This document shows positions 1-64,000 of a DNA stretch of 64,000 nucleotides, piece after piece. How positions within the stretch are numbered: position 1 is the stretch's first letter; the number at the start of each line of letters is the position of its first letter. Below the pieces are notes generated by a model. It searched no databases. It saw nothing but the letters and a program-made list of their open reading frames with translations, and was not told the DNA's origin. The stretch spans positions 15,331 to 79,330 of the forward strand of contig JAQYVW010000001.1 of the NCBI GenBank assembly GCA_030145325.1. The letters are read 5' to 3'. This DNA comes from Desulfurivibrionaceae bacterium (GTDB taxonomy: Bacteria; Desulfobacterota; Desulfobulbia; Desulfobulbales; UBA5123). The translations under genes and the position numbers were made by a program.

Positions 1-570
1 ATGACGCCCAGGAAGACCACAGTACAAGAAGGCGGTTACGGTATGGATACTGATTGCCCAAGGAATAGAGAGATAGATAAAGGGCTTGATCCACTTAGGG
101 TACTTAACCCCTTTCTGGTGGGCGTTAAGAACCACCCAACCACAGAGTACGTTCAGGATCAGATATCCGTTCAGTACAATCATGTCGTAAAAGAGCATGG
201 AGTGAGTGGTGGGATGCAACATAACGTTCAGAGCCCGGATGGGCTGGCCAAGATCGGCCATGATGAACAGCAGACACATGACAACTGCGCCAATGGCCAT
301 GAATTCACCAAGAATCGTGATGCGGCCAAAAGCCTTGTAATCATGAACATAGTAGGGGAGCACCAGCATCAAACCACCAGCGGCAACACCAACCAGAAAG
401 GTAAACTGAGAGATATAGAGGCCCCAAGATACATCACGGCTCATCCCGGTGTAGCCAAGTCCGTACTGGTACTGTTGGCTGTAGCTCAGAACCCCCACGC
501 CGATTAAACAGAGGAGGAATGCCATCCACCCCTTATACAAATTACTTCCTGTTAATCCTTTTTCCAGCAT
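1..570 (-). CDS. dsrP: DsrP (NrfD/PsrC-family membrane subunit of DsrMKJOP); N-terminal 190 codons, gene runs off the window start
   Basis: My own minus-strand translation from the ATG at 570..568 gives [70 protein letters not shown]... with no stop down to position 1. The sequence is polytopic and NrfD-like, and it starts 11 nt after the dsrO stop. The listed + ORF 1..507 is its antisense shadow. Confidence 0.75.
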
Positions 571-581
571 GACAGGTCACC

Positions 582-1415
582 TTAGAGAATATAGAAGATG
601 GAGGGGTTGGTTCCCGCAGACGGTTTCCGCTGAATGGTAAAATTCTCACTCAGAACCTTGTTGATCGCAGAACCTGGATCATTGAGGTCACCGAAAACCA
701 TGGCACCGTTTGAGGCTTCGACACAGGCAGGTAATTTGCCATGGGCCAAACGCTCGTTACAGAGGGTGCATTTCTCAACTACCCCACGCATCCGGGTGGG
801 ATAATCAGGGTTAATTCTTTTGATGAACGGCTTACCCAGTTCGTTTGCCCCTCGGGGGGAGCGCCAGTTAAAGCTCCGAGCCCCATAGGGACAGGCGGCC
901 ATGCAGAAGCGACAACCGATGCAACGATGGTAATCCATCATAACGATGCCATCTTTGTTCTTAAAGGTTGCCTGGGTGGGGCAGGCCCGAACACAAGGAG
1001 GATTGGCACAATGGTTACACAAGGTCATGATTGGCATCTTGTGCAATTCTTCGTTGCGTTTGTAGTGACTGTGCTCAGTGAAGGCATTTTCGTACTTTTC
1101 AATCCATATCCACTTGATCTCATCTTTCTTGTTGCCGAAATCAGGAACATTATGGAGGGAGTGACAAGCATGAATACATTTTCGACCAAGTCCGGGTTGG
1201 TTGCCGAATTTTTTTACATCGACTACCAATCCGTACTGCTTGCCTTGTGGCACAGCATCCTTGTGGGCTGATCCGTGCTCTGCAGCCTCGTGACCATGCC
1301 CCCCGGAGGCGAAGGCTTCACCCTTAAGCAGGGAATTGAAGGCCATCGGTGCGGTTACCCCGGCGATGGCGCCGAGCCCGGCTATCTTCAGGAATTTTCT
1401 TCTTTTGGAATCCAT
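582..1415 (-). CDS. dsrO: DsrO, periplasmic 4Fe-4S ferredoxin-like subunit with Tat signal
   Basis: Twin-arginine motif SKRRKFLKIAGLG. Several Cys-cluster ferredoxin motifs are present (CNHCANPPCVRACP, CIGCRFCMAACP, CTLCNERL...PACV). The start overlaps the dsrJ stop (TAATG). Confidence 0.85.
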   Translation of the reverse strand: MDSKRRKFLKIAGLGAIAGVTAPMAFNSLLKGEAFASGGHGHEAAEHGSAHKDAVPQGKQYGLVVDVKKFGNQPGLGRKCIHACHSLHNVPDFGNKKDEIKWIWIEKYENAFTEHSHYKRNEELHKMPIMTLCNHCANPPCVRACPTQATFKNKDGIVMMDYHRCIGCRFCMAACPYGARSFNWRSPRGANELGKPFIKRINPDYPTRMRGVVEKCTLCNERLAHGKLPACVEASNGAMVFGDLNDPGSAINKVLSENFTIQRKPSAGTNPSIFYIL

Positions 1416-1804
1416 TAGTTTGTCTCCTTAGGTTGGATGTGGCAATCCCAACAATAAGGTTTAACCGCAGCATAGGTATGGCACTCGTCGCAGAATTTCT
1501 TCTTGCTGACATGGCATTTCATGCAGCCGAGCATCAGACTCTTATCGTCGTAGGTTACGCCGCCAGCTTCCTTGATCGCGCCTCGCTCGGATTCTCGAAC
1601 GACTGTGTCACGGAACTCATTCAACAACTGCATATGCGAAGTGCGCATATATTCCGTAGGGCGGACACACTCCTTGGCGTTGCTTGGTTTTTCCGGTTTC
1701 GGTAGCGTTCCGGCGTCACCGCCGTTGTACCAGATCGGAAAAGTCATCAATCCGGCAAAGATTATCAATCCGGGTAAAATCTTCTTCATATCATACATCG
1801 GCAT
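1415..1804 (-). CDS. dsrJ: DsrJ, membrane-anchored triheme cytochrome c
   Basis: Three CXXCH motifs (CMKCH, CDECH, CWDCH) follow an N-terminal hydrophobic anchor (KKILPGLIIFAGLMTFPIW). The start is ambiguous among in-frame ATGs at 1804, 1798 and 1789, and the longer listed ORF start at 1864 lies inside dsrK. Confidence 0.8.
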   Translation of the reverse strand: MPMYDMKKILPGLIIFAGLMTFPIWYNGGDAGTLPKPEKPSNAKECVRPTEYMRTSHMQLLNEFRDTVVRESERGAIKEAGGVTYDDKSLMLGCMKCHVSKKKFCDECHTYAAVKPYCWDCHIQPKETN

Positions 1805-3428
1805 CACCCTCCATTCCAGCAAGAGGTGTGAAACGAAGATCCGTTTCTCTCTCTTTCTCTCCATCCATAATCAGGGCATTACCAACCAGTTCGGAAACGC
1901 CGCAGACGCCTACTTCTGGGTTCCAGTATTCCATCAGGGCGGAGAGGGTAGCCCGGTCGATGGCGCATACGCAGGAGAGGGTATCAACATCGTACCGCTC
2001 CTTGACATGCTTGACCGCGTTGGCACGCGGCAAGCCTGCCCGCATCCTCAACTCCATGATTTCACCAGTATTCAATCCGGTTCCGCTACCGCAGCAGAAG
2101 GTCTGCTCGCGAATGGTGGCTTCCGGCATCTCGTGAAATTTATTAACCACATTATTGATTACGTACCGTGGCTCATCCAGCAGCCCCATCCCCCTTGCGG
2201 TGTTGCAGGAGTCATGGAAGGTTACTGTCCGATGGTCATTCCGACTTGGATCAAGTTTTAATTTGCCGTTCTTGATCAGGTCGGCGGTAAACTCACTGAT
2301 ATGAACCATCTTGGTGGCTGCCGCATTGTCGAAACGGGTGCCGGTGATGGGTGAGGTTGGCACCTCTAGAAAATCTGCCGGGCCGTTCATGGTGTCCATG
2401 TATTGATGGATGACCCGCCACATATGGCCGCACTCACCACCCAGGATCCACTTGACCCCCAGACGTTTAGCTTCGGCATATTGCTTGGCGTTCAGTTTCT
2501 TCATCATCTCGTTATTGGTGAAGAGACCAAAGTTGCCACCCTCTGAAGCATAGGTGGACCAGGTATAGTCCAGTCCCAGATGCTCAAAGAGGAGCAGGTA
2601 GCCCATGGCAGTGTAGATGCCGGGCTCGGCAAATACGTCTGCCGAGGGGGTAATGAAGAGGATCTCAGCACCCTTACGGTTGAAGGTGGGCTCAATTTTG
2701 ATGCCGGTGATCTCTTCAACATCATCGCAGAGATAACCGATGTTGTCTTTGAAGGTATGGGGCTGCAAGCCCATATGGTTACCGGTTCGGTTGGAATTGG
2801 CAGCTGGCTCGAGGATCCAGTTGGTACCGATACCCACCAGATGGAGAAGCTCCCGGCCCATCATCGTCACCTCGGCGGTGTCGATGCCGTATGGGCAGTA
2901 AACCGAACAACGCCGGCATTCTGTACACTGGTAGTAGTACATGAACCATTCTTTCAGCACTTCAACGGTCATCGGCCTACCACCGGCCATCTTGCCGAGG
3001 ATCTTGCCAGCGGTGGTGAAATCATTACGATATACCGACCGCATCAGCTCAGCCCGCAGTACCGGCATGTTCTTGGGGTCACCGGTACCGAGGAAGAAAT
3101 GGCATTTGTCAGCGCAGGCGCCGCAACGTACGCAGCAATCCATGAAGACTTTGAGGGAACGGAATTTATCCAGCCGCTCCTTCATGCCATTGAGGATGAT
3201 TTCTTGCCAGTTCTCAGGCAGTTTCCAATCATCATCTTCTGGAGCCCATTCCCGCGGGTTGGGAAATTTATGGTACTCCACCATACTTTGTTTAGCTGGA
3301 TAGCAATAGTTACCCGACTTGAACTCGACCGGTGTGTCCATCCAATCCTTGGCTGGGACGGCGCCGGTCATCATCGACGGGTCTTTTGCTACGCTCTCAC
3401 CTAATTGATCTGCTTTGGGATCTGCCAT
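1791..3428 (-). CDS. dsrK: DsrK, HdrD-like catalytic Fe-S subunit
   Basis: 545 aa. Ferredoxin-type motifs CVRCGACADKCH and CTECRRCSVYCP plus a C-terminal Cys-rich CCG-like motif (TFCCGSGTG). It sits between dsrM and dsrJ. Confidence 0.9.
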   Translation of the reverse strand: MADPKADQLGESVAKDPSMMTGAVPAKDWMDTPVEFKSGNYCYPAKQSMVEYHKFPNPREWAPEDDDWKLPENWQEIILNGMKERLDKFRSLKVFMDCCVRCGACADKCHFFLGTGDPKNMPVLRAELMRSVYRNDFTTAGKILGKMAGGRPMTVEVLKEWFMYYYQCTECRRCSVYCPYGIDTAEVTMMGRELLHLVGIGTNWILEPAANSNRTGNHMGLQPHTFKDNIGYLCDDVEEITGIKIEPTFNRKGAEILFITPSADVFAEPGIYTAMGYLLLFEHLGLDYTWSTYASEGGNFGLFTNNEMMKKLNAKQYAEAKRLGVKWILGGECGHMWRVIHQYMDTMNGPADFLEVPTSPITGTRFDNAAATKMVHISEFTADLIKNGKLKLDPSRNDHRTVTFHDSCNTARGMGLLDEPRYVINNVVNKFHEMPEATIREQTFCCGSGTGLNTGEIMELRMRAGLPRANAVKHVKERYDVDTLSCVCAIDRATLSALMEYWNPEVGVCGVSELVGNALIMDGEKERETDLRFTPLAGMEGDADV

Positions 3429-3433
3429 GGTAG

Positions 3434-4429
3434 CTATTCCTTCTCAACGGGTATATTGGCGTCAGTCATAAACTCTCTGAACTCATCCTCATAGTCGGCA
3501 TAGGAATGCGGTTTGATATTAGGATCATTCCACGGATTAATATGTCGAACCATTCTACTGTTGTTAGCCATATTCCGGGTCGGGCTCATCCAGACACCAC
3601 CCATATGCATCAGCTTACTGAATGGGAAGTATGCCATCAGTGCGCAAACGAGGAAGATGTGGATGTAAAAGATAGAGCCAATCTCGCCGTGCAATACCGG
3701 TGAAAAGGTCGCTAGACCCACAGCAAGTTGTTTGATGTTGATTATGTCAACCCGCAAGAAGTAACGCATCAGAATGCCGGTCACCGCGATAGCGAAGATG
3801 AGAAACAAGGGGAAGTAATCAGCTGGTAATGAGATGTAACGCACATTGGCGTTAATCAGGCGGCGCAGAAACAAAAAGCCCACCGCCAGAAGAATAATCA
3901 GGTCTGACTGATAGAGAAGCGGTGCCCCTACCTGAAAGAGAGCGTCACCCGCCTCAATGGCATGCAAGAAATCGGGCACATGACCAACGAAGAGGCGCAT
4001 GTGACGAATAACAATGACCAGAAAGGTATAATGAAAAATCAGCCCGAACAGCCACAGGTACTTGCTGGAACCATAAACAAGCTTGGGGCCGTCATGAACT
4101 TCCGCCTTACTGTTGCGAAACAGGGAGCGGAATAAGAAAACTTCCAACAACATCCGCCCGGTTACACCCCAGAAGGTGGACGGACAGTCGAGCTTGTTCT
4201 GCTCGATGAATTTTAGGGAGTTAGCTTGCCCACAAGTGGTGGGGATCCGGAACGGTACCGGAGATTTGGCCCAATGCAATACCTTGTAGATGAATCCTCC
4301 CAAAAACATGGCAAACGCCATGTAGGGAATCACCACCCCGAACAGGTACTGCAGGCCCGCGGCCTTCACTCCCACGAAGGCCAGCGCAACAAGTGCCAAG
4401 ACTGCAATGAAGGGATACAGGACTTTCAT
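3434..4429 (-). CDS. dsrM: DsrM, NarI/HdrE-like membrane b-type cytochrome subunit
   Basis: 331 aa polytopic membrane protein with conserved His in its TM helices. It lies 5 nt upstream of dsrK in the canonical dsrMKJOP order. Confidence 0.85.
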   Translation of the reverse strand: MKVLYPFIAVLALVALAFVGVKAAGLQYLFGVVIPYMAFAMFLGGFIYKVLHWAKSPVPFRIPTTCGQANSLKFIEQNKLDCPSTFWGVTGRMLLEVFLFRSLFRNSKAEVHDGPKLVYGSSKYLWLFGLIFHYTFLVIVIRHMRLFVGHVPDFLHAIEAGDALFQVGAPLLYQSDLIILLAVGFLFLRRLINANVRYISLPADYFPLFLIFAIAVTGILMRYFLRVDIINIKQLAVGLATFSPVLHGEIGSIFYIHIFLVCALMAYFPFSKLMHMGGVWMSPTRNMANNSRMVRHINPWNDPNIKPHSYADYEDEFREFMTDANIPVEKE

Positions 4430-4435
4430 TTACCA

Positions 4436-5062
4436 TTACCTCTCTTCATGTGAACTGTGAATGTTAATTGGCTCAACCACTGTCTGCTTATTTTCTTCTC
4501 GGCGCAACATCGCAGAGGGACAGACAACGTTGTCTGTTCCCCGTTTCAGTTCGTTGATTCGTACCTTGTACACCCGTTCCCGGTTGGACATGTACATATC
4601 AAAGATCTGTAAAGCGATAGCGTCGATACGTTGCTCAAATTTAAGCCACTCAGCAAAGCTAAGGGCCTCATCTGCTTTTTTATTACTATTTTCTTCCTTG
4701 ACCGCCTCTTTGAGGAGAAAGAGAAAGGAAACTGCTTCGGCAGGGGTGAATTCTTGTACTGCCCGAATTCTGATTAGGTCCTCCATGGCCACCAGGGCTT
4801 TTTTCAGTTCAACCGTGCCACAGAAATGTTTATACATGGAGGTGACAGCATTGCGGATGTTGTAGCCCAGAGGGTTGGCAAAACGATCTTTTTGGTTCCT
4901 GAGCGTTGCCACCCCGCCTTCCGGGTAGGTAGCGAGGGTTCGACTAACCCAACGATCTTGAATCTCGCCGTTTTCCTGTAGGAAATCACTGATTTGCATG
5001 ACGTCTCTTTTTAATTTGGCCGAGTCAACACCTTGGGGGAGTCGCATCCGCTGAATAGTCAT
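4436..5062 (-). CDS. RsbRD N-terminal-domain-like soluble protein, first gene of the dsr membrane-complex operon
   Basis: 208 aa helical protein whose stop is 6 nt before the dsrM ATG. It resembles the RsbRD_N-type proteins recalled to sit upstream of dsrM in sulfate reducers. This is a by-eye assignment. Confidence 0.55.
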   Translation of the reverse strand: MTIQRMRLPQGVDSAKLKRDVMQISDFLQENGEIQDRWVSRTLATYPEGGVATLRNQKDRFANPLGYNIRNAVTSMYKHFCGTVELKKALVAMEDLIRIRAVQEFTPAEAVSFLFLLKEAVKEENSNKKADEALSFAEWLKFEQRIDAIALQIFDMYMSNRERVYKVRINELKRGTDNVVCPSAMLRREENKQTVVEPINIHSSHEER

Positions 5063-5150
5063 TCATTCCGTGTGGAGATCAGAACTAGCATGTTTGTTTC
5101 CATTTTTCAACAGAAAAAACTGTTTAAGCGGGAGGTTACAATGCTATTGG

Positions 5151-5576
5151 TCAGGAGATGGTATCGAGCAGGATTCCAGATTCGCGATCTAGGTTGCGGA
5201 GAATCATGGGTAGTTCGTGGATATCGATGGCCAGGTCGGTGACGATTCTACAGGCGTCATCATCTTGGCAATCGTAGACGTCAATGATGTAGCCGTCACC
5301 TTCTTGGCTAAGAACGAGACGGAAGGGCAACGATTGACGCTGGAGGTCTTCGTTGGTTTTTGCAATCAGGGTGCGAATGTCGTTCTTGGCCCCATGGGAA
5401 AGCGGTGCTTTTTGACGTTTTTCAATTTGTCGTTCTTTGGTCCGTCGCCACCGCTTCAGCAGCTTGTCCACCGGGATTGCGGCCATCACCTTTTCCACCG
5501 GTGCCAGATCTTTGCGGATTGGCGAAGCTTGAGCCGTTGGCAGCGGGGTTGGTTTTTTTATTTCATAGACGACCAT
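5151..5576 (-). CDS. hypothetical protein (weak FlaG-like C-terminal pattern)
   Basis: 141 aa ORF with a basic middle region. The C-terminal LPFRLVLSQEGDGYIIDVYD...ELPMILRNL...GILLDT loosely resembles the FlaG family. No stronger evidence is available. Confidence 0.4.
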   Translation of the reverse strand: MVVYEIKKPTPLPTAQASPIRKDLAPVEKVMAAIPVDKLLKRWRRTKERQIEKRQKAPLSHGAKNDIRTLIAKTNEDLQRQSLPFRLVLSQEGDGYIIDVYDCQDDDACRIVTDLAIDIHELPMILRNLDRESGILLDTIS

Positions 5577-5824
5577 TGGCTAAAACTCCCCAAAACGGTT
5601 TCACCCAGCTTAACTGCCGCAGGTTTTCCTCCACTATTTGAGCAGGAAAACGAAGAGATGTAAAGAGCCGCTTTTATGTACTTATCGGCTACTTAAGCAA
5701 TTTTCGTGAATGTCTTGGTGAAATGGTCGTCTGCTAAAGGGGAATCTTGATCATTGGTTGCCGATTCTTGTCAAGGGACTTATCTCCCCCGACCTCTTTA
5801 TTACGATCAAAACTTTATCTTCTG

Positions 5825-5870
5825 CGGTAGGCGAAATGAAGGTGAGAATCCGATATCAAATATATGTACC
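5825..5870. repeat. partial copy of the structured intergenic repeat family
   Basis: gcgaaatgaaggtgagaatccgatatcaaatatatgtacc (5831-5870) matches gcgaaacgaagtggagactccgatatcgaacatatgcctg (6054-6093) at about 31 of 40 positions. Confidence 0.55.
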
Positions 5871-5960
5871 CTTACTGGGCACTTTTTTTGGGGGGGGAGT
5901 TTTGAGTGTGCCACGGAGCTTTGATATCTTGCTGACCTGATTAAGAACGAAAAGCATAAC

Positions 5961-6178
5961 TAGTGTCTGTCCATAAATGGTCTTTTCGGAGTCTCACAGG
6001 TTCGCTACCTGCCCGATCTCTGCGTTATGTTCAAAAAATAATGCTCGGAGGTAAGCGAAACGAAGTGGAGACTCCGATATCGAACATATGCCTGCGCTTA
6101 TTTTTTTCGCATGCCTCGGAGTCTCGTATGCTCGCTTACCTGATCTCGAACAAAATCCTCATTTATGGACAGACACTA
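5961..6178. repeat. REP/BIME- or MITE-like structured element bounded by a 19-bp perfect inverted repeat
   Basis: tagtgtctgtccataaatg (5961-5979) is the exact reverse complement of catttatggacagacacta (6160-6178). Inside, the motif cggagtctc occurs at 5987 and 6116 and inverted (gagactccg) at 6069, which allows nested hairpins. Confidence 0.65.
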
Positions 6179-6193
6179 ACTAAGCAAGACGTC

Positions 6194-7111
6194 TTACAGC
6201 TCTATCTCCATCCCCTCACGAGCTAAAAAGACTTCTGTCTGGCCGTTTTTAGGGGGCTGGCAATGTATTTCGGCAAGTTCATCCAGTTGCGCGTCGGAAC
6301 GCATTGGTTCGTGGTGAAAAAGGGCCAGGCGCTTAACTCCGGCCCGATTGGCGGCAGCAATGGCGTGTTCGATGGAGGAGTGGCCCCAGCCATGTTTGCC
6401 GTCTTGATATTCAGCTTCGGTGTACTGGGTGTCATGAATGAGCAGGTCGGCCCCGGCGTAGAATTTTTCAATGAGCTCATTCTGTTCTTTGGCAACCATC
6501 TCCCCTTCTTCGGCCATGGCCTCATCGTAGGATGGGTCGTCGGGATCAGTGATAAAGAGATTCTGATATGGTTCGTGGTCGTAGGCGGTACAGAAAACCT
6601 TGCCTTGGTGTTCAAAACGGTATCCAAGGCAGAGAACGGGATGGTTGAGGTACTTGGTGGTCAGCTTGATGCCGTCACCCAGCTCAGAAACCCCTTCTTT
6701 GAGGTCAAAATAACTGATATCAGCAGCCAGCTCCGCCTCCCGAACCGGAAAATAGCGATAGGTCATCTGCCCACCGACAATGTTTTCCAGGGTGTCTTGC
6801 TCAAAGCTAACCGGGCCGTGGATCTTGAGATTGGTGGTGGGTAGATAGATGGGGGTGAAGAAGGGGAATCCCATGATGTGATCCCAGTGGGTATGGGAGA
6901 TAAACAGATCGGTGGTAATGGGGCCCTTGGGCAGATCGTTGCCCATCATGAAATTACCCAGCTCTCGGATGCCGGAGCCAGCATCAATGATTATTAGCCG
7001 CTCCGGGTCTGAAAATCTAAGCTCGATGGAAATGGTGTTGCCGCCATAGTTGGCAGTAAGCGGCCCAGGGCAAGGGATTGAGCCTCGCACCCCCCAAAAT
7101 TTGATTTTCAT
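6194..7111 (-). CDS. MBL-fold metallo-hydrolase
   Basis: HTHWDH metal-binding motif. The start is set at MKIKFWGVRGS (ATG 7111..7109), which has GGAGG 10 nt upstream and falls just after the HDOD gene stop. The longer listed ORF (to 7159) overlaps that gene. Confidence 0.8.
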   Translation of the reverse strand: MKIKFWGVRGSIPCPGPLTANYGGNTISIELRFSDPERLIIIDAGSGIRELGNFMMGNDLPKGPITTDLFISHTHWDHIMGFPFFTPIYLPTTNLKIHGPVSFEQDTLENIVGGQMTYRYFPVREAELAADISYFDLKEGVSELGDGIKLTTKYLNHPVLCLGYRFEHQGKVFCTAYDHEPYQNLFITDPDDPSYDEAMAEEGEMVAKEQNELIEKFYAGADLLIHDTQYTEAEYQDGKHGWGHSSIEHAIAAANRAGVKRLALFHHEPMRSDAQLDELAEIHCQPPKNGQTEVFLAREGMEIEL

Positions 7112-7115
7112 TACC

Positions 7116-8009
7116 CTATGCCTCCTTGCTGACCTTGAGAAAAATTTGCGCTTTTTCAACCTCGGCGTTCACCATCGACCGTAAAGAAGCCATATCGTGC
7201 CAGGTAAGTTTAAGGGTCTTGAGAAGAAAGGTGATCGCTGGCCCTTCAGGATAAGGATCACCGGCCGAACCAAAGTCATAGATATTTGCATATATATTTG
7301 CCAAGGCGACAATGGCGGTGAGATTGCGGTTTTCCGGGGCTGCTTCGCTTGGTTCGTGGTGAAAGCAGAGTGTTTCTGAGATGTTGGCGCTCAGCTGCCA
7401 TTTTTCGGCGATGAGGTTGCCGACTATGCCGTGGTCAAAACCGAGAACTATGGTTTCCGCATTGCGAAGTGGGCTTTGATCGAGAGAGGAGAGGGCCAAA
7501 ACCTGGGCATATTCATCGGCGAGGCAATTGTTGAGGGGGATCTTACCCAGGTCATGGAGAAGACCGGCAACAAAATATTCTTCCCTGGCCGCTGGAGGTA
7601 CCCCTTTGAGGGAGGCCAGGGCTTTGGCGGTGACGCCGACACTGATGGAATGGGTCCAGAACTGATCCATGGGCAGGGTTTGAAAAGAGTCCTCCTGGCT
7701 AAAAGATCCAAGGATAGCGGTACTTAGGGCCAGGTTCTTGACGGTATTGATGCCCAACATGATGATTGCGCGGGTAAGGGAAGAGATGTGGTTGGGCAGG
7801 GAATAGTAAGCCGAGTTGATCAGCTTCAGGACCTGACCGGTAAGAACCGGGTCGAGAGAGATAACCTTGTTAAGGTCATTGGGGGCGGTGTTTGGTTGGT
7901 TGCACACCTCTAGAACTTTGGTCACGGTGGTCGACAGACTGGGCATCTGATCGATGTAGTCCCGTAGTTTACGGAAGTGCTGTTCCTGGCCAAGGGGGAG
8001 ATCGCTCAT
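7116..8009 (-). CDS. HDOD-domain signalling protein
   Basis: 297 aa. It shows the HDOD pattern (MPSLSTTVTKVLEVCNQPN...VISLDPVLTGQVLKLINSAYY...LLHDLGK), which is an HD-like motif. Confidence 0.8.
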   Translation of the reverse strand: MSDLPLGQEQHFRKLRDYIDQMPSLSTTVTKVLEVCNQPNTAPNDLNKVISLDPVLTGQVLKLINSAYYSLPNHISSLTRAIIMLGINTVKNLALSTAILGSFSQEDSFQTLPMDQFWTHSISVGVTAKALASLKGVPPAAREEYFVAGLLHDLGKIPLNNCLADEYAQVLALSSLDQSPLRNAETIVLGFDHGIVGNLIAEKWQLSANISETLCFHHEPSEAAPENRNLTAIVALANIYANIYDFGSAGDPYPEGPAITFLLKTLKLTWHDMASLRSMVNAEVEKAQIFLKVSKEA

Positions 8010-8182
8010 GGGTGGTGATCGTAACCGAAAGATGTATACAGAGGCCTAACGGTTTGCGACTTCTCCTCTAATGTAAACAGTGTAATAACGATACATTAAG
8101 GCTTAATAGCCTTTTCCTGAAATGATGATAAAACATTAAACATGTTAGCGGATACGGTCAATTTGGTCAAGGTTAGGAAGTT

Positions 8183-8374
8183 TCAGCATCCATGCTTGGT
8201 CAAGAAATCATTTACCATTTCATTCATTATTTCTATCTGGTTCTTGCCGGTTTCGTGGGTAATGATCCAGGTGCAGCGCCGAAAAGCACGATGAAGATCC
8301 TCGCGGAGGTGGAGGGTGATGGGGACGGTCTCTTCCCCTTGGTCATCCGCCGGGGTTAGTTTCTCCTGCGTCAT
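8183..8374 (-). CDS. small hypothetical protein, possible ribbon-helix-helix fold
   Basis: 63 aa. A beta-strand-like ITLHL is followed by two helix-like segments (EDLHRAFRRC, QIEIMNEMVNDFL). No other support exists. Confidence 0.3.
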   Translation of the reverse strand: MTQEKLTPADDQGEETVPITLHLREDLHRAFRRCTWIITHETGKNQIEIMNEMVNDFLTKHGC

Positions 8375-8400
8375 TTGTCTGCTCGGTGGCGAAATTATGT

Positions 8401-9171
8401 TTAGCTGTTTTGGTGACGATGAAAGGCCACAGCTTGTTCATAGCTGATGCCGTTGCCGCCAAAGATATCGAGAGCACTACCGATGGTGGCATCCAGCCGC
8501 CCTTGGCCCAGTTCGGTAATTTGCTCAAGGTCGGCAAGGCTGCGCACCCCCCCGGCATAGGTGGTGGGGATTGGGGTAAGGTTGCCCAAGGCTTGGGTGA
8601 GGTCGGTGTCGATGCCATTGCATTTTCCTTCCACATCAACGGCATGGATCAGGAATTCATGGCAGAAACCGGCAAAAAAATTGAGGGATTCTTCGTTAAC
8701 CCGGAGAGAGGTGAATTTTTGCCAGCGGTCGGTGACCACAAAGTAGTCATTGCCACGTTTCCGACAGCTGAGATCAAGGATCAATTTATCCTTGCCCACT
8801 GCTGTTACTATTTCCCGGAGGCGATCTTCGTGGATCTTGCCATCTTTGAAAACATAGGAGGTAATGATGACCCCGCTGGCACCTTCATCCAACCACCTTC
8901 CGGCATTGGCAGCGGTAATGCCGCCGCCGATCTGGAGGCCGCCGGGGTAAGCGTGCAGTGCATCCATGGCCGCTTCCTCGTTGCCAGGGCCAAGCATGAT
9001 GACGTGACCACCGGTGAGGTTGTCGCGGCGGTACATCTCGGCGTAATGGGAAGGGGGCTGGCTGGCTGCGAAGTTGGTCTGAAGGCTGCCGTGGTCGAGA
9101 TCGGAGAGGGTAGAGCCGACGATTTGCTTGACGCAGCCGCCATGGAGATCAATGCAGGGTCTGAATTTCAT
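8401..9171 (-). CDS. hisA: His6/eukaryotic-type ProFAR isomerase (HisA)
   Basis: 256 aa, collinear by eye with yeast His6: KFRPCIDLHGGCVKQIVG, GGHVIMLGP, LQIGGGI, LDLSCRK, EFLIHAVDVEG, YAGG, GSALDIFGG. Confidence 0.88.
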   Translation of the reverse strand: MKFRPCIDLHGGCVKQIVGSTLSDLDHGSLQTNFAASQPPSHYAEMYRRDNLTGGHVIMLGPGNEEAAMDALHAYPGGLQIGGGITAANAGRWLDEGASGVIITSYVFKDGKIHEDRLREIVTAVGKDKLILDLSCRKRGNDYFVVTDRWQKFTSLRVNEESLNFFAGFCHEFLIHAVDVEGKCNGIDTDLTQALGNLTPIPTTYAGGVRSLADLEQITELGQGRLDATIGSALDIFGGNGISYEQAVAFHRHQNS

Positions 9172-9388
9172 GGTTATTGACCACCTTAAGAAATTGCCCT
9201 TTCCAAGTCTGCGTTTATTTGCCTGGGCAAAGTTCTGCTCGTTTGCCTGCGAGGTGCAGAGTTAGGAAATAGGTAATTGCTCACAGGGTAACGAATTTGC
9301 GGCGTTAGCCCTGCAAACATTTACTGTTACGGCTATCGAGAAAATAAGGTCGCTACCCGTTGAAGTAGATACGAAAACATAAATTTAT

Positions 9389-9429
9389 TCACCATTCGCC
9401 ATGGGGGTGCTGCCCATGGCGAATGGTGA
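9389..9429. other. perfect 17-bp stem / 7-nt loop hairpin in the intergenic region
   Basis: tcaccattcgccatggg (9389-9405), loop ggtgctg, cccatggcgaatggtga (9413-9429). No U-tract follows on either strand. Confidence 0.6.
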
Positions 9430-9473
9430 GGATACTGCGAGAACAGGAGCTCTATGTTGGTCGGAACTATAAA

Positions 9474-9505
9474 TAAAAAAAGCGGAGTGGCCTCCGCTTT
9501 TTTTT
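9474..9505 (-). terminator. bidirectional-looking intrinsic terminator downstream of the 9542..10252 gene
   Basis: An A7 run, the stem agcggag/ctccgct with a 4-nt loop, then a T7 run. Confidence 0.7.
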
Positions 9506-9541
9506 ACTGCAAATATAAATAATCCCAACAGGGGCAGCAAG

Positions 9542-10252
9542 CTACCCTTGGACAACCAGGGATGAAGGATCGATATTCAAGGAAGTCCCGACTTCGACAG
9601 CACCCGTGGTATCTTTGACAACGTTCAAGGTATTACAGTTTTGTTTCTCGGCGGGGGGCTGGATAACCATCACCGTGTCAAAAAGATCATCAACCTCGTG
9701 ACAAGGGGCAGGGATACCGTTGGCGCTGACCCGTTCATCTTCACGATGGCTTACCGCTGAGAACCAGATGTTGAGGTCCATGACCTCCATCAGCTCCCGT
9801 AGGTCTGCCAGGTCTTCGCGACTGGCCTTGGTGAAGTCAAAGCCATCGATAATCAGGCATTCGGGGCGGAAAATATCCTGCTGAACCAGATCATTCAACC
9901 GTTCTTCCAGGCGGGGCCGATTAAAGGCTGAAACCTTAAAGGTCATGATCATGCGATGTTGCATGATCTCCGCGGCCACGGCGGCGGCATTTTCAAGATG
10001 TTCTGCGCCGACAATATCCTTAAAGATATCGTCATACCATACCCTGGTTTTATCCAGGGACTGATCGATGCTGACATGAACAATCTTCTTCCCGTTCAGG
10101 ATGCTGTCCAGGGCAAGCTGCACCAGAATGGCGGTTTTGCCCAGGCCTGCGCGGGACATGACCAGCCCCATCCGCTGCGAAATTTCTTTTCCTTTGGCAT
10201 CCTGGCTGAGGATACGGAGAGGATTTTTGGCGATTAAATCCTGTTTCAACAT
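9542..10252 (-). CDS. RecA-superfamily (DnaB-C/KaiC-like) P-loop ATPase, function unknown
   Basis: 236 aa. Walker A-like LVMSRAGLGKTAILV (compare DnaB ARPSMGKT) and Walker B-like ECLIIDGFD. It lies 57 nt downstream of the EF-G paralog with no terminator in between. Confidence 0.5.
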   Translation of the reverse strand: MLKQDLIAKNPLRILSQDAKGKEISQRMGLVMSRAGLGKTAILVQLALDSILNGKKIVHVSIDQSLDKTRVWYDDIFKDIVGAEHLENAAAVAAEIMQHRMIMTFKVSAFNRPRLEERLNDLVQQDIFRPECLIIDGFDFTKASREDLADLRELMEVMDLNIWFSAVSHREDERVSANGIPAPCHEVDDLFDTVMVIQPPAEKQNCNTLNVVKDTTGAVEVGTSLNIDPSSLVVQG

Positions 10253-10309
10253 GGTTGCTCTCCTCTATCTTTCTCTATACTGATGACCTTTTTCTGATCA
10301 CAGGTCGAG

Positions 10310-12391
10310 TTATTTTTTCTCTTTATCTTCTTTGACTTTCTTGATGATCTCTTCGGAGACACCCTTGGGCACCGGACGATAGGTGGCAAATTCCATGGTG
10401 AATTCGGCTTTTCCCTGGGTAAGGGAGCGAAGCACAGTGGAGTAACCGAACATCTCGGAGAGGGGAACTTCTGCCTCAACCACAGTGTAGTTGCCTTCCT
10501 CGGTGGTACCGATGATCATACCGCGGCGTTGGTTGATACTGCCCATGATTCCGCCCTGAAACTCGGTGGGTCCTTCCACGGCAACCTTCATGATCGGTTC
10601 CATGATCATGGGCTTGGCTTTCATGTATCCTTCCTTGAAAGCGCCAAGGGATGCGAGCTGGAAGGCTACGTCTGAGGAGTCGACGGCATGGTAAGCGCCG
10701 TCGTTGATCACGCAGCGAACCCCGTTGACCTGAGCGCCAGCCAAGGCACCCTTGGCCATCCCTTTTTGGAAGCCCTTGTCGCAGGAGGAGATAAACTCAC
10801 GGGGGATGGAGCCGCCGACGATGTTGTCGACAAACTCGTAGTTCTCTTCTTCAATTGGCTCCATGTAACCAGCCACCCGCCCAAACTGACCTGAACCACC
10901 GGTCTGTTTCTTGTGGGTGTAATTGAATTCCGATCGTTGGGAAATGGTTTCGCGATAAGCAACCTGAGGCGCACCGACTTCGACCTCGGCATTGTACTCG
11001 CGCTTCATGCGCTCGATGTATACCTCAAGGTGCAGCTCACCCATTCCACAGATGATGGATTCGTTGGTCTCGTGATCAACATAGGTGCGGAAGGTGGGAT
11101 CTTCTTTGGTGAAGCGATTGAGGGCCTTGGCCATGCTGACCTGAGTCTTGTTGTCCACCGGCTTGATGGACAGTGAGATAACCGGTGCCGGCACATGCAT
11201 GGAGCTCATGGATACTGAGATGTCCGGTGAGGTGAAGGTGTCACCTGAGGCACAATCTATGCCGAACAGGGCGACGATGTCACCAGCGCAGGCCTCATCG
11301 ATGTCCTCCATCTCATTGGAATGCATCCGCACCAAGCGACCGATCTTGACCTTGCGACCATCACGGCTGTTGACAATGGTGTCACCCTTGCACATGGTGC
11401 CTTGATAGATACGAACATAGGTGAGCTGACCGTAGCGCCCTTCTTCAAGTTTGAAAGCCAGGCTGACCAGTTTGTCATCGGAATCGTAACTGACCGCGAA
11501 CTCTTCCTCATCCTTGTCGAGGTCGAGAGCAATGTTCTCAACCTCGGTGGGGGTGGGCAGGTATGAAACAACCGCGTTAAGCATGGCCTGTACGCCCTTG
11601 TTTTTGTAAGCGGAGCCGACAAAAACCGGGGTCATTTCCAGATCGATGGTGCCTTTACGAACCGCCTCAATGATCATCTCCGGGGTGGGGGTGCCTTCCA
11701 GCACTGCTTCCATCAACTCGTCGGAAAACATGGAGGCGGCGTCAAGCATTTCTTCACGCTTGGCATCGCACTCGTCTTGAAGCTCGGCGGGGATTTCATC
11801 CTCGCGGATAATCTCACCGTTATCGCCTTCATAATAGAGAGCCCTCATGGTCACCAGATCGACAACGCCCAGCATGTTGCCCTCAAGGCCGATGGGCACC
11901 TGCATCATCACCGCGTTCTGATTCAACTTGTCGCGCAACTGGCCAGCAACCCGCTCGGGGTTAGCGCCGGTGCGGTCACATTTGTTGATGAAAGCGATGC
12001 GTGGAACCTTGTAACGGTCCATCTGGCGATTAACGGTGATGGACTGTGATTGTACGCCGCCCACCGAACAGAGGATTAACACCGCGCCGTCAAGAACGCG
12101 TAGCGCCCGCTCAACCTCAATGGTGAAATCCACATGGCCCGGGGTATCAATAATATTGATTTTATGGTCGTCCCAGGTGCAATAGGTGGCGGCGGACTGA
12201 ATGGTAATGCCGCGCTCTTTTTCAAGCTCCATGGAGTCCATGGTGGCGCCGACACCATCCTTGCCCCGCACTTCATGAATGGAGTGGATGCGGTCGGTGT
12301 AAAAAAGGATACGTTCTGTCAGGGTGGTTTTGCCGGAGTCGATATGGGCACTGATGCCGATATTACGTACGTTGCTGAGATCTTTTGTCAT
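10310..12391 (-). CDS. fusA: elongation factor G paralog (EF-G2-like, not in a str operon context)
   Basis: 693 aa. G1 [10 protein letters not shown]3 DTPGHVDF and G4 NKCD motifs are present, with full EF-G domain order through the C-terminal end. Confidence 0.93.
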
Positions 12392-12500
12392 CGCTTTTTC
12401 CTTAGCCGTTCCTTTTCATGTCATGCATGCGGCCAACCACTTCCATGCGAGGTGGTGGCTTCTGTTTTTTGTAAGATACGGGATATACGTATAAAATATT

Positions 12501-12534
12501 AAAAAACGGCCCCGTGAGCAACAGAGAGGCCGTT
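12501..12534 (-). terminator. intrinsic terminator after the 12601..13155 gene
   Basis: The minus strand reads aacggcc-(16 nt loop)-ggccgtt followed by tttttt. Confidence 0.55.
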
Positions 12535-12600
12535 AGATTGCGTGGATGAGAACCGCTATATTTACCCCTAGGGGTACGGGTCTGTCAAGAAAAAACCCTT

Positions 12601-13155
12601 TTATTTATTCCCAAAAGCGTCGGCAAAAAGTTTATCGATGGCCGCGCGCCCCTTAGCGGTTAATTCTCTGGTTCCTGAGCCGACGATTGTTTTGTGTTCT
12701 ATTTTCGGGCTATCCTGCTGCCATTCGCCTTGCTGCCAGGAAAACCACTCATCTTTATCTTGATCATAAACGCTCACCGGCAGGTTGAATAGCTTGGCCA
12801 GTTCAACCGCCCAGCCGGTGCCGCCTTTGACGGTGTTGTCGTCTAGGATGACGCCCACCGCGAAGACCTGATGGCCCTTGTTGACCATGTGGAAGATGGT
12901 TTGTAGGACCTTGCGAATGTTCTCTGCCTGGTAATAGGTGCGGTTCATCATCTTGGCGGCAAGTTCCATGCTGATGTCACCACGGCGTAGATCTTCATCA
13001 GATAGAACAACCAGATGTTTGCGACGATCTGGAGTACGGCCAGCGTAGGTGAAGTTGACTTCTTTAACTGCCCATTTTTCGGCAGCCTCACCGAAGGCGC
13101 ATTCCGCCCCTTGCAGTCCTCCGCTGTACAGCGTGCATTGATCATTTTGCAACAT
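12601..13155 (-). CDS. hypothetical Rossmann-like protein (SLOG/DprA-like motif)
   Basis: 184 aa. The N-terminal LYSGGLQGAECAFGEAA resembles the SGGxxGxD motif of DprA/LOG-type SLOG domains. This is a by-eye call only. Confidence 0.45.
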   Translation of the reverse strand: MLQNDQCTLYSGGLQGAECAFGEAAEKWAVKEVNFTYAGRTPDRRKHLVVLSDEDLRRGDISMELAAKMMNRTYYQAENIRKVLQTIFHMVNKGHQVFAVGVILDDNTVKGGTGWAVELAKLFNLPVSVYDQDKDEWFSWQQGEWQQDSPKIEHKTIVGSGTRELTAKGRAAIDKLFADAFGNK

Positions 13156-13460
13156 CTTTATCTCCTCCCTCTTTGCTCATCATCCCTATGCGGCCAGGTG
13201 CTTCAGGCGGCAGCACAGTTTAAGAATATCAAGGCGGCAATCATGCCGCAGCCATAAAAGTATTATGCAGGCCAGCCTCTTACGAATAAAACAGAGATGG
13301 TATTTTTCAGTGCTTGTACTCAAGAGAAGCACTTTTGTCCAGTAATTTACCGTTTTCCATCATTTGCCTAGGATTTTCAGCCTTGCTTCGTAAAATTATT
13401 TTGTCCTAGGCCGTATCCTAAATCGCCAGCTTAGTTCTTCGGGAATTGGGCAGCAAACGC

Positions 13461-13495
13461 ACCAAGCCCGCCGGGATCATTCCGACGGGCTTGGT
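13461..13495 (-). terminator. possible terminator hairpin after the rhodanese gene
   Basis: A 10-bp stem accaagcccg/cgggcttggt with a 15-nt loop lies 26 nt past the stop. The U-tract is weak. Confidence 0.35.
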
Positions 13496-13520
13496 TAACT
13501 TGCATCTGGATCAGTGTTGC

Positions 13521-14846
13521 TTATTTTGCTTCGATTTCAAGTTCGCCGTCGTCGAAGGAGACCATGGCGTCCAGGAAGCGATTTTTTCGACCCATTTGCG
13601 CCAGAGCGGTGTGGGCCATTTCGGCACGAACCCCGGTGTTGCAGTAAAGGATGATTTCTTTACCGGCAGGGATATCTTTTACCCGCTGGGCAACCAGGTC
13701 TGCCGGAATGTTCATGGATCCGCCAATTTTTCCTGCCGTACACTCGTCAGGATTGCGGACGTCGACGATCACCATTTGACCGGGGTGTTCAATGGCGCTT
13801 TTGAAGTCAGCAATGGAGATGGTGCCTGGTTTGGCCTTGGCCTTGTAAGCAATCTTGCTGGCCGTGGCCCCGCTTTGCACGGGATTGCCAGCGCTCTGCC
13901 ACGCAGCAAACGGCATTGGCATTACCTGGACCTTCTTGTAGCCCCAGGAATGAATCATTTCGGCGGCATTGGTGGCACCAGGCCCGTAAACAATGATCGG
14001 CGCCATCTTGTTGCCTGGAAACATATTCTTGCTGGCGGCAAGTTTGTTGCGCTCAATCCCCACTGCCCCTTTGATGTGACCTTTCTTAACCTGGGCGGTA
14101 TCGCGCAGGTCGATCAAGACATGGGGGACACCTTTGCCGATGGCCATTTTTACCCAATCCGGGGCGGTGACCCCGGTTTCGGTTTTTACCCAGTCCGGGT
14201 AGCCGCCGATGTAAATCTTGACATCGGTGTAGCCAAGGCTCTTGGTTTTTAAGGAAGCGGTGGGGCTTAGGCAGCCACCGACGCCGTAGAAGATAATCGG
14301 GGTGTTTTTGTTTTTAGGTAATTTGCCGATAAACTTGTCAAAGGCCGGGGCGGGCATCAGGCCGGTGTCGGGGATATGGGCCATCTTGTATTTCATTGGC
14401 GGCCGCACGTCATAGATCTTGGTGGTGGGATTCTGGCGTAGTTTTTTAAATTGTGCTTTGGTGAGGCGCTCGTCGTTGGTGACGGTTTTTAGGATATCGA
14501 AACGAATAATTTCGTTGGCGATCTTTTCGCCGTTCTTTTCGGTAAAGTTGATCTGGAACCCTTTTTTCTTATAATTGCGAATATCGGCGAAGTCTTTAAC
14601 GTATTTTACCGTGGTCTGATTAGTAAACTTTACTACTTCCTTGTGGGACATAATGTCCATCTGGATGATTTTTGATTTCAGCGAGATATTCTCGAGAAAT
14701 CCCATCATCACTCCTTGTTGCTGTTCGTGACACATGCCGCAAAGCTTGGCGGTGGTTGATTTGCTACCGGTCTGAGCCATGGTCATTGGTGCCCAGGTGA
14801 GCGCGGCGATGAGTGCTACGGCTGGTACAAGTTTCTTTTTCTGCAT
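13521..14846 (-). CDS. periplasmic protein with one CXXCH motif and three rhodanese-like domains
   Basis: Signal peptide MQKKKLVPAVALIAALTWAPMTMA. A CGMCH motif follows right after the cleavage region. Three rhodanese-like repeats are present, and candidate active-site Cys loops occur in the first (YGVGGCLSP) and third (LYCNTGVRAE). Confidence 0.75.
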   Translation of the reverse strand: MQKKKLVPAVALIAALTWAPMTMAQTGSKSTTAKLCGMCHEQQQGVMMGFLENISLKSKIIQMDIMSHKEVVKFTNQTTVKYVKDFADIRNYKKKGFQINFTEKNGEKIANEIIRFDILKTVTNDERLTKAQFKKLRQNPTTKIYDVRPPMKYKMAHIPDTGLMPAPAFDKFIGKLPKNKNTPIIFYGVGGCLSPTASLKTKSLGYTDVKIYIGGYPDWVKTETGVTAPDWVKMAIGKGVPHVLIDLRDTAQVKKGHIKGAVGIERNKLAASKNMFPGNKMAPIIVYGPGATNAAEMIHSWGYKKVQVMPMPFAAWQSAGNPVQSGATASKIAYKAKAKPGTISIADFKSAIEHPGQMVIVDVRNPDECTAGKIGGSMNIPADLVAQRVKDIPAGKEIILYCNTGVRAEMAHTALAQMGRKNRFLDAMVSFDDGELEIEAK

Positions 14847-15257
14847 GTTCCCCCCTTCCGTTTTCTTGTAAATTATTTTTTCCAGTTAAAGCGGGCCTTT
14901 ATGCTGTTGGGGAAAGTTAGCATAAAGTTTATCTGGAAGCAATTTTTTATACTTGTGGGGGGAAGTTATATTTTTGTACCGAGCTGAAGAGGCCACCCGC
15001 GCAACCCCTTTGGCCATTTCAGGATTGGCCAATATCGCACTCAGTCTGTTGCATGTTTAGTGAACGGTGGTAATCAACTGAAAACAAGCAAAAAAATCAA
15101 AACTCGGCTGTGTCTCTGTAAAGAGGTCGTCGTTTGAGGTGGAAACAATGAGATAGAAATTTGCCAGATGTCGTAAAATGATGAGAGGTGGGTGCTTCTG
15201 AGAACAGGGCTGGAGAGGGGGCATCGCCGGAAAAATATCGCCCAATAACCATAAAAC

Positions 15258-15292
15258 AAAAAAAGGCCTTACAGCTATTTAGCTGTAAGGCC
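15258..15292 (-). terminator. intrinsic terminator downstream of tRNA-Phe
   Basis: The minus strand reads ggccttacagct-aaat-agctgtaaggcc followed by T7. Confidence 0.75.
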
Positions 15293-15302
15293 TTGAATGA
15301 TC

Positions 15303-15378
<76 letters not shown>

Positions 15379-15418
15379 GAAGAAATCGGGGCTACTATAT
15401 TGAGCGGTGCCGCTCTTG

Positions 15419-15889
15419 TCAAGATCTTTGTTCGGTGGATACCACCATGGTGCCTGCCACCAGGTCGTGCCAGGTGTTCCCCTTGCCACTGATTGCGGCC
15501 CAGAGGAACCCGGCCCCAAAGGGAAGCAATGAGAGGATAACTGCAGCCCAGCGGAGGAAGGCGATCCCGGTGGGCACTGGCTTTCCATCGTTTGTTACCA
15601 GTTTGATCCCCATGATGAGTTTGCCCACGGTTTGACCACCGTAGGCATGGAGAATAACACTGTAGAAGAGAATGGTCAGCGCGGGGGTTAACAGAAAAAG
15701 AACCAGAAAAAGAGTGCCGCCAATGAGGGCGGTGGTCAGACTTGCCGGAGAAAGACCGGTCAGGGCGTGCCCAAGAAGGAGGAAAAAGGTGCAATGGAGG
15801 GCGTTCAGCAGTGCTAAGTCGATGGCAAAAGCCATGCCTCGTGGCCAAAATCCTGCCGGGGTGTTCGCTGCGTAATGATCATCCCTCAT
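15419..15889 (-). CDS. RDD-family membrane protein
   Basis: 156 aa. The N-terminus is MRDDHY...FWPRGMAFAIDL, followed by three hydrophobic helices. Confidence 0.7.
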   Translation of the reverse strand: MRDDHYAANTPAGFWPRGMAFAIDLALLNALHCTFFLLLGHALTGLSPASLTTALIGGTLFLVLFLLTPALTILFYSVILHAYGGQTVGKLIMGIKLVTNDGKPVPTGIAFLRWAAVILSLLPFGAGFLWAAISGKGNTWHDLVAGTMVVSTEQRS

Positions 15890-15895
15890 GGTCTT

Positions 15896-16885
15896 TTACT
15901 TTTCCGGCTCGGGAGAGCGGCCTTCTTCATCATCGCTGGTAGCTAAGTCTATCTCGTCGGATACGTCCATGGTTAAGGCTAGTTCGTCGCCGTTGGTATC
16001 TTCGTCGGCGTCGCCAATCAGGGAGGAAAGGTCAAAGATCTCTTCGTTGTCATTTACCGGTTCCGCAGTGGCGCCGGAATCGGAGATCAAGTCGGAAAGA
16101 TCTATTTCTTCAAGATCCAGGCTGGAAGCAGTTTGCATTGGTTCTGTTTTTACTTCCAGGTTTTCTTCGGCAGGATATTCATCGTTATCGGTGGGCATTT
16201 CCAGGGAAAGGTCAAGGGAATCTTCTTCAGCAGTTTCTTCCTCTGCCGGGGCGGCATCGTCGTCGACAGGCATTTCCAGAGATAGTTCCAGAGAATCTTT
16301 TTCTGGGGCTTCTTCCTCGGTCATGACGATCTCTTCTTCGGCTTCTTCAACCGCAAGCTCGAGGGTTTCTTCCTCCGGTATTTCGAGGGTTATCTCCAGA
16401 GCTTCTTCCGGCTCAGGGGTGGGCTCGGCGGCAATCTCCTCCACCGCAATCTCTTCCTCCGGCTCAGGAATCTCAAGGGATATTTCAAGGGATTCTTCTT
16501 CCTCTTCCAGGCTAATTTCCGGAGCCTCTTCCTCCGGAATTACCAGAGAGATTTCTTCTTCGGGTTCTGCAAAAGAAAGTTCTATCTCGGGCGGAGGTTC
16601 AGAATGAATCATGCCCTGGCTTTCTGCTTCTAATTCGTCAAAGAGGGCGGTGGCGCCATCATGAACTTCTTCATTGACTGTTTCTTCGATATCGATCATC
16701 GGCGCATCATGCTCAACGGCTTCTCCCAGCGCTGCCGCCAGAAAGAAAGGCGGATCCGTCTTTTGGCCGGTTCCGGTATAGGCAAGAGGGGTGGCCGTTT
16801 GATCGACACCGCATTTGTTGCATGACGATTGTTGATCAAAGGAGATGAAGCCACATTTTTGGCATCGCATCAGGGATTTCCTCAT
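15896..16885 (-). CDS. zinc-ribbon protein with a long acidic repeat tail
   Basis: N-terminal CQKCGFISFDQQSSCNKCG. The remaining ~270 aa are Glu/Asp-rich with repeated (D/E)SL(E/D)LSLEMP and EISLE units. The stop is 6 nt before the RDD gene start. Confidence 0.65.
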   Translation of the reverse strand: MRKSLMRCQKCGFISFDQQSSCNKCGVDQTATPLAYTGTGQKTDPPFFLAAALGEAVEHDAPMIDIEETVNEEVHDGATALFDELEAESQGMIHSEPPPEIELSFAEPEEEISLVIPEEEAPEISLEEEEESLEISLEIPEPEEEIAVEEIAAEPTPEPEEALEITLEIPEEETLELAVEEAEEEIVMTEEEAPEKDSLELSLEMPVDDDAAPAEEETAEEDSLDLSLEMPTDNDEYPAEENLEVKTEPMQTASSLDLEEIDLSDLISDSGATAEPVNDNEEIFDLSSLIGDADEDTNGDELALTMDVSDEIDLATSDDEEGRSPEPEK

Positions 16886-17156
16886 GGTCTAGTTAGTCAT
16901 TTGATTAAAGACATGGAAGGCGTAGTTGTTTATCTCTACTGCAATTCCGATGCTTCAGCATGATACAAGTTCTTTTAACTTAGTACACCAGAGGCTTCTC
17001 GGTCAAGATTTTCGTTGGTCAGGGTTATCAGTGTAGGGTGGTTGCGACAAGGCAAAACGGTAAGCAAAGTCTTGCAAAAAAAAGGGGATCGGGATACTCT
17101 GCCACTTCTTTGTTATAGTACGGCCATTTTGCGTTAAAGTCTGCAGTGTTAGGAGA

Positions 17157-17564
17157 TTGTTGGATATGCGCTTTTCCCGTTGTCTGTTGTTGGGATGTTG
17201 TCTTGTTGGTCTGCTGCTGTTGCCGGGATGTTTCTCTCATCAGCCGGTTCGCCATCTTTCTTCCGATGTCTGTTTGTTGTTGCCGGGGCAGATGACCCAA
17301 AAGGATGTTTTGGGCTACTTGGGCGATCCTGATCAGCGTAGGGCCGGTGTCGATGGGCAGATGGTCTGGCTGTATTACTCTGTGCACCAGAGTACGTTGC
17401 GGAAGACCCCTTATTTTGGAAAGCAGATGGGTTCGGCAACCTATGATGTGGTTACGATAACCTTTGTCGGTGACACCATGCAGGCATGTGTTTATCGTGC
17501 CTTTGACGAGCAAGAATTTGCCAAGGCAGGCATCGTTGACGAAGGCAAGCGGCAGGACAAGTAA
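17157..17564 (+). CDS. small lipoprotein (possibly BamE/SmpA-like)
   Basis: Lipobox LLLPGC follows a hydrophobic leader. The mature part is ~110 aa. The family call is tentative. Confidence 0.55.
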   Translation: MLDMRFSRCLLLGCCLVGLLLLPGCFSHQPVRHLSSDVCLLLPGQMTQKDVLGYLGDPDQRRAGVDGQMVWLYYSVHQSTLRKTPYFGKQMGSATYDVVTITFVGDTMQACVYRAFDEQEFAKAGIVDEGKRQDK

Positions 17565-17639
17565 GGGGTTGGGATTCCTTGACCCCTCTTTTCGTATTCT
17601 ATCCTTTGCTATTAAAATTTTGGCAGAAGAGGTGATGGC

Positions 17640-18305
17640 GTGACCATTCTCTTTTCGTCCCCGGCTACCCGGGCCTATGAAAAAGTTCGGGCCCGGATGG
17701 TGAGCGAACAGTTGCAGCCACGCGGGGTTACCGATCCGGCAGTGTTGGCCGCGATGAATCGGGTGCCGCGACATTGTTTTGTCGATGACGCCTTGCAGTC
17801 ACAGGCTTATGGCGATTTTTCGTTGCCCATCGGTGAGGGGCAGACCATTTCGCAACCCTACGTTGTCGCCTTGATGACCCAGTTGTTGGGGCTGACCGGT
17901 AAGGAGACGGTGCTCGAGATCGGCACCGGCAGCGGATACCAAACCGCAATCCTTGCTGCCCTCGCTGAGCGGGTCTATACCGTTGAGCGCATCAAGGCTC
18001 TGCACGCCAGAGCCCGCCGGGTCTTTGATAAACTGCATATCTTTAACCTCCTCTGCAAGATTGATGACGGCACCCTTGGTTGGCCGGAGCATGGCCCCTA
18101 TGACGCGATCATTGTCACTGCCGCCGGTCCTTCGGTGCCGGAGCCGTTGGTGGCGCAGCTGGCTGATCCTGGGGTGATGGTGATTCCGGTGGGTGAGCGC
18201 GGCAACCAGAAGCTAGTGATGATCCGCAAGCAGGATGGGGAAGTGATGGAAGAGATCGTTGAGGATGTTAAATTCGTAAGCCTGATCGGAGATCATGGCT
18301 GGTAG
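17640..18305 (+). CDS. pcm: protein-L-isoaspartate O-methyltransferase
   Basis: 221 aa. Motifs include VPRHCFV, GEGQTISQPYVVA, the SAM motif VLEIGTGSGYQTA and a PVG...Q motif. Confidence 0.9.
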   Translation: MTILFSSPATRAYEKVRARMVSEQLQPRGVTDPAVLAAMNRVPRHCFVDDALQSQAYGDFSLPIGEGQTISQPYVVALMTQLLGLTGKETVLEIGTGSGYQTAILAALAERVYTVERIKALHARARRVFDKLHIFNLLCKIDDGTLGWPEHGPYDAIIVTAAGPSVPEPLVAQLADPGVMVIPVGERGNQKLVMIRKQDGEVMEEIVEDVKFVSLIGDHGW

Positions 18306-18930
18306 GGATAAAATGACTGATTCTTTGCGGGCAACTGTCCATGTCGGCCTGGTGCGGCGTTTCTATAACTGGGTTTTGGAGTGGGTGCAGAAGCCGCAAG
18401 GGGTCTGGATTCTTTTCTTGCTGGCCATTGCCGAATCTTCTTTTTTCCCCATCCCGCCCGATGTTTTTTTGATCGTGCTGGCCATTGCCACCCCCAAACG
18501 CGCCTTTCGCTATGCCGCTATCTGTAGTGTCGGCTCGGTGCTGGGCGGGGTGATCGGTTATGGGCTCGGGATGCTTTTTATGGATTCCGTTGGTTTTCGG
18601 ATTGTCGATTTCTACGGTCTGGCCGACAAGTACACCGTGGTGCAGGAGATGTATCGGCATTATGATGCCTGGGCGGTTGGAGCTGCTGGTTTTACCCCTC
18701 TTCCGTACAAATTGTTTACCATCACCGCCGGGGCGTTTCAGATTGATTTCTGGACATTTTTGTTCGCCTCAATTGTTTCGCGAACGGCGCGGTTCTTTCT
18801 GGTCGCTGGTTTTATTTACCGTTTCGGAGCGCCGGTGCGCTATTTTATCGAGCGTTATTTCAATCTGCTCTCCATTCTCTTTGTTGTCCTGCTCGCCTTG
18901 GGATATCTGCTGATCAAGTGGGCGCTTTGA
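18295..18930 (+). CDS. YqaA/DedA-related (VTT domain) membrane protein
   Basis: Polytopic protein with AIAESSFFPIPPDVFL and FTPLPYKLFTITAG motifs. It overlaps the pcm stop. Confidence 0.72.
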   Translation: MAGRDKMTDSLRATVHVGLVRRFYNWVLEWVQKPQGVWILFLLAIAESSFFPIPPDVFLIVLAIATPKRAFRYAAICSVGSVLGGVIGYGLGMLFMDSVGFRIVDFYGLADKYTVVQEMYRHYDAWAVGAAGFTPLPYKLFTITAGAFQIDFWTFLFASIVSRTARFFLVAGFIYRFGAPVRYFIERYFNLLSILFVVLLALGYLLIKWAL

Positions 18931-20233
18931 TCTCTCTGGCCAGTTCCCTGACCTTGGTCATGGTTTTCATTTCATCGAAATAAGTAATCTTCCGGTCGCG
19001 CATAATCACCTGCCCGTTGATGATGGTGGTTTGCACGTCGTAGCCGGTGGCTGCCGAGGGCAGCAGGTTGGCCCCATAAAATGGGGTGAGATTGGCTCCC
19101 TTAAGGTCGAGGATGATGCAGTCGGCTTTTTTACCGATGGCGAGGCATCCTATTTTCTCATCAAGACCTAAGACTTTTGCGCCGCCGCTGGTGGCCATCC
19201 TCAAGATGGTTGGGGCCGGTAACAGGGTGGGGTCGAGTTTTTTTGTTTTCTGCAGTTTGCCTGCCAAATCCATTTCGGCAAAGAGATCCAGGTTGTTGTT
19301 GCTGGCGCAGCCGTCGGTGCCGAGACCGATGACGACGTGCTGTTGCTCCAGCTCGGCCAGGGGAGCAATGCCGGAGGCGAGCTTCATGTTGCTGCCGGGG
19401 CAACTTGCCACCTTGGTGCCGGTTGTCGCCAGCAGTTGTTGGTCTTCTTTATTCAGCCAGACGCAGTGGACGGCAATGGTATTTTGGTCAAGAAGGTCTA
19501 GCTGATACAGGCGGCGGGTGGGGGTGAGGCCATGCTCCTTAATGGATTCTTGAACCTCAAACTCGGTTTCGGCCAGGTGAATGAAAAAAGGAACCTGACG
19601 CTTACGGGCCAGTTCTTTTCCCTTCTGTAAGGTTTCCGGGCTACAGGTGTAAAGGGCGTGACAGAAGATTGCCGGGGTGATTAACGATTCTTTGTCCTGC
19701 CAGTTGTTGATAAATTCTTCTACCATGGCGATGTTGTCGGCAGGATCAGGCACGCCGGGGGCCGGGAAATCAACCACCGCTTGCGCTGCCACTGCCCGCA
19801 TCCCAGTGTCGCGGAACGCTTGCGCTGCTGCATCTTCATAGAAATAGCCATCGGCCACACAGGTGGTGCCGGATCTGATCATCTCGGCACTGGCCAGTTT
19901 ACTGCACCAATAAACCATCTCATGATTGACAAATTTAGCCTCAGCCGGGAAGATATGATTGTTGAGCCACGCCATTAAGGGCAGGTCATCGGCTAGCCCT
20001 CGGAAGAGGGTCATGGCGGCATGGTTATGGGTGTTGATCAACCCCGGCATGGTCAGGGTGCCTGTGCCGTCGATGGTGGTGGTGGCCTTGGCATTGGCTG
20101 GTAACTCCGTCATCGGCCCCATGGCGACGATGTCTTCGCCGATGCTGGCCAGGTAGCCGCCAGGGATGAGTTCGGTGCTGTCGGATGCCAAAGGGAGGAT
20201 GGAGCTATTGGTGATGAGGAGGTCATATTGCAT
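18914..20233 (-). CDS. mtaD: amidohydrolase, MTA/SAH deaminase-like
   Basis: 439 aa. Motifs include GLINTHNHAAMTLFRGLADDLPLMAWL, the HLAET motif and GTDGCASNN. Confidence 0.78.
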   Translation of the reverse strand: MQYDLLITNSSILPLASDSTELIPGGYLASIGEDIVAMGPMTELPANAKATTTIDGTGTLTMPGLINTHNHAAMTLFRGLADDLPLMAWLNNHIFPAEAKFVNHEMVYWCSKLASAEMIRSGTTCVADGYFYEDAAAQAFRDTGMRAVAAQAVVDFPAPGVPDPADNIAMVEEFINNWQDKESLITPAIFCHALYTCSPETLQKGKELARKRQVPFFIHLAETEFEVQESIKEHGLTPTRRLYQLDLLDQNTIAVHCVWLNKEDQQLLATTGTKVASCPGSNMKLASGIAPLAELEQQHVVIGLGTDGCASNNNLDLFAEMDLAGKLQKTKKLDPTLLPAPTILRMATSGGAKVLGLDEKIGCLAIGKKADCIILDLKGANLTPFYGANLLPSAATGYDVQTTIINGQVIMRDRKITYFDEMKTMTKVRELAREIKAPT

Positions 20234-20337
20234 GGGAGGCCTTTTATTTGCTGATAAGAAGGATGGTGAATAAAGCTAAAGGATTGGCAGCCGCTTGTAA
20301 AGAGGGCGGCCATGGAAACAGGGGATAGGGAGCGGAA

Positions 20338-21969
20338 ATGAACGGTGCGCAGTTGTTATTGAAATGTTTGGAGGGTGAGGGGGTAGATTATATTTTCGGT
20401 ATCCCCGGTGAGGAAAATCTGCATATCATGGATGCGCTGCTTGATTCGCCTATCCAATATATCACCTGCCGTCATGAGCAGGGGGCAGCCTTTATGGCCG
20501 ATGTTTATGGGCGGCTCACCGGTCGGGCCGGGGTTTGTCTCGCCACTCTGGGGCCGGGGGCCACCAACCTGATCACTGGAGTGGCCGATGCCGATATGGA
20601 TAACGCGCCCCTGGTGGCCATCGCCGGGCAAGCGTCCACCACCCGGTTGCACAAGGAGTCGCATCAGGTTCTGGATCTGGAGCAGATGTTTCAGCCCATC
20701 ACCAAGTACAGTTGCCGGATTCTTTCCCCAGAGACCATCCCCGAGATGGTGCGGAAGGCGTTTAAGCTGGCCCAGACCGAAAAACCAGGGGCCAGTTTCA
20801 TCGAGTTTCCTGAGAATATTGCCCAGCTTGAGGTGGATGATTTTCCCATGGACGTGCGGTTGCCCAAACCCACCGAGCCCACGCTGGCCCGCGTGGCCAT
20901 TGCGGCCAAGCTCATCGCCAACGCCAAGTGGCCGATTATTTTGGCCGGTAACGGGGTGGTGCGCTCCGGCGCCTCAGCCGAGCTTGTCGCCATGGCCGAA
21001 ACCCTTAACATCCCGGTGGCCCATACCTTCATGGCCAAGGGGGTAATTCCCTTTAGTCATCCGCTTTGCTTGGGCAGCGTTGGTCTGCAGGCCAATGATC
21101 ATGTCAGTTGCGGTTTCAGCCGTGCCGACGTGATTATCTGTGTCGGCTATGATCTGGTGGAGTATCACCCCCATCTCTGGCACCAGGACGGCGATCGGGT
21201 GATCATCCATATCGATCAAACGGTTGCTGAGGTGGATCGCCATTATGGAGTCGGGGTCTGTGTGGTGGGCGATATCAAGAGCAGTTTACGGGCGTTGGCT
21301 GAGCAGGTTACACCCCGGGCGGGCAACCACCTGCGACCGTTGCGGGACGCCTTGGTTAAAGACATGGAAGAACACGCCGATGATGATGGGTTTCCGGTTA
21401 AACCGCAGAAATTGATTCATGATCTGCGCCAAGCGCTGGCGGCTGAGGATATCGTCATCTGTGACGTGGGGGCGCACAAGATGTGGATGGCGCGGATGTT
21501 TCCCTGCCAGCGGCCTAATACCTGTATTATCTCCAACGGCTTTGCCAGCATGGGGATTGCGGTGCCAGGGGCGTTGGCCGCAAAGTTGACAAACCCCGAG
21601 CAGAAGGTGGTGGCGGTGACTGGTGATGCGGGTTTTTTAATGAATTCCCAAGAGATTGAGACTGCCATGCGATTGGGCTTGGCCCTGGTGATTTTGGTCT
21701 GGACCGATGCCCGTTATGGGCTCATTGAGTGGAAACAGATGAATGGCTTTGGGCGGGCCAGCCATGTCCATTTCAATAATCCAGATTTTGTTCGTTATGC
21801 TGAATCATTTGGCGCCAAGGGATATCGAATTGAGAAAGGGGAGGATCTGTTGCCCACCTTGCAGTTGGCGCTGGCGGATGAAACCGTTTCGATTATCGAT
21901 TGCCCGGTGGACTATGGGGAGAACCTGCGACTTACCCAGCAATTGGGTGAGATGGTTTGTCCTGTGTAG
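20338..21969 (+). CDS. TPP-dependent acetolactate synthase-like enzyme
   Basis: 543 aa. It has the N-terminal Pyr domain (GVDYIFGIPGEENL, HEQGAAFMA), a middle domain and the C-terminal TPP motif GDAGFLMNSQEIET. Confidence 0.83.
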   Translation: MNGAQLLLKCLEGEGVDYIFGIPGEENLHIMDALLDSPIQYITCRHEQGAAFMADVYGRLTGRAGVCLATLGPGATNLITGVADADMDNAPLVAIAGQASTTRLHKESHQVLDLEQMFQPITKYSCRILSPETIPEMVRKAFKLAQTEKPGASFIEFPENIAQLEVDDFPMDVRLPKPTEPTLARVAIAAKLIANAKWPIILAGNGVVRSGASAELVAMAETLNIPVAHTFMAKGVIPFSHPLCLGSVGLQANDHVSCGFSRADVIICVGYDLVEYHPHLWHQDGDRVIIHIDQTVAEVDRHYGVGVCVVGDIKSSLRALAEQVTPRAGNHLRPLRDALVKDMEEHADDDGFPVKPQKLIHDLRQALAAEDIVICDVGAHKMWMARMFPCQRPNTCIISNGFASMGIAVPGALAAKLTNPEQKVVAVTGDAGFLMNSQEIETAMRLGLALVILVWTDARYGLIEWKQMNGFGRASHVHFNNPDFVRYAESFGAKGYRIEKGEDLLPTLQLALADETVSIIDCPVDYGENLRLTQQLGEMVCPV

Positions 21970-22008
21970 TCGTTCAGATACGGGCGGCGGTACCCAATAA
22001 GTTGAACT

Positions 22009-24654
22009 TTATTTATCGCTTTTTAATAGCCATTGTTTTTTGATGGTTTTGGAAAAACCTTTCATTTCGGCTTTCAGGTGAAGGTCAAGGGTGGGTGGTT
22101 CTTTGTCCATGGAAATTTTACCGGCACCACCCATGCGGAGATCGAGAGCAGGTGAGGTAAGGGAAAATGTGTTGATGAGAAGTTGCTTGCCGCCGTTTTC
22201 GGTGTTGGCCCGAATTAGCATGCGGTCGAAAGGGAGGGTGTTACGGAGCTTGGAGGAATTGAGTTTAAGGGTGCTGAGGATGTCAAGCATGAAGCGCAGG
22301 GAGGGGTGCAGATTGGAGAGTTGCATAACTCTGCCGTTGTCGATGGTCAGTGACAGCTCGCCGTGTAAATTCTTACGCAGAGCGGTTACGGAATTTCCTT
22401 GGCTGGAGGCCTGGAGTCGGCCATAGGTACGGCCATTGATATAGATGGCCGGGCTTTGGGCGCCACTGGCGGTCAGGCCGCAGGCAATGAGATTGGCCAG
22501 GGTCACGTCCCTAAATTGTGATTCGAAATCCAGAGCAAGGGTGCCGTTTTCCGCAGCTGTTATTCCCCCGTTTAGTTCAACTTGGCACCAACTTCCAGAC
22601 CAAGAAAGAGCAACATCCTTCTCTGGCGGCGAGGTGGCGCTGGCGATCAATAATCGTTCTAACGGTGGGTATTCGCCAAGCTGTAATTGATCCACCTGGA
22701 TACGGATGGGGAAAGGTAGGCTGGGTGGCGCTTTAGCCAGCAGTGGTTCTGCATCTTCCTTGTCCGTGGTGGGTTCCGGGGCGGCGGCAGAGTTAGATTT
22801 TGGGATAGTGATGGTCAGCGTTGGGCAGATGATTTCCATGCCATCATTTCCCCCGCTCTGCCAAGGTTGAATACGACCGGAGGTGGAGAGGTTTACTGGT
22901 CCCTGGAGGGAAATGGTTATGGGGATCGGCGCGTTGGCTCGATAGCCGAAACTTGTTGTCAACAGCCAGGGGTCTTGTTGTAGCTGCTCCACCTTTACAT
23001 CCATGGCCAGGGTTGCCAAATTAAGCGGCCAATCGGCGCGACCGCTAAGGGTGATTTCTCCCTTTGCTTCGTCGCGGGCCACCAGCATGAGGTCTTCCAC
23101 GGTGGTGGCGCCGGTTTCTTGGTTGTGGGTGATTTTGGCGCGACACTTCGGCAGGGTATAGCGGTGGTGCGGTCCAGAGAGGATGGGGGTGGCAGGATCG
23201 GCGGCAACTTGCCAGCCCAGGCTGCCGTCGCTCAGCACTACGTTCCCGGCAAAGCTAAGGTGGTCATTGATTGTGGAAAAGGCCAGTTCGTTGATGGTGA
23301 GGAGACCTGTAACTTCTGGAGCGCTTATTTCTTTTTTGCTGAGGAGCTCGTTGAGTTTAGTTTGTAAGGGCGGCATCTTGTCGATGAGGGTGAGAAGTTG
23401 TGGCAGTGAAACCTCTAATTCGGCGATGTTGATGGTCTTGGTGGTGTCGGTAAGGTGAGCCTTGCCTTGGTCGACGCTGAGTAGCTTCTGGCCATCAAGG
23501 AGTAGTTGCAGGGCTGCATCCTGCACCGTTATTAACCCATTAACATCAACGCTGATACCGGCAGCGGCCTTGGTTACTACCACTTCGGTTTCATTTTTGC
23601 TGCCAGCGGCAACGAGTAATCCCACCTCACCAGTGGTGAGGCTGGTGGTGGCCGACCAGCTCAGGATCGGTTTTTCTTCTTCCTCGGGTGGGGGGGAGCT
23701 GAAAGAGCCGTTAAAGGCAAGATTGTTCAGGAGCACTATCCCGCGCGGCGCCAACCCTTGACTAAATCCCAGGGCTTGAATTTTTTTGTCGAGATCCTGT
23801 TGTATTTTGGGGCAGCGACCAGCAAAGTTCCATGCTTGGGCGAGATCTAATTCTGCGCCTTTTATCGCCAACGTAAAAGGCGCCTTGGTCAGGGGTTGCT
23901 GTGCGCTTCCTTCTTGGTGAAAGTGGACGTTGCTGAGAAGTGACCCTTCCAGGTTGAGGGTGGTGGCCTTGATGTCCATGAGGAGATCGGGAAGCAAGGA
24001 GATGGAAAGGTTTTCAGCTTGCACTTTTACGGTGCGGGGTAGATCCGCCACCGTTATCGGTAACTGCTGCAAGCTGGCTTGTGACATGGTCAGTTGCCAT
24101 AAGCCGTCTTGGTTAGAGGTTGCGGTGAGGTCGGCAAGCTTTCCTCCCTGGTAGGTGAGTTCAGTAATTTTAATCGTGGGGTGATCGGTACCGAAGGTGC
24201 ACTGTAGTCCCTTGATGACCAGATTGCCGACCTCTAAATCGGCCAACTTGGTAACGTTGGGAGGGAGTAAGTCGCCAAGGATGGCGATGATCTTATCGGG
24301 ACTGCCGCTGAGGTGATCAAGGATCAATTCCCCTTGTAGGGGGATGAGGGTCTGTAAGCGAATCTGCCCTTGGACGCTGAATCCCAGTTCGGTAATGGCC
24401 AGATCGGTCACCAGTACGCTGTCGTCACTAAGGCGATCAGGTACGGTTAACGTCCCGGCCAGGGAAAGTGTTTGCGCTGCCATGGCGTGGTGGGGCGAGC
24501 AGAGTGAGATGGTGAAGAAAAGAAGGGCGATGAGTGGTCTTAGGCGTTGCCAATGAGTTTTAATTTCTGGGCAACAGGCAGGACTCTCTTTTCTTCCTTG
24601 GCGGTTGGATCGGAAGATGGGGTCTTTTTCAGGGCCAGGCAAGATTTTTTGCAC
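22009..24654 (-). CDS. large exported beta-rich protein, AsmA/TamB-like (weak)
   Basis: 881 aa with an N-terminal anchor/signal LRPLIALLFFTISLCSPHHAMA. The protein is repetitive and beta-rich. The C-terminal ...LINTFSLTSPALDLRMGGAGKISM...LDLHLKAEMKG resembles AsmA C-terminal regions. The start is 2 nt after the upstream gene's stop. Confidence 0.5.
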   Translation of the reverse strand: MQKILPGPEKDPIFRSNRQGRKESPACCPEIKTHWQRLRPLIALLFFTISLCSPHHAMAAQTLSLAGTLTVPDRLSDDSVLVTDLAITELGFSVQGQIRLQTLIPLQGELILDHLSGSPDKIIAILGDLLPPNVTKLADLEVGNLVIKGLQCTFGTDHPTIKITELTYQGGKLADLTATSNQDGLWQLTMSQASLQQLPITVADLPRTVKVQAENLSISLLPDLLMDIKATTLNLEGSLLSNVHFHQEGSAQQPLTKAPFTLAIKGAELDLAQAWNFAGRCPKIQQDLDKKIQALGFSQGLAPRGIVLLNNLAFNGSFSSPPPEEEEKPILSWSATTSLTTGEVGLLVAAGSKNETEVVVTKAAAGISVDVNGLITVQDAALQLLLDGQKLLSVDQGKAHLTDTTKTINIAELEVSLPQLLTLIDKMPPLQTKLNELLSKKEISAPEVTGLLTINELAFSTINDHLSFAGNVVLSDGSLGWQVAADPATPILSGPHHRYTLPKCRAKITHNQETGATTVEDLMLVARDEAKGEITLSGRADWPLNLATLAMDVKVEQLQQDPWLLTTSFGYRANAPIPITISLQGPVNLSTSGRIQPWQSGGNDGMEIICPTLTITIPKSNSAAAPEPTTDKEDAEPLLAKAPPSLPFPIRIQVDQLQLGEYPPLERLLIASATSPPEKDVALSWSGSWCQVELNGGITAAENGTLALDFESQFRDVTLANLIACGLTASGAQSPAIYINGRTYGRLQASSQGNSVTALRKNLHGELSLTIDNGRVMQLSNLHPSLRFMLDILSTLKLNSSKLRNTLPFDRMLIRANTENGGKQLLINTFSLTSPALDLRMGGAGKISMDKEPPTLDLHLKAEMKGFSKTIKKQWLLKSDK

Positions 24655-24656
24655 CG

Positions 24657-27263
24657 CTATTCTCCAACCATCATCTGGAGTTGTTCCAGCATGGCGTTGC
24701 CGGGATTCATGCGCAGCGCTCGCTCCAGAAGTGCTCGTGCTTTGTCGGGTTGCTCGGCAGCAAGGGCATGGCGAACCGCCAGGTTGAAGAAACGGACTTC
24801 GTATGGGTAGCGTTCAATGGCGACCTGGAGAAGTTCAGCCAGTTCGGAGGTTTCACCCATGGCGTTCAGGGCATATGCCAAGTGTAATCGCGTTTCCCGA
24901 TCCTCTTTGTAGGCGAGAGCCGTTTTCAGGTGTTCGTATGCCTTGCCATACTGGCGATTGTTAAATGCTTCCAGCCCCAATTTCTTTTCTTCGTCAGCCT
25001 TGGCGAGGATCTTGTCGGCGTTGATGGCTTGCTCGCGTCCGTCTGGCCAGGGGGCGTCCAGTAAGCTGCGTAAGGTAACCTGGCCTTCCAGGCGGAGTTG
25101 ATCCAGTCGCATCCCGCCCAGATAGTTGCCTTGTAAAACTAATGGCACTGAGGTGGACAGGTTTTGTTCGTTGTCGTAGAGGTTGGTCTGGCGCAGCGTT
25201 AATTGCCCGCCGCTCACTTTAACCCCCAGCTTGTTGCTGGTGATGTTCATCTCCTCTAGGGAGAGGGTGCCGTCAGCAAGTACGACTCCCTGTTCCATAT
25301 GGTCAATCTTCCCGCCTTTAACAGAGACCTCGAAGGGGGTTTGGACGTGGATGGCGATGGTCCCATCCTGGAAGATCGATTGTTTGATGGTGGCACGACC
25401 GCCAAGGACGTCGATACAGGTTTGGCATTGGCGAAAAAGGGTGTTGCGTAATGTTAACTGACCATTTTCGGCCACCTTTACGCCCAGCCAATGTTGTTTA
25501 GTGGCTGGTGGCACCGTGGTTTCGGCTGGGGGAGTTGTAGTGGAGTTTGCTGCTGATGGTGCAGTGGTATCAGCAGAGGGAGATGTAGTTGCAGCGGATG
25601 TTAGTGGCGCAGTGGTATCAGCAGAGGGAGACGTAGTTGCAGCGGCTGCTGATGGCGTAGGGGTATCAGCAGAGGGAGACGTAGTTGCATCTGCTGTGGG
25701 TGGCGCAGGGGTATCAGCAGAGGGAGACGTAGTTGCATCGGCTGTTAGTGGTGCAGTGGTATCAGCAGAGGGAGACGTAGTTGCAGCGGCTGCGGGTGTT
25801 TTTTCCCTATTTTCGCTTTCCGTATCGCCTAGTTGTAAGAGAACCTTGTCGCCTTCACAACTGCCCTTGACGATGAGTTGCCCGCTGGGACCTGCAAGGA
25901 TGGTTACCCCCGGAGCTATTTTCAGGGTGCGACCGGCAGGCACCACTGTTTCGCCAAGGAGTCGGTAGCGGCCTGCCACCAAGGTGCCGGTTATTTCTGC
26001 CCCTAGGATTGGTTCGCCACTCTGTGGCAGTGTGATCGGTTTACTCATCACCGGCGCAGAGGGATTGCCCACCTGATCAACGGCGAGAACGCGATAGTAG
26101 TAAGTGGTGCCAGCAGCTACTTCTAGATCCTGCCATTGGAAATCGGAGACACTGCCCACCTGGGTATATCCCTGCATTGGTTCTTGGCTGCGCAGGATGT
26201 GGAAGGTTGCGACTTCGGGATCGGTGCTTACCCATTGCAGGAGAATCGATTTTTTGTTGGCTTCGGCTGTTAAATCGGTTGGCGGTGTCGGCGGAATTCC
26301 ATCCATGGAAACCAGGCGATCTATTTCTGGCCAGTCTCGGCGATTGCCATCGGCAGCGGCCAAGTGGATGAGAATCTGTTCATGGCGAGCTTTGTCTCCT
26401 TCCCGGACTACGTAGGATCCTTGATAGATGCCCGGTTGGGTTTCGGCTAAAGAGATTTCTTTGCGGAATTGACCAATGTCGAAGGTGGCCTTCATCCCAC
26501 GGTCGCCTTCAATTCCAATCACGATTTGTTCGCCCATCTTGAAGGTTTGCTCGGTGACGTTGCTAACTACCCGCAGAATTTTGGGGAGGCGGCTGCCCGA
26601 GGAGAAACCGGGGATTTGTTGGGTAATGTTAAAGGCCCAATCGTAGACCATGTCGCGTCGATGGACGTCACCCTTGGCGTTCACTGCCGAGGTTACCAGG
26701 GTTAGAACCGCACTTAGCGGATCTGTGGCCACTGCGAATTTGTGCCGCGATGATTTGTCACGCCAGGAGCCGAGAAGTTTGGCTTTGTCGTCGAAGAGGC
26801 GAACTTCTCCATCTAGAGCGTAGTTTTGAACGAAGCCGACATTGATACCGGTAAGATCGTGGACGACAATGAGCAGGATGCCGTTGCTCTTTACCCCTGC
26901 CTCGGCGAGAGATTTTTGCAGAGACGCCATCGAGATAGTTTCGTCTTTCTCGGCCACCAATTTTGCCTGTTGCGTGCAGGTATCAATGGTGTCGTTGACG
27001 AGAACCGTGAACCCCTTTTCGGTGAGGTAATTTTTTAGGACGCCACGGATGAGTTGACTTATTTTGGGGTCGGCATCTTTCGGGTTAATATACTGAGGCA
27101 GGGGAATGGCGATGTTCCGAGGCAAATCTCGTTCGGAGATGTACACCGGTGAAGTACTGCTTTCGGCAGCATGGACTGTAGGTAGGAAGGACGCAAAAAC
27201 AAAGAATAACAGAAAAAAAATGTGGATTCGGCCATGCTTTGTTTTATTGATTGTACTGCCCAT
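24657..27263 (-). CDS. exported mosaic protein: DUF799/TolB-N-like module, Ig-like region, FN3, beta-helix interrupted by STP repeats, C-terminal TPR
   Basis: 868 aa with the signal HIFFLLFFVFASFLPTVHA. NIAIPLPQYIN...ILLIVVHDLTGINVGFVQNYALDGEVRLFD resembles GNA1162/DUF799. An FN3-like stretch runs PPTDLTAE...YYYRVLAVDQVGNPS. PbH1-like repeats are present, and the TPR-like tail runs KLGLEAFNNRQYGKAYEHL.... Confidence 0.65.
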   Translation of the reverse strand: MGSTINKTKHGRIHIFFLLFFVFASFLPTVHAAESSTSPVYISERDLPRNIAIPLPQYINPKDADPKISQLIRGVLKNYLTEKGFTVLVNDTIDTCTQQAKLVAEKDETISMASLQKSLAEAGVKSNGILLIVVHDLTGINVGFVQNYALDGEVRLFDDKAKLLGSWRDKSSRHKFAVATDPLSAVLTLVTSAVNAKGDVHRRDMVYDWAFNITQQIPGFSSGSRLPKILRVVSNVTEQTFKMGEQIVIGIEGDRGMKATFDIGQFRKEISLAETQPGIYQGSYVVREGDKARHEQILIHLAAADGNRRDWPEIDRLVSMDGIPPTPPTDLTAEANKKSILLQWVSTDPEVATFHILRSQEPMQGYTQVGSVSDFQWQDLEVAAGTTYYYRVLAVDQVGNPSAPVMSKPITLPQSGEPILGAEITGTLVAGRYRLLGETVVPAGRTLKIAPGVTILAGPSGQLIVKGSCEGDKVLLQLGDTESENREKTPAAAATTSPSADTTAPLTADATTSPSADTPAPPTADATTSPSADTPTPSAAAATTSPSADTTAPLTSAATTSPSADTTAPSAANSTTTPPAETTVPPATKQHWLGVKVAENGQLTLRNTLFRQCQTCIDVLGGRATIKQSIFQDGTIAIHVQTPFEVSVKGGKIDHMEQGVVLADGTLSLEEMNITSNKLGVKVSGGQLTLRQTNLYDNEQNLSTSVPLVLQGNYLGGMRLDQLRLEGQVTLRSLLDAPWPDGREQAINADKILAKADEEKKLGLEAFNNRQYGKAYEHLKTALAYKEDRETRLHLAYALNAMGETSELAELLQVAIERYPYEVRFFNLAVRHALAAEQPDKARALLERALRMNPGNAMLEQLQMMVGE
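25518..25805 (-). repeat. 48-bp in-frame tandem repeat (5 good copies plus 1 degenerate copy)
   Basis: ggtatcagcagagggaga recurs at 25566, 25614, 25662, 25710 and 25758, an exact 48-nt period. It encodes TSPSADT(T/P)(A/T)P(L/P/S)(T/S/A)A(D/A/N)(A/S)T units. Confidence 0.85.
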
Positions 27264-27302
27264 GTGATTGTTGTCCCGATTGAAATGGAGGTGGTGTAGT
27301 CA

Positions 27303-27317
27303 GCAAAGGTGGTGCCT
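27303..27317 (-). promoter_or_regulatory. sigma-54-type -24/-12 promoter candidate upstream of the 24657..27263 gene
   Basis: The minus strand reads AGGCAC-CACCT-TTGC-T, against the consensus TGGCAC-N5-TTGCW. The GG-N10-GC spacing is correct, and the -12 element is 39 nt upstream of the ATG at 27263. Confidence 0.45.
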
Positions 27318-27373
27318 TTCGGTCTTAAATACCACCACCCGCAGGTAAACTAAGGCATTGATGCTCGCCTCAG

Positions 27374-28300
27374 TTATTGCACGACAAAAACAACCTTGGC
27401 TTGGGAGAGAAAGCTGCTTCGTTGATCGTTGGTGAAGATGTTGGCAGCATCATCAATGTTGATCACGGCATCGGTTCCTCTTTTCACGTTTATCGCTTCT
27501 ACCTGGAGAGGATCATTGCAGCCCCAACTGGCCAGTAGTCCCTTGGCTTTTTCCACTTTATTGGTAAAGCCACCACAGCCTCTTTCGGCAAGGATTGCCG
27601 GGATAATGGTGGAGGGGTCGAAGATTACCTCTTGCTTGGCGGTCATGATCCTATTGGCCAGAGCAGGTCGAAATCCTTTACCAGCCAAGACGAGGATCAA
27701 GCCATCCTTGGGGTTGGTCAGTTGCGAGGGTGGGGCCAGTTCTGTTGGCGTTTCAGCTGTGACGGGTTGGGGTTGCTCTGACGCGGTATTGGTTGGTGGT
27801 GGGGTGGGGGCGGCAAAGCTAAAATTGGTCTTGGCCTTTGGAAGCAACCCTTCCGATTGCATCAAGGGAAGGATGACGTCATAGGCTGAACCATGACCGC
27901 GAATATTAACCCGTAAACAGACATCGGCAGATCCATCATCCTTATTATATTTCTCACCACATGTTACAGCCCCGCGCAGGAACCCCTTGACGGTGGAGAG
28001 GACGGTATCGTTCATCGACATACCGTCTTTAATAGTTGTTTCGCCGCTGACCGTCACCCCCTGGAGTTGTTCAAGGAGATCCCGTTGTGCCAACACCTTC
28101 GCGGCGCGAATGGCGCTGTATCGTGACTGGCCGGGACTTGAGGAGGCAACGACCTGGATATAACCTTCCTGGAAGATTTGCACCGGATCGGTTACTTGTT
28201 GCAATTGCTCGGCTGCTGCTGATCCTGAAGTTGTCATAATGAATAGGGCGGTAACCAACAACAACAGGCCGGCTGGAAGTTGTTTCATTTTCTGTCTCAT
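27374..28300 (-). CDS. exported LPP20/FlgP-like protein with a Pro-rich linker and an unknown C-terminal domain
   Basis: 308 aa with the signal LLLLVTALFIMTTSGSAAA. The module YSAIRAAKVLAQRDLLEQLQGVTVSGETTI is LPP20-like. The linker is APTPPPTNTASEQPQPVTAETPTELAPP. Confidence 0.55.
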   Translation of the reverse strand: MRQKMKQLPAGLLLLVTALFIMTTSGSAAAEQLQQVTDPVQIFQEGYIQVVASSSPGQSRYSAIRAAKVLAQRDLLEQLQGVTVSGETTIKDGMSMNDTVLSTVKGFLRGAVTCGEKYNKDDGSADVCLRVNIRGHGSAYDVILPLMQSEGLLPKAKTNFSFAAPTPPPTNTASEQPQPVTAETPTELAPPSQLTNPKDGLILVLAGKGFRPALANRIMTAKQEVIFDPSTIIPAILAERGCGGFTNKVEKAKGLLASWGCNDPLQVEAINVKRGTDAVINIDDAANIFTNDQRSSFLSQAKVVFVVQ

Positions 28301-28387
28301 TTTTTGTTACTCCTTCAATACTGGGAATAAAGTAGCCTGTGGACTCTGCTTTAGGGAATCTTGAAAAATTTTATCATCGGAATATTA

Positions 28388-28480
28388 GATATGTGCCTGC
28401 TGTAAAATTTTTCGCATGCCTCGGAGTTTCGTGACCTCGCCTACCTGATCTCCAACGAAAATCCTAATTATCCAAGACAC
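28388..28480. repeat. second copy of the structured intergenic repeat family
   Basis: atatgtgcctgctgtaaaatttttcgcatgcctcggagtttcgtgacctcgcctacctgatctccaacgaaaatcctaattatccaagacac aligns at about 80 percent with 6084-6176. It ends 4 nt from the stop of the 28484 gene. Confidence 0.6.
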
Positions 28481-28483
28481 CCT

Positions 28484-29731
28484 TTAGTTGCCTTGGAGCA
28501 GATGTCGAAGTTTGAAGATCGCGGTGAGCGAGTCTGCACCGTCCACCGGGGCGTTGGGTTTGAATTCTCCGTTAAGCGATGCTGTCATCAGATTGCGGCT
28601 GGTCACGGTCATAACCGCATTAAACCACGCCACCCCGGCTGGCACATCAGGAAACGGTGATTTTTCAAAGCCGATCATGGCGGTAGCCAGTGATTCGTCC
28701 CCGCTTAATTTGATCAGGAGATCCTCAAGGGCCAAGGCAAATTCCTTGCGACTTACGGTACTTTGGGGATCATAGAGCCAGCTACGGGAGCCGGCGTCAT
28801 AACGGGCCGTAAAGCCGCGAACACCCCATCCCAGCAGTTGTTGGATTTCGTTTTGGAAAGGATGACCGATGATGTCGTGGGGGGTAAAGTCGGCCCCGCG
28901 AGATTCGTTTTTTCCGGCCGCAGTTAGTTTGTTGCTAAAGAGGTTATTGAGGCGGAGCTCGTCAGCCAGAAGGACGGCGATGTCGCCCCGACTAACACTG
29001 TCTTTGACGGCAATCTGTTCTACCTTGTTGCTCAGGGTGCGATTGGCCGTCAATCTGGTGATTTTTTGTAGTTTGTTGTAGACACTGTTGGCAAGTACTT
29101 GCCATTTGCCGCTGTTTTTTGCTCCCAGAACCTTGCGTAAATAAGGTTCTGCTTCCGGGTAATGATGGCGGTAAGCAGCAATGGCCATGAAGTAGTCGGC
29201 GGCATCTCGGCTTTGATAGTAAGGGAGTTGCCGCTGGTCGAAGTCGCCGATAGCCAGGGCGGCGCGATAGTGTTGTTTTGTTTCATCTTGCCAGAATTCA
29301 GGTTTAGCAACAAAGTTAACGCGAATGGCGGTGGTATGGACAATGAATTTTTCCGCCTTACCATCTGCCGCTGATCGTGCTTGCTTCAAGAGCTGGATGG
29401 ATTCTTTGGTGTCTACCTGCCGATGGGCAGTTGTTGCTTGTCCTGTTGCTTGTAAGGCCATTAGTAAGGATTTGCCAGCCAGGGCGGGTGCGAACTTGTT
29501 ATCAAGGACAAGGGCGCGGTTAAACTTTTCCATGGCCAAGGTGAGGTTGTTGGCGTCGATGGCTTGCATGCCGACGCTGTAATGGTGCAGGGGGTTGTCC
29601 GCCTCAGAAAGTGGGGGTGTCTGTTTGGTGGCGCAGCCGCCGACGCAAAGAAGCATGACGCCGGTTAAAAGTAAGAATATCCGGTGGAAAAGGTGGGAGC
29701 CGGGCTGTTTATCCGCCATGGTCTTTTGCAT
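28484..29731 (-). CDS. lipoprotein with TPR-like N-terminal part and SLH-like C-terminal repeats
   Basis: The start is set at MQKTMADK (ATG 29731..29729, with GGAGG 7 nt upstream). Lipobox LLCVGGC. The C-terminal FPDVPAGVAWFNAVMTV...NGEFKPNAPVDGADSLTAIFKL and FTPHDIIGHPFQNEIQQLLGWGVRGF...VSRKEFALALEDLL fit the SLH consensus by eye. Confidence 0.55.
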   Translation of the reverse strand: MQKTMADKQPGSHLFHRIFLLLTGVMLLCVGGCATKQTPPLSEADNPLHHYSVGMQAIDANNLTLAMEKFNRALVLDNKFAPALAGKSLLMALQATGQATTAHRQVDTKESIQLLKQARSAADGKAEKFIVHTTAIRVNFVAKPEFWQDETKQHYRAALAIGDFDQRQLPYYQSRDAADYFMAIAAYRHHYPEAEPYLRKVLGAKNSGKWQVLANSVYNKLQKITRLTANRTLSNKVEQIAVKDSVSRGDIAVLLADELRLNNLFSNKLTAAGKNESRGADFTPHDIIGHPFQNEIQQLLGWGVRGFTARYDAGSRSWLYDPQSTVSRKEFALALEDLLIKLSGDESLATAMIGFEKSPFPDVPAGVAWFNAVMTVTSRNLMTASLNGEFKPNAPVDGADSLTAIFKLRHLLQGN

Positions 29732-29756
29732 GTAAAGTCCTCCATTGGTTCTTTGC

Positions 29757-29767
29757 GGGGGGGGGGG
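29757..29767. repeat. homopolymeric G11 (C11 on the coding strand) tract
   Basis: 11 consecutive G, lying 13 nt upstream of the RBS of the SLH-like lipoprotein gene. With the longer listed start at 29773, the tract falls inside codons 3-6 (PPPP). Confidence 0.9.
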
Positions 29768-29878
29768 AGTCACTGATGCAGCGCAGCATCGGGTGACATG
29801 AGCTATGGCCTGAAATCTGTCGTTACGTTCCTTCTCGATCAGGAGTTAAACGTTATCGGTGACTATGGGTGACGTAAG

Positions 29879-31819
29879 TTAATTGTCAGCGGTTATCTTG
29901 TTGACCCTAACGCATTTTTGGTCGCTGAAGTCGCTTTCCAGGCCATCCTTATCAATGACCAGAATTCGAAAACAGTATGGGCCTGGTTTTAAATCCTTGA
30001 GGGTCAATGAGGTTTCGGACTTAGAAACCTTTTTGATTGTATCGGAAAAACCTCGGCCATTTATTTCGATATGATAGCCTGCTAAATCGTCTATTTCGGA
30101 TTGTTCCCAGGAGATCAACACCTGGTCGTCAAAGTCGTCGACATCAATGATGGCAACGGGATCAGGTACACTCTTGGTGGTGACGCTAACCGGAGACGAG
30201 AACTCTCCGGGGACCTTCACCTTATTTATGTAGCGGAGCTTGACAAAATACTCTTTGCCGTTTTGTAGATCATCAAATGTGACCTTAGGGTTGAAAAACC
30301 CCTTAATCATACAGTCCATTTCCGTATCATCGTCAGAGTCTTTTAGGCAAACCTCCACTTCCCGGATCTTATCGTTGTCCGGTCGCTGGTAAGAGCATTC
30401 AATGCGCTTGGCGAGATCATCTTTGCAGGTGAAGGCTGATTCGGCGGGAGACGATGGCGCGCCACGGGTATGAGCGGTTAGTGCTTCCGAAGTAGTTTTA
30501 CAGGAGTCGCCGTTTTTGTCTACTTTGCGGATGGTGTAGTGATAGGTGGTGTCATCATCGAGATTTTCATCGGTGTAGGTCAATTCTCGGTTAATGGAGC
30601 TAGCGTTTAGTTGGGCTATTTCTTCATTATCCTCATCACTTTGGCGGTAGATAATGTATTTTTGGGCTTTGGGGTCTTCGTGGGTGATAGTGATAATGTT
30701 TTTGCGGATTAGTTCGTCCCTCACTGCGGCGGTTACCCCTGGGGCGACGGTGCATCCTTCCTGGCTGGAGGAGAATTCGCTTTCTTGGCCTCCCTTGTCA
30801 ACCATGGTGGCGGAAAGATTTGCACAGGTGTCATCTCCGGTAACTGGAATCAGGATTTCCTGCTTGCCGGTGCTTTGATTCTCATAGGTTAGGTTGAAAT
30901 CCTGCTGACTAATGAGTTCGTAATCATCTTCCGTTTCACGATAGATGTTAATCTTTCTAATCTTTTTCTTGTCGGCTGTTGGAGCCGGGATAACCGAAAC
31001 TTTAAGGTGTTGATAAAAGGGATCTATGTCAACGATTACTGGCGAGTCAGGGCCCTTTTTGGTGGTAACCTTGGCAATGGGGCTGTCTGGACTTTCGGTG
31101 CCGTTGGTGCCTGCGGATTTAATCTTATAAAAATAGGTTTTGCCACCCTCTACCTTGCGGTCGGTGAAGGATGCAGAGGTTGATTCGGCGAGGAAGCGAA
31201 ATGGACCTTGCTCATTTTGCGCCCGATAGATCTTGAAACGAGCGATGCTTTTGCTGGGCCGATGCCAGCGCAAGACAATCCGATTTTTCACGGCCCGGCA
31301 GCGGATTTTAGCCGGGGGCAGAATCTCGCTAAAAACTTCTTTTTCTTCGGGAACGCTGTTTGCTGCTTTCTCCACATCTTTTACTACCTGTAGGGCCATT
31401 TTCTTTAAGCCCATTTCTCCGTTGGTTTGGTAGGAGCGGCTAAAGCAAATGGTGTTACTGGCAGAACTGTAAAGCTTGATATTGCACGTAAAGCGGCCAT
31501 TATTGATCTTTGCAGTACCAAAGAGGATGTAATCGGCTTCGGTTAGAAAGGAGGCCATGGCCAAGTTGTCGGTGTCAATATTTGCCAACTCGATCTTCAG
31601 GTTTTTAAAACACTCTACCACCTTTTTTTTCTGAATAATCTCGAAGTCGCTGGCGTCAAAAGCTTGATAAATGTAGTTGGTAGCCTTAATGCTTGTTTCA
31701 GCCGTTGCAAAGTTTTCCGCATGCAGTGAAGGAATGGCTATGGTACGCGCCGAGGCGCTACAGACGGTGGTGGACAGGGCAAGAGTTAGTAAAAATAGCA
31801 ATAGCCGGTTACGGACCAA
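29879..31819 (-). CDS. exported protein: TolB-N/FlgO/LpoB-like N-terminal module plus five FN3-like modules
   Basis: 646 aa with the signal LLLFLLTLALSTTVCSASA. RTIAIPSLHAENF...EADYILFGTAKINNGRFTCNIKLY is CsgG-clan-like. Five repeats then follow of the type RFKIYRA...TYFYKIKS, KYIIYRQ...TYHYTIRKVD and GYHIEING...YCFRILVIDKDG. Confidence 0.6.
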   Translation of the reverse strand: MVRNRLLLFLLTLALSTTVCSASARTIAIPSLHAENFATAETSIKATNYIYQAFDASDFEIIQKKKVVECFKNLKIELANIDTDNLAMASFLTEADYILFGTAKINNGRFTCNIKLYSSASNTICFSRSYQTNGEMGLKKMALQVVKDVEKAANSVPEEKEVFSEILPPAKIRCRAVKNRIVLRWHRPSKSIARFKIYRAQNEQGPFRFLAESTSASFTDRKVEGGKTYFYKIKSAGTNGTESPDSPIAKVTTKKGPDSPVIVDIDPFYQHLKVSVIPAPTADKKKIRKINIYRETEDDYELISQQDFNLTYENQSTGKQEILIPVTGDDTCANLSATMVDKGGQESEFSSSQEGCTVAPGVTAAVRDELIRKNIITITHEDPKAQKYIIYRQSDEDNEEIAQLNASSINRELTYTDENLDDDTTYHYTIRKVDKNGDSCKTTSEALTAHTRGAPSSPAESAFTCKDDLAKRIECSYQRPDNDKIREVEVCLKDSDDDTEMDCMIKGFFNPKVTFDDLQNGKEYFVKLRYINKVKVPGEFSSPVSVTTKSVPDPVAIIDVDDFDDQVLISWEQSEIDDLAGYHIEINGRGFSDTIKKVSKSETSLTLKDLKPGPYCFRILVIDKDGLESDFSDQKCVRVNKITADN

Positions 31820-31925
31820 GACGTCTTCCTCCGGTTTTTGTAATACTCCCGCATTGCCGGGGTTAAGTCGCGCGTTGCGGGAGTAGTGTCGTTGAAAGTT
31901 TTTGAAGGCGCTAACTGCGAAATGA

Positions 31926-33911
31926 TTATCGCCGATCCAGGGTCACCCGGGCGTTAGTGATTTCAGCTGCTGCTTTCTCACTTATTTCGGTCTGCATCCC
32001 CTTTATTTGTTCATCAAAGATGGCATTGTAGAAAGCTTCAATGGCTTTCTCGTATTCCTTTCTTTCTTTCATCCGTTCACCGGTGCGGAAATACTCGATT
32101 TGCAGACTTTGCAGCCGATCAAGGATTTCGGTTCCCATTCGGCTCACCTGCTGGGTGGTAAGCTGCTGCAACAGGCCCATGTCGGTGCTGATTTCCAGAG
32201 GGTCATGGGCAATACCAGCCTCTTTGACGCCGGAAACATAATCATCGCTCATGGGTAGTTTTTCTTTTTGGGTCTTGGTGAAGAGGATTTCGGCCAGCCC
32301 GGTGTCGATCATTTTGTAAAAGATATCGACAAAAGCAACCTTCTTCATGGTGGTGACGTCATATTGGATTTCTTTAAATTCCGGAACCTCAAGGTACGCC
32401 TCCGGGGCATCGCGTAGTTGTTCCTCACTTGGGTTTGGGTGCTTTGCTTTCCAGTTCAGGTAATCCTTATTCTGTTTGTTCTTGGTGCCGATCTTGTATT
32501 TGGCATAACGTTTGCCATTGATCTCGTCGGTGGTTACGGCATAGTTAAGCACCGAACCGAAGATGAAGAAGTCGATACCGGTTAGCGACTTGGAGTTTTG
32601 CATGGATTTTAAGTCGATGACCCCGGCCTGAGTCAGGTTCATTTCTTCCAGGAGCGGTTGAATATCACTGCGCTCAAGGATTTTAATGTCTGCTCCGGCA
32701 ACCTTAAAAAGATAGGTGGTTAGAGAACTGGACAATATTTTACCGGCATCAGGAGAATCGGCTGGGCTACCGAAGTCCATGATGGCGATAGATTTACGAA
32801 CCCTTGTTTTAATCTTGTCGGTGACATTCTGGATTTTGTAAAAGATGTCTTGGTATGAAGGGTTAAGTTCTTTGATTGCTTGATAAAAATAGTATGCGTT
32901 GCCGAATTTCCCTTCGGCGGTGTAGGCTGCGGCCTTCTGCGCTGCGGCAGTAAGTACTTGGTTCTTGAGTCGATAGTATGTTTCGTCCATGAGCAGGTCG
33001 GGGTTCATGGTGATTAATTTATTCAGCGTGGTCATGGCCATGGCAATTTGGCCGTATGTTGCGTAACGTTGGCACTTGGCCAGCTCGTCGCGTTGCAACG
33101 CTTTCACCACATATTTCATTTGTTGTTGCAACTTCTCGCTGTCACCGTAGATATTCTCTGCTTTAGATAGACTCTTGTAAGCCTCTTCATAGCGGCCTCG
33201 ATTGGAGGCTTCCGTTGCTTTGTCTATGAAAAAATCGATGTTGTCGCGTTTTTTTGCTGCGTTCAGCATTCGTATAACCTTCCCATCCTCCGGGGCAAGG
33301 GCAAGATATGCCGAAAAGGCGGCAACTGCGTCGGGGAAGTTTTCTTGCTGAAAAGCTTCCAATCCCTGTTTACGGTAGCTTTTTTTGCCGCTGGCGATGG
33401 CCTTTTGGCGAAGGTTGGAGGTATCTTCATAATTCGGGAAGATGGCGTCAATCTCCCTGAGTTTTGCCAGCGCTGCGGTATAATCGTCATTTTCCAGGGC
33501 GGCGAGTACCAGTTTATAGAGGGCTTGGATTTGTTTGAGGGCCACTTGCTGTTGTGCCTCGACCTCTGGCAACATGCTGGCGGCGTCACTGTGTTTCGGA
33601 TTGTATTTCAGCGCCCGGTTTAGACTGTCTTCGGCGATTTTGATGTCGTGGATGGTGAGGGGCTGGGTATTAAAGGCTTGGACTGCCTTTTTGTAATACA
33701 TGTCGGCCGCCGCGCTCTTGGCATCGTGCAAGGCCTTCTTGTATTGAGAGTTGTTTGGCTCACTTTCCAGAGCTGTTTGGTAGAGTTTGACGGCGTCTTC
33801 GTACTTATCCTGCTGGTACATATTCTGCGCGAGATCGTAATACTCCTTACCTGCAGATGTACACCCGACAAAGGCTAAGGTTAGGAAGAGTATTAATAAT
33901 CTGGTTTTCAT
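31926..33911 (-). CDS. lipoprotein: ~370-aa TPR array fused to a CsgG-family domain
   Basis: 661 aa with lipobox LTLAFVGC. TPR-like repeats run through aa ~25-370. KSIAIMDFGSPADSPDAGKILSSSLTTYLFKVAGADIKILERSDIQPLLEEMNLTQAG...GIDFFIFGSVLNY fits the CsgG pattern. Confidence 0.68.
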   Translation of the reverse strand: MKTRLLILFLTLAFVGCTSAGKEYYDLAQNMYQQDKYEDAVKLYQTALESEPNNSQYKKALHDAKSAAADMYYKKAVQAFNTQPLTIHDIKIAEDSLNRALKYNPKHSDAASMLPEVEAQQQVALKQIQALYKLVLAALENDDYTAALAKLREIDAIFPNYEDTSNLRQKAIASGKKSYRKQGLEAFQQENFPDAVAAFSAYLALAPEDGKVIRMLNAAKKRDNIDFFIDKATEASNRGRYEEAYKSLSKAENIYGDSEKLQQQMKYVVKALQRDELAKCQRYATYGQIAMAMTTLNKLITMNPDLLMDETYYRLKNQVLTAAAQKAAAYTAEGKFGNAYYFYQAIKELNPSYQDIFYKIQNVTDKIKTRVRKSIAIMDFGSPADSPDAGKILSSSLTTYLFKVAGADIKILERSDIQPLLEEMNLTQAGVIDLKSMQNSKSLTGIDFFIFGSVLNYAVTTDEINGKRYAKYKIGTKNKQNKDYLNWKAKHPNPSEEQLRDAPEAYLEVPEFKEIQYDVTTMKKVAFVDIFYKMIDTGLAEILFTKTQKEKLPMSDDYVSGVKEAGIAHDPLEISTDMGLLQQLTTQQVSRMGTEILDRLQSLQIEYFRTGERMKERKEYEKAIEAFYNAIFDEQIKGMQTEISEKAAAEITNARVTLDRR

Positions 33912-33917
33912 GGTTCT

Positions 33918-34958
33918 TTACCTCCGGATATTGATGACGGCACGATTTTGTTGTGTTTCTTCCACAGAGAACGTATGGCCTGAAAAGTCAAGAGAGGTTA
34001 TCTCTTGGTAAAACTCCACTGCTCTAACCCCGGTAAATATTTCGATGACGCCGGTGCCAGCGTTGAAGTCACGCATGATGATTTTTTTAGTCAAAGGGAG
34101 ATGGTACATGAAAAAATTTTGCAGGTCGAGAAATTCATCATAGTCCTTGAGGCCTTTCAGGAACAGGGTGATCTTGGTATTTCCACCGAGTTCCTTCTGC
34201 CATTTGTTGATAAAATCTGTAGTCAATTTTATTTCGGCCTCTGCGGCAGCCTTCCGGCAAAGTTTCAGTTTTGCTTCCAGCTTGTTGATACCTTGCTGTT
34301 TATTGGCCAGAGACAGTGACGAAATGACATCATGGGAGGCGGTGTTCCAGGCCGTGATGTCAACGAGCAATTCGTTGAAGGTAATGGGGTTGTTTTTGTA
34401 GACGATTGAGGAATCTTTAAACGTAGTATTAATACGGATTTCGATGTCGGCGTGTTTTTTTTCATCGGTGAGGAAGTATCTTTTTGCTCTGAAAAGAGAA
34501 AAGAGTTCATTGCGGACAAGAGAGGTTGTTTCGTCTTTTTTCACCATCTCCATATAGACCCGTGGTGAGTCCTTGCGGCCCATGAGGATGCCAAGGCCGT
34601 CAAGTTTGCTGAGGAGGGCTTCGTTTTTGACGTCAACCTTGAGAATGACCTGGTATTCTTTGCCGTTGCGCTTGGCGGAGAGGACATCGAAGCTGTTGAC
34701 GAAACCACGGCTTTGCGAGGTAACCGTTTCCCTGATTAAGGTACCTTTTTCCACCAGGGTACGGCCTTCAACGTATGAGCCGGTGATTCTGGAAACTGCT
34801 TCAGAAAGGGCGTTGTCAATGGCCGCTTTCTTGGCAAAATCAACTCGTTCCTTTTTGATTACGGCAACGCCTTCCACCTCAATGGTTTCAGCCTTGGTGA
34901 GCTGAGGGAGGAGGCAAATGGAGGACAGGATAATGGCGATGGTGAGGAGTTTCGTCAT
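33918..34958 (-). CDS. exported FlgT-like protein (FlgT-N/LPP20-like module plus TolB-like middle region)
   Basis: The start is set at MTKLLTIAIILSSICLLPQLTKA (ATG 34958), since the listed TTG start at 35009 lies inside the putative promoter. ETIEVEGVAVI...FAKKAAIDNALSEAVSRITGSYVEG...YQVILKVDV resembles FlgT_N/LPP20. The stop is 6 nt before the next gene. Confidence 0.55.
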   Translation of the reverse strand: MTKLLTIAIILSSICLLPQLTKAETIEVEGVAVIKKERVDFAKKAAIDNALSEAVSRITGSYVEGRTLVEKGTLIRETVTSQSRGFVNSFDVLSAKRNGKEYQVILKVDVKNEALLSKLDGLGILMGRKDSPRVYMEMVKKDETTSLVRNELFSLFRAKRYFLTDEKKHADIEIRINTTFKDSSIVYKNNPITFNELLVDITAWNTASHDVISSLSLANKQQGINKLEAKLKLCRKAAAEAEIKLTTDFINKWQKELGGNTKITLFLKGLKDYDEFLDLQNFFMYHLPLTKKIIMRDFNAGTGVIEIFTGVRAVEFYQEITSLDFSGHTFSVEETQQNRAVINIRR

Positions 34959-35005
34959 TGGAGTGAAGATATTACTAATTATCAATTTGTTAACATCAAA
35001 AAAGG

Positions 35006-35020
35006 GCAATTTTTATGCCT
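35006..35020 (-). promoter_or_regulatory. sigma-54-type -24/-12 promoter candidate at the head of the envelope cluster
   Basis: The minus strand reads AGGCAT-AAAAA-TTGC-C with correct GG-N10-GC spacing. The -12 element is 47 nt upstream of the ATG at 34958. Confidence 0.4.
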
Positions 35021-35233
35021 GAGTTTAGGGGGAAGCGTATTGCTAGGTCATATAGGGCTAAGTAATACTGAACAGGGAATCGTTTGTCGAGGAATTTATC
35101 TTGGGATAATCTAGAAAATTGTATTTGTCTGTACTTCTTTTTTTCTGGGAAAGACAGCCGTTGGCGGGGCGATGATGAGGGTTCGCCTAGAAAGCTATTT
35201 CAGGGCAGTTGTTGTTGGTGTTGACCGTTTTTT

Positions 35234-36313
35234 CTATACTGCCAGATCGACTTCCTGGATGGTGCCCACCGAGCCGTTTTCGCGAACGAAAATGGAGGTG
35301 TTTTGGATCTTGCCCAGGGTGGCGTTGTTGCTATCGGTGAGGCGGAATTCGGTGTCGGTATTGTTAAGTAGTAGCGCGCCGATCCCTCGGCTGGCCAATG
35401 TCTCCAGATAGTTTTCGCCGTTCGTACCCATCACCCATAGTTTCAGGTCGGTGAAAACGGGATCGTTTTCGTCCAGCCAGCCGTTGCTGTCGGTATCGTA
35501 CTTGGCTAGATCCGCAAAGCCATTGCCGCTCTCTGGGCCGAATAGTTCGGAGCCGTCGTTGATGACGCCGTCCTCGTTAAGATCCAGAGCCAAAAAGCCG
35601 CTGCCACTGCCGAGGCTGGCCATTTCTTCGTTCTGGCCGTCGCTGTCGATGTCGAAGGAAAAGGAAGTGTCCGTTAGTTGGGCTGCGTTGCCATTAAAAT
35701 TGATTACCAGGGGGTCGACCAGGAGACCGTCGCCAGCGCGAATGCTGATATCGGTATTTTCTGAAAATTCGCGATGCATGGCCAGGTCGAGCTGGAAGTT
35801 GATTTCCTTGCCGTCATTGGTTGTGATCGTCCCGGCAGCACTGAAGGTGGTGGTTTCTTCTTCATGGTGGCTGGCGTGGTATTCGTAGAGCATGCCCCAG
35901 CCGACTTTTTGCGGCTGGTTGTTTTCTGTCGCTGCTGGTGCCGCTTCTGGAGTGGCTGTGGCGTGGGGAGAAAAATTTGCGACCCTTATTTTTTTACCGG
36001 TAAGGAGCTCAATGGTCATCCGCAGGGCTTCAAGCTTGGCGTTGAGGATCTTTTTTGTTTCAACCGACGCGGCTTCGGCCTTGGGGTTAGCGACAACAGC
36101 TTGGTGGCGAGCGCGCACAACAGAGGCTTGCGCGGCCAGACTTCTTGCCGACAATTTAATCGTATCGGCGGTCTGCGGTCCACGGGGATTATTAGGGTTG
36201 TTGCCCTGTTCCGTTCGCTCACCGACCCATACTTCCAGGGATTCTTCGGTGTGTTGTTCTTCATGGAAGGATCGAGTTGCCGTCAGATTGATACTGGATT
36301 CCGCAATTCTCAT
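35234..36313 (-). CDS. hypothetical protein with EF-hand/dockerin-like Ca-binding loops, no signal peptide
   Basis: 359 aa. Three DxDxDG-type loops are present (DIDSDGQNE, DLNEDGVINDGSE, DTDSNGWLDEND). The N-terminus MRIAESSINLTATRS lacks a hydrophobic leader. Confidence 0.55.
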   Translation of the reverse strand: MRIAESSINLTATRSFHEEQHTEESLEVWVGERTEQGNNPNNPRGPQTADTIKLSARSLAAQASVVRARHQAVVANPKAEAASVETKKILNAKLEALRMTIELLTGKKIRVANFSPHATATPEAAPAATENNQPQKVGWGMLYEYHASHHEEETTTFSAAGTITTNDGKEINFQLDLAMHREFSENTDISIRAGDGLLVDPLVINFNGNAAQLTDTSFSFDIDSDGQNEEMASLGSGSGFLALDLNEDGVINDGSELFGPESGNGFADLAKYDTDSNGWLDENDPVFTDLKLWVMGTNGENYLETLASRGIGALLLNNTDTEFRLTDSNNATLGKIQNTSIFVRENGSVGTIQEVDLAV

Positions 36314-36520
36314 GATCTTAGCCTCCGCCGAAAAAAAGGTATATCTTATCTATCGGCATGGGTGGGGCAAAGGTTTAAGAAAAGTGGTCGTTTCTTCTTG
36401 CGGAAATGAACAAGGGGATACTCTCCTTCTGGAGTATTTCGGAGGTGAAGGGCTTCACAGCATAACCGTTCACCCCTGCCATGTTCACATCAGAGATGGT
36501 AAAATTAAAATTATGCACCC

Positions 36521-37330
36521 TTAACTGCTCAGTGGCACCAGCTCGATGTCTCCCCATGCCCCCATCTGTTGATCTCTGATGATCACTACCCCTTCAAGCC
36601 CTACAATGGTTTTAGCTAAGGCTAAGGCGTGGTTGATGTCGCCTGAATCCTTGACTTCGTTGCCAAGGCGGGTGGCGGCGGCATCGGCCAGGCAGGTGTC
36701 GGTGGCCAGGACGGTTACCGCGTCGGCCTGGCCCAAGCTTAGAGAGTGGCCGATTCGGCCCGACGAAGTACAGACGCCAAGGGGCATCCGCTGGGCGTTG
36801 ATACGGATGCCCACCTTGTTGCTGTGTGGGGAGGTGCCGGCAAAGATACCCACCACGCATTCCTGCTGGCGGTGCAAAAAGATGTCGCCGCCATTTTCCA
36901 CCACCACTTCGGTGCTTCCTTTTGCTAGGAGGCCGCGACCGACAAATTCGGCGATGGCTCCTGCCACTGCCGCCATGGGGCCGACTTTGGCAGCGGTGGC
37001 GGCCTGGTGCATGGCCTTGATAATGGGTGGTAGTAACAGTGAGTTGTTGGTGAGCGGGGTAAGGGAGGTGAGAAAGTCGTGGTTGCTGGCGATATGATTT
37101 TCCAGTTGCCCGCGGTATTGGAATATGAGGTTGGCTGCTTCTTCGCTGAGGTCGGTGGCAGCTAAGATATGCAGGTCTGTTTCCCGAACCTTGACCTCGA
37201 AAGAGTTAAGGTTGCCTGCGGCAACGCGGCGGCGATAAGTACGCTCTTGGTAGGAATTTGGGTCGGGTTTTTGTTTTTTATGTTTTTGGGTGGTCATGTT
37301 TTGTTTTCTTGGCTCGCGTGGGAGTTTCAT
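36521..37330 (-). CDS. UPF0280-family (ApbE-like) protein
   Basis: 269 aa. YQERTYRRRV...FEVKVRETDLHI and GPMAAVAGAIAEFVG...VVENGGDIFL match the UPF0280 pattern by eye. Confidence 0.68.
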   Translation of the reverse strand: MKLPREPRKQNMTTQKHKKQKPDPNSYQERTYRRRVAAGNLNSFEVKVRETDLHILAATDLSEEAANLIFQYRGQLENHIASNHDFLTSLTPLTNNSLLLPPIIKAMHQAATAAKVGPMAAVAGAIAEFVGRGLLAKGSTEVVVENGGDIFLHRQQECVVGIFAGTSPHSNKVGIRINAQRMPLGVCTSSGRIGHSLSLGQADAVTVLATDTCLADAAATRLGNEVKDSGDINHALALAKTIVGLEGVVIIRDQQMGAWGDIELVPLSS

Positions 37331-37469
37331 AAAAAGGATGGGGCGGGCTTTAGGTTGTCATGCTATGTTTTGTTCTTGAACGACTCGCTTATGTGAATCC
37401 AGCATTCTTCTCAAAGACATGTTAGCCCTTGAGTAACTTCGGGCAAGTATTTTTTGCTGATAAACGGTA

Positions 37470-38114
37470 ATGGTTGCGACGAAATTGCAAACTTTAGATA
37501 AGTTGATTCTCTTTACCCGTTATCCTGAGCCGGGGGTGGTTAAAACTCGTTTGATTCCAACCTTGGGCGCGGCAGGGGCAGCGGAGTTGCAACGACGGAT
37601 GACTGAGGCGGCTGCTGCTCAGGCGGAAGTTTTTGCTGAGGGGCGGCGGGGGCGTTTTGAAATTCGTTATGATGGCGGCGAACCAGGGATGATTTCTCAG
37701 TGGCTGGCGCCAGTTGCGCCCAGTGGCTGTTTCAGGCCACAGGGAAGCGGTGATCTGGGCCAGCGTATGGAGCGGGCCGTGGCTCAGGCCTTTGCTGAGG
37801 GAAGCAAGCGGGTTGTCTTGCTGGGCTGCGATTGCCCGGCCATGTCGGCGGTGATTATGGCCCAGGCCTTTGAGGCGTTGGGCGATCATGATCTGGTGAT
37901 CGGGCCAGCCCTTGACGGTGGTTATTATCTGCTTGGTCTCACCGCACCGCAGCCTTTTTTATTCACCAATATGGAGTGGGGGGGGGAGAAAGTTTTAGCT
38001 CGCACCCTTGAACGCGCCCACGCCTCGTCCTTAGAGGTTTTTCTGCTGGAGTCCCTTGCCGATGTCGATCGTCCCGAAGACCTCTGTCATTTCCATCGTT
38101 ATTCCAACCCTTAA
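37470..38114 (+). CDS. DUF2064 (TIGR04282-like) glycosyltransferase-fold protein
   Basis: 214 aa. Motifs: LILFTRYPEPGVVKTRLIPTLG, LLGCDCP and DGGYYLLG. Confidence 0.7.
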   Translation: MVATKLQTLDKLILFTRYPEPGVVKTRLIPTLGAAGAAELQRRMTEAAAAQAEVFAEGRRGRFEIRYDGGEPGMISQWLAPVAPSGCFRPQGSGDLGQRMERAVAQAFAEGSKRVVLLGCDCPAMSAVIMAQAFEALGDHDLVIGPALDGGYYLLGLTAPQPFLFTNMEWGGEKVLARTLERAHASSLEVFLLESLADVDRPEDLCHFHRYSNP

Positions 38115-38766
38115 TGCGGCATCTCGGCTTGGTGAGACCCTTGCTGCGGTTATGGCGGTGCCGGGGGTGGAAGTGGTGCTGGTTGATGGCGGCAGCACTG
38201 ATCAAACCGTGGCCATAGCCAAGTCATATGGGGTGCAGGCGCTGGTTAGCGAACCGGGTCGAGCTCGCCAGATGAATGTGGGCGCGGCGGCGGTTGGGGG
38301 TGATGTTCTTCTTTTTCTGCATGGAGATACGGTGTTGCCGGTTGGTTTTGCCCATATGGTGCGGGAGACGATGAGCGAGTTGGGGGTTGCGGCGGGGGCT
38401 TTTCGGCTTTCTTTTGATGCCTCGAGTCTACCCTTAGCAGCCATTGCCTGGGGCGCCAATCTCCGTTCTCGCTGGTTACAGATGCCATATGGCGACCAAG
38501 CCCTTTTTTTGAGTAAGGAGCTGTTTTTAGCCAGGGGAGGTTTTCCAGAGATGGCGATTCTTGAGGATCTTGCTCTGGTGAGAAATCTGAAACGGCACGG
38601 AAGGGTAGTTATTAGACCGGAGGCGGTGGTTACTGCTGCGAGGCGGTGGCAACAGCGGGGCATGGTTGCCCAGACCTTACGCAATCAGCTGATTTTAATT
38701 GGCTTTTTTCTCGGTGTTTCCCTTGATCGCCTTGCTGGTTGGTATGGGCTGGGCGAGGATGGCTGA
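38056..38766 (+). CDS. family 2 glycosyltransferase (TIGR04283-like)
   Basis: 236 aa. Motifs: SIVIPTLNAA, VLVDGGSTD and LFLHGDT. The start is uncertain because the listed ATG overlaps the previous gene by 59 nt. Confidence 0.72.
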   Translation: MPMSIVPKTSVISIVIPTLNAASRLGETLAAVMAVPGVEVVLVDGGSTDQTVAIAKSYGVQALVSEPGRARQMNVGAAAVGGDVLLFLHGDTVLPVGFAHMVRETMSELGVAAGAFRLSFDASSLPLAAIAWGANLRSRWLQMPYGDQALFLSKELFLARGGFPEMAILEDLALVRNLKRHGRVVIRPEAVVTAARRWQQRGMVAQTLRNQLILIGFFLGVSLDRLAGWYGLGEDG

Positions 38767-39270
38767 GATGGCGGGTTTCTTGGGGATAAAACGGTGGCGA
38801 AGATCATTGTCACGGATCATGGTCAGCATGTATTTTGAGCAGTTGGCAAGATAAGGGGTGGTCAGTGAGCCACTGAAGAAGGAGCGTGGCCCGGCCACGA
38901 AGCCGGATAGGATCATAAACATCAGGGTGCTTAAGAAAACCGCTTTGGCCAGCCCGAAAAGGCCGCCCATGGCCCGATCAAACCAGCCGAGAAGGGTGAT
39001 GCTGACAACTTTTTTGAGCCCTTTGCCCAGCAGCATGATCAGCAGGTAGGTGGCGATAAAGAGTAGGACGTAGGTGAGTAAGAAGCTTGCTTGTGGGTTA
39101 GGGATCACCGGCAGCAGCAGGTGGCCGAGCTTGGCGTAAAAGGTACCGGCGGCAAAAAAGCCCAAGGGGAGCGCGATCAGAAAGGCAATTTGGCCGATGA
39201 GGCCGACCCAAATGCCACGGGCCAGGAAGAGCAGGATGATGATGAGGATAATGGCGTCAAAGGCAGTCAT
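38695..39270 (-). CDS. cvpA: CvpA-family membrane protein
   Basis: The start is set at MTAFDAIILIIILLFLARGIWVG (ATG 39270). The protein has four TM segments typical of CvpA. The longer listed ORF adds a non-hydrophobic 63-aa extension. Confidence 0.75.
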   Translation of the reverse strand: MTAFDAIILIIILLFLARGIWVGLIGQIAFLIALPLGFFAAGTFYAKLGHLLLPVIPNPQASFLLTYVLLFIATYLLIMLLGKGLKKVVSITLLGWFDRAMGGLFGLAKAVFLSTLMFMILSGFVAGPRSFFSGSLTTPYLANCSKYMLTMIRDNDLRHRFIPKKPAISAILAQPIPTSKAIKGNTEKKAN

Positions 39271-39402
39271 GGTTTTTTGCAGCTTGTTGATGGTGAATTT
39301 ATGGAAAGTTGTTTGCCGAGTAGGTGTATCATCTAATACTTGGTTCTGTTGAAAATTCAAGACTATTTTCACCTCAGTTGCTGAGGTCATGAAGGGAGAA
39401 GA

Positions 39403-40185
39403 TTGGTGTTGCTGATTGAGGATTTTCTTGCCACCGGGCGCGGTGATGCGCTTCGCCAACTGCCGGTATTTGCGGCGGGTTGCGCGGTTTCGCGTCTGCG
39501 GTTGGATGATCTTGCCGTCCGCTGCGAGGCTGAGGGCGAAGAAGAGGTCGCCAATCTGTATCTTTGCCGGAGTGAATTGCTACAGTGGCGGGGCTTTTAC
39601 TTGCCCAGGCGGCGGCTGGAATGGTTGGGGGGCCGCATTGCTGCCAAAGATGCGTCCTTGCGCTGGGGTGGCGTTGCCGCCGGAGAGCGGGACTGGCAGC
39701 AATGGCAACTGGCAAAGTTACCTTCTGGGCGTCCTGAATTGGTTGCCGGCGTGGCACCGCTACCGGAAATCTCCATTTCTCATAGCGCTGATCAGGTGGT
39801 GGCCATCTCCATGGCAAATCGCTGCGGGGTCGATATCCAGCAGCGACGTGATTCGTTATTGCGGGTCAAATCCCGTTTTTGTCAGCAGAGCGAGGAGGTC
39901 CACCTCTTAGCCAGCCTCGGCGAGGTGGATGATATTTCTCGGCTGGCCCTACTCTGGTCAGCCAAGGAGGCGATCAGAAAGGCGGTGCCGGTGACGGTGT
40001 TGCCTGCCTTTGGGGAAATGGAACTTATGGCCGTGCGCGGCTTAACCCATGGCTTGATGATTTTTGAATGTTGTTTTCGGCGTGATAACCAGAGCTTGCC
40101 ACTTGAGGTCGCGGTCGTTCTTGACGGTGATTATGCGGTGGCGCTGGTTGCCATTCCCACTGGCAAAAAATTGGGAGAAAAATGA
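39403..40185 (+). CDS. 4'-phosphopantetheinyl transferase family protein
   Basis: Motifs ISISHSADQVVAI, GVDIQ and WSAKEAIRKA. The start is probably TTG 39403 or GTG 39406, after AGGGAG. Confidence 0.65.
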   Translation: MVLLIEDFLATGRGDALRQLPVFAAGCAVSRLRLDDLAVRCEAEGEEEVANLYLCRSELLQWRGFYLPRRRLEWLGGRIAAKDASLRWGGVAAGERDWQQWQLAKLPSGRPELVAGVAPLPEISISHSADQVVAISMANRCGVDIQQRRDSLLRVKSRFCQQSEEVHLLASLGEVDDISRLALLWSAKEAIRKAVPVTVLPAFGEMELMAVRGLTHGLMIFECCFRRDNQSLPLEVAVVLDGDYAVALVAIPTGKKLGEK

Positions 40186-40874
40186 TGAGTATCAAAGAGA
40201 GTCTTGCCGCTGTGCCCCTCTTTAAAGGGCTTTCTGAACAGCAGTATGATGAGCTGGCGATGGTGGTGGTGGATCAAGAATTCGCTCGGGGGAGAACCAT
40301 CTTTTCCGAGGGTGACGATGGGGTCGGCTTTTATGTGATTATCTCCGGGCAGGTTAAGATCTACAAATTATCCCCGGAAGGTAAGGAGCAGATTCTGCAT
40401 GTTTTTGGCGCGGGTGAGCCCTTTGCCGAGGCCGCTGTGTTTGCCGGTTCCTCCTACCCGGCCCATGCCATGGCCCTTAAAAACAGTCGGGTCTTTTTTA
40501 TTCCGCGCTCGGCATTCCGGGAACTGATCAAGGATAACCCGTCGCTGGCCATGAACATGATGGCCTCTCTTTCCATGCGCCTCAAACGCTTTGCCCATAT
40601 GATCGAGGATCTTTCCCTCAAGGAAGTGCCGGGACGGTTGGCTGCTCACCTCCTCTATCTGGGCAACGAGCAGGGCGGTGCTAGTGACGAGGTGGAATTA
40701 CAGATCGGCAAGGCCCACCTGGCCAGTCTGCTGGGCACCATCCCTGAGACTTTGTCGCGGATCCTCACCCGGATGCAAAAGCAAGGCTTTATCGATTCTG
40801 CAGGCAAGAGTGTGCAGTTGCTTGATCGGCAAGGGCTTGAAGAATTGGCCACCGGAGAACGGCGCTTAGGGTGA
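40182..40874 (+). CDS. Crp/Fnr-family transcriptional regulator
   Basis: A cNMP-binding-like N-terminal domain (GDDGVGFYVIISGQVKIY) and a C-terminal HTH (LASLLGTIPETLSRILTRM). An ATGA overlap links it to the PPTase gene. Confidence 0.85.
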   Translation: MMSIKESLAAVPLFKGLSEQQYDELAMVVVDQEFARGRTIFSEGDDGVGFYVIISGQVKIYKLSPEGKEQILHVFGAGEPFAEAAVFAGSSYPAHAMALKNSRVFFIPRSAFRELIKDNPSLAMNMMASLSMRLKRFAHMIEDLSLKEVPGRLAAHLLYLGNEQGGASDEVELQIGKAHLASLLGTIPETLSRILTRMQKQGFIDSAGKSVQLLDRQGLEELATGERRLG

Positions 40875-41001
40875 GTTGTGGAGCTGTTTTTATCACCGCT
40901 CGCGGCAATTTTCTGTCCGGGCAAAAAAGTGTAGGCTTTCCTCACAGATTAGAATTTTTGTTATTTGCATTATCTTTCTTTTAACGGAGGGTGGCATCTG
41001 T

Positions 41002-41547
41002 ATGGTACATTCAAAACTTAAAATTATTCTCACCGGCTATCGTGCCTGTGGCAAGAGTTTGGTGGGGCGGTTATTGGCCCAACGGCTGGGTTTTGATTTT
41101 CTTGATATGGATAAGGAAATTGAGGCGCGGGAGGATTGTTCTATTAGCGAAATGGTGGCCGCCCATGGCTGGCCATATTTCCGGGAGTGCGAACGGAAGT
41201 TGCTTGAGGAACTTGTTGACCGTGAAGGGCTGGTGGTGGCCACCGGCGGCGGGGCGATTCTTCATGAGGAGGTTTGGTCGCGGTTGCAAGTGAGCGGGCT
41301 GGTGGTTTGGCTCAGCGCCGACACCGCAACCATTGCTGCTCGTCTTGCCGCTGATGCGGTAAGTGCAGGGCAACGACCTTCCCTCACCGGTGATTCCATC
41401 ACCCTGGAGATCGAATCGGTGTTGGCTGAGCGATTGCCCCTGTACGAAAAGGGTTCGCATTTACGCATCGACACCGGTAGCCGTCGGCCGGCGGAGATTG
41501 TTGAGGTTGTTGTGTCGGCTTGGCAAGCAAAAAACCACATTCAATAA
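41002..41547 (+). CDS. aroK: shikimate kinase
   Basis: The start is set at MVHSKLKIILTGYRACGKS (P-loop), preceded by GGAGGG. FLDMD and ATGGG motifs are present. Confidence 0.85.
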   Translation: MVHSKLKIILTGYRACGKSLVGRLLAQRLGFDFLDMDKEIEAREDCSISEMVAAHGWPYFRECERKLLEELVDREGLVVATGGGAILHEEVWSRLQVSGLVVWLSADTATIAARLAADAVSAGQRPSLTGDSITLEIESVLAERLPLYEKGSHLRIDTGSRRPAEIVEVVVSAWQAKNHIQ

Positions 41548-41573
41548 ATTATAGCGCAGAAGGAAAGATAAGC

Positions 41574-42656
41574 ATGGCAGGTAATACATTCGGCTCGGTG
41601 TTCCGGGTCACTACTTGGGGTGAATCCCATGGTACCGCTGTGGGGGCCACCATTGATGGCTGCCCTCCTGGTTTGGAGATCAGTCCTGAGATATTACAAA
41701 AAGAGATGGATCGTCGTAAGCCAGGTGGCGGTGGTGCAGCCAGCCCTCGCAAGGAGCCGGATAAGGTGGAGATTCTCGCCGGGGTATTTGCGGGCAAAAC
41801 CACCGGTACCCCCATTAGTCTCGTCATCTATAATCAGGATGCGCATAGCAAGTCTTATGACAATCTGAAGGATATTTTTCGGCCTGGGCATGGTGATATC
41901 ACCTATCTCAAGAAATATGGGATTCGTGATCATCGCGGCGGCGGTCGTGCTTCGGCTCGGGAGACCGCCGCTCGGGTGGCGGCAGGGGCAGTGGCGAAGA
42001 TTCTTCTTGCTCAGGCCGGAATTAACGTTATTGCTTACACCGTTGCCTTGGGCGGGATTAAGGCCGAAAGGCAGGATGTGGCGACGATGATGGCGGCCAT
42101 CAACGAAAACCGTTTCTATTGCCCTGATCCCGATGCTGCCCAGCGCATGGACGAGAGGGTGGCCGAGGTTAAGGCCCAAGGCGATACCCTGGGCGGCATC
42201 GTCGAAATCATGGCCACCGGCTGTCCGGCGGGGCTGGGCGAACCGGTTTTTGAAAAGCTCGATGGCGTCTTGGCTGGAGCCTTGATGTCCATCGGCGCGG
42301 TGAAGGGGGTGGAGATCGGTTCCGGTTTTGAGGCGGCTGAGCTGACAGGTTCTCAAAACAACGATCCCCTTACTTCTTTGGGTTTTGTCGGCAATAATTC
42401 CGGCGGTATCCTGGCCGGGGTCTCCAGCGGCCAGCCCATTGTTGCCAGGGTGGCAGTAAAACCCATTCCTTCCATTAGCAAAGAACAACACACCGTCAAT
42501 CTTGCCAATGAGCCGGTTTCGATCAAGGTCGGCGGGCGTCACGATATCTCGGCCATTCCCCGCATTATTCCGGTGTGTGAGGCGATGGTGCGGTTGACCT
42601 TGGCGGATTTTCTCCTCCGGCAGCGGGCTATTCGCTGCCAAGACAGTCAGTGGTAG
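41574..42656 (+). CDS. aroC: chorismate synthase
   Basis: The start is set at MAGNTFGSVFRVTTWGESHG. Motifs RRKPGGGGAASPRKEPD and GGGRASARET are present. Confidence 0.95.
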   Translation: MAGNTFGSVFRVTTWGESHGTAVGATIDGCPPGLEISPEILQKEMDRRKPGGGGAASPRKEPDKVEILAGVFAGKTTGTPISLVIYNQDAHSKSYDNLKDIFRPGHGDITYLKKYGIRDHRGGGRASARETAARVAAGAVAKILLAQAGINVIAYTVALGGIKAERQDVATMMAAINENRFYCPDPDAAQRMDERVAEVKAQGDTLGGIVEIMATGCPAGLGEPVFEKLDGVLAGALMSIGAVKGVEIGSGFEAAELTGSQNNDPLTSLGFVGNNSGGILAGVSSGQPIVARVAVKPIPSISKEQHTVNLANEPVSIKVGGRHDISAIPRIIPVCEAMVRLTLADFLLRQRAIRCQDSQW

Positions 42657-42688
42657 AAACAACCCACAGTTAAGGACCAAGGGGCGTT

Positions 42689-44284
42689 ATGGCGGTAAAA
42701 GGGGCAAAAAAAATGATCAAATCAGTCTGGATGGTCACCAGAGAGTACGAAGGGTTGGCCGGAGTGGGCGGCGTCAAGGACGTGTCCCGGCAATTGGCCG
42801 AGGCCCTGGGGCGGGATGGTTGCTCAGTGACGGTGCTCTTGCCCCTGTACGGTTTTATTGATCCCCAGCAACTGGGCTTCAAGCCGTTACGCCACCAAAC
42901 CCTTAACTTGGATATGGACTATGTGGGTGAGGAGCGGCGCGAAACCGTCTTCTTCTGGGAGCGACGGTTGCATAAGGTGCGGGTTTTGCTGGTGGATGGC
43001 GAACGTTTTCGCAACAAGCAGGGCGTTTATACCTACACCGCCGCCGAAGAGGCTGTAAACCCACTGCATGAGCAGGGAAGTGGTCACTTTGACTATTTTG
43101 CGATGAATGTTCTCTTGCAGAAGGCGGCTCTCGACCTGATGCTGGCGCAGGGCAGTCGCCCGGATATCATCCATTGTCATGACGGCCATGCCGCCTTGTT
43201 GCCGGTGATGCTCCGCGAAAAGGAAGGCTACCGGGCTTTTTTTAAAGATACCGGGGTGGTGGTCACCATTCATAATGCTGGGCGAGGGTATCATCAAGAT
43301 GTGGATGATCTCCCCTTTGCCGCTGCGGTTAGCGGCCTGCCGGAGCGGGTTATTGCCGCTAATCTCCTGGAAGGTAATTTTGATCCTTTGCTGGCCGCTT
43401 CCGCCCATGCGGTGATGAATACGGTGAGCGAGAATTACGCCCGCGAGTTGCAGGAGAGCGATGACGATGAAATGACCGGTTTTCTGGGCCATGAGCTTGC
43501 TGGGCGAGGGGTGGTGTTGCATGGGGTGACCAACGGCATTGATCCAGCGATGTTTGATCCCCGTTACCCTAAAAAACTCGGGATTGCCGCCGCCTTTGAG
43601 CCAGCCGTTGGCGATCTGGTTGGAAAGGGGAAATGTCGCCGGGAGATGGTGAAAACACTGGCCGCCGGTGAAATTAATGGCATTCAGCGGAGTGGGTCCC
43701 TGGATTTGCGCACCGATGTGCCTCTTTTTACCTTTGTCGGTCGGCTCACCGCCCAGAAAGGGGTGGATAAACTACTGGATGCCTTAGAGATTCTACTTCC
43801 CCATGATCCTGATTTTCAGATCCTGATCCTGGGTTCCGGCGATAAGGGGCTTGAGGAAGGGTTGGTGCGGTTGTCCGAGCGCAAGAAGAACAAGGGGCGG
43901 ATTTGCGTATTGCGTGGTTACGGGCAGCAACTGGCGGCGCAGATTTATGCCGCCGGGGATTTTTTTGTGATCCCGTCTCGTTATGAGCCCTGTGGGCTAA
44001 CGGATTTTATTGCCCAGCTGCACGGCAATCTGCCCATCGTTCATTATGTTGGCGGGCTGGTCAAGGTGCGGGATGATCTCACCGGCTTTACCTATCGTGA
44101 TCATAGCTCTGCCGCCCTGATGGGTACCATGCAGAAGGCTTTGCGATTGTTTCGCAGCTCCTCTGATAAGATTGTTGCCATGCAACGGGCTGCCATTGCG
44201 GAAATTAATGCCAAGTATACCTGGGATAAAGTCGTGCAACGATATCTTGATCTATATGCTGAAGCCCGCCGCCTGCAGGATTAA
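42689..44284 (+). CDS. glgA: glycogen/starch synthase (GT5)
   Basis: The N-terminal REYEGLAGVGGVKDV matches the KxGGL-type motif. HCHDGHAALLP and the C-terminal GT-B region IPSRYEPCGL are present. The start could instead be 42713. Confidence 0.83.
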   Translation: MAVKGAKKMIKSVWMVTREYEGLAGVGGVKDVSRQLAEALGRDGCSVTVLLPLYGFIDPQQLGFKPLRHQTLNLDMDYVGEERRETVFFWERRLHKVRVLLVDGERFRNKQGVYTYTAAEEAVNPLHEQGSGHFDYFAMNVLLQKAALDLMLAQGSRPDIIHCHDGHAALLPVMLREKEGYRAFFKDTGVVVTIHNAGRGYHQDVDDLPFAAAVSGLPERVIAANLLEGNFDPLLAASAHAVMNTVSENYARELQESDDDEMTGFLGHELAGRGVVLHGVTNGIDPAMFDPRYPKKLGIAAAFEPAVGDLVGKGKCRREMVKTLAAGEINGIQRSGSLDLRTDVPLFTFVGRLTAQKGVDKLLDALEILLPHDPDFQILILGSGDKGLEEGLVRLSERKKNKGRICVLRGYGQQLAAQIYAAGDFFVIPSRYEPCGLTDFIAQLHGNLPIVHYVGGLVKVRDDLTGFTYRDHSSAALMGTMQKALRLFRSSSDKIVAMQRAAIAEINAKYTWDKVVQRYLDLYAEARRLQD

Positions 44285-44425
44285 TTACTAAGGAAATATT
44301 TGACACCCTCGCCAAGATATACGAGCATGTAAAATCATGAAAGCGCGGCCACCCCTAACGACGGGATCCAATTCGGGGTTGTTATAAATTATCTATTTTG
44401 AAATAGAGATGAGGAGGCAGTAGGG

Positions 44426-45433
44426 ATGACAGTAACAGTAGGGATTAACGGCTTTGGCCGGATTGGCAGGAATATCTTTCGAGCCATTGACAAGGATCCG
44501 GTTTTTAAGGATATCGAGATTAAGGCGATCAACGATCTCACTGACAACAATACCTTGGCCCATCTTCTCAAGTATGATTCGGTGATGGGTGTCTATGAGC
44601 GCACCGTTGCCGCCGATGAGCGCGGCATTATTGTTGATGACCGGCATGTGGCAGTTTTCAACCACCGCAATCCGGCTGATATCCCCTGGGGAGATATGGG
44701 GGTTGATTACGTCATTGAGGCCACCGGCCATTTCACCGACGGCGAGAAGGCCAGCGCCCATATCGACGCCGGGGCCAAGAAGGTGGTTATCTCCGCCCCC
44801 GCCAAGGGTAAGGTCAAGACCATCGTCATGGGGGTCAACGAGCATGAGTATGATCCCATGGAGGATCATGTGGTCTCCAACGCTTCCTGCACCACCAACT
44901 GTCTGGCCCCGGTGGCCAAGGTAATCCTTGACCGGTTCGGGATCAAACGGGGTTTGATGACCACTGTCCATGCCTATACCAATGACCAGTCCCTGCTGGA
45001 TTTTCCCCACAGTGACTTGCGTCGGGCTCGGGCGGCAGCGGTGTCGATGATCCCCACCAAGACTGGTGCTGCTGCAGCGGTGGCTCTGGTGCTGCCCGAT
45101 CTCAAAGGTAAGTTCGACGGGATGGCGATCCGGGTGCCCACCCCCAACGTGTCGGTGGTTGATTCGGTGATCGAGGTGGAACGTGAGGTGACGGTGCAAG
45201 AGGTCAATCAGGCCTTGCAGGAAGCGGCCAACCGTTTCCTCGGCTACTCCGACGAGCCGCTGGTCTCCATTGATTATCAGGGCAACCCGCATTCATCGGT
45301 GGTGGATGCCCTTTCCACCAAGGTTCTGGACGGCACCATGATCAAGGTCTTGAGCTGGTATGATAACGAGTGGGGATACTCCAACCGGGTTCTTGACCTG
45401 ATTCTGCTTATGGAGGATCAGAAACCTCTGTAA
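44426..45433 (+). CDS. gap: type I glyceraldehyde-3-phosphate dehydrogenase
   Basis: INGFGRIGRN, the catalytic SNASCTTNCLAP and WYDNEWGYS motifs. AGGAGG precedes the start. Confidence 0.95.
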   Translation: MTVTVGINGFGRIGRNIFRAIDKDPVFKDIEIKAINDLTDNNTLAHLLKYDSVMGVYERTVAADERGIIVDDRHVAVFNHRNPADIPWGDMGVDYVIEATGHFTDGEKASAHIDAGAKKVVISAPAKGKVKTIVMGVNEHEYDPMEDHVVSNASCTTNCLAPVAKVILDRFGIKRGLMTTVHAYTNDQSLLDFPHSDLRRARAAAVSMIPTKTGAAAAVALVLPDLKGKFDGMAIRVPTPNVSVVDSVIEVEREVTVQEVNQALQEAANRFLGYSDEPLVSIDYQGNPHSSVVDALSTKVLDGTMIKVLSWYDNEWGYSNRVLDLILLMEDQKPL

Positions 45434-45526
45434 TTGTCGCAACAGTTTTTTTCTTGAAAGTAAATCCGGCGGGTGGCGGCAACAACGCCACCCGCCGAAC
45501 TATTTCACCTCCCTTCCAGGTTGATC

Positions 45527-48500
45527 ATGATCGATAACAACAACGACGCCATCGAATCAGATGCCCTCAAGGCGAACTTGCTGGAAACAGCGGTTGACGA
45601 AGTCACCATTGCTCCCGCCTTTGCGGTTCTCTCGGAGATAGTTAAGGATTATCAGGGGATTCGCAACAATCTCGAAGAGTTACTCTATGAGTACAGTCAT
45701 CCCTTTCATAACTGGAACCTGATCCTGCCCAAGCTCCGTGCCTTTGTCCTCAAGAATAACGGTCATTTTCGGCGTCACCCCAAGGGACCGGAAGCAGTGC
45801 CGCTTTTTGCCGGGATCTTTTTTGACGCCATTGGTGAAGCGGGTAAAAACGAATCATTATTGGGACAGGGGATTGAAGGGTTGTTGGCCTATCTCGATAA
45901 CCTCATTGCCAGCCTCGATCCCGCTACCATCAATGATTATGAAACGGCGGTGGCCTTTTGCTGGCAGCGGCTGGCGGATTTAGATGATTCGTTGTTGATC
46001 CATGTGGTGCAAGGGCATCATCCCATGAAGAAGATCGCCCTCAAGCTCCTTGATTTTTCCACCCGCCAGGATGATGCCGAGGTGCGATATGATCTGCGGC
46101 CATTGGGGCATCTAATGCAGAGAATATTTTCTCGTAACTATCTGTACTGGTTAAGTGAGGAAGATCCGTTGGTCTGGTTTACCCAGGAGTGCGGGGGGAT
46201 GTGCGAGGGGTGGCAGGCTGGTCAGTCTTTCAGGTCCATTTGCCATGAGCGGTTACGGGAACATCTGGAAACCCTGAAGGGGATCGATATCGAGGCCAAT
46301 CCCGCTGATCTGGCCAAGGTGCTGGAGTTGCCGTCACATCTGGATATAGTCCGCCTCTACAAGGAGGTGCCGACTTTACTGGTAGCGGCCCAGTTATCGG
46401 CAAGCAAGGAAAAAAATGATCGCTTTGCCGAAAACCGCAAGCTTCTCTTTCTCTTTCGGATCATGGATACCGCCGGGCTGGCCCTGATTCACGAAGAAAG
46501 CCTCCGTGAAATCAATCGTAGCCTGGTGCAGTTGATCCGCCAGCAGACCTTTGAAGAGATCGAAAGTTTTCTCCTCACCACCCTGCAATTGCTTAAAGAG
46601 AACGTCAAAAAATACCCGCACACCTCTCTCCAATGTATTCAGGTGCTTGGTTCCGAGGTTTTTAAGCGCGGCAATAGTCGCTTGGTGGAAACCTTTCTCT
46701 GGGAGGCGGTGCGGTTCGGCTTTCAGTACGCCAATGTCGCCGGGGTTGATGAAGACTGGCAACCGCTGGCCAACCCGGCCCATCTCGCTAATATCCGGGT
46801 GTGGCTAAACCTGATCATGCAGGAGCCCAAGTGGTGTTCAACCCTCTTTTCGGCCCTGATCATCAATCTTAAGCTCTCTGGAACCTGTATCAAGGATACC
46901 GATCTCTTTCAGCGCGATATTACCCGTCTGCTCAATCACCCGGTGGGGCCGGTTTATAACCTGGTCAAGCAGTTCGCCAAGCTTCTGCCGGTGTTTTTTA
47001 ACGAGATTGGCGCTGAGGGCGCGTTGCGCGATGTTTCCACCGAGTTGGACGAGACCCATCGGCGCAAGGATCTGCTCATCCATTTTCTGCGCAAGCAGAG
47101 TCATGTGGAGAGCAGTAACCTGATTGTTGATTTTATTCAGGCGATTCTTGAATTCTGGAAGAGCCGTGATAAGGAGGTGTTGTTTCCCTACCTGCCCGAG
47201 GAGGTGCTACGGCAGGTGCAGAATCGCGGCCCGTTCATCGATGATCTGCATACCCTGCTTACCCGCCTGTTTGCCGAAAAGGATATTGCCCAGGTTGCCG
47301 ATCTTCTTAACTGGGACGATCAGCGTTTGGCAACTTGGCTTGCCGAGCAGAGCGACCTTGATGCGGGCGAAACCAATCGTTTTCGGCTTCTGGTCAACAT
47401 GTATCGTCTCCTCCATCAGAAATATAATCTCGGTTTTCAGGAGATACGCCAGCAGTTAGAGCAGGCGGTGAATTCCGGTTTCCCGGAGATGGAGCAGTTG
47501 CTCATCGATCTGGAGATCTGTGACCCCTTTCAATGTTTGAACGCGCTACTTAAGCAGTTAGAATCGCTGAAGAAGATAATTGCCAGTGAGGAGGTTTTTG
47601 AGGCCAAGGAGGATATTTACTATAAACGCCATATCGCCGTTGATATCCCCTCGGTGTATGGCCGTTATCGGGAGAAGAAATTTGATGCCTTGAGCCTTAC
47701 CTTCCGCCTTGAGAATCTCGCTAACATCTATCTGGAAAAGTTGCCCAAGCAGATCAATCTCTCCTTCATCACCCGGGCCACCTTTATTCGGATTATCAAG
47801 AGTATCCGTTTATATCTGCGGGCGCTGCAGGTGGATGGGATCACCAGTCGCCAGCTGGAAACCTATATGTCCTTGCTCTCCGGTTCGCTGGGGATCAAGC
47901 GTTTTTCCTATACCCAGTATCTGGATATCTTTCGGGGCTTATCCGAGGGGGTTAAGAACGTAATTTATGCCTATTACACCAATATTCATGAGAATAATCT
48001 CTCCATCATCATCCCCCAGATCGGCGCGGAAAACCTGTTGGTCAAGTATCGTTCTCTCTGGGATGATGATGACTCGGAAAGCACCAATCATCGACTCTCT
48101 GAATCGTTCCTCCGTGATCTCATCTCCGGCACCTTTGGTCTCCAGCATCTTGATAACTTTATCTCCCGGATCTACCAGACCTTGGAAAACCAGAAGGAAC
48201 TGTTGGACGAGGAAAGCCTCGATCTGCTGATGACCTATAACCCGGAACGGGCGATAAGTTTCCTGCATCAAAAGAACCCCCGTGCCAACAACCTGATTTT
48301 GCTTGGCAACAAGGGCTATAATCTGACCCTGTTGGCTGCCGACAATAAGCCGGTGCCGCCGGGCTTTATTGTTACCACTGAGATTTTCCGCTGCTGGCCG
48401 GTGGTGAAGGCTTTTCCTCGGGCTCGGGACGAGTTTATGGAGCAATTACGTGATTCCCTCACCGAGATTGAGCAGCTAGCCGGGCGCAGTTACGGCGATC

Positions 48501-49783
48501 CCTCTGCCCCCCTGTTATTGTCGGTGCGAAGCGGCGCTGCTGTTTCCATGCCTGGGATGATGGCCACCATTCACAATGTCGGGCTCAATCTGGAGATTGT
48601 GGAAGGGTTTGCTGCTGCCACCGGGCAGGAGTATCTGGCCTGGGATAACTACCGCCGTTTCTTGCAGTCCTGGGCAATGACCCATGGGGTGCCCCGCGAG
48701 GAATTTCAGGCTTTGATGGATGCGGCCAAGATTCGCCACGGGGCCACGGTGAAGCGAGAGTTTACCCCGGCGCAGATGAAGGAACTGGCCCTGGATTACC
48801 AGAAAGCCATTCGCAGCGTCGGTATCGGCATCCCCGATGACCCCTGGTTGCAATTGGTGGGGGCGGTGGAGATGGTGCTGGATTCCTGGGACACCGATAA
48901 GACTAAAGATTACCGGGCGTTGATGGATATGTCTGAGGCGTGGGGGACGGCGGCGATTATTCAAGCCATGGTCTTTGGTAATCAGGGGCCGCAGTCGGGC
49001 AGTGGTGTTCTCTTCACCGCCCACCCCTACCGCAAGGTCCGGCGGGTGGCCCTGTGGGGAGATTACGCGGTGGGGGATCAGGGTGAGGATATTGTCAGCG
49101 GCCTGGTCTCCACCTATCCGGTTTCCGTTGAACAGGCCGAAATTGATGGCCGCTCCAAGGAAAACAGCTTGGAGGTACGCTTCCCGGAGACTTATAAGGA
49201 ACTCTTGGCGCTGGCCCGTGATCTGGTCTATGAAAAGGGCTGGAACCCCCAGGAGATTGAATTCACCTTTGAGGGGGAAGCGGCCAAGGATCTTTATATC
49301 CTCCAGACCCGCGATATGATCACGATCAAGAAGGATGAGAGCTTTGATGTTCTTGCCGATTCGGTGGATGTGGAAGCGCACCAGTTGAGTAAGTGTATCG
49401 GTGTCAGTGGTGGCGCACTGGCGGGGCGGGCAGTGTTCTCGGTGGAGAACATCCGCGCCCTTAGGCTTGAAGACCCCGATACCCCCCTGATCCTCATCCG
49501 GCAGGACACGGTGCCCGAGGATATTAAGGAGATCTCCATGGCCGATGGGCTCCTCACCGCCCGGGGCGGCCAGACCTCGCACGCCTCGGTGGTGGCGATT
49601 CGCCTGGAAAAAACCTGCTTGGTGGGCTGCAACGCCCTCAAGGTGTATGAAACCGAAGAGCGGGCCGAAATCTGCGGCCATGATATTCGTTTCGGCGACC
49701 CCATCACCATTGATGGCCGCAAAGGCTTGTTCCTTAAAGGGATGCACCCGGTGCAGCGTGAAGTACATATTTTACCTCTTTAG
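45527..49783 (+). CDS. giant PPDK-like protein: ~900-aa unknown helical N-terminal region, PPDK-type nucleotide-binding domain and phosphohistidine swivel domain, no PEP/pyruvate TIM-barrel domain
   Basis: From about GNKGYNLTLL...PVPPGFIVTTE through LLSVRSGAAVSMPGMMATIHNVGLN, WGTAAIIQAMVFGN and QGEDIVSG to LLTARGGQTSHASVVA, the sequence is collinear with pyruvate phosphate dikinase. The protein ends ~60 aa after the swivel His. The start is taken at ATG 45527; the listed alternative-codon start is at 45473. Confidence 0.78.
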   Translation: MIDNNNDAIESDALKANLLETAVDEVTIAPAFAVLSEIVKDYQGIRNNLEELLYEYSHPFHNWNLILPKLRAFVLKNNGHFRRHPKGPEAVPLFAGIFFDAIGEAGKNESLLGQGIEGLLAYLDNLIASLDPATINDYETAVAFCWQRLADLDDSLLIHVVQGHHPMKKIALKLLDFSTRQDDAEVRYDLRPLGHLMQRIFSRNYLYWLSEEDPLVWFTQECGGMCEGWQAGQSFRSICHERLREHLETLKGIDIEANPADLAKVLELPSHLDIVRLYKEVPTLLVAAQLSASKEKNDRFAENRKLLFLFRIMDTAGLALIHEESLREINRSLVQLIRQQTFEEIESFLLTTLQLLKENVKKYPHTSLQCIQVLGSEVFKRGNSRLVETFLWEAVRFGFQYANVAGVDEDWQPLANPAHLANIRVWLNLIMQEPKWCSTLFSALIINLKLSGTCIKDTDLFQRDITRLLNHPVGPVYNLVKQFAKLLPVFFNEIGAEGALRDVSTELDETHRRKDLLIHFLRKQSHVESSNLIVDFIQAILEFWKSRDKEVLFPYLPEEVLRQVQNRGPFIDDLHTLLTRLFAEKDIAQVADLLNWDDQRLATWLAEQSDLDAGETNRFRLLVNMYRLLHQKYNLGFQEIRQQLEQAVNSGFPEMEQLLIDLEICDPFQCLNALLKQLESLKKIIASEEVFEAKEDIYYKRHIAVDIPSVYGRYREKKFDALSLTFRLENLANIYLEKLPKQINLSFITRATFIRIIKSIRLYLRALQVDGITSRQLETYMSLLSGSLGIKRFSYTQYLDIFRGLSEGVKNVIYAYYTNIHENNLSIIIPQIGAENLLVKYRSLWDDDDSESTNHRLSESFLRDLISGTFGLQHLDNFISRIYQTLENQKELLDEESLDLLMTYNPERAISFLHQKNPRANNLILLGNKGYNLTLLAADNKPVPPGFIVTTEIFRCWPVVKAFPRARDEFMEQLRDSLTEIEQLAGRSYGDPSAPLLLSVRSGAAVSMPGMMATIHNVGLNLEIVEGFAAATGQEYLAWDNYRRFLQSWAMTHGVPREEFQALMDAAKIRHGATVKREFTPAQMKELALDYQKAIRSVGIGIPDDPWLQLVGAVEMVLDSWDTDKTKDYRALMDMSEAWGTAAIIQAMVFGNQGPQSGSGVLFTAHPYRKVRRVALWGDYAVGDQGEDIVSGLVSTYPVSVEQAEIDGRSKENSLEVRFPETYKELLALARDLVYEKGWNPQEIEFTFEGEAAKDLYILQTRDMITIKKDESFDVLADSVDVEAHQLSKCIGVSGGALAGRAVFSVENIRALRLEDPDTPLILIRQDTVPEDIKEISMADGLLTARGGQTSHASVVAIRLEKTCLVGCNALKVYETEERAEICGHDIRFGDPITIDGRKGLFLKGMHPVQREVHILPL

Positions 49784-49800
49784 GGCTTAGGAGAGACGGG

Positions 49801-50907
49801 ATGATTGTAGGTGTACCCAGAGAGATTAAGGAAAAAGAATTTCGGGTGGGAATGGTGCCGGCTGGGGTGGTGAGTTTGACCCATGCCGGTCACACGGTGC
49901 TGATTGAGCAGCAGGCCGGTGCAGGCAGTGGGATCAGTGATGATGAATACTGCCGGGCTGGGGCCGAGATTGTCGCCACGGCCGCCGAGGTTTATGGCCG
50001 GGCGGAGCTGGTGGTGAAGGTCAAGGAGCCGCTTGCTCCCGAGTATGACCTGCTTCGCGAGGGGCAGATTCTCTTCACCTATCTCCATCTTGCCCCGGTG
50101 CCGGAGCTCACCCAGGTATTGTTAGATAAAAAGATCATCGGCATTGCTTACGAGACGGTGCGGCCTGATGATGGCTCTCTGCCTTTGTTGGCGCCCATGA
50201 GTCAGGTGGCGGGACGGATGGCGATCCAGGAGGGGGCGCGTTTTCTCGAAAAGGAGGCTGGCGGTCGGGGTGTTTTGCTGGGTGGGGTGCCGGGGGTGGA
50301 ACGGGGCCATGTGACCATCATCGGCACTGGCACTGTGGGCAGTAACGCTGTCAAGATGGCGGTGGGGCTGGGGGCCGAGGTGACGGTGCTGGGGTTACGG
50401 ATTGATCAACTCACTGCTCTTGAAGCGCAATACGGCAGCAGGCTTACCACCTTGATATCCAACCGTCATAATCTGGAAGAGGAACTTTGCAAGGCGGATC
50501 TGGTGGTGGGGGCGGTACTGGTGGTGGGGAAGAGCGCCCCCAAGCTGATCAGCCGCGAGATGCTGGGCCTGATGAAGAAGGGGGCGGTGATCGTCGATGT
50601 CGCCATCGATCAGGGCGGCTGTCTGGAAACCTCCCATCCCACCACCCATTCCGACCCGGTTTTCGAGGTGGACGGCATCATCCACTACTGTGTTGCTAAT
50701 ATGCCCGGCGCGGTGCCCCGCACCTCCACCTTTGCCCTCACCAACGTCACTCTGCCGTTGGCCATGGCCCTGGCCGATAAAGGGGTCAAGGCTGCCGCTG
50801 GCGAGAACCTCTCTCTTCGGCGCGGGATTAACGTTTATCTTGGTAAACTGATTTGCCCGGACGTGGCGGATTCGCAAGGCAGGGTCTGTGAGGAGTTGCC
50901 ATTTTAG
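49801..50907 (+). CDS. ald: alanine dehydrogenase
   Basis: [17 protein letters not shown], the NAD motif [11 protein letters not shown], and AIDQGGC. Confidence 0.94.
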
Positions 50908-50931
50908 AAAGCGACGCGCCGATATTGAAAA

Positions 50932-50971
50932 AACGCTCCGAGTCATTATTGGCTCCGGGGCGTTTTTTTTT
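50932..50971 (+). terminator. intrinsic terminator after ald
   Basis: A 9-bp stem aacgctccg/cggggcgtt (one G-U pair) with a 15-nt loop, followed by a T8-9 run. Confidence 0.72.
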
Positions 50972-51091
50972 ATTTTAGATTTGGGGAAAGTTAATGGTGG
51001 GTGAATCTGGTTCGGAAGGGTTGTAAATGTTGATCTTGCAAGTCTTGGCAGGTTGGGTGTTGTCATTGGCGCACTAGAAGCATAAAATCGT

Positions 51092-51271
51092 ACATTTTAA
51101 GTAACTACTCACCCCAAGGCCGCCAAAAATTGGCTAACCACAGGAGTTGTAACTATTTGCAGGGTGCCGGAGATTTTCGCGATCAGGCTGACGAAGCGTA
51201 TACGTCATACGTGAGGCAGCCGGATTGCGGAAAGATTCGGTACCCTGTGAGTAGTTACCATTTTAAAATGT
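51092..51271. repeat. ~21-bp imperfect inverted repeat pair enclosing 134 nt
   Basis: acattttaagtaactactcac (51092-51112) pairs with gtgagtagttaccattttaaaatgt (51247-51271). The right arm overlaps the cytochrome gene's stop codon. Confidence 0.5.
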
Positions 51272-52540
51272 CCGTCTTGAAAGGTTCGCATCAGCGGTAA
51301 CCTCCGGGATGCCATTGGAACCGGAAATGCCGCCATGGAAATGACAAGAAATGCAGCTATGGGGCTGACTGCCGGTAGGATGACAGCCGGCACAAAACTC
51401 GCCTTGTTTTTGGTATACATCATCGGTGGAAGCATGATGAACAGATTGCCAGCCTGGCAGGATGCCGGGATCATGACAACTCTCACAGAGACTACCTAGT
51501 TTATAACCGTCATCAATGGTAGTGACAGCTGAACCATTGACCTCTCTCCTGATTAGGTAAATATTTTCTGAACCATGGGGCTCGTGGCAGTCTAAGCAGG
51601 AGAGCACATAACCCATGGAAGCAGGATTATAAGGATCTTCTGCACGAAGATCGACGTCGGCATTACCCTTACCATGTTTTTCATTATTCCAGTCAATGGC
51701 GGTGAGTTTTCCGGCCGTGGTTCCGGGGTGTGCGGAAGTTGTTTCGCTTGCGGCCACCTCATATTGATGGCAGTCAAGGCAGAAACTATTGTAATCGGTG
51801 AGGTTTGAACCGTCCTCTGTGCTGCTGCCGTCGGGTTCAAAAGTCGAGGTTGAGCCGAATCGGTAAGGGGCCTGATAAGCGGCAGTAAAATCATCCATCC
51901 GTTCAGTGTCATCATCTCCCCAACGGACCCAGAGTGAAGAGCCGTGCTGGCTGGGTCGTGCCACCGGCCAACCGCGGGAGAGAGAGGTCTTGGCCGCGAA
52001 GTCATCGTTGGCGGGGTCGCCTTGGGCGGTATGGGGGTTATGGCAGCCGACGCAGGGGTTGGAGAGGGGATTGTATCCCCAGCGGGTGGAGATGAAGGTC
52101 TGGATGTCGTCAAGTTTGTGCGAGGAGGCCGAGGAGAAGGCTTCCTCGATATCGTTGAGGCCGTCATCGTAGTTGCCGGCCCGATAGCTGTAGCTTCGGT
52201 TGATGATTCCCCCTGCTTGGACGCTGCTCACTTCTGTGTGGCACTTCAAGCAGACGTTGTTGGATTGGTCGGTGTGGTTTGCAGCAAAGAGAGTATAGGG
52301 GTAGGGGGAATGCGTGTCACCTTGGACGTTGGCATGTTGTTCATGGCAGTGGGCGCAGTTGCCCTTGGCGTAGTTGAGGGAAGCGGTGAAGGTGCGGTTG
52401 ACCCCGGCAGTGGAGTTGCCATGGGCCGAGGTGAGGTAGTTGCCTCCATGGCCCATGGTTGCCGAGAGCATGAGCAATGACGACGCATGACAAATAGAGA
52501 GAAGAAAACGACGTATTGGGTATTGTTGGAGTGAAGTCAT
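51263..52540 (-). CDS. exported octaheme c-type cytochrome
   Basis: The start is set at MTSLQQYPIRRFLLSICHASSLLMLSATMG (ATG 52540), which is signal-like. Eight CXXCH motifs: CAHCH, CLKCH, CVGCH, CLDCH, CLDCH, CESCH, CAGCH, CISCH. The listed ORF extends 85 codons further upstream without support. Confidence 0.8.
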   Translation of the reverse strand: MTSLQQYPIRRFLLSICHASSLLMLSATMGHGGNYLTSAHGNSTAGVNRTFTASLNYAKGNCAHCHEQHANVQGDTHSPYPYTLFAANHTDQSNNVCLKCHTEVSSVQAGGIINRSYSYRAGNYDDGLNDIEEAFSSASSHKLDDIQTFISTRWGYNPLSNPCVGCHNPHTAQGDPANDDFAAKTSLSRGWPVARPSQHGSSLWVRWGDDDTERMDDFTAAYQAPYRFGSTSTFEPDGSSTEDGSNLTDYNSFCLDCHQYEVAASETTSAHPGTTAGKLTAIDWNNEKHGKGNADVDLRAEDPYNPASMGYVLSCLDCHEPHGSENIYLIRREVNGSAVTTIDDGYKLGSLCESCHDPGILPGWQSVHHASTDDVYQKQGEFCAGCHPTGSQPHSCISCHFHGGISGSNGIPEVTADANLSRRTF

Positions 52541-52757
52541 ACCGTCTGTTTCGCTTAGGCGCCGGTTCGCGGAGCTTACACCTAAAGTGTATGGCATGTG
52601 CGGGCAACTAGTCAACCGTTTATGTCGTTTGTGTGGGGTGTGTAGGTGGTGGGGCTTTGGCCGGGCAAGAGCAGGCCAACTACTCTTTGTCTTGCTAACG
52701 AATATGGGTTCCATTACTTTAGTGGTGATCGTTTCTTTAACTCCAGCAGGGGAAAAA

Positions 52758-53243
52758 ATGCTTAAGCCGTACCAGAAGAATATTATTGACTCCATGGTTC
52801 GTCAGGAATTATTGTTGGCCAAACTTTATAAACTGTTTGCCGGACAGTTTGCGGAGCATGGGACTCTTTGGGCCGAACTGGCCAAGGAAGAGGAGAAACA
52901 TGCCCTCTGGCTACAGCAACTCTATGAGGCTGGCGAAAAAGGGATAATTCTCTTTGACGAGGGGAAGACCAAAACCTATACCCTGAAAACCTTCATCGAC
53001 TATCAGGAAGGGATAATCGCCCGGGCCGAAAATCAGGAATTCGGTCTCGCTGGTGCCGTTGCTTGTACTTTGGATATGGAACAGTCGCTCATCGAAAAGA
53101 ACGTTTTTAGTTGTTTTGATGCCACCTCCGAAAAGGTGCGCACGGTTTTAAAAAGACTTGCTGGGGAAACGGCAAAGCACATCGAAAAGGTCCAGATGAT
53201 TAAGGCGTTAAAGGATGCGGAGCCGGTGGGGGGGGAGCAGTGA
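52758..53243 (+). CDS. ferritin-like/rubrerythrin-like four-helix protein
   Basis: The start is set at MLKPYQKNII (ATG 52758). LAKEEEKHALWL contains an ExxH motif. A second acidic/His segment, GETAKHIEK, is imperfect. Confidence 0.55.
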   Translation: MLKPYQKNIIDSMVRQELLLAKLYKLFAGQFAEHGTLWAELAKEEEKHALWLQQLYEAGEKGIILFDEGKTKTYTLKTFIDYQEGIIARAENQEFGLAGAVACTLDMEQSLIEKNVFSCFDATSEKVRTVLKRLAGETAKHIEKVQMIKALKDAEPVGGEQ

Positions 53244-54049
53244 ATACCCAGGCTCTGCTGCAACTTTTTCATGGTGGTGAGGGTAAGGGGGGCTCGCTCA
53301 ATGATCTCTTGATTTCCCATCTGGATTCTCTGGGGCTGATCAAGGACGACGCCTTACAAAAAAGCCTTTTGCAGGAGTTGCTCCGTTCTTATGTCCATTT
53401 GGAACAACGGGTGGACGGCCTGCTCAAGAACACCTTACCGGCTCAGGTTGCCGAAGAGATCAAGCACCAAGGGCAATTTTCGCCACGGGCCTGCCATTGC
53501 ACCATCCTCTTTACCGATTTTGTCGGCTTTACCCGCCTTGCCGAACTGATCCCCCAAGAGAAGTTGGTTGAGACCCTGCATCATCTTTTCTCGGGATTCG
53601 ACCAGCTGGTGGCCAGTTTTGGCGGCACCAAGATTAAGACCATCGGCGATGCTTATATGGTGGTATTCGGGGCACCGGAAGAGTTGCCGGAACATGGTGC
53701 GCAGGCCATTCGCGCTGCCCTGGCGATGATGGCCTTTGTGGACGATTTTAACCGTGAGCAACCCCATCCTTTTCAGATGCGGGTCGGTATTCACAGCGGC
53801 CCGGTAATGGCCGGGGTGGTGGGTAGGGAACGGATGCAGTTCGATGTTTTTGGCGACAATGTTAATATTGCCTCCCGTTTTGAGTCCTCGGGCTCCGCCG
53901 GGCGGATTAATGTCTCTGAGACCACCTATTTACAGGTCAAAACCCTCTTCGATTTTGAGCCCCGGGGCCGCATCGCTCTCAAGAACAAGGAGGCCATGGA
54001 GGCCTATTTTGTGATTGCGGCACGGAACGTTTCTTCATCGGCAAGGTAA
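53240..54049 (+). CDS. class III adenylate/guanylate cyclase with a short coiled N-terminal region
   Basis: Motifs ILFTDFVGFTRL, KTIGDAYMVVFGAP, RVGIHSGPVMAGVVG and FDVFGDNVNIASRFES. The GTG start overlaps the upstream TGA stop (GTGA). Confidence 0.85.
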   Translation: MNTQALLQLFHGGEGKGGSLNDLLISHLDSLGLIKDDALQKSLLQELLRSYVHLEQRVDGLLKNTLPAQVAEEIKHQGQFSPRACHCTILFTDFVGFTRLAELIPQEKLVETLHHLFSGFDQLVASFGGTKIKTIGDAYMVVFGAPEELPEHGAQAIRAALAMMAFVDDFNREQPHPFQMRVGIHSGPVMAGVVGRERMQFDVFGDNVNIASRFESSGSAGRINVSETTYLQVKTLFDFEPRGRIALKNKEAMEAYFVIAARNVSSSAR

Positions 54050-54067
54050 AGAAAGGAACAATATCCC

Positions 54068-54880
54068 ATGAGTGATAATGAGCAGATCGATTATCCCATT
54101 CAGGTAGCCGACGGAATTTACTGGGTTGGTAGCCATGATCAGGGCTTTCGCCTCTACTGTAATCCCTATCTTATCGTTGAAGACAACCGGGCGGTGCTGA
54201 TTGACGGCGGCAGTCGTTCTGATTTCGCCAGGGTGATGATGAAGATCCTCCAGGTGGGCATTGATCCCAAAAACATCGTTGCCCTTGTCTATCAGCATTA
54301 CGATCCTGATCTCTGCGGCTCAATGTCTAACCTCATCGATCTCTGTGACAATCCAGATCTTAAAATACTCTCAACCAAAGACAACAACACCTTTCTCTCC
54401 TTCTACATCCATAAGGATCGTTTTGGCCTGCAGGAGGATATCGAATCTGTTGGCCATTGTTTCACCCTCGGTAAGCGGACGCTGCGCTTCATTGCCACTC
54501 CGTACGCGCATAACGGCGGCAGTTTTGTGACCTATGATGAAACCACCCGAACCATGTTCAGCAGCGATCTCTTCGGTAGTTTTTACTACCAGAACAAGGA
54601 TATATTTTTCAGGCTCGATTCACATTGTTATACCTGCACCAGCATCCATAACTGCCCCCATGGCAAGAAGTATTGTCCGTTGCTGGCGGTTGACCAGTTC
54701 CACCGCATGGTGATGCCCTGCGAAAAGGCACTGCACTATGCCATGGGGCAGATCGGTAGATTTGATATTGACCTCGTCGCCCCTCAGCACGGCAATCTCC
54801 TGGACAACCGTAAAGATATAGACCTGCTGATCAAGCGTCTAAGCGTTATAAAGAAGGTGGGCATTGACGGTATTACCTGA
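54068..54880 (+). CDS. MBL-fold protein resembling the diiron (flavodiiron/ODP-type) lactamase-like domain, with a C-terminal Cys cluster
   Basis: YWVGSHD...NPYLIVEDNRAVLIDGGS and YQHYDPDLCGS form a variant of the HxExDH region. The Cys cluster is CYTCTSIHNCPHGKKYCP. Confidence 0.6.
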   Translation: MSDNEQIDYPIQVADGIYWVGSHDQGFRLYCNPYLIVEDNRAVLIDGGSRSDFARVMMKILQVGIDPKNIVALVYQHYDPDLCGSMSNLIDLCDNPDLKILSTKDNNTFLSFYIHKDRFGLQEDIESVGHCFTLGKRTLRFIATPYAHNGGSFVTYDETTRTMFSSDLFGSFYYQNKDIFFRLDSHCYTCTSIHNCPHGKKYCPLLAVDQFHRMVMPCEKALHYAMGQIGRFDIDLVAPQHGNLLDNRKDIDLLIKRLSVIKKVGIDGIT

Positions 54881-54998
54881 AGCGTAGTTCTCTGGGGGGA
54901 TTTTAAGTGCTACCGCTGCCGCAGGATGGCGACAGGGGCGTTTTTGTCTGTAAAGAATGTCGGGAAAAATTAAGAGGTCGCAGGACACGCCAATTTTA

Positions 54999-56621
54999 TT
55001 ACCCCCGGCCCGATTTATCCAGGTAGTAGTTGTAATCCCCCTCATAAACCCGCATTTCACCATGATCGATCTCAAAGACCCGGTGGACCAGTGAGCGCAG
55101 GAAATGGCGGTCATGACTCACCAGGACCACCGTGCCGGTGAACTTCTGTAATACCTCCAAAAGGATCTCCCGTGACTGGATGTCCAGATGGTTGGTGGGC
55201 TCGTCCAGGATCAGGAGGTTTATGGGCTGGGCAAACAGGGTGGCCAGCACCAGCCTGCTCTTTTCGCCGCCCGAAAGCAGGCTGACCCGTTTCTCCACCT
55301 CGTCGCCCTGGAAGAGAAAGGCCGCGCAGATGTTGCGGATTACGCCGATATTGGCTTGGGGCAGAACGTTTTGCACCGTGTCGAAAACGGTCTGGTTGGG
55401 GTCGAGAACATCCATGGCGTGTTGGCTGAAGTAACCGAGGTTGACGCTGGCACCGATGGTGGCTTCACCAGCAGTGGGTTCGGTGAGACCGGCCAGGACT
55501 TTAAGAAAGGTTGATTTCCCGGCCCCGTTGACGCCCACCACGGCGACTTTTTCCTGTCGGCGGATCATCCCCGAGATGCCGCTGAACACCGGTTTTTCGC
55601 CGCCATCAGGTAGGGGCCAGGTTTTGGCCAGCTCGTGGCAATAGGCAACGTCGTCGCCGCTTCTGGGGGTGTTGTAAAACTCGAACTTGATTAATCGTTG
55701 CTCGGCCGGCAGCTCGATGCGTTCGATTTTTTCAAGTTTCTTGACCCGAGACTGCACTTGGGCCGCGTGGGAGGCGCGGGCGGCAAAGCGGGCGATGAAC
55801 TCCTCTTCCTTGGCCAGCATCTCTTGTTGGCGGCGAAAGCTGGCCTGGAGTTGCTCGCGGCGGATCTCCCGCTCACGCAGGTAGAAGTCGTAGTTGCCGT
55901 TATAGGTGGTTACCGTCTGGTTGGCCACTTCGATGATGCGGGAGACGATGCGGTTCATGAAGTCGCGATCATGGCAGGTCATCAGCACCGCGCCCTTGAA
56001 CTCCTTGACGATCCACTCTTCCAGCCAGACAATGGACTCCACATCTAGATGGTTGGTGGGTTCGTCCAGCAGCAACACCTCCGGGTTCAGGGTAAGAATC
56101 CTGGCCAGGGCGATGCGCATCTTCCAGCCGCCGCTGAACTCCTCCACCGGGCGATTATAGTCGGCAGGGCCGATTCCTAGGCCGGTAAGCACCGCCTGGG
56201 CGCGGGTTTCAAGGTCGTAGCCGCCGCGGTGCTCGAATTCCTCCACCGCATTGCCATAACGTTCAAGGAGGGTGGCCATCTCATCGTCCTCCATGGGCAA
56301 GGCCATGGCCGTTTCCATCTCCTTGATCTCTTCACCTAGCTGCATCACCTCTGCGGCCACCGCCATCACCTCAGCCAAGGCCGAACGGCCCGCCATCTCG
56401 CCCACCTCTTGGGAGAAGTAGCCGATCACCGTTTTCTTGGCGCAGGATATCTCGCCTTTGTCCGCCTCCTCTTCGCCGGTGATGAGGCGAAAGATGGTGG
56501 ATTTGCCAGCGCCGTTGGGGCCGACTAGGCCGGTGCGAATCCCAGGGAGGATCTGGAAGCTGGCGTTCTGGAAAAGGATCTGGGAGCCGTGTTGTTTGTT
56601 GATGTTGGTCAGGTGAATCAT
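54999..56621 (-). CDS. ABC-F family ATPase (two ABC cassettes, no TM domain)
   Basis: 540 aa with two Walker A motifs (GPNGAGKST, GVNGAGKST), two signature motifs (FSGGWKMR, LSGGEKSR) and an inter-domain linker. Confidence 0.9.
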   Translation of the reverse strand: MIHLTNINKQHGSQILFQNASFQILPGIRTGLVGPNGAGKSTIFRLITGEEEADKGEISCAKKTVIGYFSQEVGEMAGRSALAEVMAVAAEVMQLGEEIKEMETAMALPMEDDEMATLLERYGNAVEEFEHRGGYDLETRAQAVLTGLGIGPADYNRPVEEFSGGWKMRIALARILTLNPEVLLLDEPTNHLDVESIVWLEEWIVKEFKGAVLMTCHDRDFMNRIVSRIIEVANQTVTTYNGNYDFYLREREIRREQLQASFRRQQEMLAKEEEFIARFAARASHAAQVQSRVKKLEKIERIELPAEQRLIKFEFYNTPRSGDDVAYCHELAKTWPLPDGGEKPVFSGISGMIRRQEKVAVVGVNGAGKSTFLKVLAGLTEPTAGEATIGASVNLGYFSQHAMDVLDPNQTVFDTVQNVLPQANIGVIRNICAAFLFQGDEVEKRVSLLSGGEKSRLVLATLFAQPINLLILDEPTNHLDIQSREILLEVLQKFTGTVVLVSHDRHFLRSLVHRVFEIDHGEMRVYEGDYNYYLDKSGRG

Positions 56622-56912
56622 GGTTGTTTCTCGTTAAGTTGGCTTTTCTTCGGCAGGAGAATGGCGAAGAAAACGGAATTTCAGGTAAAAAGGGATGATT
56701 TTTAGCATGCCCGCCCCGGCGGGGCAAGGCAATTCTTAAGCAGATGAGTGACCCGACATGGCCGACATCGCCTGTAATGCGGGGTGATGTCGGCTAGATA
56801 CCGCCGGATGTCCTCTATCGTCTCCTGGTCAGCAGGTCGTAGAGTGTAGGCAAAAGGGCAATGGCCGCAAGGGTAGGCCATGTTGAAAATCCTAAAAATG
56901 GAGGAATAAAAA

Positions 56913-57347
56913 ATGAGAAAAATGATGTCCGGATTGCTGCTGACCATGGGGTTGTTCTTGACCGTTGTTGTTCCGGCGACCTTGGTGTCGGCACAGGGGA
57001 TAACGGTGCCAAGCAGTGAGATAACCATTGATGGCAAGAAACCGGCCCGTTTCAATCATGACACCCATCTTAAATTGGGAGTAGAGTGTGGGCAATGTCA
57101 TCACGACGCCAAACATCAACCGCTTAGTGAAGCTGGGATCACGGCCATGGAGAGCGGTGAACAACTGCGTTGCGTTAATTGTCATAACCAGAAACTCAGT
57201 AACAGCAAATTACAGAAGCCGAAACAGATCTTTCATGCTCGTTGTCGAGGCTGTCATAAAGAAGGTGTGAAGGGTAAAAAGGGCCCTGGTAAATGTAGTA
57301 GTTGTCACCTTAAAAAAAAGCCAGCGAAGCCCATTGAGGGATGCTGA
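56913..57347 (+). CDS. periplasmic tetraheme cytochrome c3-family protein
   Basis: Signal peptide LLLTMGLFLTVVVPATLVSA. Four CXXCH motifs (CGQCH, CVNCH, CRGCH, CSSCH) with additional distal His residues. GGAGG precedes the start. Confidence 0.85.
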   Translation: MRKMMSGLLLTMGLFLTVVVPATLVSAQGITVPSSEITIDGKKPARFNHDTHLKLGVECGQCHHDAKHQPLSEAGITAMESGEQLRCVNCHNQKLSNSKLQKPKQIFHARCRGCHKEGVKGKKGPGKCSSCHLKKKPAKPIEGC

Positions 57348-57364
57348 GCAAAAAAGGATAAGAT

Positions 57365-57407
57365 GATCCCCTGTGGCGTCTTGGTGGGCGTTGCGGGGGA
57401 TCTTTTT
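57365..57407 (+). terminator. intrinsic terminator after the cytochrome c3 gene
   Basis: gatcccc...ggggatc stem followed by ttttt. Confidence 0.6.
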
Positions 57408-57444
57408 GGGAAAAGAGGATGAAATGTTTTCGGGCTGGATCAGT

Positions 57445-59814
57445 TCAGGCTAGACCCCGGTTGAAATTAAAGAGGGTGGAGGCAGGTAATTTTCGGCCCT
57501 TCCTGGTTGCGGCCAGCACTGTTTTTCCGCGCTCAGAAAAGGCACCGCAACCTGATAGATCAAGGTGCCAGTTATTTGCCCCCATGGTCTTTAAGGCCGG
57601 TAGTTGGTCGGTCAGGGAAAAATCCATGGCTGCCTTCAGTACGGTGAGGCCACCCTCGCTGGTGAGCTGAAAATCCTCTCCACCACTGGTCTGGATAAGA
57701 TCGCCGCTCTTTACCCCCCGCACCGGAATTCGGGATTGCAAAAGCTCCACCGGCGCATAGATGGTAACCGTCATCGGCAGGCCGGTGTCGCGGGCCAGTA
57801 GTGCTTGTATATTTTGTTGATCATCTTCTATGGCGAGGGTCAGGCTGGTTGCGCCCAGCTCACGCCACCCTTGCGCGGCAAGGCTGTTTAGGGTGTAGAG
57901 GCGTTCGCCAGCGACAAGTTCCAGCTTCTCCTCCTGATCAAAAAACAGAAAATGACCTAGATTGTTCAGGCGGAATTTATTGTATCCCGCCTTGCGCAGT
58001 TGCTGCAATAAGGCCTCATACTCTTGCCATTGCTGGTCAAAGATGATTGGCGGCAACTCCCAGGTCAGGTGTTGTTGGTATTTTTTTGTCTGTCGGGCAA
58101 ATTCTTTAACCTTGATGGGGGTGAGTGGAAAGATCAGTTCATCAATATCTCCTTCAGCCAGCAGGGGCAGGTCAGCCACCGCACTTATCTTGACCGATAA
58201 GTGCGGTTTGGAGATGGGATGAACCGTTGCTGGTTTCAGCAGGCAAGCGGCAGCGCAGGTAAGCCGTTCTTGCCTTTTCTGCCCCTGTGCTTCTTCGTGG
58301 ACAACCAGCAATTGTTGATAGAATTCTCGGCGGATTTCATTGAGGCGGCTGGGCGGGATAACCACCGGCGGCAGCGAGTCGGTGGTGAGCTTTTGCAGGA
58401 AAAACGGGGTGGTACCGCTCTTGGCGAAGACCCGGCGCAAGGTTTCTTCGTTTAAGGGGCTCTTGGTGGCGGCAAAGGTTTCCACCGGATAGCTTTCCCG
58501 GTAGACCTCTTTGCCTACTGCGGCGGAGATCTGCAGAGCGTTGTTGCTCACTGTAAGGTGGAGGTGGAGAGCGTGGGGAGCGAGACGTATCTTGGCTAGT
58601 TTTTTACGACATGCTTCTTCGGTGGCAAAATTGCCGCCCCCGGCACTGACCCGGTAAACGCTGTCGCCAGGTTGAAAAATGTTTTTGCCCGAGGTGGGGA
58701 TGGTCACGTATTCTCCTGCTCGCACCACCTTCACCTTGCGCTTATTGGTTATCAGCACGGTCACCGTAAAACCGCTTCCTGCTTGATCGTTTTGGGGCAG
58801 AATCCGCACCCGGTCACCCAGATGGAGGCGATCGCCACAGGCAAAGGAAAGACCCTCTCTCCGCACAGTGCTGATCTTTCCCAGCAGGGTGCCAATGGAA
58901 CCCTGCTGGGAAGAAACCGCGATGTTTTTGGCCGCTTTGCCGGTGAGAAATCCGGTGCTGGCAGGTCTGCCGAATGAAAGCGCCAATAGTTCCTTGGCCT
59001 GGGGCAGTGTTTCTTGGCGATGAGCCGGAGGTGCATCAAGCATCAACCGGTAGGCTGCCACCACCCGGCCCACATACTCGGCGCTTTTCATTCGTCCTTC
59101 GATCTTGAAACTGATCACCCCGGCATCAATCAACTGCGGCAGGAACTCAATGGCGCAAAAATCGTTGGTGGAAAAATAGTATCCCGGTTTTCCCTGGTGC
59201 AGATAGCGTCGCCGACAGGGCTGGGCGCAGCGGCCGCGATTACCGCTGGTGCCATTCAAAAATGATGAAAACAGACATTGTCCAGAGATCCCGAAGCAGA
59301 GTGCCCCATGAATAAAGTGTTCCAGTTCGATGTGGGTCTGCTGACGGATGGCGCTGATTTCCTTTAGCGACAGCTCTCGAGCCAACACTGCGCGGGAAAA
59401 CCCCATCCGCTCAAGCATCTTTACCCCGGCGGTATTATGCACGGTCAATTGGGTGGATGCGTGTAGGGGCAAGTTGGGGAAATGATCCTGGATCAGTTTC
59501 CACACTCCCAGGTCCTGCAAGATCACTCCGTCGATGCCAATTTCTTCTAAGCTGGCCAGGGTTTCCATGAGACGGGGGATCTGGACTTCCTTGATCAGGG
59601 TATTGAGCGGGACATAGAGTTTGCGATTCTGCTGGTGACTGTAAGCAGTCATCCGTTCCAGCTCGGCCAGGGAGAAATTCTTCGCCTTGGCGCGAGCTGA
59701 AAACCGGTCGAGACCGCAGTAAACGGCATCGGCACCTGCCTCCATGGCGGCAAAAAAAGACTCGATGCCGCCCGCCGGGGCGAGCAGTTCGGTTTGGGGG
59801 ACGGGGATTGTCAT
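57445..59814 (-). CDS. U32-family peptidase-like protein (long form)
   Basis: 789 aa. The N-terminal PELLAPAG...ADAVYCG, the E..HGALC region and the downstream extension are typical of long U32 proteins. Confidence 0.82.
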   Translation of the reverse strand: MTIPVPQTELLAPAGGIESFFAAMEAGADAVYCGLDRFSARAKAKNFSLAELERMTAYSHQQNRKLYVPLNTLIKEVQIPRLMETLASLEEIGIDGVILQDLGVWKLIQDHFPNLPLHASTQLTVHNTAGVKMLERMGFSRAVLARELSLKEISAIRQQTHIELEHFIHGALCFGISGQCLFSSFLNGTSGNRGRCAQPCRRRYLHQGKPGYYFSTNDFCAIEFLPQLIDAGVISFKIEGRMKSAEYVGRVVAAYRLMLDAPPAHRQETLPQAKELLALSFGRPASTGFLTGKAAKNIAVSSQQGSIGTLLGKISTVRREGLSFACGDRLHLGDRVRILPQNDQAGSGFTVTVLITNKRKVKVVRAGEYVTIPTSGKNIFQPGDSVYRVSAGGGNFATEEACRKKLAKIRLAPHALHLHLTVSNNALQISAAVGKEVYRESYPVETFAATKSPLNEETLRRVFAKSGTTPFFLQKLTTDSLPPVVIPPSRLNEIRREFYQQLLVVHEEAQGQKRQERLTCAAACLLKPATVHPISKPHLSVKISAVADLPLLAEGDIDELIFPLTPIKVKEFARQTKKYQQHLTWELPPIIFDQQWQEYEALLQQLRKAGYNKFRLNNLGHFLFFDQEEKLELVAGERLYTLNSLAAQGWRELGATSLTLAIEDDQQNIQALLARDTGLPMTVTIYAPVELLQSRIPVRGVKSGDLIQTSGGEDFQLTSEGGLTVLKAAMDFSLTDQLPALKTMGANNWHLDLSGCGAFSERGKTVLAATRKGRKLPASTLFNFNRGLA

Positions 59815-60018
59815 TTTGGTAACACCATGAAACGGGTTGGACGTTTTTTAGGGAATGGTAAGAATCGGCAAGCAATCTTACCATTGGCCGGGAGGAGCGG
59901 CAACGGCAAAGCCACGAGAGGGGTGGCGGCGAGATAAACAACTTTCACCGGCGCTGGGGATGGTGTAGACAAAGAAGATGAAATTTTCTGGATCAAAAAC
60001 AACACCTGTAGGCGGATT

Positions 60019-60453
60019 ATGGCGGTAACAACTCTTTCTGCTGGCATTATTATTGTGCGCTTTATCGATAAAATTCCTCATTATTTGCTGCTGCAGGTTT
60101 ATGGGTACTGGGATTTTCCTAAAGGGCTGGTGGATCATGGCGAGGAGCCGCTGGCTGGTGCCATTCGTGAGGTGGAGGAAGAGACCGGCCTTACCGATCT
60201 GCACTTTCTTTGGGGTGAAGAGTACCGCACAACCGTCCCCTACCGGAATGGTCGCAAGGTGGCGCGGTATTATCTGGCAGAATCAACCGTGGGCGAGGTG
60301 TATTTGCCCATCAGCCCGGAACTTGGTCATCCTGAACATGATGAGTTTAAGTGGCTGCCCTATCATGCTGCTTACTCCCTGCTGGCCGAGCGGGTTAAGC
60401 CGGTATTTGTCTGGGCGCATGGGCAGGTGAGTGGGGCCGGTCTGGTTGGTTAA
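60019..60453 (+). CDS. NUDIX hydrolase
   Basis: Nudix box GLVDHGEEPLAGAIREVEEETGL. Confidence 0.82.
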   Translation: MAVTTLSAGIIIVRFIDKIPHYLLLQVYGYWDFPKGLVDHGEEPLAGAIREVEEETGLTDLHFLWGEEYRTTVPYRNGRKVARYYLAESTVGEVYLPISPELGHPEHDEFKWLPYHAAYSLLAERVKPVFVWAHGQVSGAGLVG

Positions 60454-60583
60454 TGGGTGTATTTGGCTACCACATCTTTCTATGTGTTTGATCTGGGGTG
60501 GTAATTCCCACTTCCTGGATATTGGTTGGTAACAGGTGGTAAGCCGTCTATACCCAATGTTAACCAGACCAGAAGCGGTTCGT

Positions 60584-61330
60584 TCAGGATAGCGAGAGAT
60601 CCGCAATCACCGGCAGGTGGTCGCTGGCTACCTTGGAGACCCCAAGTCGACAGCGGCGGCCACTGATAATTTTCAGCCCTCCTCGGCAGAAAATTTTATC
60701 AAGGCTGCCGGTGGGTGAAAAGGAGGGGTAGGTCTCCAGGGGGGCCTGGTGCCCGGTTCTGCGGTTGGTGGCGCAGGCAAAACCGAGAATGTCCATGAAA
60801 ACCGGGGCCAGCAAAGTGCGCCAATCGTTAAAGTCTCCTCCCACCAGGCAAGGTTGATCACCGCGCAGGGCTCGGTATGAGGCGGAGCGAACCAGCAACC
60901 CCACTTGCCTGATCCTTTCTTGGGCGGAAAGCCCCAGGTGGAGATTGAAAACTGCTACTTCCCTAATGATATTGTCTGTTGTTGGCAGGGATAGGGAGGT
61001 GAAAAGGCAGCCCCTTTTTTTTCGGCGATCCACTGTCAGGTCAATTTTTCGCTGGTTGCTAATGGGGAACCGGCTTAAGGTGGCGTTGCCGTAATGACCT
61101 TGTTTTACCTTGACATTAAGTCCCAGGGCGTAATAGGGATAATCTAGGGCTTGGGCCAACTCCTTGGCCAAATCAAGGCCCTGGGAACGAGCGACCCCCA
61201 CATCCACCTCTTGCAGGAGGACAACATCGGCCCGATGATGATCAAGGATGGAGATAATTCGTTCCGGTCGGAAACGGCGATCAACACCTATGGCGCGATG
61301 GATGTTGTAGGAAAGAACCTTAATTTGCAT
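60584..61330 (-). CDS. endonuclease/exonuclease/phosphatase (EEP) family protein
   Basis: The start is set at MQIKVLSYNIH (ATG 61330). Motifs VVLLQEV, GGDFN and SDHLPV are present. Confidence 0.8.
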   Translation of the reverse strand: MQIKVLSYNIHRAIGVDRRFRPERIISILDHHRADVVLLQEVDVGVARSQGLDLAKELAQALDYPYYALGLNVKVKQGHYGNATLSRFPISNQRKIDLTVDRRKKRGCLFTSLSLPTTDNIIREVAVFNLHLGLSAQERIRQVGLLVRSASYRALRGDQPCLVGGDFNDWRTLLAPVFMDILGFACATNRRTGHQAPLETYPSFSPTGSLDKIFCRGGLKIISGRRCRLGVSKVASDHLPVIADLSLS

Positions 61331-61425
61331 AAGTGGTACCAGGTAATCTGGGTTTGGGGAAGAAGGCGTTTCCTTACTGTATGGCCTTCCACCGGCAGTG
61401 GTCAAGGCAGGCCCTGGGAATAACG

Positions 61426-61683
61426 ATGCATAAATGGCAAATAGGTGACAGCAGTCGGTTGCTCTGTAGCGAGTGCTCGCGACAGAATGGCCCTCTTATC
61501 CTTAGGCAGGGATGGAGTTGGCAGGAAGAGGTCAAAGATGGTGACTGGATATGTGATAACTGCCGCTGTACCGATAAGATAGTTAAACGCCATGGCCGCT
61601 TCCGGTGGCTTTACTGCTGGCTTACCCTACTCTTGCCGTGGTCGTCGAACCGACGCCGTCAAGCCATGCGTCGTGCCAAATAG
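61426..61683 (+). CDS. possible small zinc-ribbon/TM protein (speculative)
   Basis: 85-aa sub-ORF with CSEC...CDNCRC, then a hydrophobic WLYCWLTLLLPW and a basic tail. There is no clear RBS, and it occupies an otherwise unassigned 365-nt gap. Confidence 0.22.
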   Translation: MHKWQIGDSSRLLCSECSRQNGPLILRQGWSWQEEVKDGDWICDNCRCTDKIVKRHGRFRWLYCWLTLLLPWSSNRRRQAMRRAK

Positions 61684-61695
61684 GTATTCCTACCC

Positions 61696-62112
61696 TTAAG
61701 CTGCGTTCCGAGAAATCATTTCGGCCAGCAACTCCACCTCGCTGGGTACCACATCATTAAAATACAGGCCGCCGAACTCGTTGCTGCAGTCCGGGCAACC
61801 ACGTAGCCAAAGGACGTGATGGCGGTATTTGTTTTTGGCCAGTTGCCGATGGAGCCAGTGACTGCTGTTGCATTCAAAACAATAGAGCAATGTCCATTCT
61901 TCTCCCGCAATCGCCTGCGCGCATTCGCCACAGACCGGAATAACCAGTTCACGGGCGGTGGTTTCTACCACTTCATTATCTTCATACCCCAAGGGCAGAA
62001 CAATATAGTCAACGGCTGGATGATCCTTGTTGTCGATGTCTGGGCCATGGTTCAATTCGCAATGGGATTGGGCAAGATCCGCAAGTAAGTGCATTTTATC
62101 GATAGCATCCAT
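61696..62112 (-). CDS. hypothetical Cys-rich (putative zinc-binding) protein
   Basis: The start is set at MDAIDKMHLL (ATG 62112, with GGAGG 6 nt upstream). Cys pairs CGEC, CFEC and CPDC are present. Confidence 0.5.
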   Translation of the reverse strand: MDAIDKMHLLADLAQSHCELNHGPDIDNKDHPAVDYIVLPLGYEDNEVVETTARELVIPVCGECAQAIAGEEWTLLYCFECNSSHWLHRQLAKNKYRHHVLWLRGCPDCSNEFGGLYFNDVVPSEVELLAEMISRNAA

Positions 62113-62288
62113 TGTTTCCTCCTTCGCTGACCATAAAAAAGGTCGGCTCGGCAGCAAGGTGGTCGAGAACTGTTTGGCATAAAAATGGCGACCGTTATCT
62201 TGCCGCTGTTTAGTGCTCTTACTGTTCGTTTCGGCATTTGCCTGCCAGGGGTAAAGAACTTTTGCGAAAAGGGCGTTAAAATAGGTGG

Positions 62289-63125
62289 TTAAAGGGAGTG
62301 TTGCTGGCGCAGAGAGTTGACTAGGTGTGGATCGGCCACAAAGGGAAGAACGGGTGGGGTTGGCATGGTGAGATGGAGGGTGTTGGCAAAGGGGGTTTGG
62401 GCAACCTTGCGGTTATAGGCATGGACCATCAATGTTTCCAGGTTTACGGTGTCGGCGATATTGTAGGCCAGAAGGGTCTCCAGGGCGGCTCCATTGCCGG
62501 TGCGCTGGTACTCATCCCAAAGCAAAACCGCAAAACGGCCATCCACCCCGACAAGGGAGTCGTCACGAGTAATGCCTAGTTTTTTTTCGCACCCCTTGAG
62601 ACCGCCGGTGATGCCGAGATCTTGCAAGAGAAAGCGCAGGTCGATATGCACCTGCTTCAGTTTCATCGCAAAGGTGCGCTCCAGCACCGGCAGATCGAAA
62701 CTACCACCGCTATAGGTTATCAGTACCTGATAATGACTGATCGCCTGGACAAACTTCTCAAGATTCTTTCCCCGCACAAAGGTAGATACAGACTGGCCGT
62801 CGTAAAGAGCGATGGAGGTAATCTGGTCTAAATCTTTATCCAGGCCGGTGGTTTCGATGTCTAGATAGGCGGTAAGATCACGAAAGTGCGGAAAAAGACG
62901 CCAGTGCAGGTTGTTCCGTAGTAATTTGGCCATTGCGGCTGGGCCAGCGGCGAAGGATTGTCGGCTTTCGGCAAGATGGCGGGCAATCATTTCGGCTCGG
63001 CCACCGGAAAATCCTGGTGGCCAGGGCTGGGTAAAATCATCCCAGTTATGCACTCCCGCAGCCCAGAGTCGCTGTTCGGTGGCTGCACCTATCCCGGAGA
63101 TATGGGCAAAGGTGTTGAATATCAT
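62289..63125 (-). CDS. RNase H-like fold predicted exonuclease (YprB-like)
   Basis: An N-terminal HhH-like ISGIGAATEQRLWAAG, then the DEDD-like YLDIETTGLD...ITSIAL. Confidence 0.68.
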   Translation of the reverse strand: MIFNTFAHISGIGAATEQRLWAAGVHNWDDFTQPWPPGFSGGRAEMIARHLAESRQSFAAGPAAMAKLLRNNLHWRLFPHFRDLTAYLDIETTGLDKDLDQITSIALYDGQSVSTFVRGKNLEKFVQAISHYQVLITYSGGSFDLPVLERTFAMKLKQVHIDLRFLLQDLGITGGLKGCEKKLGITRDDSLVGVDGRFAVLLWDEYQRTGNGAALETLLAYNIADTVNLETLMVHAYNRKVAQTPFANTLHLTMPTPPVLPFVADPHLVNSLRQQHSL

Positions 63126-63138
63126 GGCGAGCTTATTT

Positions 63139-63960
63139 TTAGCCGCGCACGCCGGACTTGGGTTTCCGCCGTTTCTGGCCTAGTTTGCTGGTAAATCGTT
63201 TAATCTCATTGAAGTACATGTCGCCCACGGTCTCGAAGATATTGTTGTGGTCGGCGCCGGGGATGATGGCGAATTCCTTGGCATGGGCGGCACTTTGCGC
63301 CTGTAAGGTCTCGGCGTTTGCCAGAGAAATGATCTGGTCGAACTGAGCGTGGAGGATGTAGGTAGGTTTCTGGAATTCGGCAATCTTGTCTTGATTACCA
63401 AAGCAGTCCTTTTCTTCTATTCCCAGCGAGGCTGGATTGAGGCCTAAACTCTCAAGAAGAGGCATGGTTAGCGCGAAACCGCTTTCAATGACCAGCCCGG
63501 CAATGGCTGGATCGGCGTCGGCAACCAGTTCCAGGGCGGCAGCGCTGCCCAGGGAACGACCCATCAGCACCAGCGGCCCGGTTTTTTCATTTTTGGCCAG
63601 CCACTCTTTGACCCAGGCCAGAACCAGATGAGCATCGCTAAGCATATTGGTGGCAGTGGGGGTTCCGCCGCTGCGCCCATAGCCGCGATAATCAACGGCC
63701 AGCAGGTTTAGCCCTTTGCCATTATATCTGGGGCCAACGTCATCATAGTCGGCGACCACTTCGCCGTTGCCATGGAAAAAGAGGATGTTTACTGCCGCTG
63801 GATCGGTGGCAAAGTGAAAACGGCCACCCAGGGTGACTCCGTCTGTAACCGGGATGTCAACATCCATGGCGGTGTCGGGAGATGGTGTTTCGTCTTGGCG
63901 GGGATGAAAGAGAACTGCCAGGACTTGCGGCTGGTCCAGTTTGGAATAATCATGCTGCAT
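63139..63960 (-). CDS. alpha/beta-fold hydrolase
   Basis: Oxyanion region FFHGNGE, nucleophile elbow GRSLGS, and a late D/H (PGADHNN). Confidence 0.8.
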   Translation of the reverse strand: MQHDYSKLDQPQVLAVLFHPRQDETPSPDTAMDVDIPVTDGVTLGGRFHFATDPAAVNILFFHGNGEVVADYDDVGPRYNGKGLNLLAVDYRGYGRSGGTPTATNMLSDAHLVLAWVKEWLAKNEKTGPLVLMGRSLGSAAALELVADADPAIAGLVIESGFALTMPLLESLGLNPASLGIEEKDCFGNQDKIAEFQKPTYILHAQFDQIISLANAETLQAQSAAHAKEFAIIPGADHNNIFETVGDMYFNEIKRFTSKLGQKRRKPKSGVRG

Positions 63961-64000
63961 TGTCTATCTCCTGATCAGGAAAGGTGTTTTTGTAACAATC

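Follow-up and report, generated by a model that had tools for sequence, protein, structure and literature searches.

We describe a gene from a Desulfurivibrionaceae bacterium whose predicted product joins a candidate haem c attachment site and an OB-fold barrel to three rhodanese domains. We found no description of this combination, a secreted triple rhodanese plus a barrel with a strictly conserved haem motif, in the literature searched, and no paper on a haem-linked rhodanese turned up there (few subscription journals were covered). A role in periplasmic sulfur handling is likely, and covalently attached haem on the protein is rather probable. For the fuller reading, judged from sequence and structure models, we put the chances at about even: the protein would be a periplasmic sulfane-sulfur carrier in which covalent haem c links Cys-persulfide chemistry to electron transfer.

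A solitary gene in a dsr-containing organism

The window, as we call the whole 64,000-nt stretch of contig JAQYVW010000001.1 analyzed here, carries dsrMKJOP at positions 1-4429, which bears out the initial annotation's view of the host as a dsr-containing organism. The gene and its upstream region are as follows:

13521..14846, minus strand: coding sequence, 441 amino acids plus stop, ATG start (open reading frame call, coordinates re-translated)
14850..14859, minus strand: Shine-Dalgarno-like sequence GGAAGGGGGG, 4 nt 5' of the ATG, read directly from the sequence
14847..15262, minus strand: upstream intergenic region of 416 nt, expected to hold the gene's own promoter

The gene is solitary here, flanked by tRNA-Phe and by an ORF of no known function. 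The latter, a downstream ORF of 184 amino acids (12601-13155), has no Pfam or NCBIfam match and is not conserved beside homologues. A terminator-like hairpin lies 3' of tRNA-Phe at 15294-15263, upstream of the rhodanese gene, and a promoter scan between this terminator and the ATG returned no convincing sigma-70 site on the gene's strand. Rfam (positions 13100-15450, E≤1) gave only the tRNA-Phe and a below-threshold match on the tRNA's opposite strand, with no known RNA family in the 416-nt upstream region. We found no sulfur or cytochrome gene adjoining the target gene in the window; dsrP, 13 kb off, is the only NrfD-family gene on the contig, and two more are on other contigs. Elsewhere the genome holds three matches to PF01578 (CcsA/CcmC/CcmF type, cytochrome c assembly), all above the cut-off, as well as a tRNA-Sec and a paralogue with the same barrel but without CXXCH.

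A conserved CXXCH motif precedes an OB-fold barrel

Three elements make up the N-terminal part of the protein:

14775..14846, minus strand: predicted Sec signal peptide, residues 1-24, cleavage after TMA and before Q, by inspection
14727..14741, minus strand: CGMCH (C36, C39, H40), residues 36-40, candidate haem c attachment site
14496..14717, minus strand: OB-fold beta-barrel, residues 44-117 (whole domain about 80 residues), from the AF2 model and structure searches

By inspection, the leader has a basic n-region (MQKKK), a hydrophobic core and an A-x-A-like end, with neither a lipobox Cys nor a twin-Arg; AF2 pLDDT is below 50 at residues 1-8 and 18-26. With the predicted cleavage after residue 24, C36 would come 12th in the mature protein, in line with the initial annotation, which had placed a CXXCH motif soon after a signal peptide. 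That annotation also had a domain of about 100 residues followed by three rhodanese repeats: Pfam recovers the three repeats, and the N-terminal domain (N-domain), of about 80 residues, is modeled as a barrel.

Loss of the motif among homologues had been named as an observation that would refute the idea. Conservation tallies are drawn from the 120 homologues listed out of 204, and CXXCH is kept in 116 of these and retained in distant subfamilies. The four exceptions are three N-truncated records and one protein (P0109) with a foreign, unrelated N-terminus; His40 is kept in all 116 listed members of the orthologous group that have an intact N-terminus. The motif is likewise invariant in a 24-row alignment of the N-domain, and each of the 14 genuine distant relatives of this domain that were read has it, even at 28% identity. 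Its retention in 116/120 listed homologues and in 14/14 distant relatives argues against a chance occurrence. CXXC with an invariant His is the hallmark of haem c sites, and the His is dispensable for a dithiol.

In the AF2 model, CGMCH sits on a short helix or helical turn before the barrel (helix 34-37). Modeled alone, the N-domain reaches a pLDDT of 90.2, with strands at 20-29, 34-38, 43-47, 53-55, 70-78 and 81-89; conserved barrel residues include M47, G49, H68, G96, F97, A110 and R115-F116-D117. Foldseek ranks CusF and SilF best for this domain (E 1e-4 to 5e-4, TMt 0.63-0.70 for the top four, identity 15-20%), and the VIA-align wide search returned many OB-folds scoring Z 5.8-7.0 and nothing that reached Z 8, with SilF at Z 6.4-6.5 against 7.0 for the top row. 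As modeled, the N-domain is thus a generic OB-fold barrel, with no known cytochrome fold among the listed structure matches. Neither a cytochrome c fold nor CcmE is among the 50 rows listed by Foldseek or VIA-align wide, an absence that does not by itself show a difference in fold. Searches of Pfam and NCBIfam at E≤1 gave no match to a cytochrome family, and the Pfam CusF family does not match the target at that threshold either.

A sequence search of 1.84 billion proteins with the N-domain found just 29 representatives (E≤1e-3). Fourteen of the 15 that were read carry CxxCH and, unless cut short, go on to rhodanese domains; the remaining one is an unrelated protein made of repeats. Going by the representatives read, the N-domain is found only preceding rhodanese domains. 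Matches in the ESM Atlas were all to rhodanese clusters, none above a score of 0.77 (lead level 0.9). Candidate sixth haem ligands are not invariant, with M47 kept in 111 and H68 in 107 of the 120 listed homologues; M47 and M48, both conserved, stand just after the CXXCH motif.

Two of three rhodanese domains carry conserved cysteines

Pfam assigns three Rhodanese (PF00581) stretches to the protein (E 1.8e-38, 131.5 bits against a cut-off of 22.2) and no other family above its cut-off. The whole-protein AF2 model (pLDDT 90.1, pTM 0.77) matches multi-rhodanese structures in Foldseek, with E-values down to 5e-14. The C-terminal part comprises:

14184..14459, minus strand: rhodanese domain 1 (Rhd1), residues 130-221, non-canonical loop YGVGGCLSP (Pfam stretch)
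14271..14273, minus strand: C192 codon, invariant Cys ending the Rhd1 loop, at the N-terminus of helix 193-203
13863..14141, minus strand: rhodanese domain 2 (Rhd2), residues 236-328, no Cys, loop YGPGATN
13572..13829, minus strand: rhodanese domain 3 (Rhd3), residues 340-425, canonical C-x-x-G-x-R loop YCNTGVRAEM
13641..13643, minus strand: C402 codon, canonical Rhd3 Cys, predicted to form a persulfide
13524..13571, minus strand: C-terminal beta-hairpin extension, residues 426-441 (strands 427-432 and 435-440 in the AF2 model)

The GVGGCLSP segment of the first repeat had been proposed as an active-site Cys loop. Its Cys, C192, is indeed kept in 120/120 listed homologues, but it is not at the canonical place: aligned with 6mxv, 3d1p and 6bev, the protein has G188 opposite their catalytic Cys, four residues before C192. 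Among the 120 listed homologues, 86 have G at position 188, 17 have D and another 17 have C. By alignment, Rhd1 is therefore non-canonical, with Gly at the catalytic position and an invariant Cys four residues on. Rhd2, in which position 288 is G in 119/120 listed homologues, is presumably non-catalytic, judging from its sequence. The active-site Cys proposed for the third repeat holds up well: C402 is canonical and kept in 118/120 listed homologues, the other two being gaps. In a PDB sequence search, residues 357-424 of Rhd3 match the rhodanese domain of 4ocg/3nta with E 9.9e-10 and Cys on Cys, and NCBIfam PspE and GlpE match Rhd3 below their cut-offs. The C-terminal extension shows a conserved YLDA...F..G...IEE pattern.

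The Rhd1 loop is also where paralogues differ. In six loci from different lineages, paralogues show an in-frame TGA no more than one alignment column from C192, each with a 6-7 bp hairpin starting 17-18 nt downstream of the TGA, and other paralogues have a Cys within one column of the same position. The in-frame TGA probably encodes selenocysteine (Sec), and Cys or TGA at this loop points to redox catalysis rather than binding alone. Together with the tRNA-Sec of the genome, these paralogues favor C192 as a reactive site. From the domains observed, together with the predicted leader, we infer a soluble, exported protein in which a CXXCH segment and an OB barrel are followed by Cys-bearing Rhd1 and Rhd3 held on either side of an inactive spacer, Rhd2.

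Comparison with known rhodaneses and haem proteins

Two periplasmic rhodaneses offer parallels. One is Sud from Wolinella succinogenes, a periplasmic carrier with the rhodanese fold (PDB 1qxn, where it is titled 'sulfide dehydrogenase'); some relatives of the target adjoin Psr-like operons. Sud has a single catalytic Cys, is thought to hand polysulfide sulfur to Psr, and is a single-domain homodimer of about 130 residues with no CXXCH and no OB domain. The target, in contrast, has 441 residues in four domains, three of them rhodaneses and two of these with a conserved Cys; Sud matches it in sequence only at E 0.11, over Rhd3 alone. It departs from the Sud type in being neither closely related in sequence nor single-domain. 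E. coli YnjE (PDB 2wlr, 3ipo) has three tandem rhodaneses, and the whole model matches it in Foldseek at E 4e-10 over 396 columns. YnjE is periplasmic, with a canonical catalytic Cys in its last domain only. However, it has no OB domain and no CXXCH, its sequence match is at E 0.12-0.14, and the target's Rhd1 keeps an invariant non-canonical Cys; a TM of only 0.24 indicates that the domain arrangement differs. By sequence, the target does have the three rhodaneses of the YnjE type with a canonical Cys only in the last, a likeness that shows common architecture but does not demonstrate common descent.

Closer in setting are two reports from the target's own order. A secreted three-rhodanese sulfurtransferase of Desulfurivibrio dismutans is encoded in a psr operon and up-regulated during sulfur disproportionation (PMC12142623), and cable bacteria and D. 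alkaliphilus express periplasmic rhodaneses ('pRho') at high levels (PMC13047784). As with the target, the available text describes a signal peptide, three PF00581 domains and a link to Psr and sulfur disproportionation or oxidation (PMC12142623, PMC13047784, PMC5516251). The comparison is by description only, and these descriptions, in the text available, mention neither a haem motif nor an N-terminal barrel; the D. dismutans protein is a predicted lipoprotein (PMC12142623), whereas the target lacks a lipobox Cys. High expression of periplasmic rhodaneses under such conditions has been reported repeatedly (PMC13047784, PMC12142623, PMC9751629).

For the pairing of haem with a reactive chalcogen, the parallel is MccSep (ExtKL) of Geobacter sulfurreducens, a pentahaem selenoprotein described as a periplasmic polysulfide reductase that works at a Cys-ligated haem and depends on a Sec (PMC13510729). 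Where MccSep combines haem c with a reactive Cys and Sec, the target family combines a haem motif with a reactive Cys, for which paralogues probably have Sec. We found no relation in sequence or fold, however: as described, MccSep bears five haems on a helical cap over an Ig-like stem and has no rhodanese, and the Geobacter rhodanese ExtH is a separate protein. The N-domain is an OB barrel like the small periplasmic CusF and SilF; for the His/Met/Met (plus Trp) metal site of CusF, M47/M48 and H40 are candidate counterparts in the target. CcmE, an OB-fold holding haem on a terminal extension, is a precedent for the arrangement proposed here (PMC3884852), although its haem is bound through a single C-terminal His and the target's motif is CXXCH.

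Family members differ in motif and in gene neighborhood

All 204 homologues at E≤1e-3 are named just "rhodanese-like". We compared 50 related loci, 39 of them encoding the CXXCH form, 8 a sister form with the same barrel but without CXXCH and 3 a form with CXXC but without the His; these loci come from related genomes, so the counts below are non-independent. A check for co-occurrence with psr, phs or sqr genes had been proposed. The gene has no such neighbor in the window. Eight of the 50 loci have Psr-like genes (Mo-pterin, 4Fe-4S and NrfD) no more than 5 kb away, namely 4/8 of the motif-less loci versus 4/39 of those with CXXCH. In two loci (L020 and L049) the order is psrABC, a YeeE-like Sulf_transp gene and then the homologue. 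Multihaem cytochrome genes (3-12 CXXCH) occur within 5 kb in 5/39 CXXCH-bearing loci versus 0/11 of the others, and 31/39 CXXCH-bearing loci have neither a Psr-like gene nor a multihaem neighbor within 5 kb, some flanks being short. All-against-all ORF clustering found no neighbor common to more than 8 of the 50 loci.

The CxxC-only subfamily consists of L047, L051 and L052, in which Ser, Ala or Val replaces the His. Its genes immediately follow those for an ArsR regulator and an HMA-domain P-type ATPase, and its proteins are 27-32% identical to the target. In a tree, a CxxC-only row stands beside a CXXCH row with support 89/80, which fits loss of the His in the CxxC-only lineage; the branch is long. 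The target's own group is found in sulfur-cycling lineages, namely Desulfobulbales, Thiovibrio, Caldimicrobium, Thiohalocapsa and Nitrospirota.

A possible link between sulfur transfer and electron transfer

The mechanism outlined here takes export, haem attachment, substrate and direction of electron flow as inferred from the above. After Sec export, the cytochrome c maturation system would attach one haem c to C36/C39, with H40 as proximal ligand and H68 or M47 as a possible sixth ligand. C402 would take up sulfane sulfur from polysulfide, thiosulfate or elemental sulfur as a persulfide, like other single-Cys rhodaneses, and the sulfur could be handed to, or resolved by, C192 in Rhd1. The haem may donate electrons to, or accept them from, this Cys-persulfide chemistry, or connect it to periplasmic cytochromes, and sulfur transfer would thereby be coupled to one- or two-electron redox steps. 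In this dsr-containing member of the Desulfobulbales, such a protein might take part in disproportionating, oxidizing or reducing sulfur, and feed, or substitute for, Psr-type molybdoenzymes. The Sec-type leader, the PF01578 genes and the placement of the motif on a helical turn before the barrel are all consistent with haem c, as is the presence of dsr genes in the host. The heme-linked sulfur transfer put forward in the initial annotation thus stands in part, through the motif, the leader and the cytochrome c assembly genes, whereas the barrel's OB-fold and the sister subfamilies without the motif tell against it.

Those sister subfamilies, lacking CXXCH or only its His, keep a non-haem reading alive. 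The CXXC(H) on a CusF-like barrel could be a dithiol/disulfide that resolves or regenerates the Rhd1 persulfide or selenylsulfide, or a thiophilic metal site (Cu(I), Zn or similar) built from Cys, Cys, His and Met-Met, in a protein that would still be a periplasmic sulfurtransferase. We give this a minority chance, though a substantial one. In its favor, Foldseek ranks periplasmic Cu(I)/Ag(I) chaperones first for the N-domain, the conserved M47 and M48 come shortly after CXXCH, L047, L051 and L052 keep CxxC without His behind ArsR and a P-type ATPase, and no cytochrome family matches the domain. Yet the intact orthologues and the distant relatives that were read keep the His without exception, the likeness to CusF is no better than to dozens of other OB-folds and finds no echo in the Pfam family search, and the position of the CxxC-only row in the tree, on its long branch, fits loss of the His. 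The same ArsR and heavy-metal P-type ATPase neighbors of the CxxC/Sec subfamily could suggest that the family detoxifies or moves a chalcogen other than sulfur, or a metal(loid), such as selenite, tellurite, arsenite or cyanide, and has no part in energy-yielding sulfur metabolism, as could the link of the Geobacter rhodanese-like lipoprotein ExtH to selenite (PMC5877670, as far as its available text goes). These neighbors, however, belong to a distant subfamily and not to the target's group, which occurs in sulfur-cycling lineages and, where it has ties, is tied to Psr and YeeE-like genes; we regard this role as very unlikely.

If haem is present, it might instead bind or sense a ligand such as sulfide or polysulfide, or be a purely structural staple, in either case without electron relay, the rhodaneses then being an ordinary Sud/PspE-like carrier. 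The lack of a nearby redox partner gene in most loci would agree with this, and the variable sixth-ligand candidates make an open or exchangeable coordination site possible. Against it, Pfam and NCBIfam show no sensing output domain, a search of 7999 candidates at E≤1e-20 turned up no fused forms of greater length (weak evidence), and Sec or Cys at the Rhd1 loop of paralogues points to redox catalysis, so that we hold such a role to be improbable. Coupling of sulfur transfer to electron transfer through haem c remains the reading we prefer, and a bolder form of it can be envisaged, which we consider unlikely but worth stating. The protein might be a new kind of c-type cytochrome, its haem on an N-terminal tail packed on an OB barrel which, with the rhodaneses, would make up a periplasmic sulfur oxidoreductase free of molybdenum; the iron of the haem and the Rhd1 Cys (probably Sec in paralogues) would act as a single catalytic center. 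TsdA and SoxAX use Cys as a haem ligand, and the Rhd1 Cys might itself ligate the haem as in these proteins or in MccSep. Such a center could work oxidatively, loading sulfur from sulfide or thiosulfate onto the protein as a persulfide, or reductively on polysulfide, with electrons passing to or from the periplasmic cytochrome pool of sulfur-disproportionating or sulfur-oxidizing Desulfobulbales.

Periplasmic rhodaneses have so far been treated as passive carriers. If haem c does stand beside a reactive Cys or Sec, this family would offer a concrete, testable candidate for the missing redox step and an OB-fold-based addition to the short list of non-helical c-type cytochromes. If haem is absent, it would still be a well-defined, widespread periplasmic CXXC-plus-rhodanese module that annotation has flattened to "rhodanese-like domain-containing protein". 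The family amounts to about 200 sequences across at least 5 phyla, with a patchy spread within the order (18/201 genomes sampled). Among sequencing runs, no RNA run is listed as containing the gene, and one marine-sediment DNA run contains 0.22 of its words.

A putative periplasmic triple rhodanese with a CXXCH motif

The window carries a triple-rhodanese gene together with the dsrMKJOP operon, which bears out the initial annotation's placing of the gene in a dsr-containing organism.

1-4429, minus strand: dsrMKJOP operon, complete, with DsrP cut at the window edge; DsrM, DsrK, DsrJ and DsrO each score above their own NCBIfam cut-off
13521-14846, minus strand: triple-rhodanese gene, 441 aa, with GGAAGGGGGG preceding its ATG start
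15303-15378: tRNA-Phe upstream of the triple-rhodanese gene, with a terminator-like hairpin at 15294-15263

The gene lies outside the dsrMKJOP operon. Around it lie two ORFs that match no family, a second EF-G, the tRNA-Phe and an RDD-family protein, and an Rfam search of the 416-nt spacer between the hairpin and the gene returned no known element. The sequence had been described correctly: a leader, CGMCH at residues 36-40 and three rhodanese stretches (Pfam, E 1.8e-38) are all present. By inspection, residues 1-24 form a putative Sec-type leader, with a basic start, a hydrophobic core and a TMA|Q end, and with neither a lipobox Cys nor a twin-Arg motif. Apart from rhodanese, no Pfam family rose above threshold, and no NCBIfam model reached its curated cut-off.

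We propose, at roughly even odds, that the protein acts on sulfane sulfur in the periplasm, as carrier or enzyme, with a covalent haem c coupling persulfide chemistry to electron transfer. A persulfide would form on C402 of the third rhodanese domain (Rhd3), C192 of the first (Rhd1) would be a second reactive thiol, and haem c attached covalently at the CXXCH would link this cysteine chemistry to electron transfer. Periplasmic sulfur handling is the likelier part of this proposal, with good probability, and covalent haem at the motif is somewhat favored. The protein could bear on what happens in the periplasm during sulfur disproportionation and dsr-based sulfide oxidation.

Conservation and distribution

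A search of a 5.8-billion-cluster collection gave 204 homologues at E<=1e-3. The best 120 of these are 40-100% identical to the protein, nearly all of the same length, and named only "rhodanese-like domain-containing protein", "rhodanese-related sulfurtransferase" or "hypothetical". Named taxa include Desulfobulbaceae and other Thermodesulfobacteriota, Thiovibrio, Caldimicrobium, Nitrospirota and Gammaproteobacteria; among the genome loci there are also SAR324, Rhodocyclaceae/Methyloversatilis, Thiohalocapsa, Geobacteraceae and Planctomycetota. The initial annotation had staked its reading on conservation of the CXXCH, and the motif is indeed conserved: C36, C39 and H40 are kept in 116/120 of the best homologues, the other four being three N-terminally truncated records and one protein, P0109, with a replaced N-terminus. 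Among the same 120, C192 is kept in all and C402 in 118, with gaps in the remaining two. Judged from these alignments, the family is real and conserved. Its distribution is patchy, the gene occurring in 18/201 sampled genomes and 13/66 genera of its order (E<=1e-80), and in 4/6 genomes of its own small family.

In P0109 an unrelated Cache-type sensor fragment (PF17201, PF08269 and PF17200 by precomputed Pfam) stands in place of the leader, the CXXCH and much the greater part of the barrel, which may reflect either a chimeric assembly or a genuine exchange of domains.

Rhodanese domains and N-terminal barrel

The whole-protein AlphaFold2 model (pLDDT 90.1, pTM 0.77) resembles the multi-rhodanese proteins 1yt8, EanB and three-domain YnjE (E 4e-10 for YnjE), but the low TM of these matches, about 0.2, indicates a different domain arrangement. 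Rhd3 has a canonical loop, Y-C402-N-T-G-V-R-A-E-M, whose Cys lines up with that of the rhodanese domain in 4ocg/3nta, entries of the persulfide-reductase type (E 9.9e-10); Rhd2 has no Cys. In Rhd1, G188 aligns opposite the catalytic Cys of three solved rhodaneses (G in 86, D in 17 and C in 17 of the best 120 homologues), and C192 sits four residues further on, at the N-terminus of a modeled helix (193-203). On this alignment Rhd1 is unusual in its non-canonical, invariant Cys.

Searched alone, the N-terminal domain (residues 27-125) had only 29 relatives at E<=1e-3 among 1.84 billion representatives. Fifteen were inspected: 14 carry CxxCH at the same place, down to 28% identity, and the remaining one, a leucine-rich repeat protein, is unrelated. 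All of the 14 that are not cut short continue into rhodanese domains, so by sequence the domain appears to be known solely as a rhodanese prefix. AlphaFold2 models the domain confidently, by itself (pLDDT 90.2) as in the whole protein: the CXXCH is on a short helix that leads into a barrel of five or six strands plus one helix. CusF is a periplasmic copper/silver chaperone and SilF its relative; all four Foldseek matches at E<=0.001 were CusF, with SilF next at about 0.01 (TMt 0.63-0.70, identity 15-20%). A Foldseek-independent search gave 117 chains at Z>=5 and none at Z>=8, the matches listed being OB-folds of every kind. Going by the matches listed in both searches, the modeled domain is a generic OB-fold, and none of those matches has a known cytochrome fold.

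Paralogues and a probable selenoprotein branch

Two paralogues of full length, each about 30% identical to the protein, are encoded in this genome.

G000:C84:18758-20059 (L056:1495-2820, minus strand): 441 aa, 31% identity; barrel and three rhodanese domains, no CXXCH, two Rhd1-loop Cys spaced C-x4-C
G000:C74:15942-17276 (L057:1447-2883, plus strand): CNGCH at the N-terminal domain; in-frame TGA replacing the expected second Rhd1-loop Cys

By hhalign the N-terminal domain of the C84 paralogue aligns with that of the window's protein from just past the CXXCH (probability 61%, E 8e-5, 64 columns). TGA recurs at the same Rhd1-loop site in five further loci (L046, L047, L051, L052 and L054) from Syntrophaceae, Desulforhopalus (two loci), Desulfopila and Nitrospirae, giving a C-x4-U pattern in all six. 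Each of the six has a 6-7 bp hairpin starting 17-18 nt past the TGA; stem sequences vary between loci and single-sequence z-scores are unremarkable (-0.5 to -2.2). The genome encodes tRNA-Sec (C123:6853-6950), and rhodanese families figure among predicted prokaryotic selenoproteins in the available text of PMC9312934. These loci probably form a selenoprotein subfamily that shares the layout of an OB barrel plus three rhodanese domains. With MAFFT, C192 falls within one column of the paralogues' Cys/Sec site, which we take as evidence that it marks a reactive, redox-type position.

In a tree of 22 rows (three short rows dropped; midpoint root for drawing only), support was 100/100 for the protein's own group and 96/89 for the group lacking the motif; a CxxC-only row stands beside a CXXCH row (89/80) on a long branch. 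The Sec-type loci of Desulforhopalus and Desulfopila have CxxC without the His, and there the homologue directly follows an ArsR regulator and an HMA-domain P-type ATPase (L047:1217-5069, L051:3750-6935 and L052:5850-9038), which may point to a function connected with metals or metalloids in this branch.

Genomic context

Of 54 related loci fetched, four with partial matches were excluded; since the remaining 50 are related to one another, their counts are descriptive only.

Neighbors within 5 kb by N-terminal state (multihaem, at least three CXXCH; Psr-like, Mo-pterin or NrfD gene)
CXXCH: 39 loci; multihaem 5; Psr-like 4
CxxC only: 3 loci; multihaem 0; Psr-like 0
Neither: 8 loci (L035 is an N-truncated match); multihaem 0; Psr-like 4

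Psr-like genes, confirmed by Pfam (Molybdopterin, Fer4_11, NrfD), accompany some CXXCH and some motif-less homologues; none is among the gene's neighbors in the window. Loci L020 and L049 share the order psrA, psrB, psrC, a YeeE-like Sulf_transp gene and finally the homologue. The homologues of L031 and L041 come after a same-strand cytochrome gene, with 10 or 8 CXXCH, that ends 90-135 nt before them. Most of the 50 loci, like this window, have uninformative neighbors. Elsewhere in the genome, a cluster on contig C79 (L067:3400-9291, minus strand) codes for a 772-aa Mo-pterin oxidoreductase together with an NrfD-family membrane subunit, a 4Fe-4S protein and two tetrahaem cytochromes. It may specify a periplasmic reductase of the polysulfide, thiosulfate or tetrathionate type that could partner the rhodanese proteins.

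Haem c or a haem-free site

The main alternative is that the CXXCH is a haem-free dithiol or metal site. An OB-fold with no cytochrome among its listed matches, the copper chaperones as best Foldseek matches and the sister subfamilies with CxxC or nothing at the motif position all speak against haem, as does the lack of an invariant sixth ligand: the candidates M47 and H68 are kept in 111 and 107 of the best 120 homologues. In favor of haem are the invariant His, putative Sec export, the cytochrome maturation genes (three cytochrome c assembly matches in this genome) and the multihaem neighbors, which among the 50 loci occur solely at CXXCH-bearing ones. We somewhat favor covalent haem and consider the haem-free site less likely. 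An OB-fold bearing haem on a terminal extension also has a precedent in CcmE (available text of PMC3884852).

Comparison with published proteins

Psr-linked periplasmic multi-domain rhodaneses are already known. Compared by description, in the text available, the psr operon of Desulfurivibrio dismutans, which is up-regulated in sulfur disproportionation, includes a secreted three-rhodanese sulfurtransferase (PMC12142623), and the "pRho" periplasmic rhodaneses of cable bacteria are universal and well expressed, with no haem motif mentioned in that portion (PMC13047784). The accessible parts of two further sources report a Desulfolithobacter rhodanese detected under thiosulfate disproportionation only (PMC9751629) and MccSep, a pentahaem selenoprotein reducing polysulfide at a Cys-ligated haem (PMC13510729). 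Our full-text search found no paper describing a haem-linked rhodanese; within the literature searched, there is no description of an OB-fold prefix with a conserved CXXCH, of an invariant Rhd1 Cys at a non-canonical place or of the apparent Sec-bearing sister group.

Other features of the window and genome

G000:C82:95-2639, plus strand: ORFs of 252 aa, 158 aa (three CXXCH) and 408 aa (NrfD family)
Window 15896-16885, minus strand: 329-aa protein with two N-terminal CxxC pairs, then a very long Glu/Pro-rich acidic repeat; no Pfam match
Window 22009-35009, minus strand: run of large genes with weak or no domain matches

The C82 layout recalls, from its NrfD match and CXXCH counts, the dsrO/dsrP-homologue-plus-cytochrome locus of cable bacteria in the available text of PMC13047784. 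The gene for the 329-aa protein adjoins that of the RDD-family membrane protein. Weak matches to TPR, SLH, fibronectin type III, a CsgG-like domain and FlgT_N make the 22009-35009 run look like a cell-envelope or surface-structure cluster.
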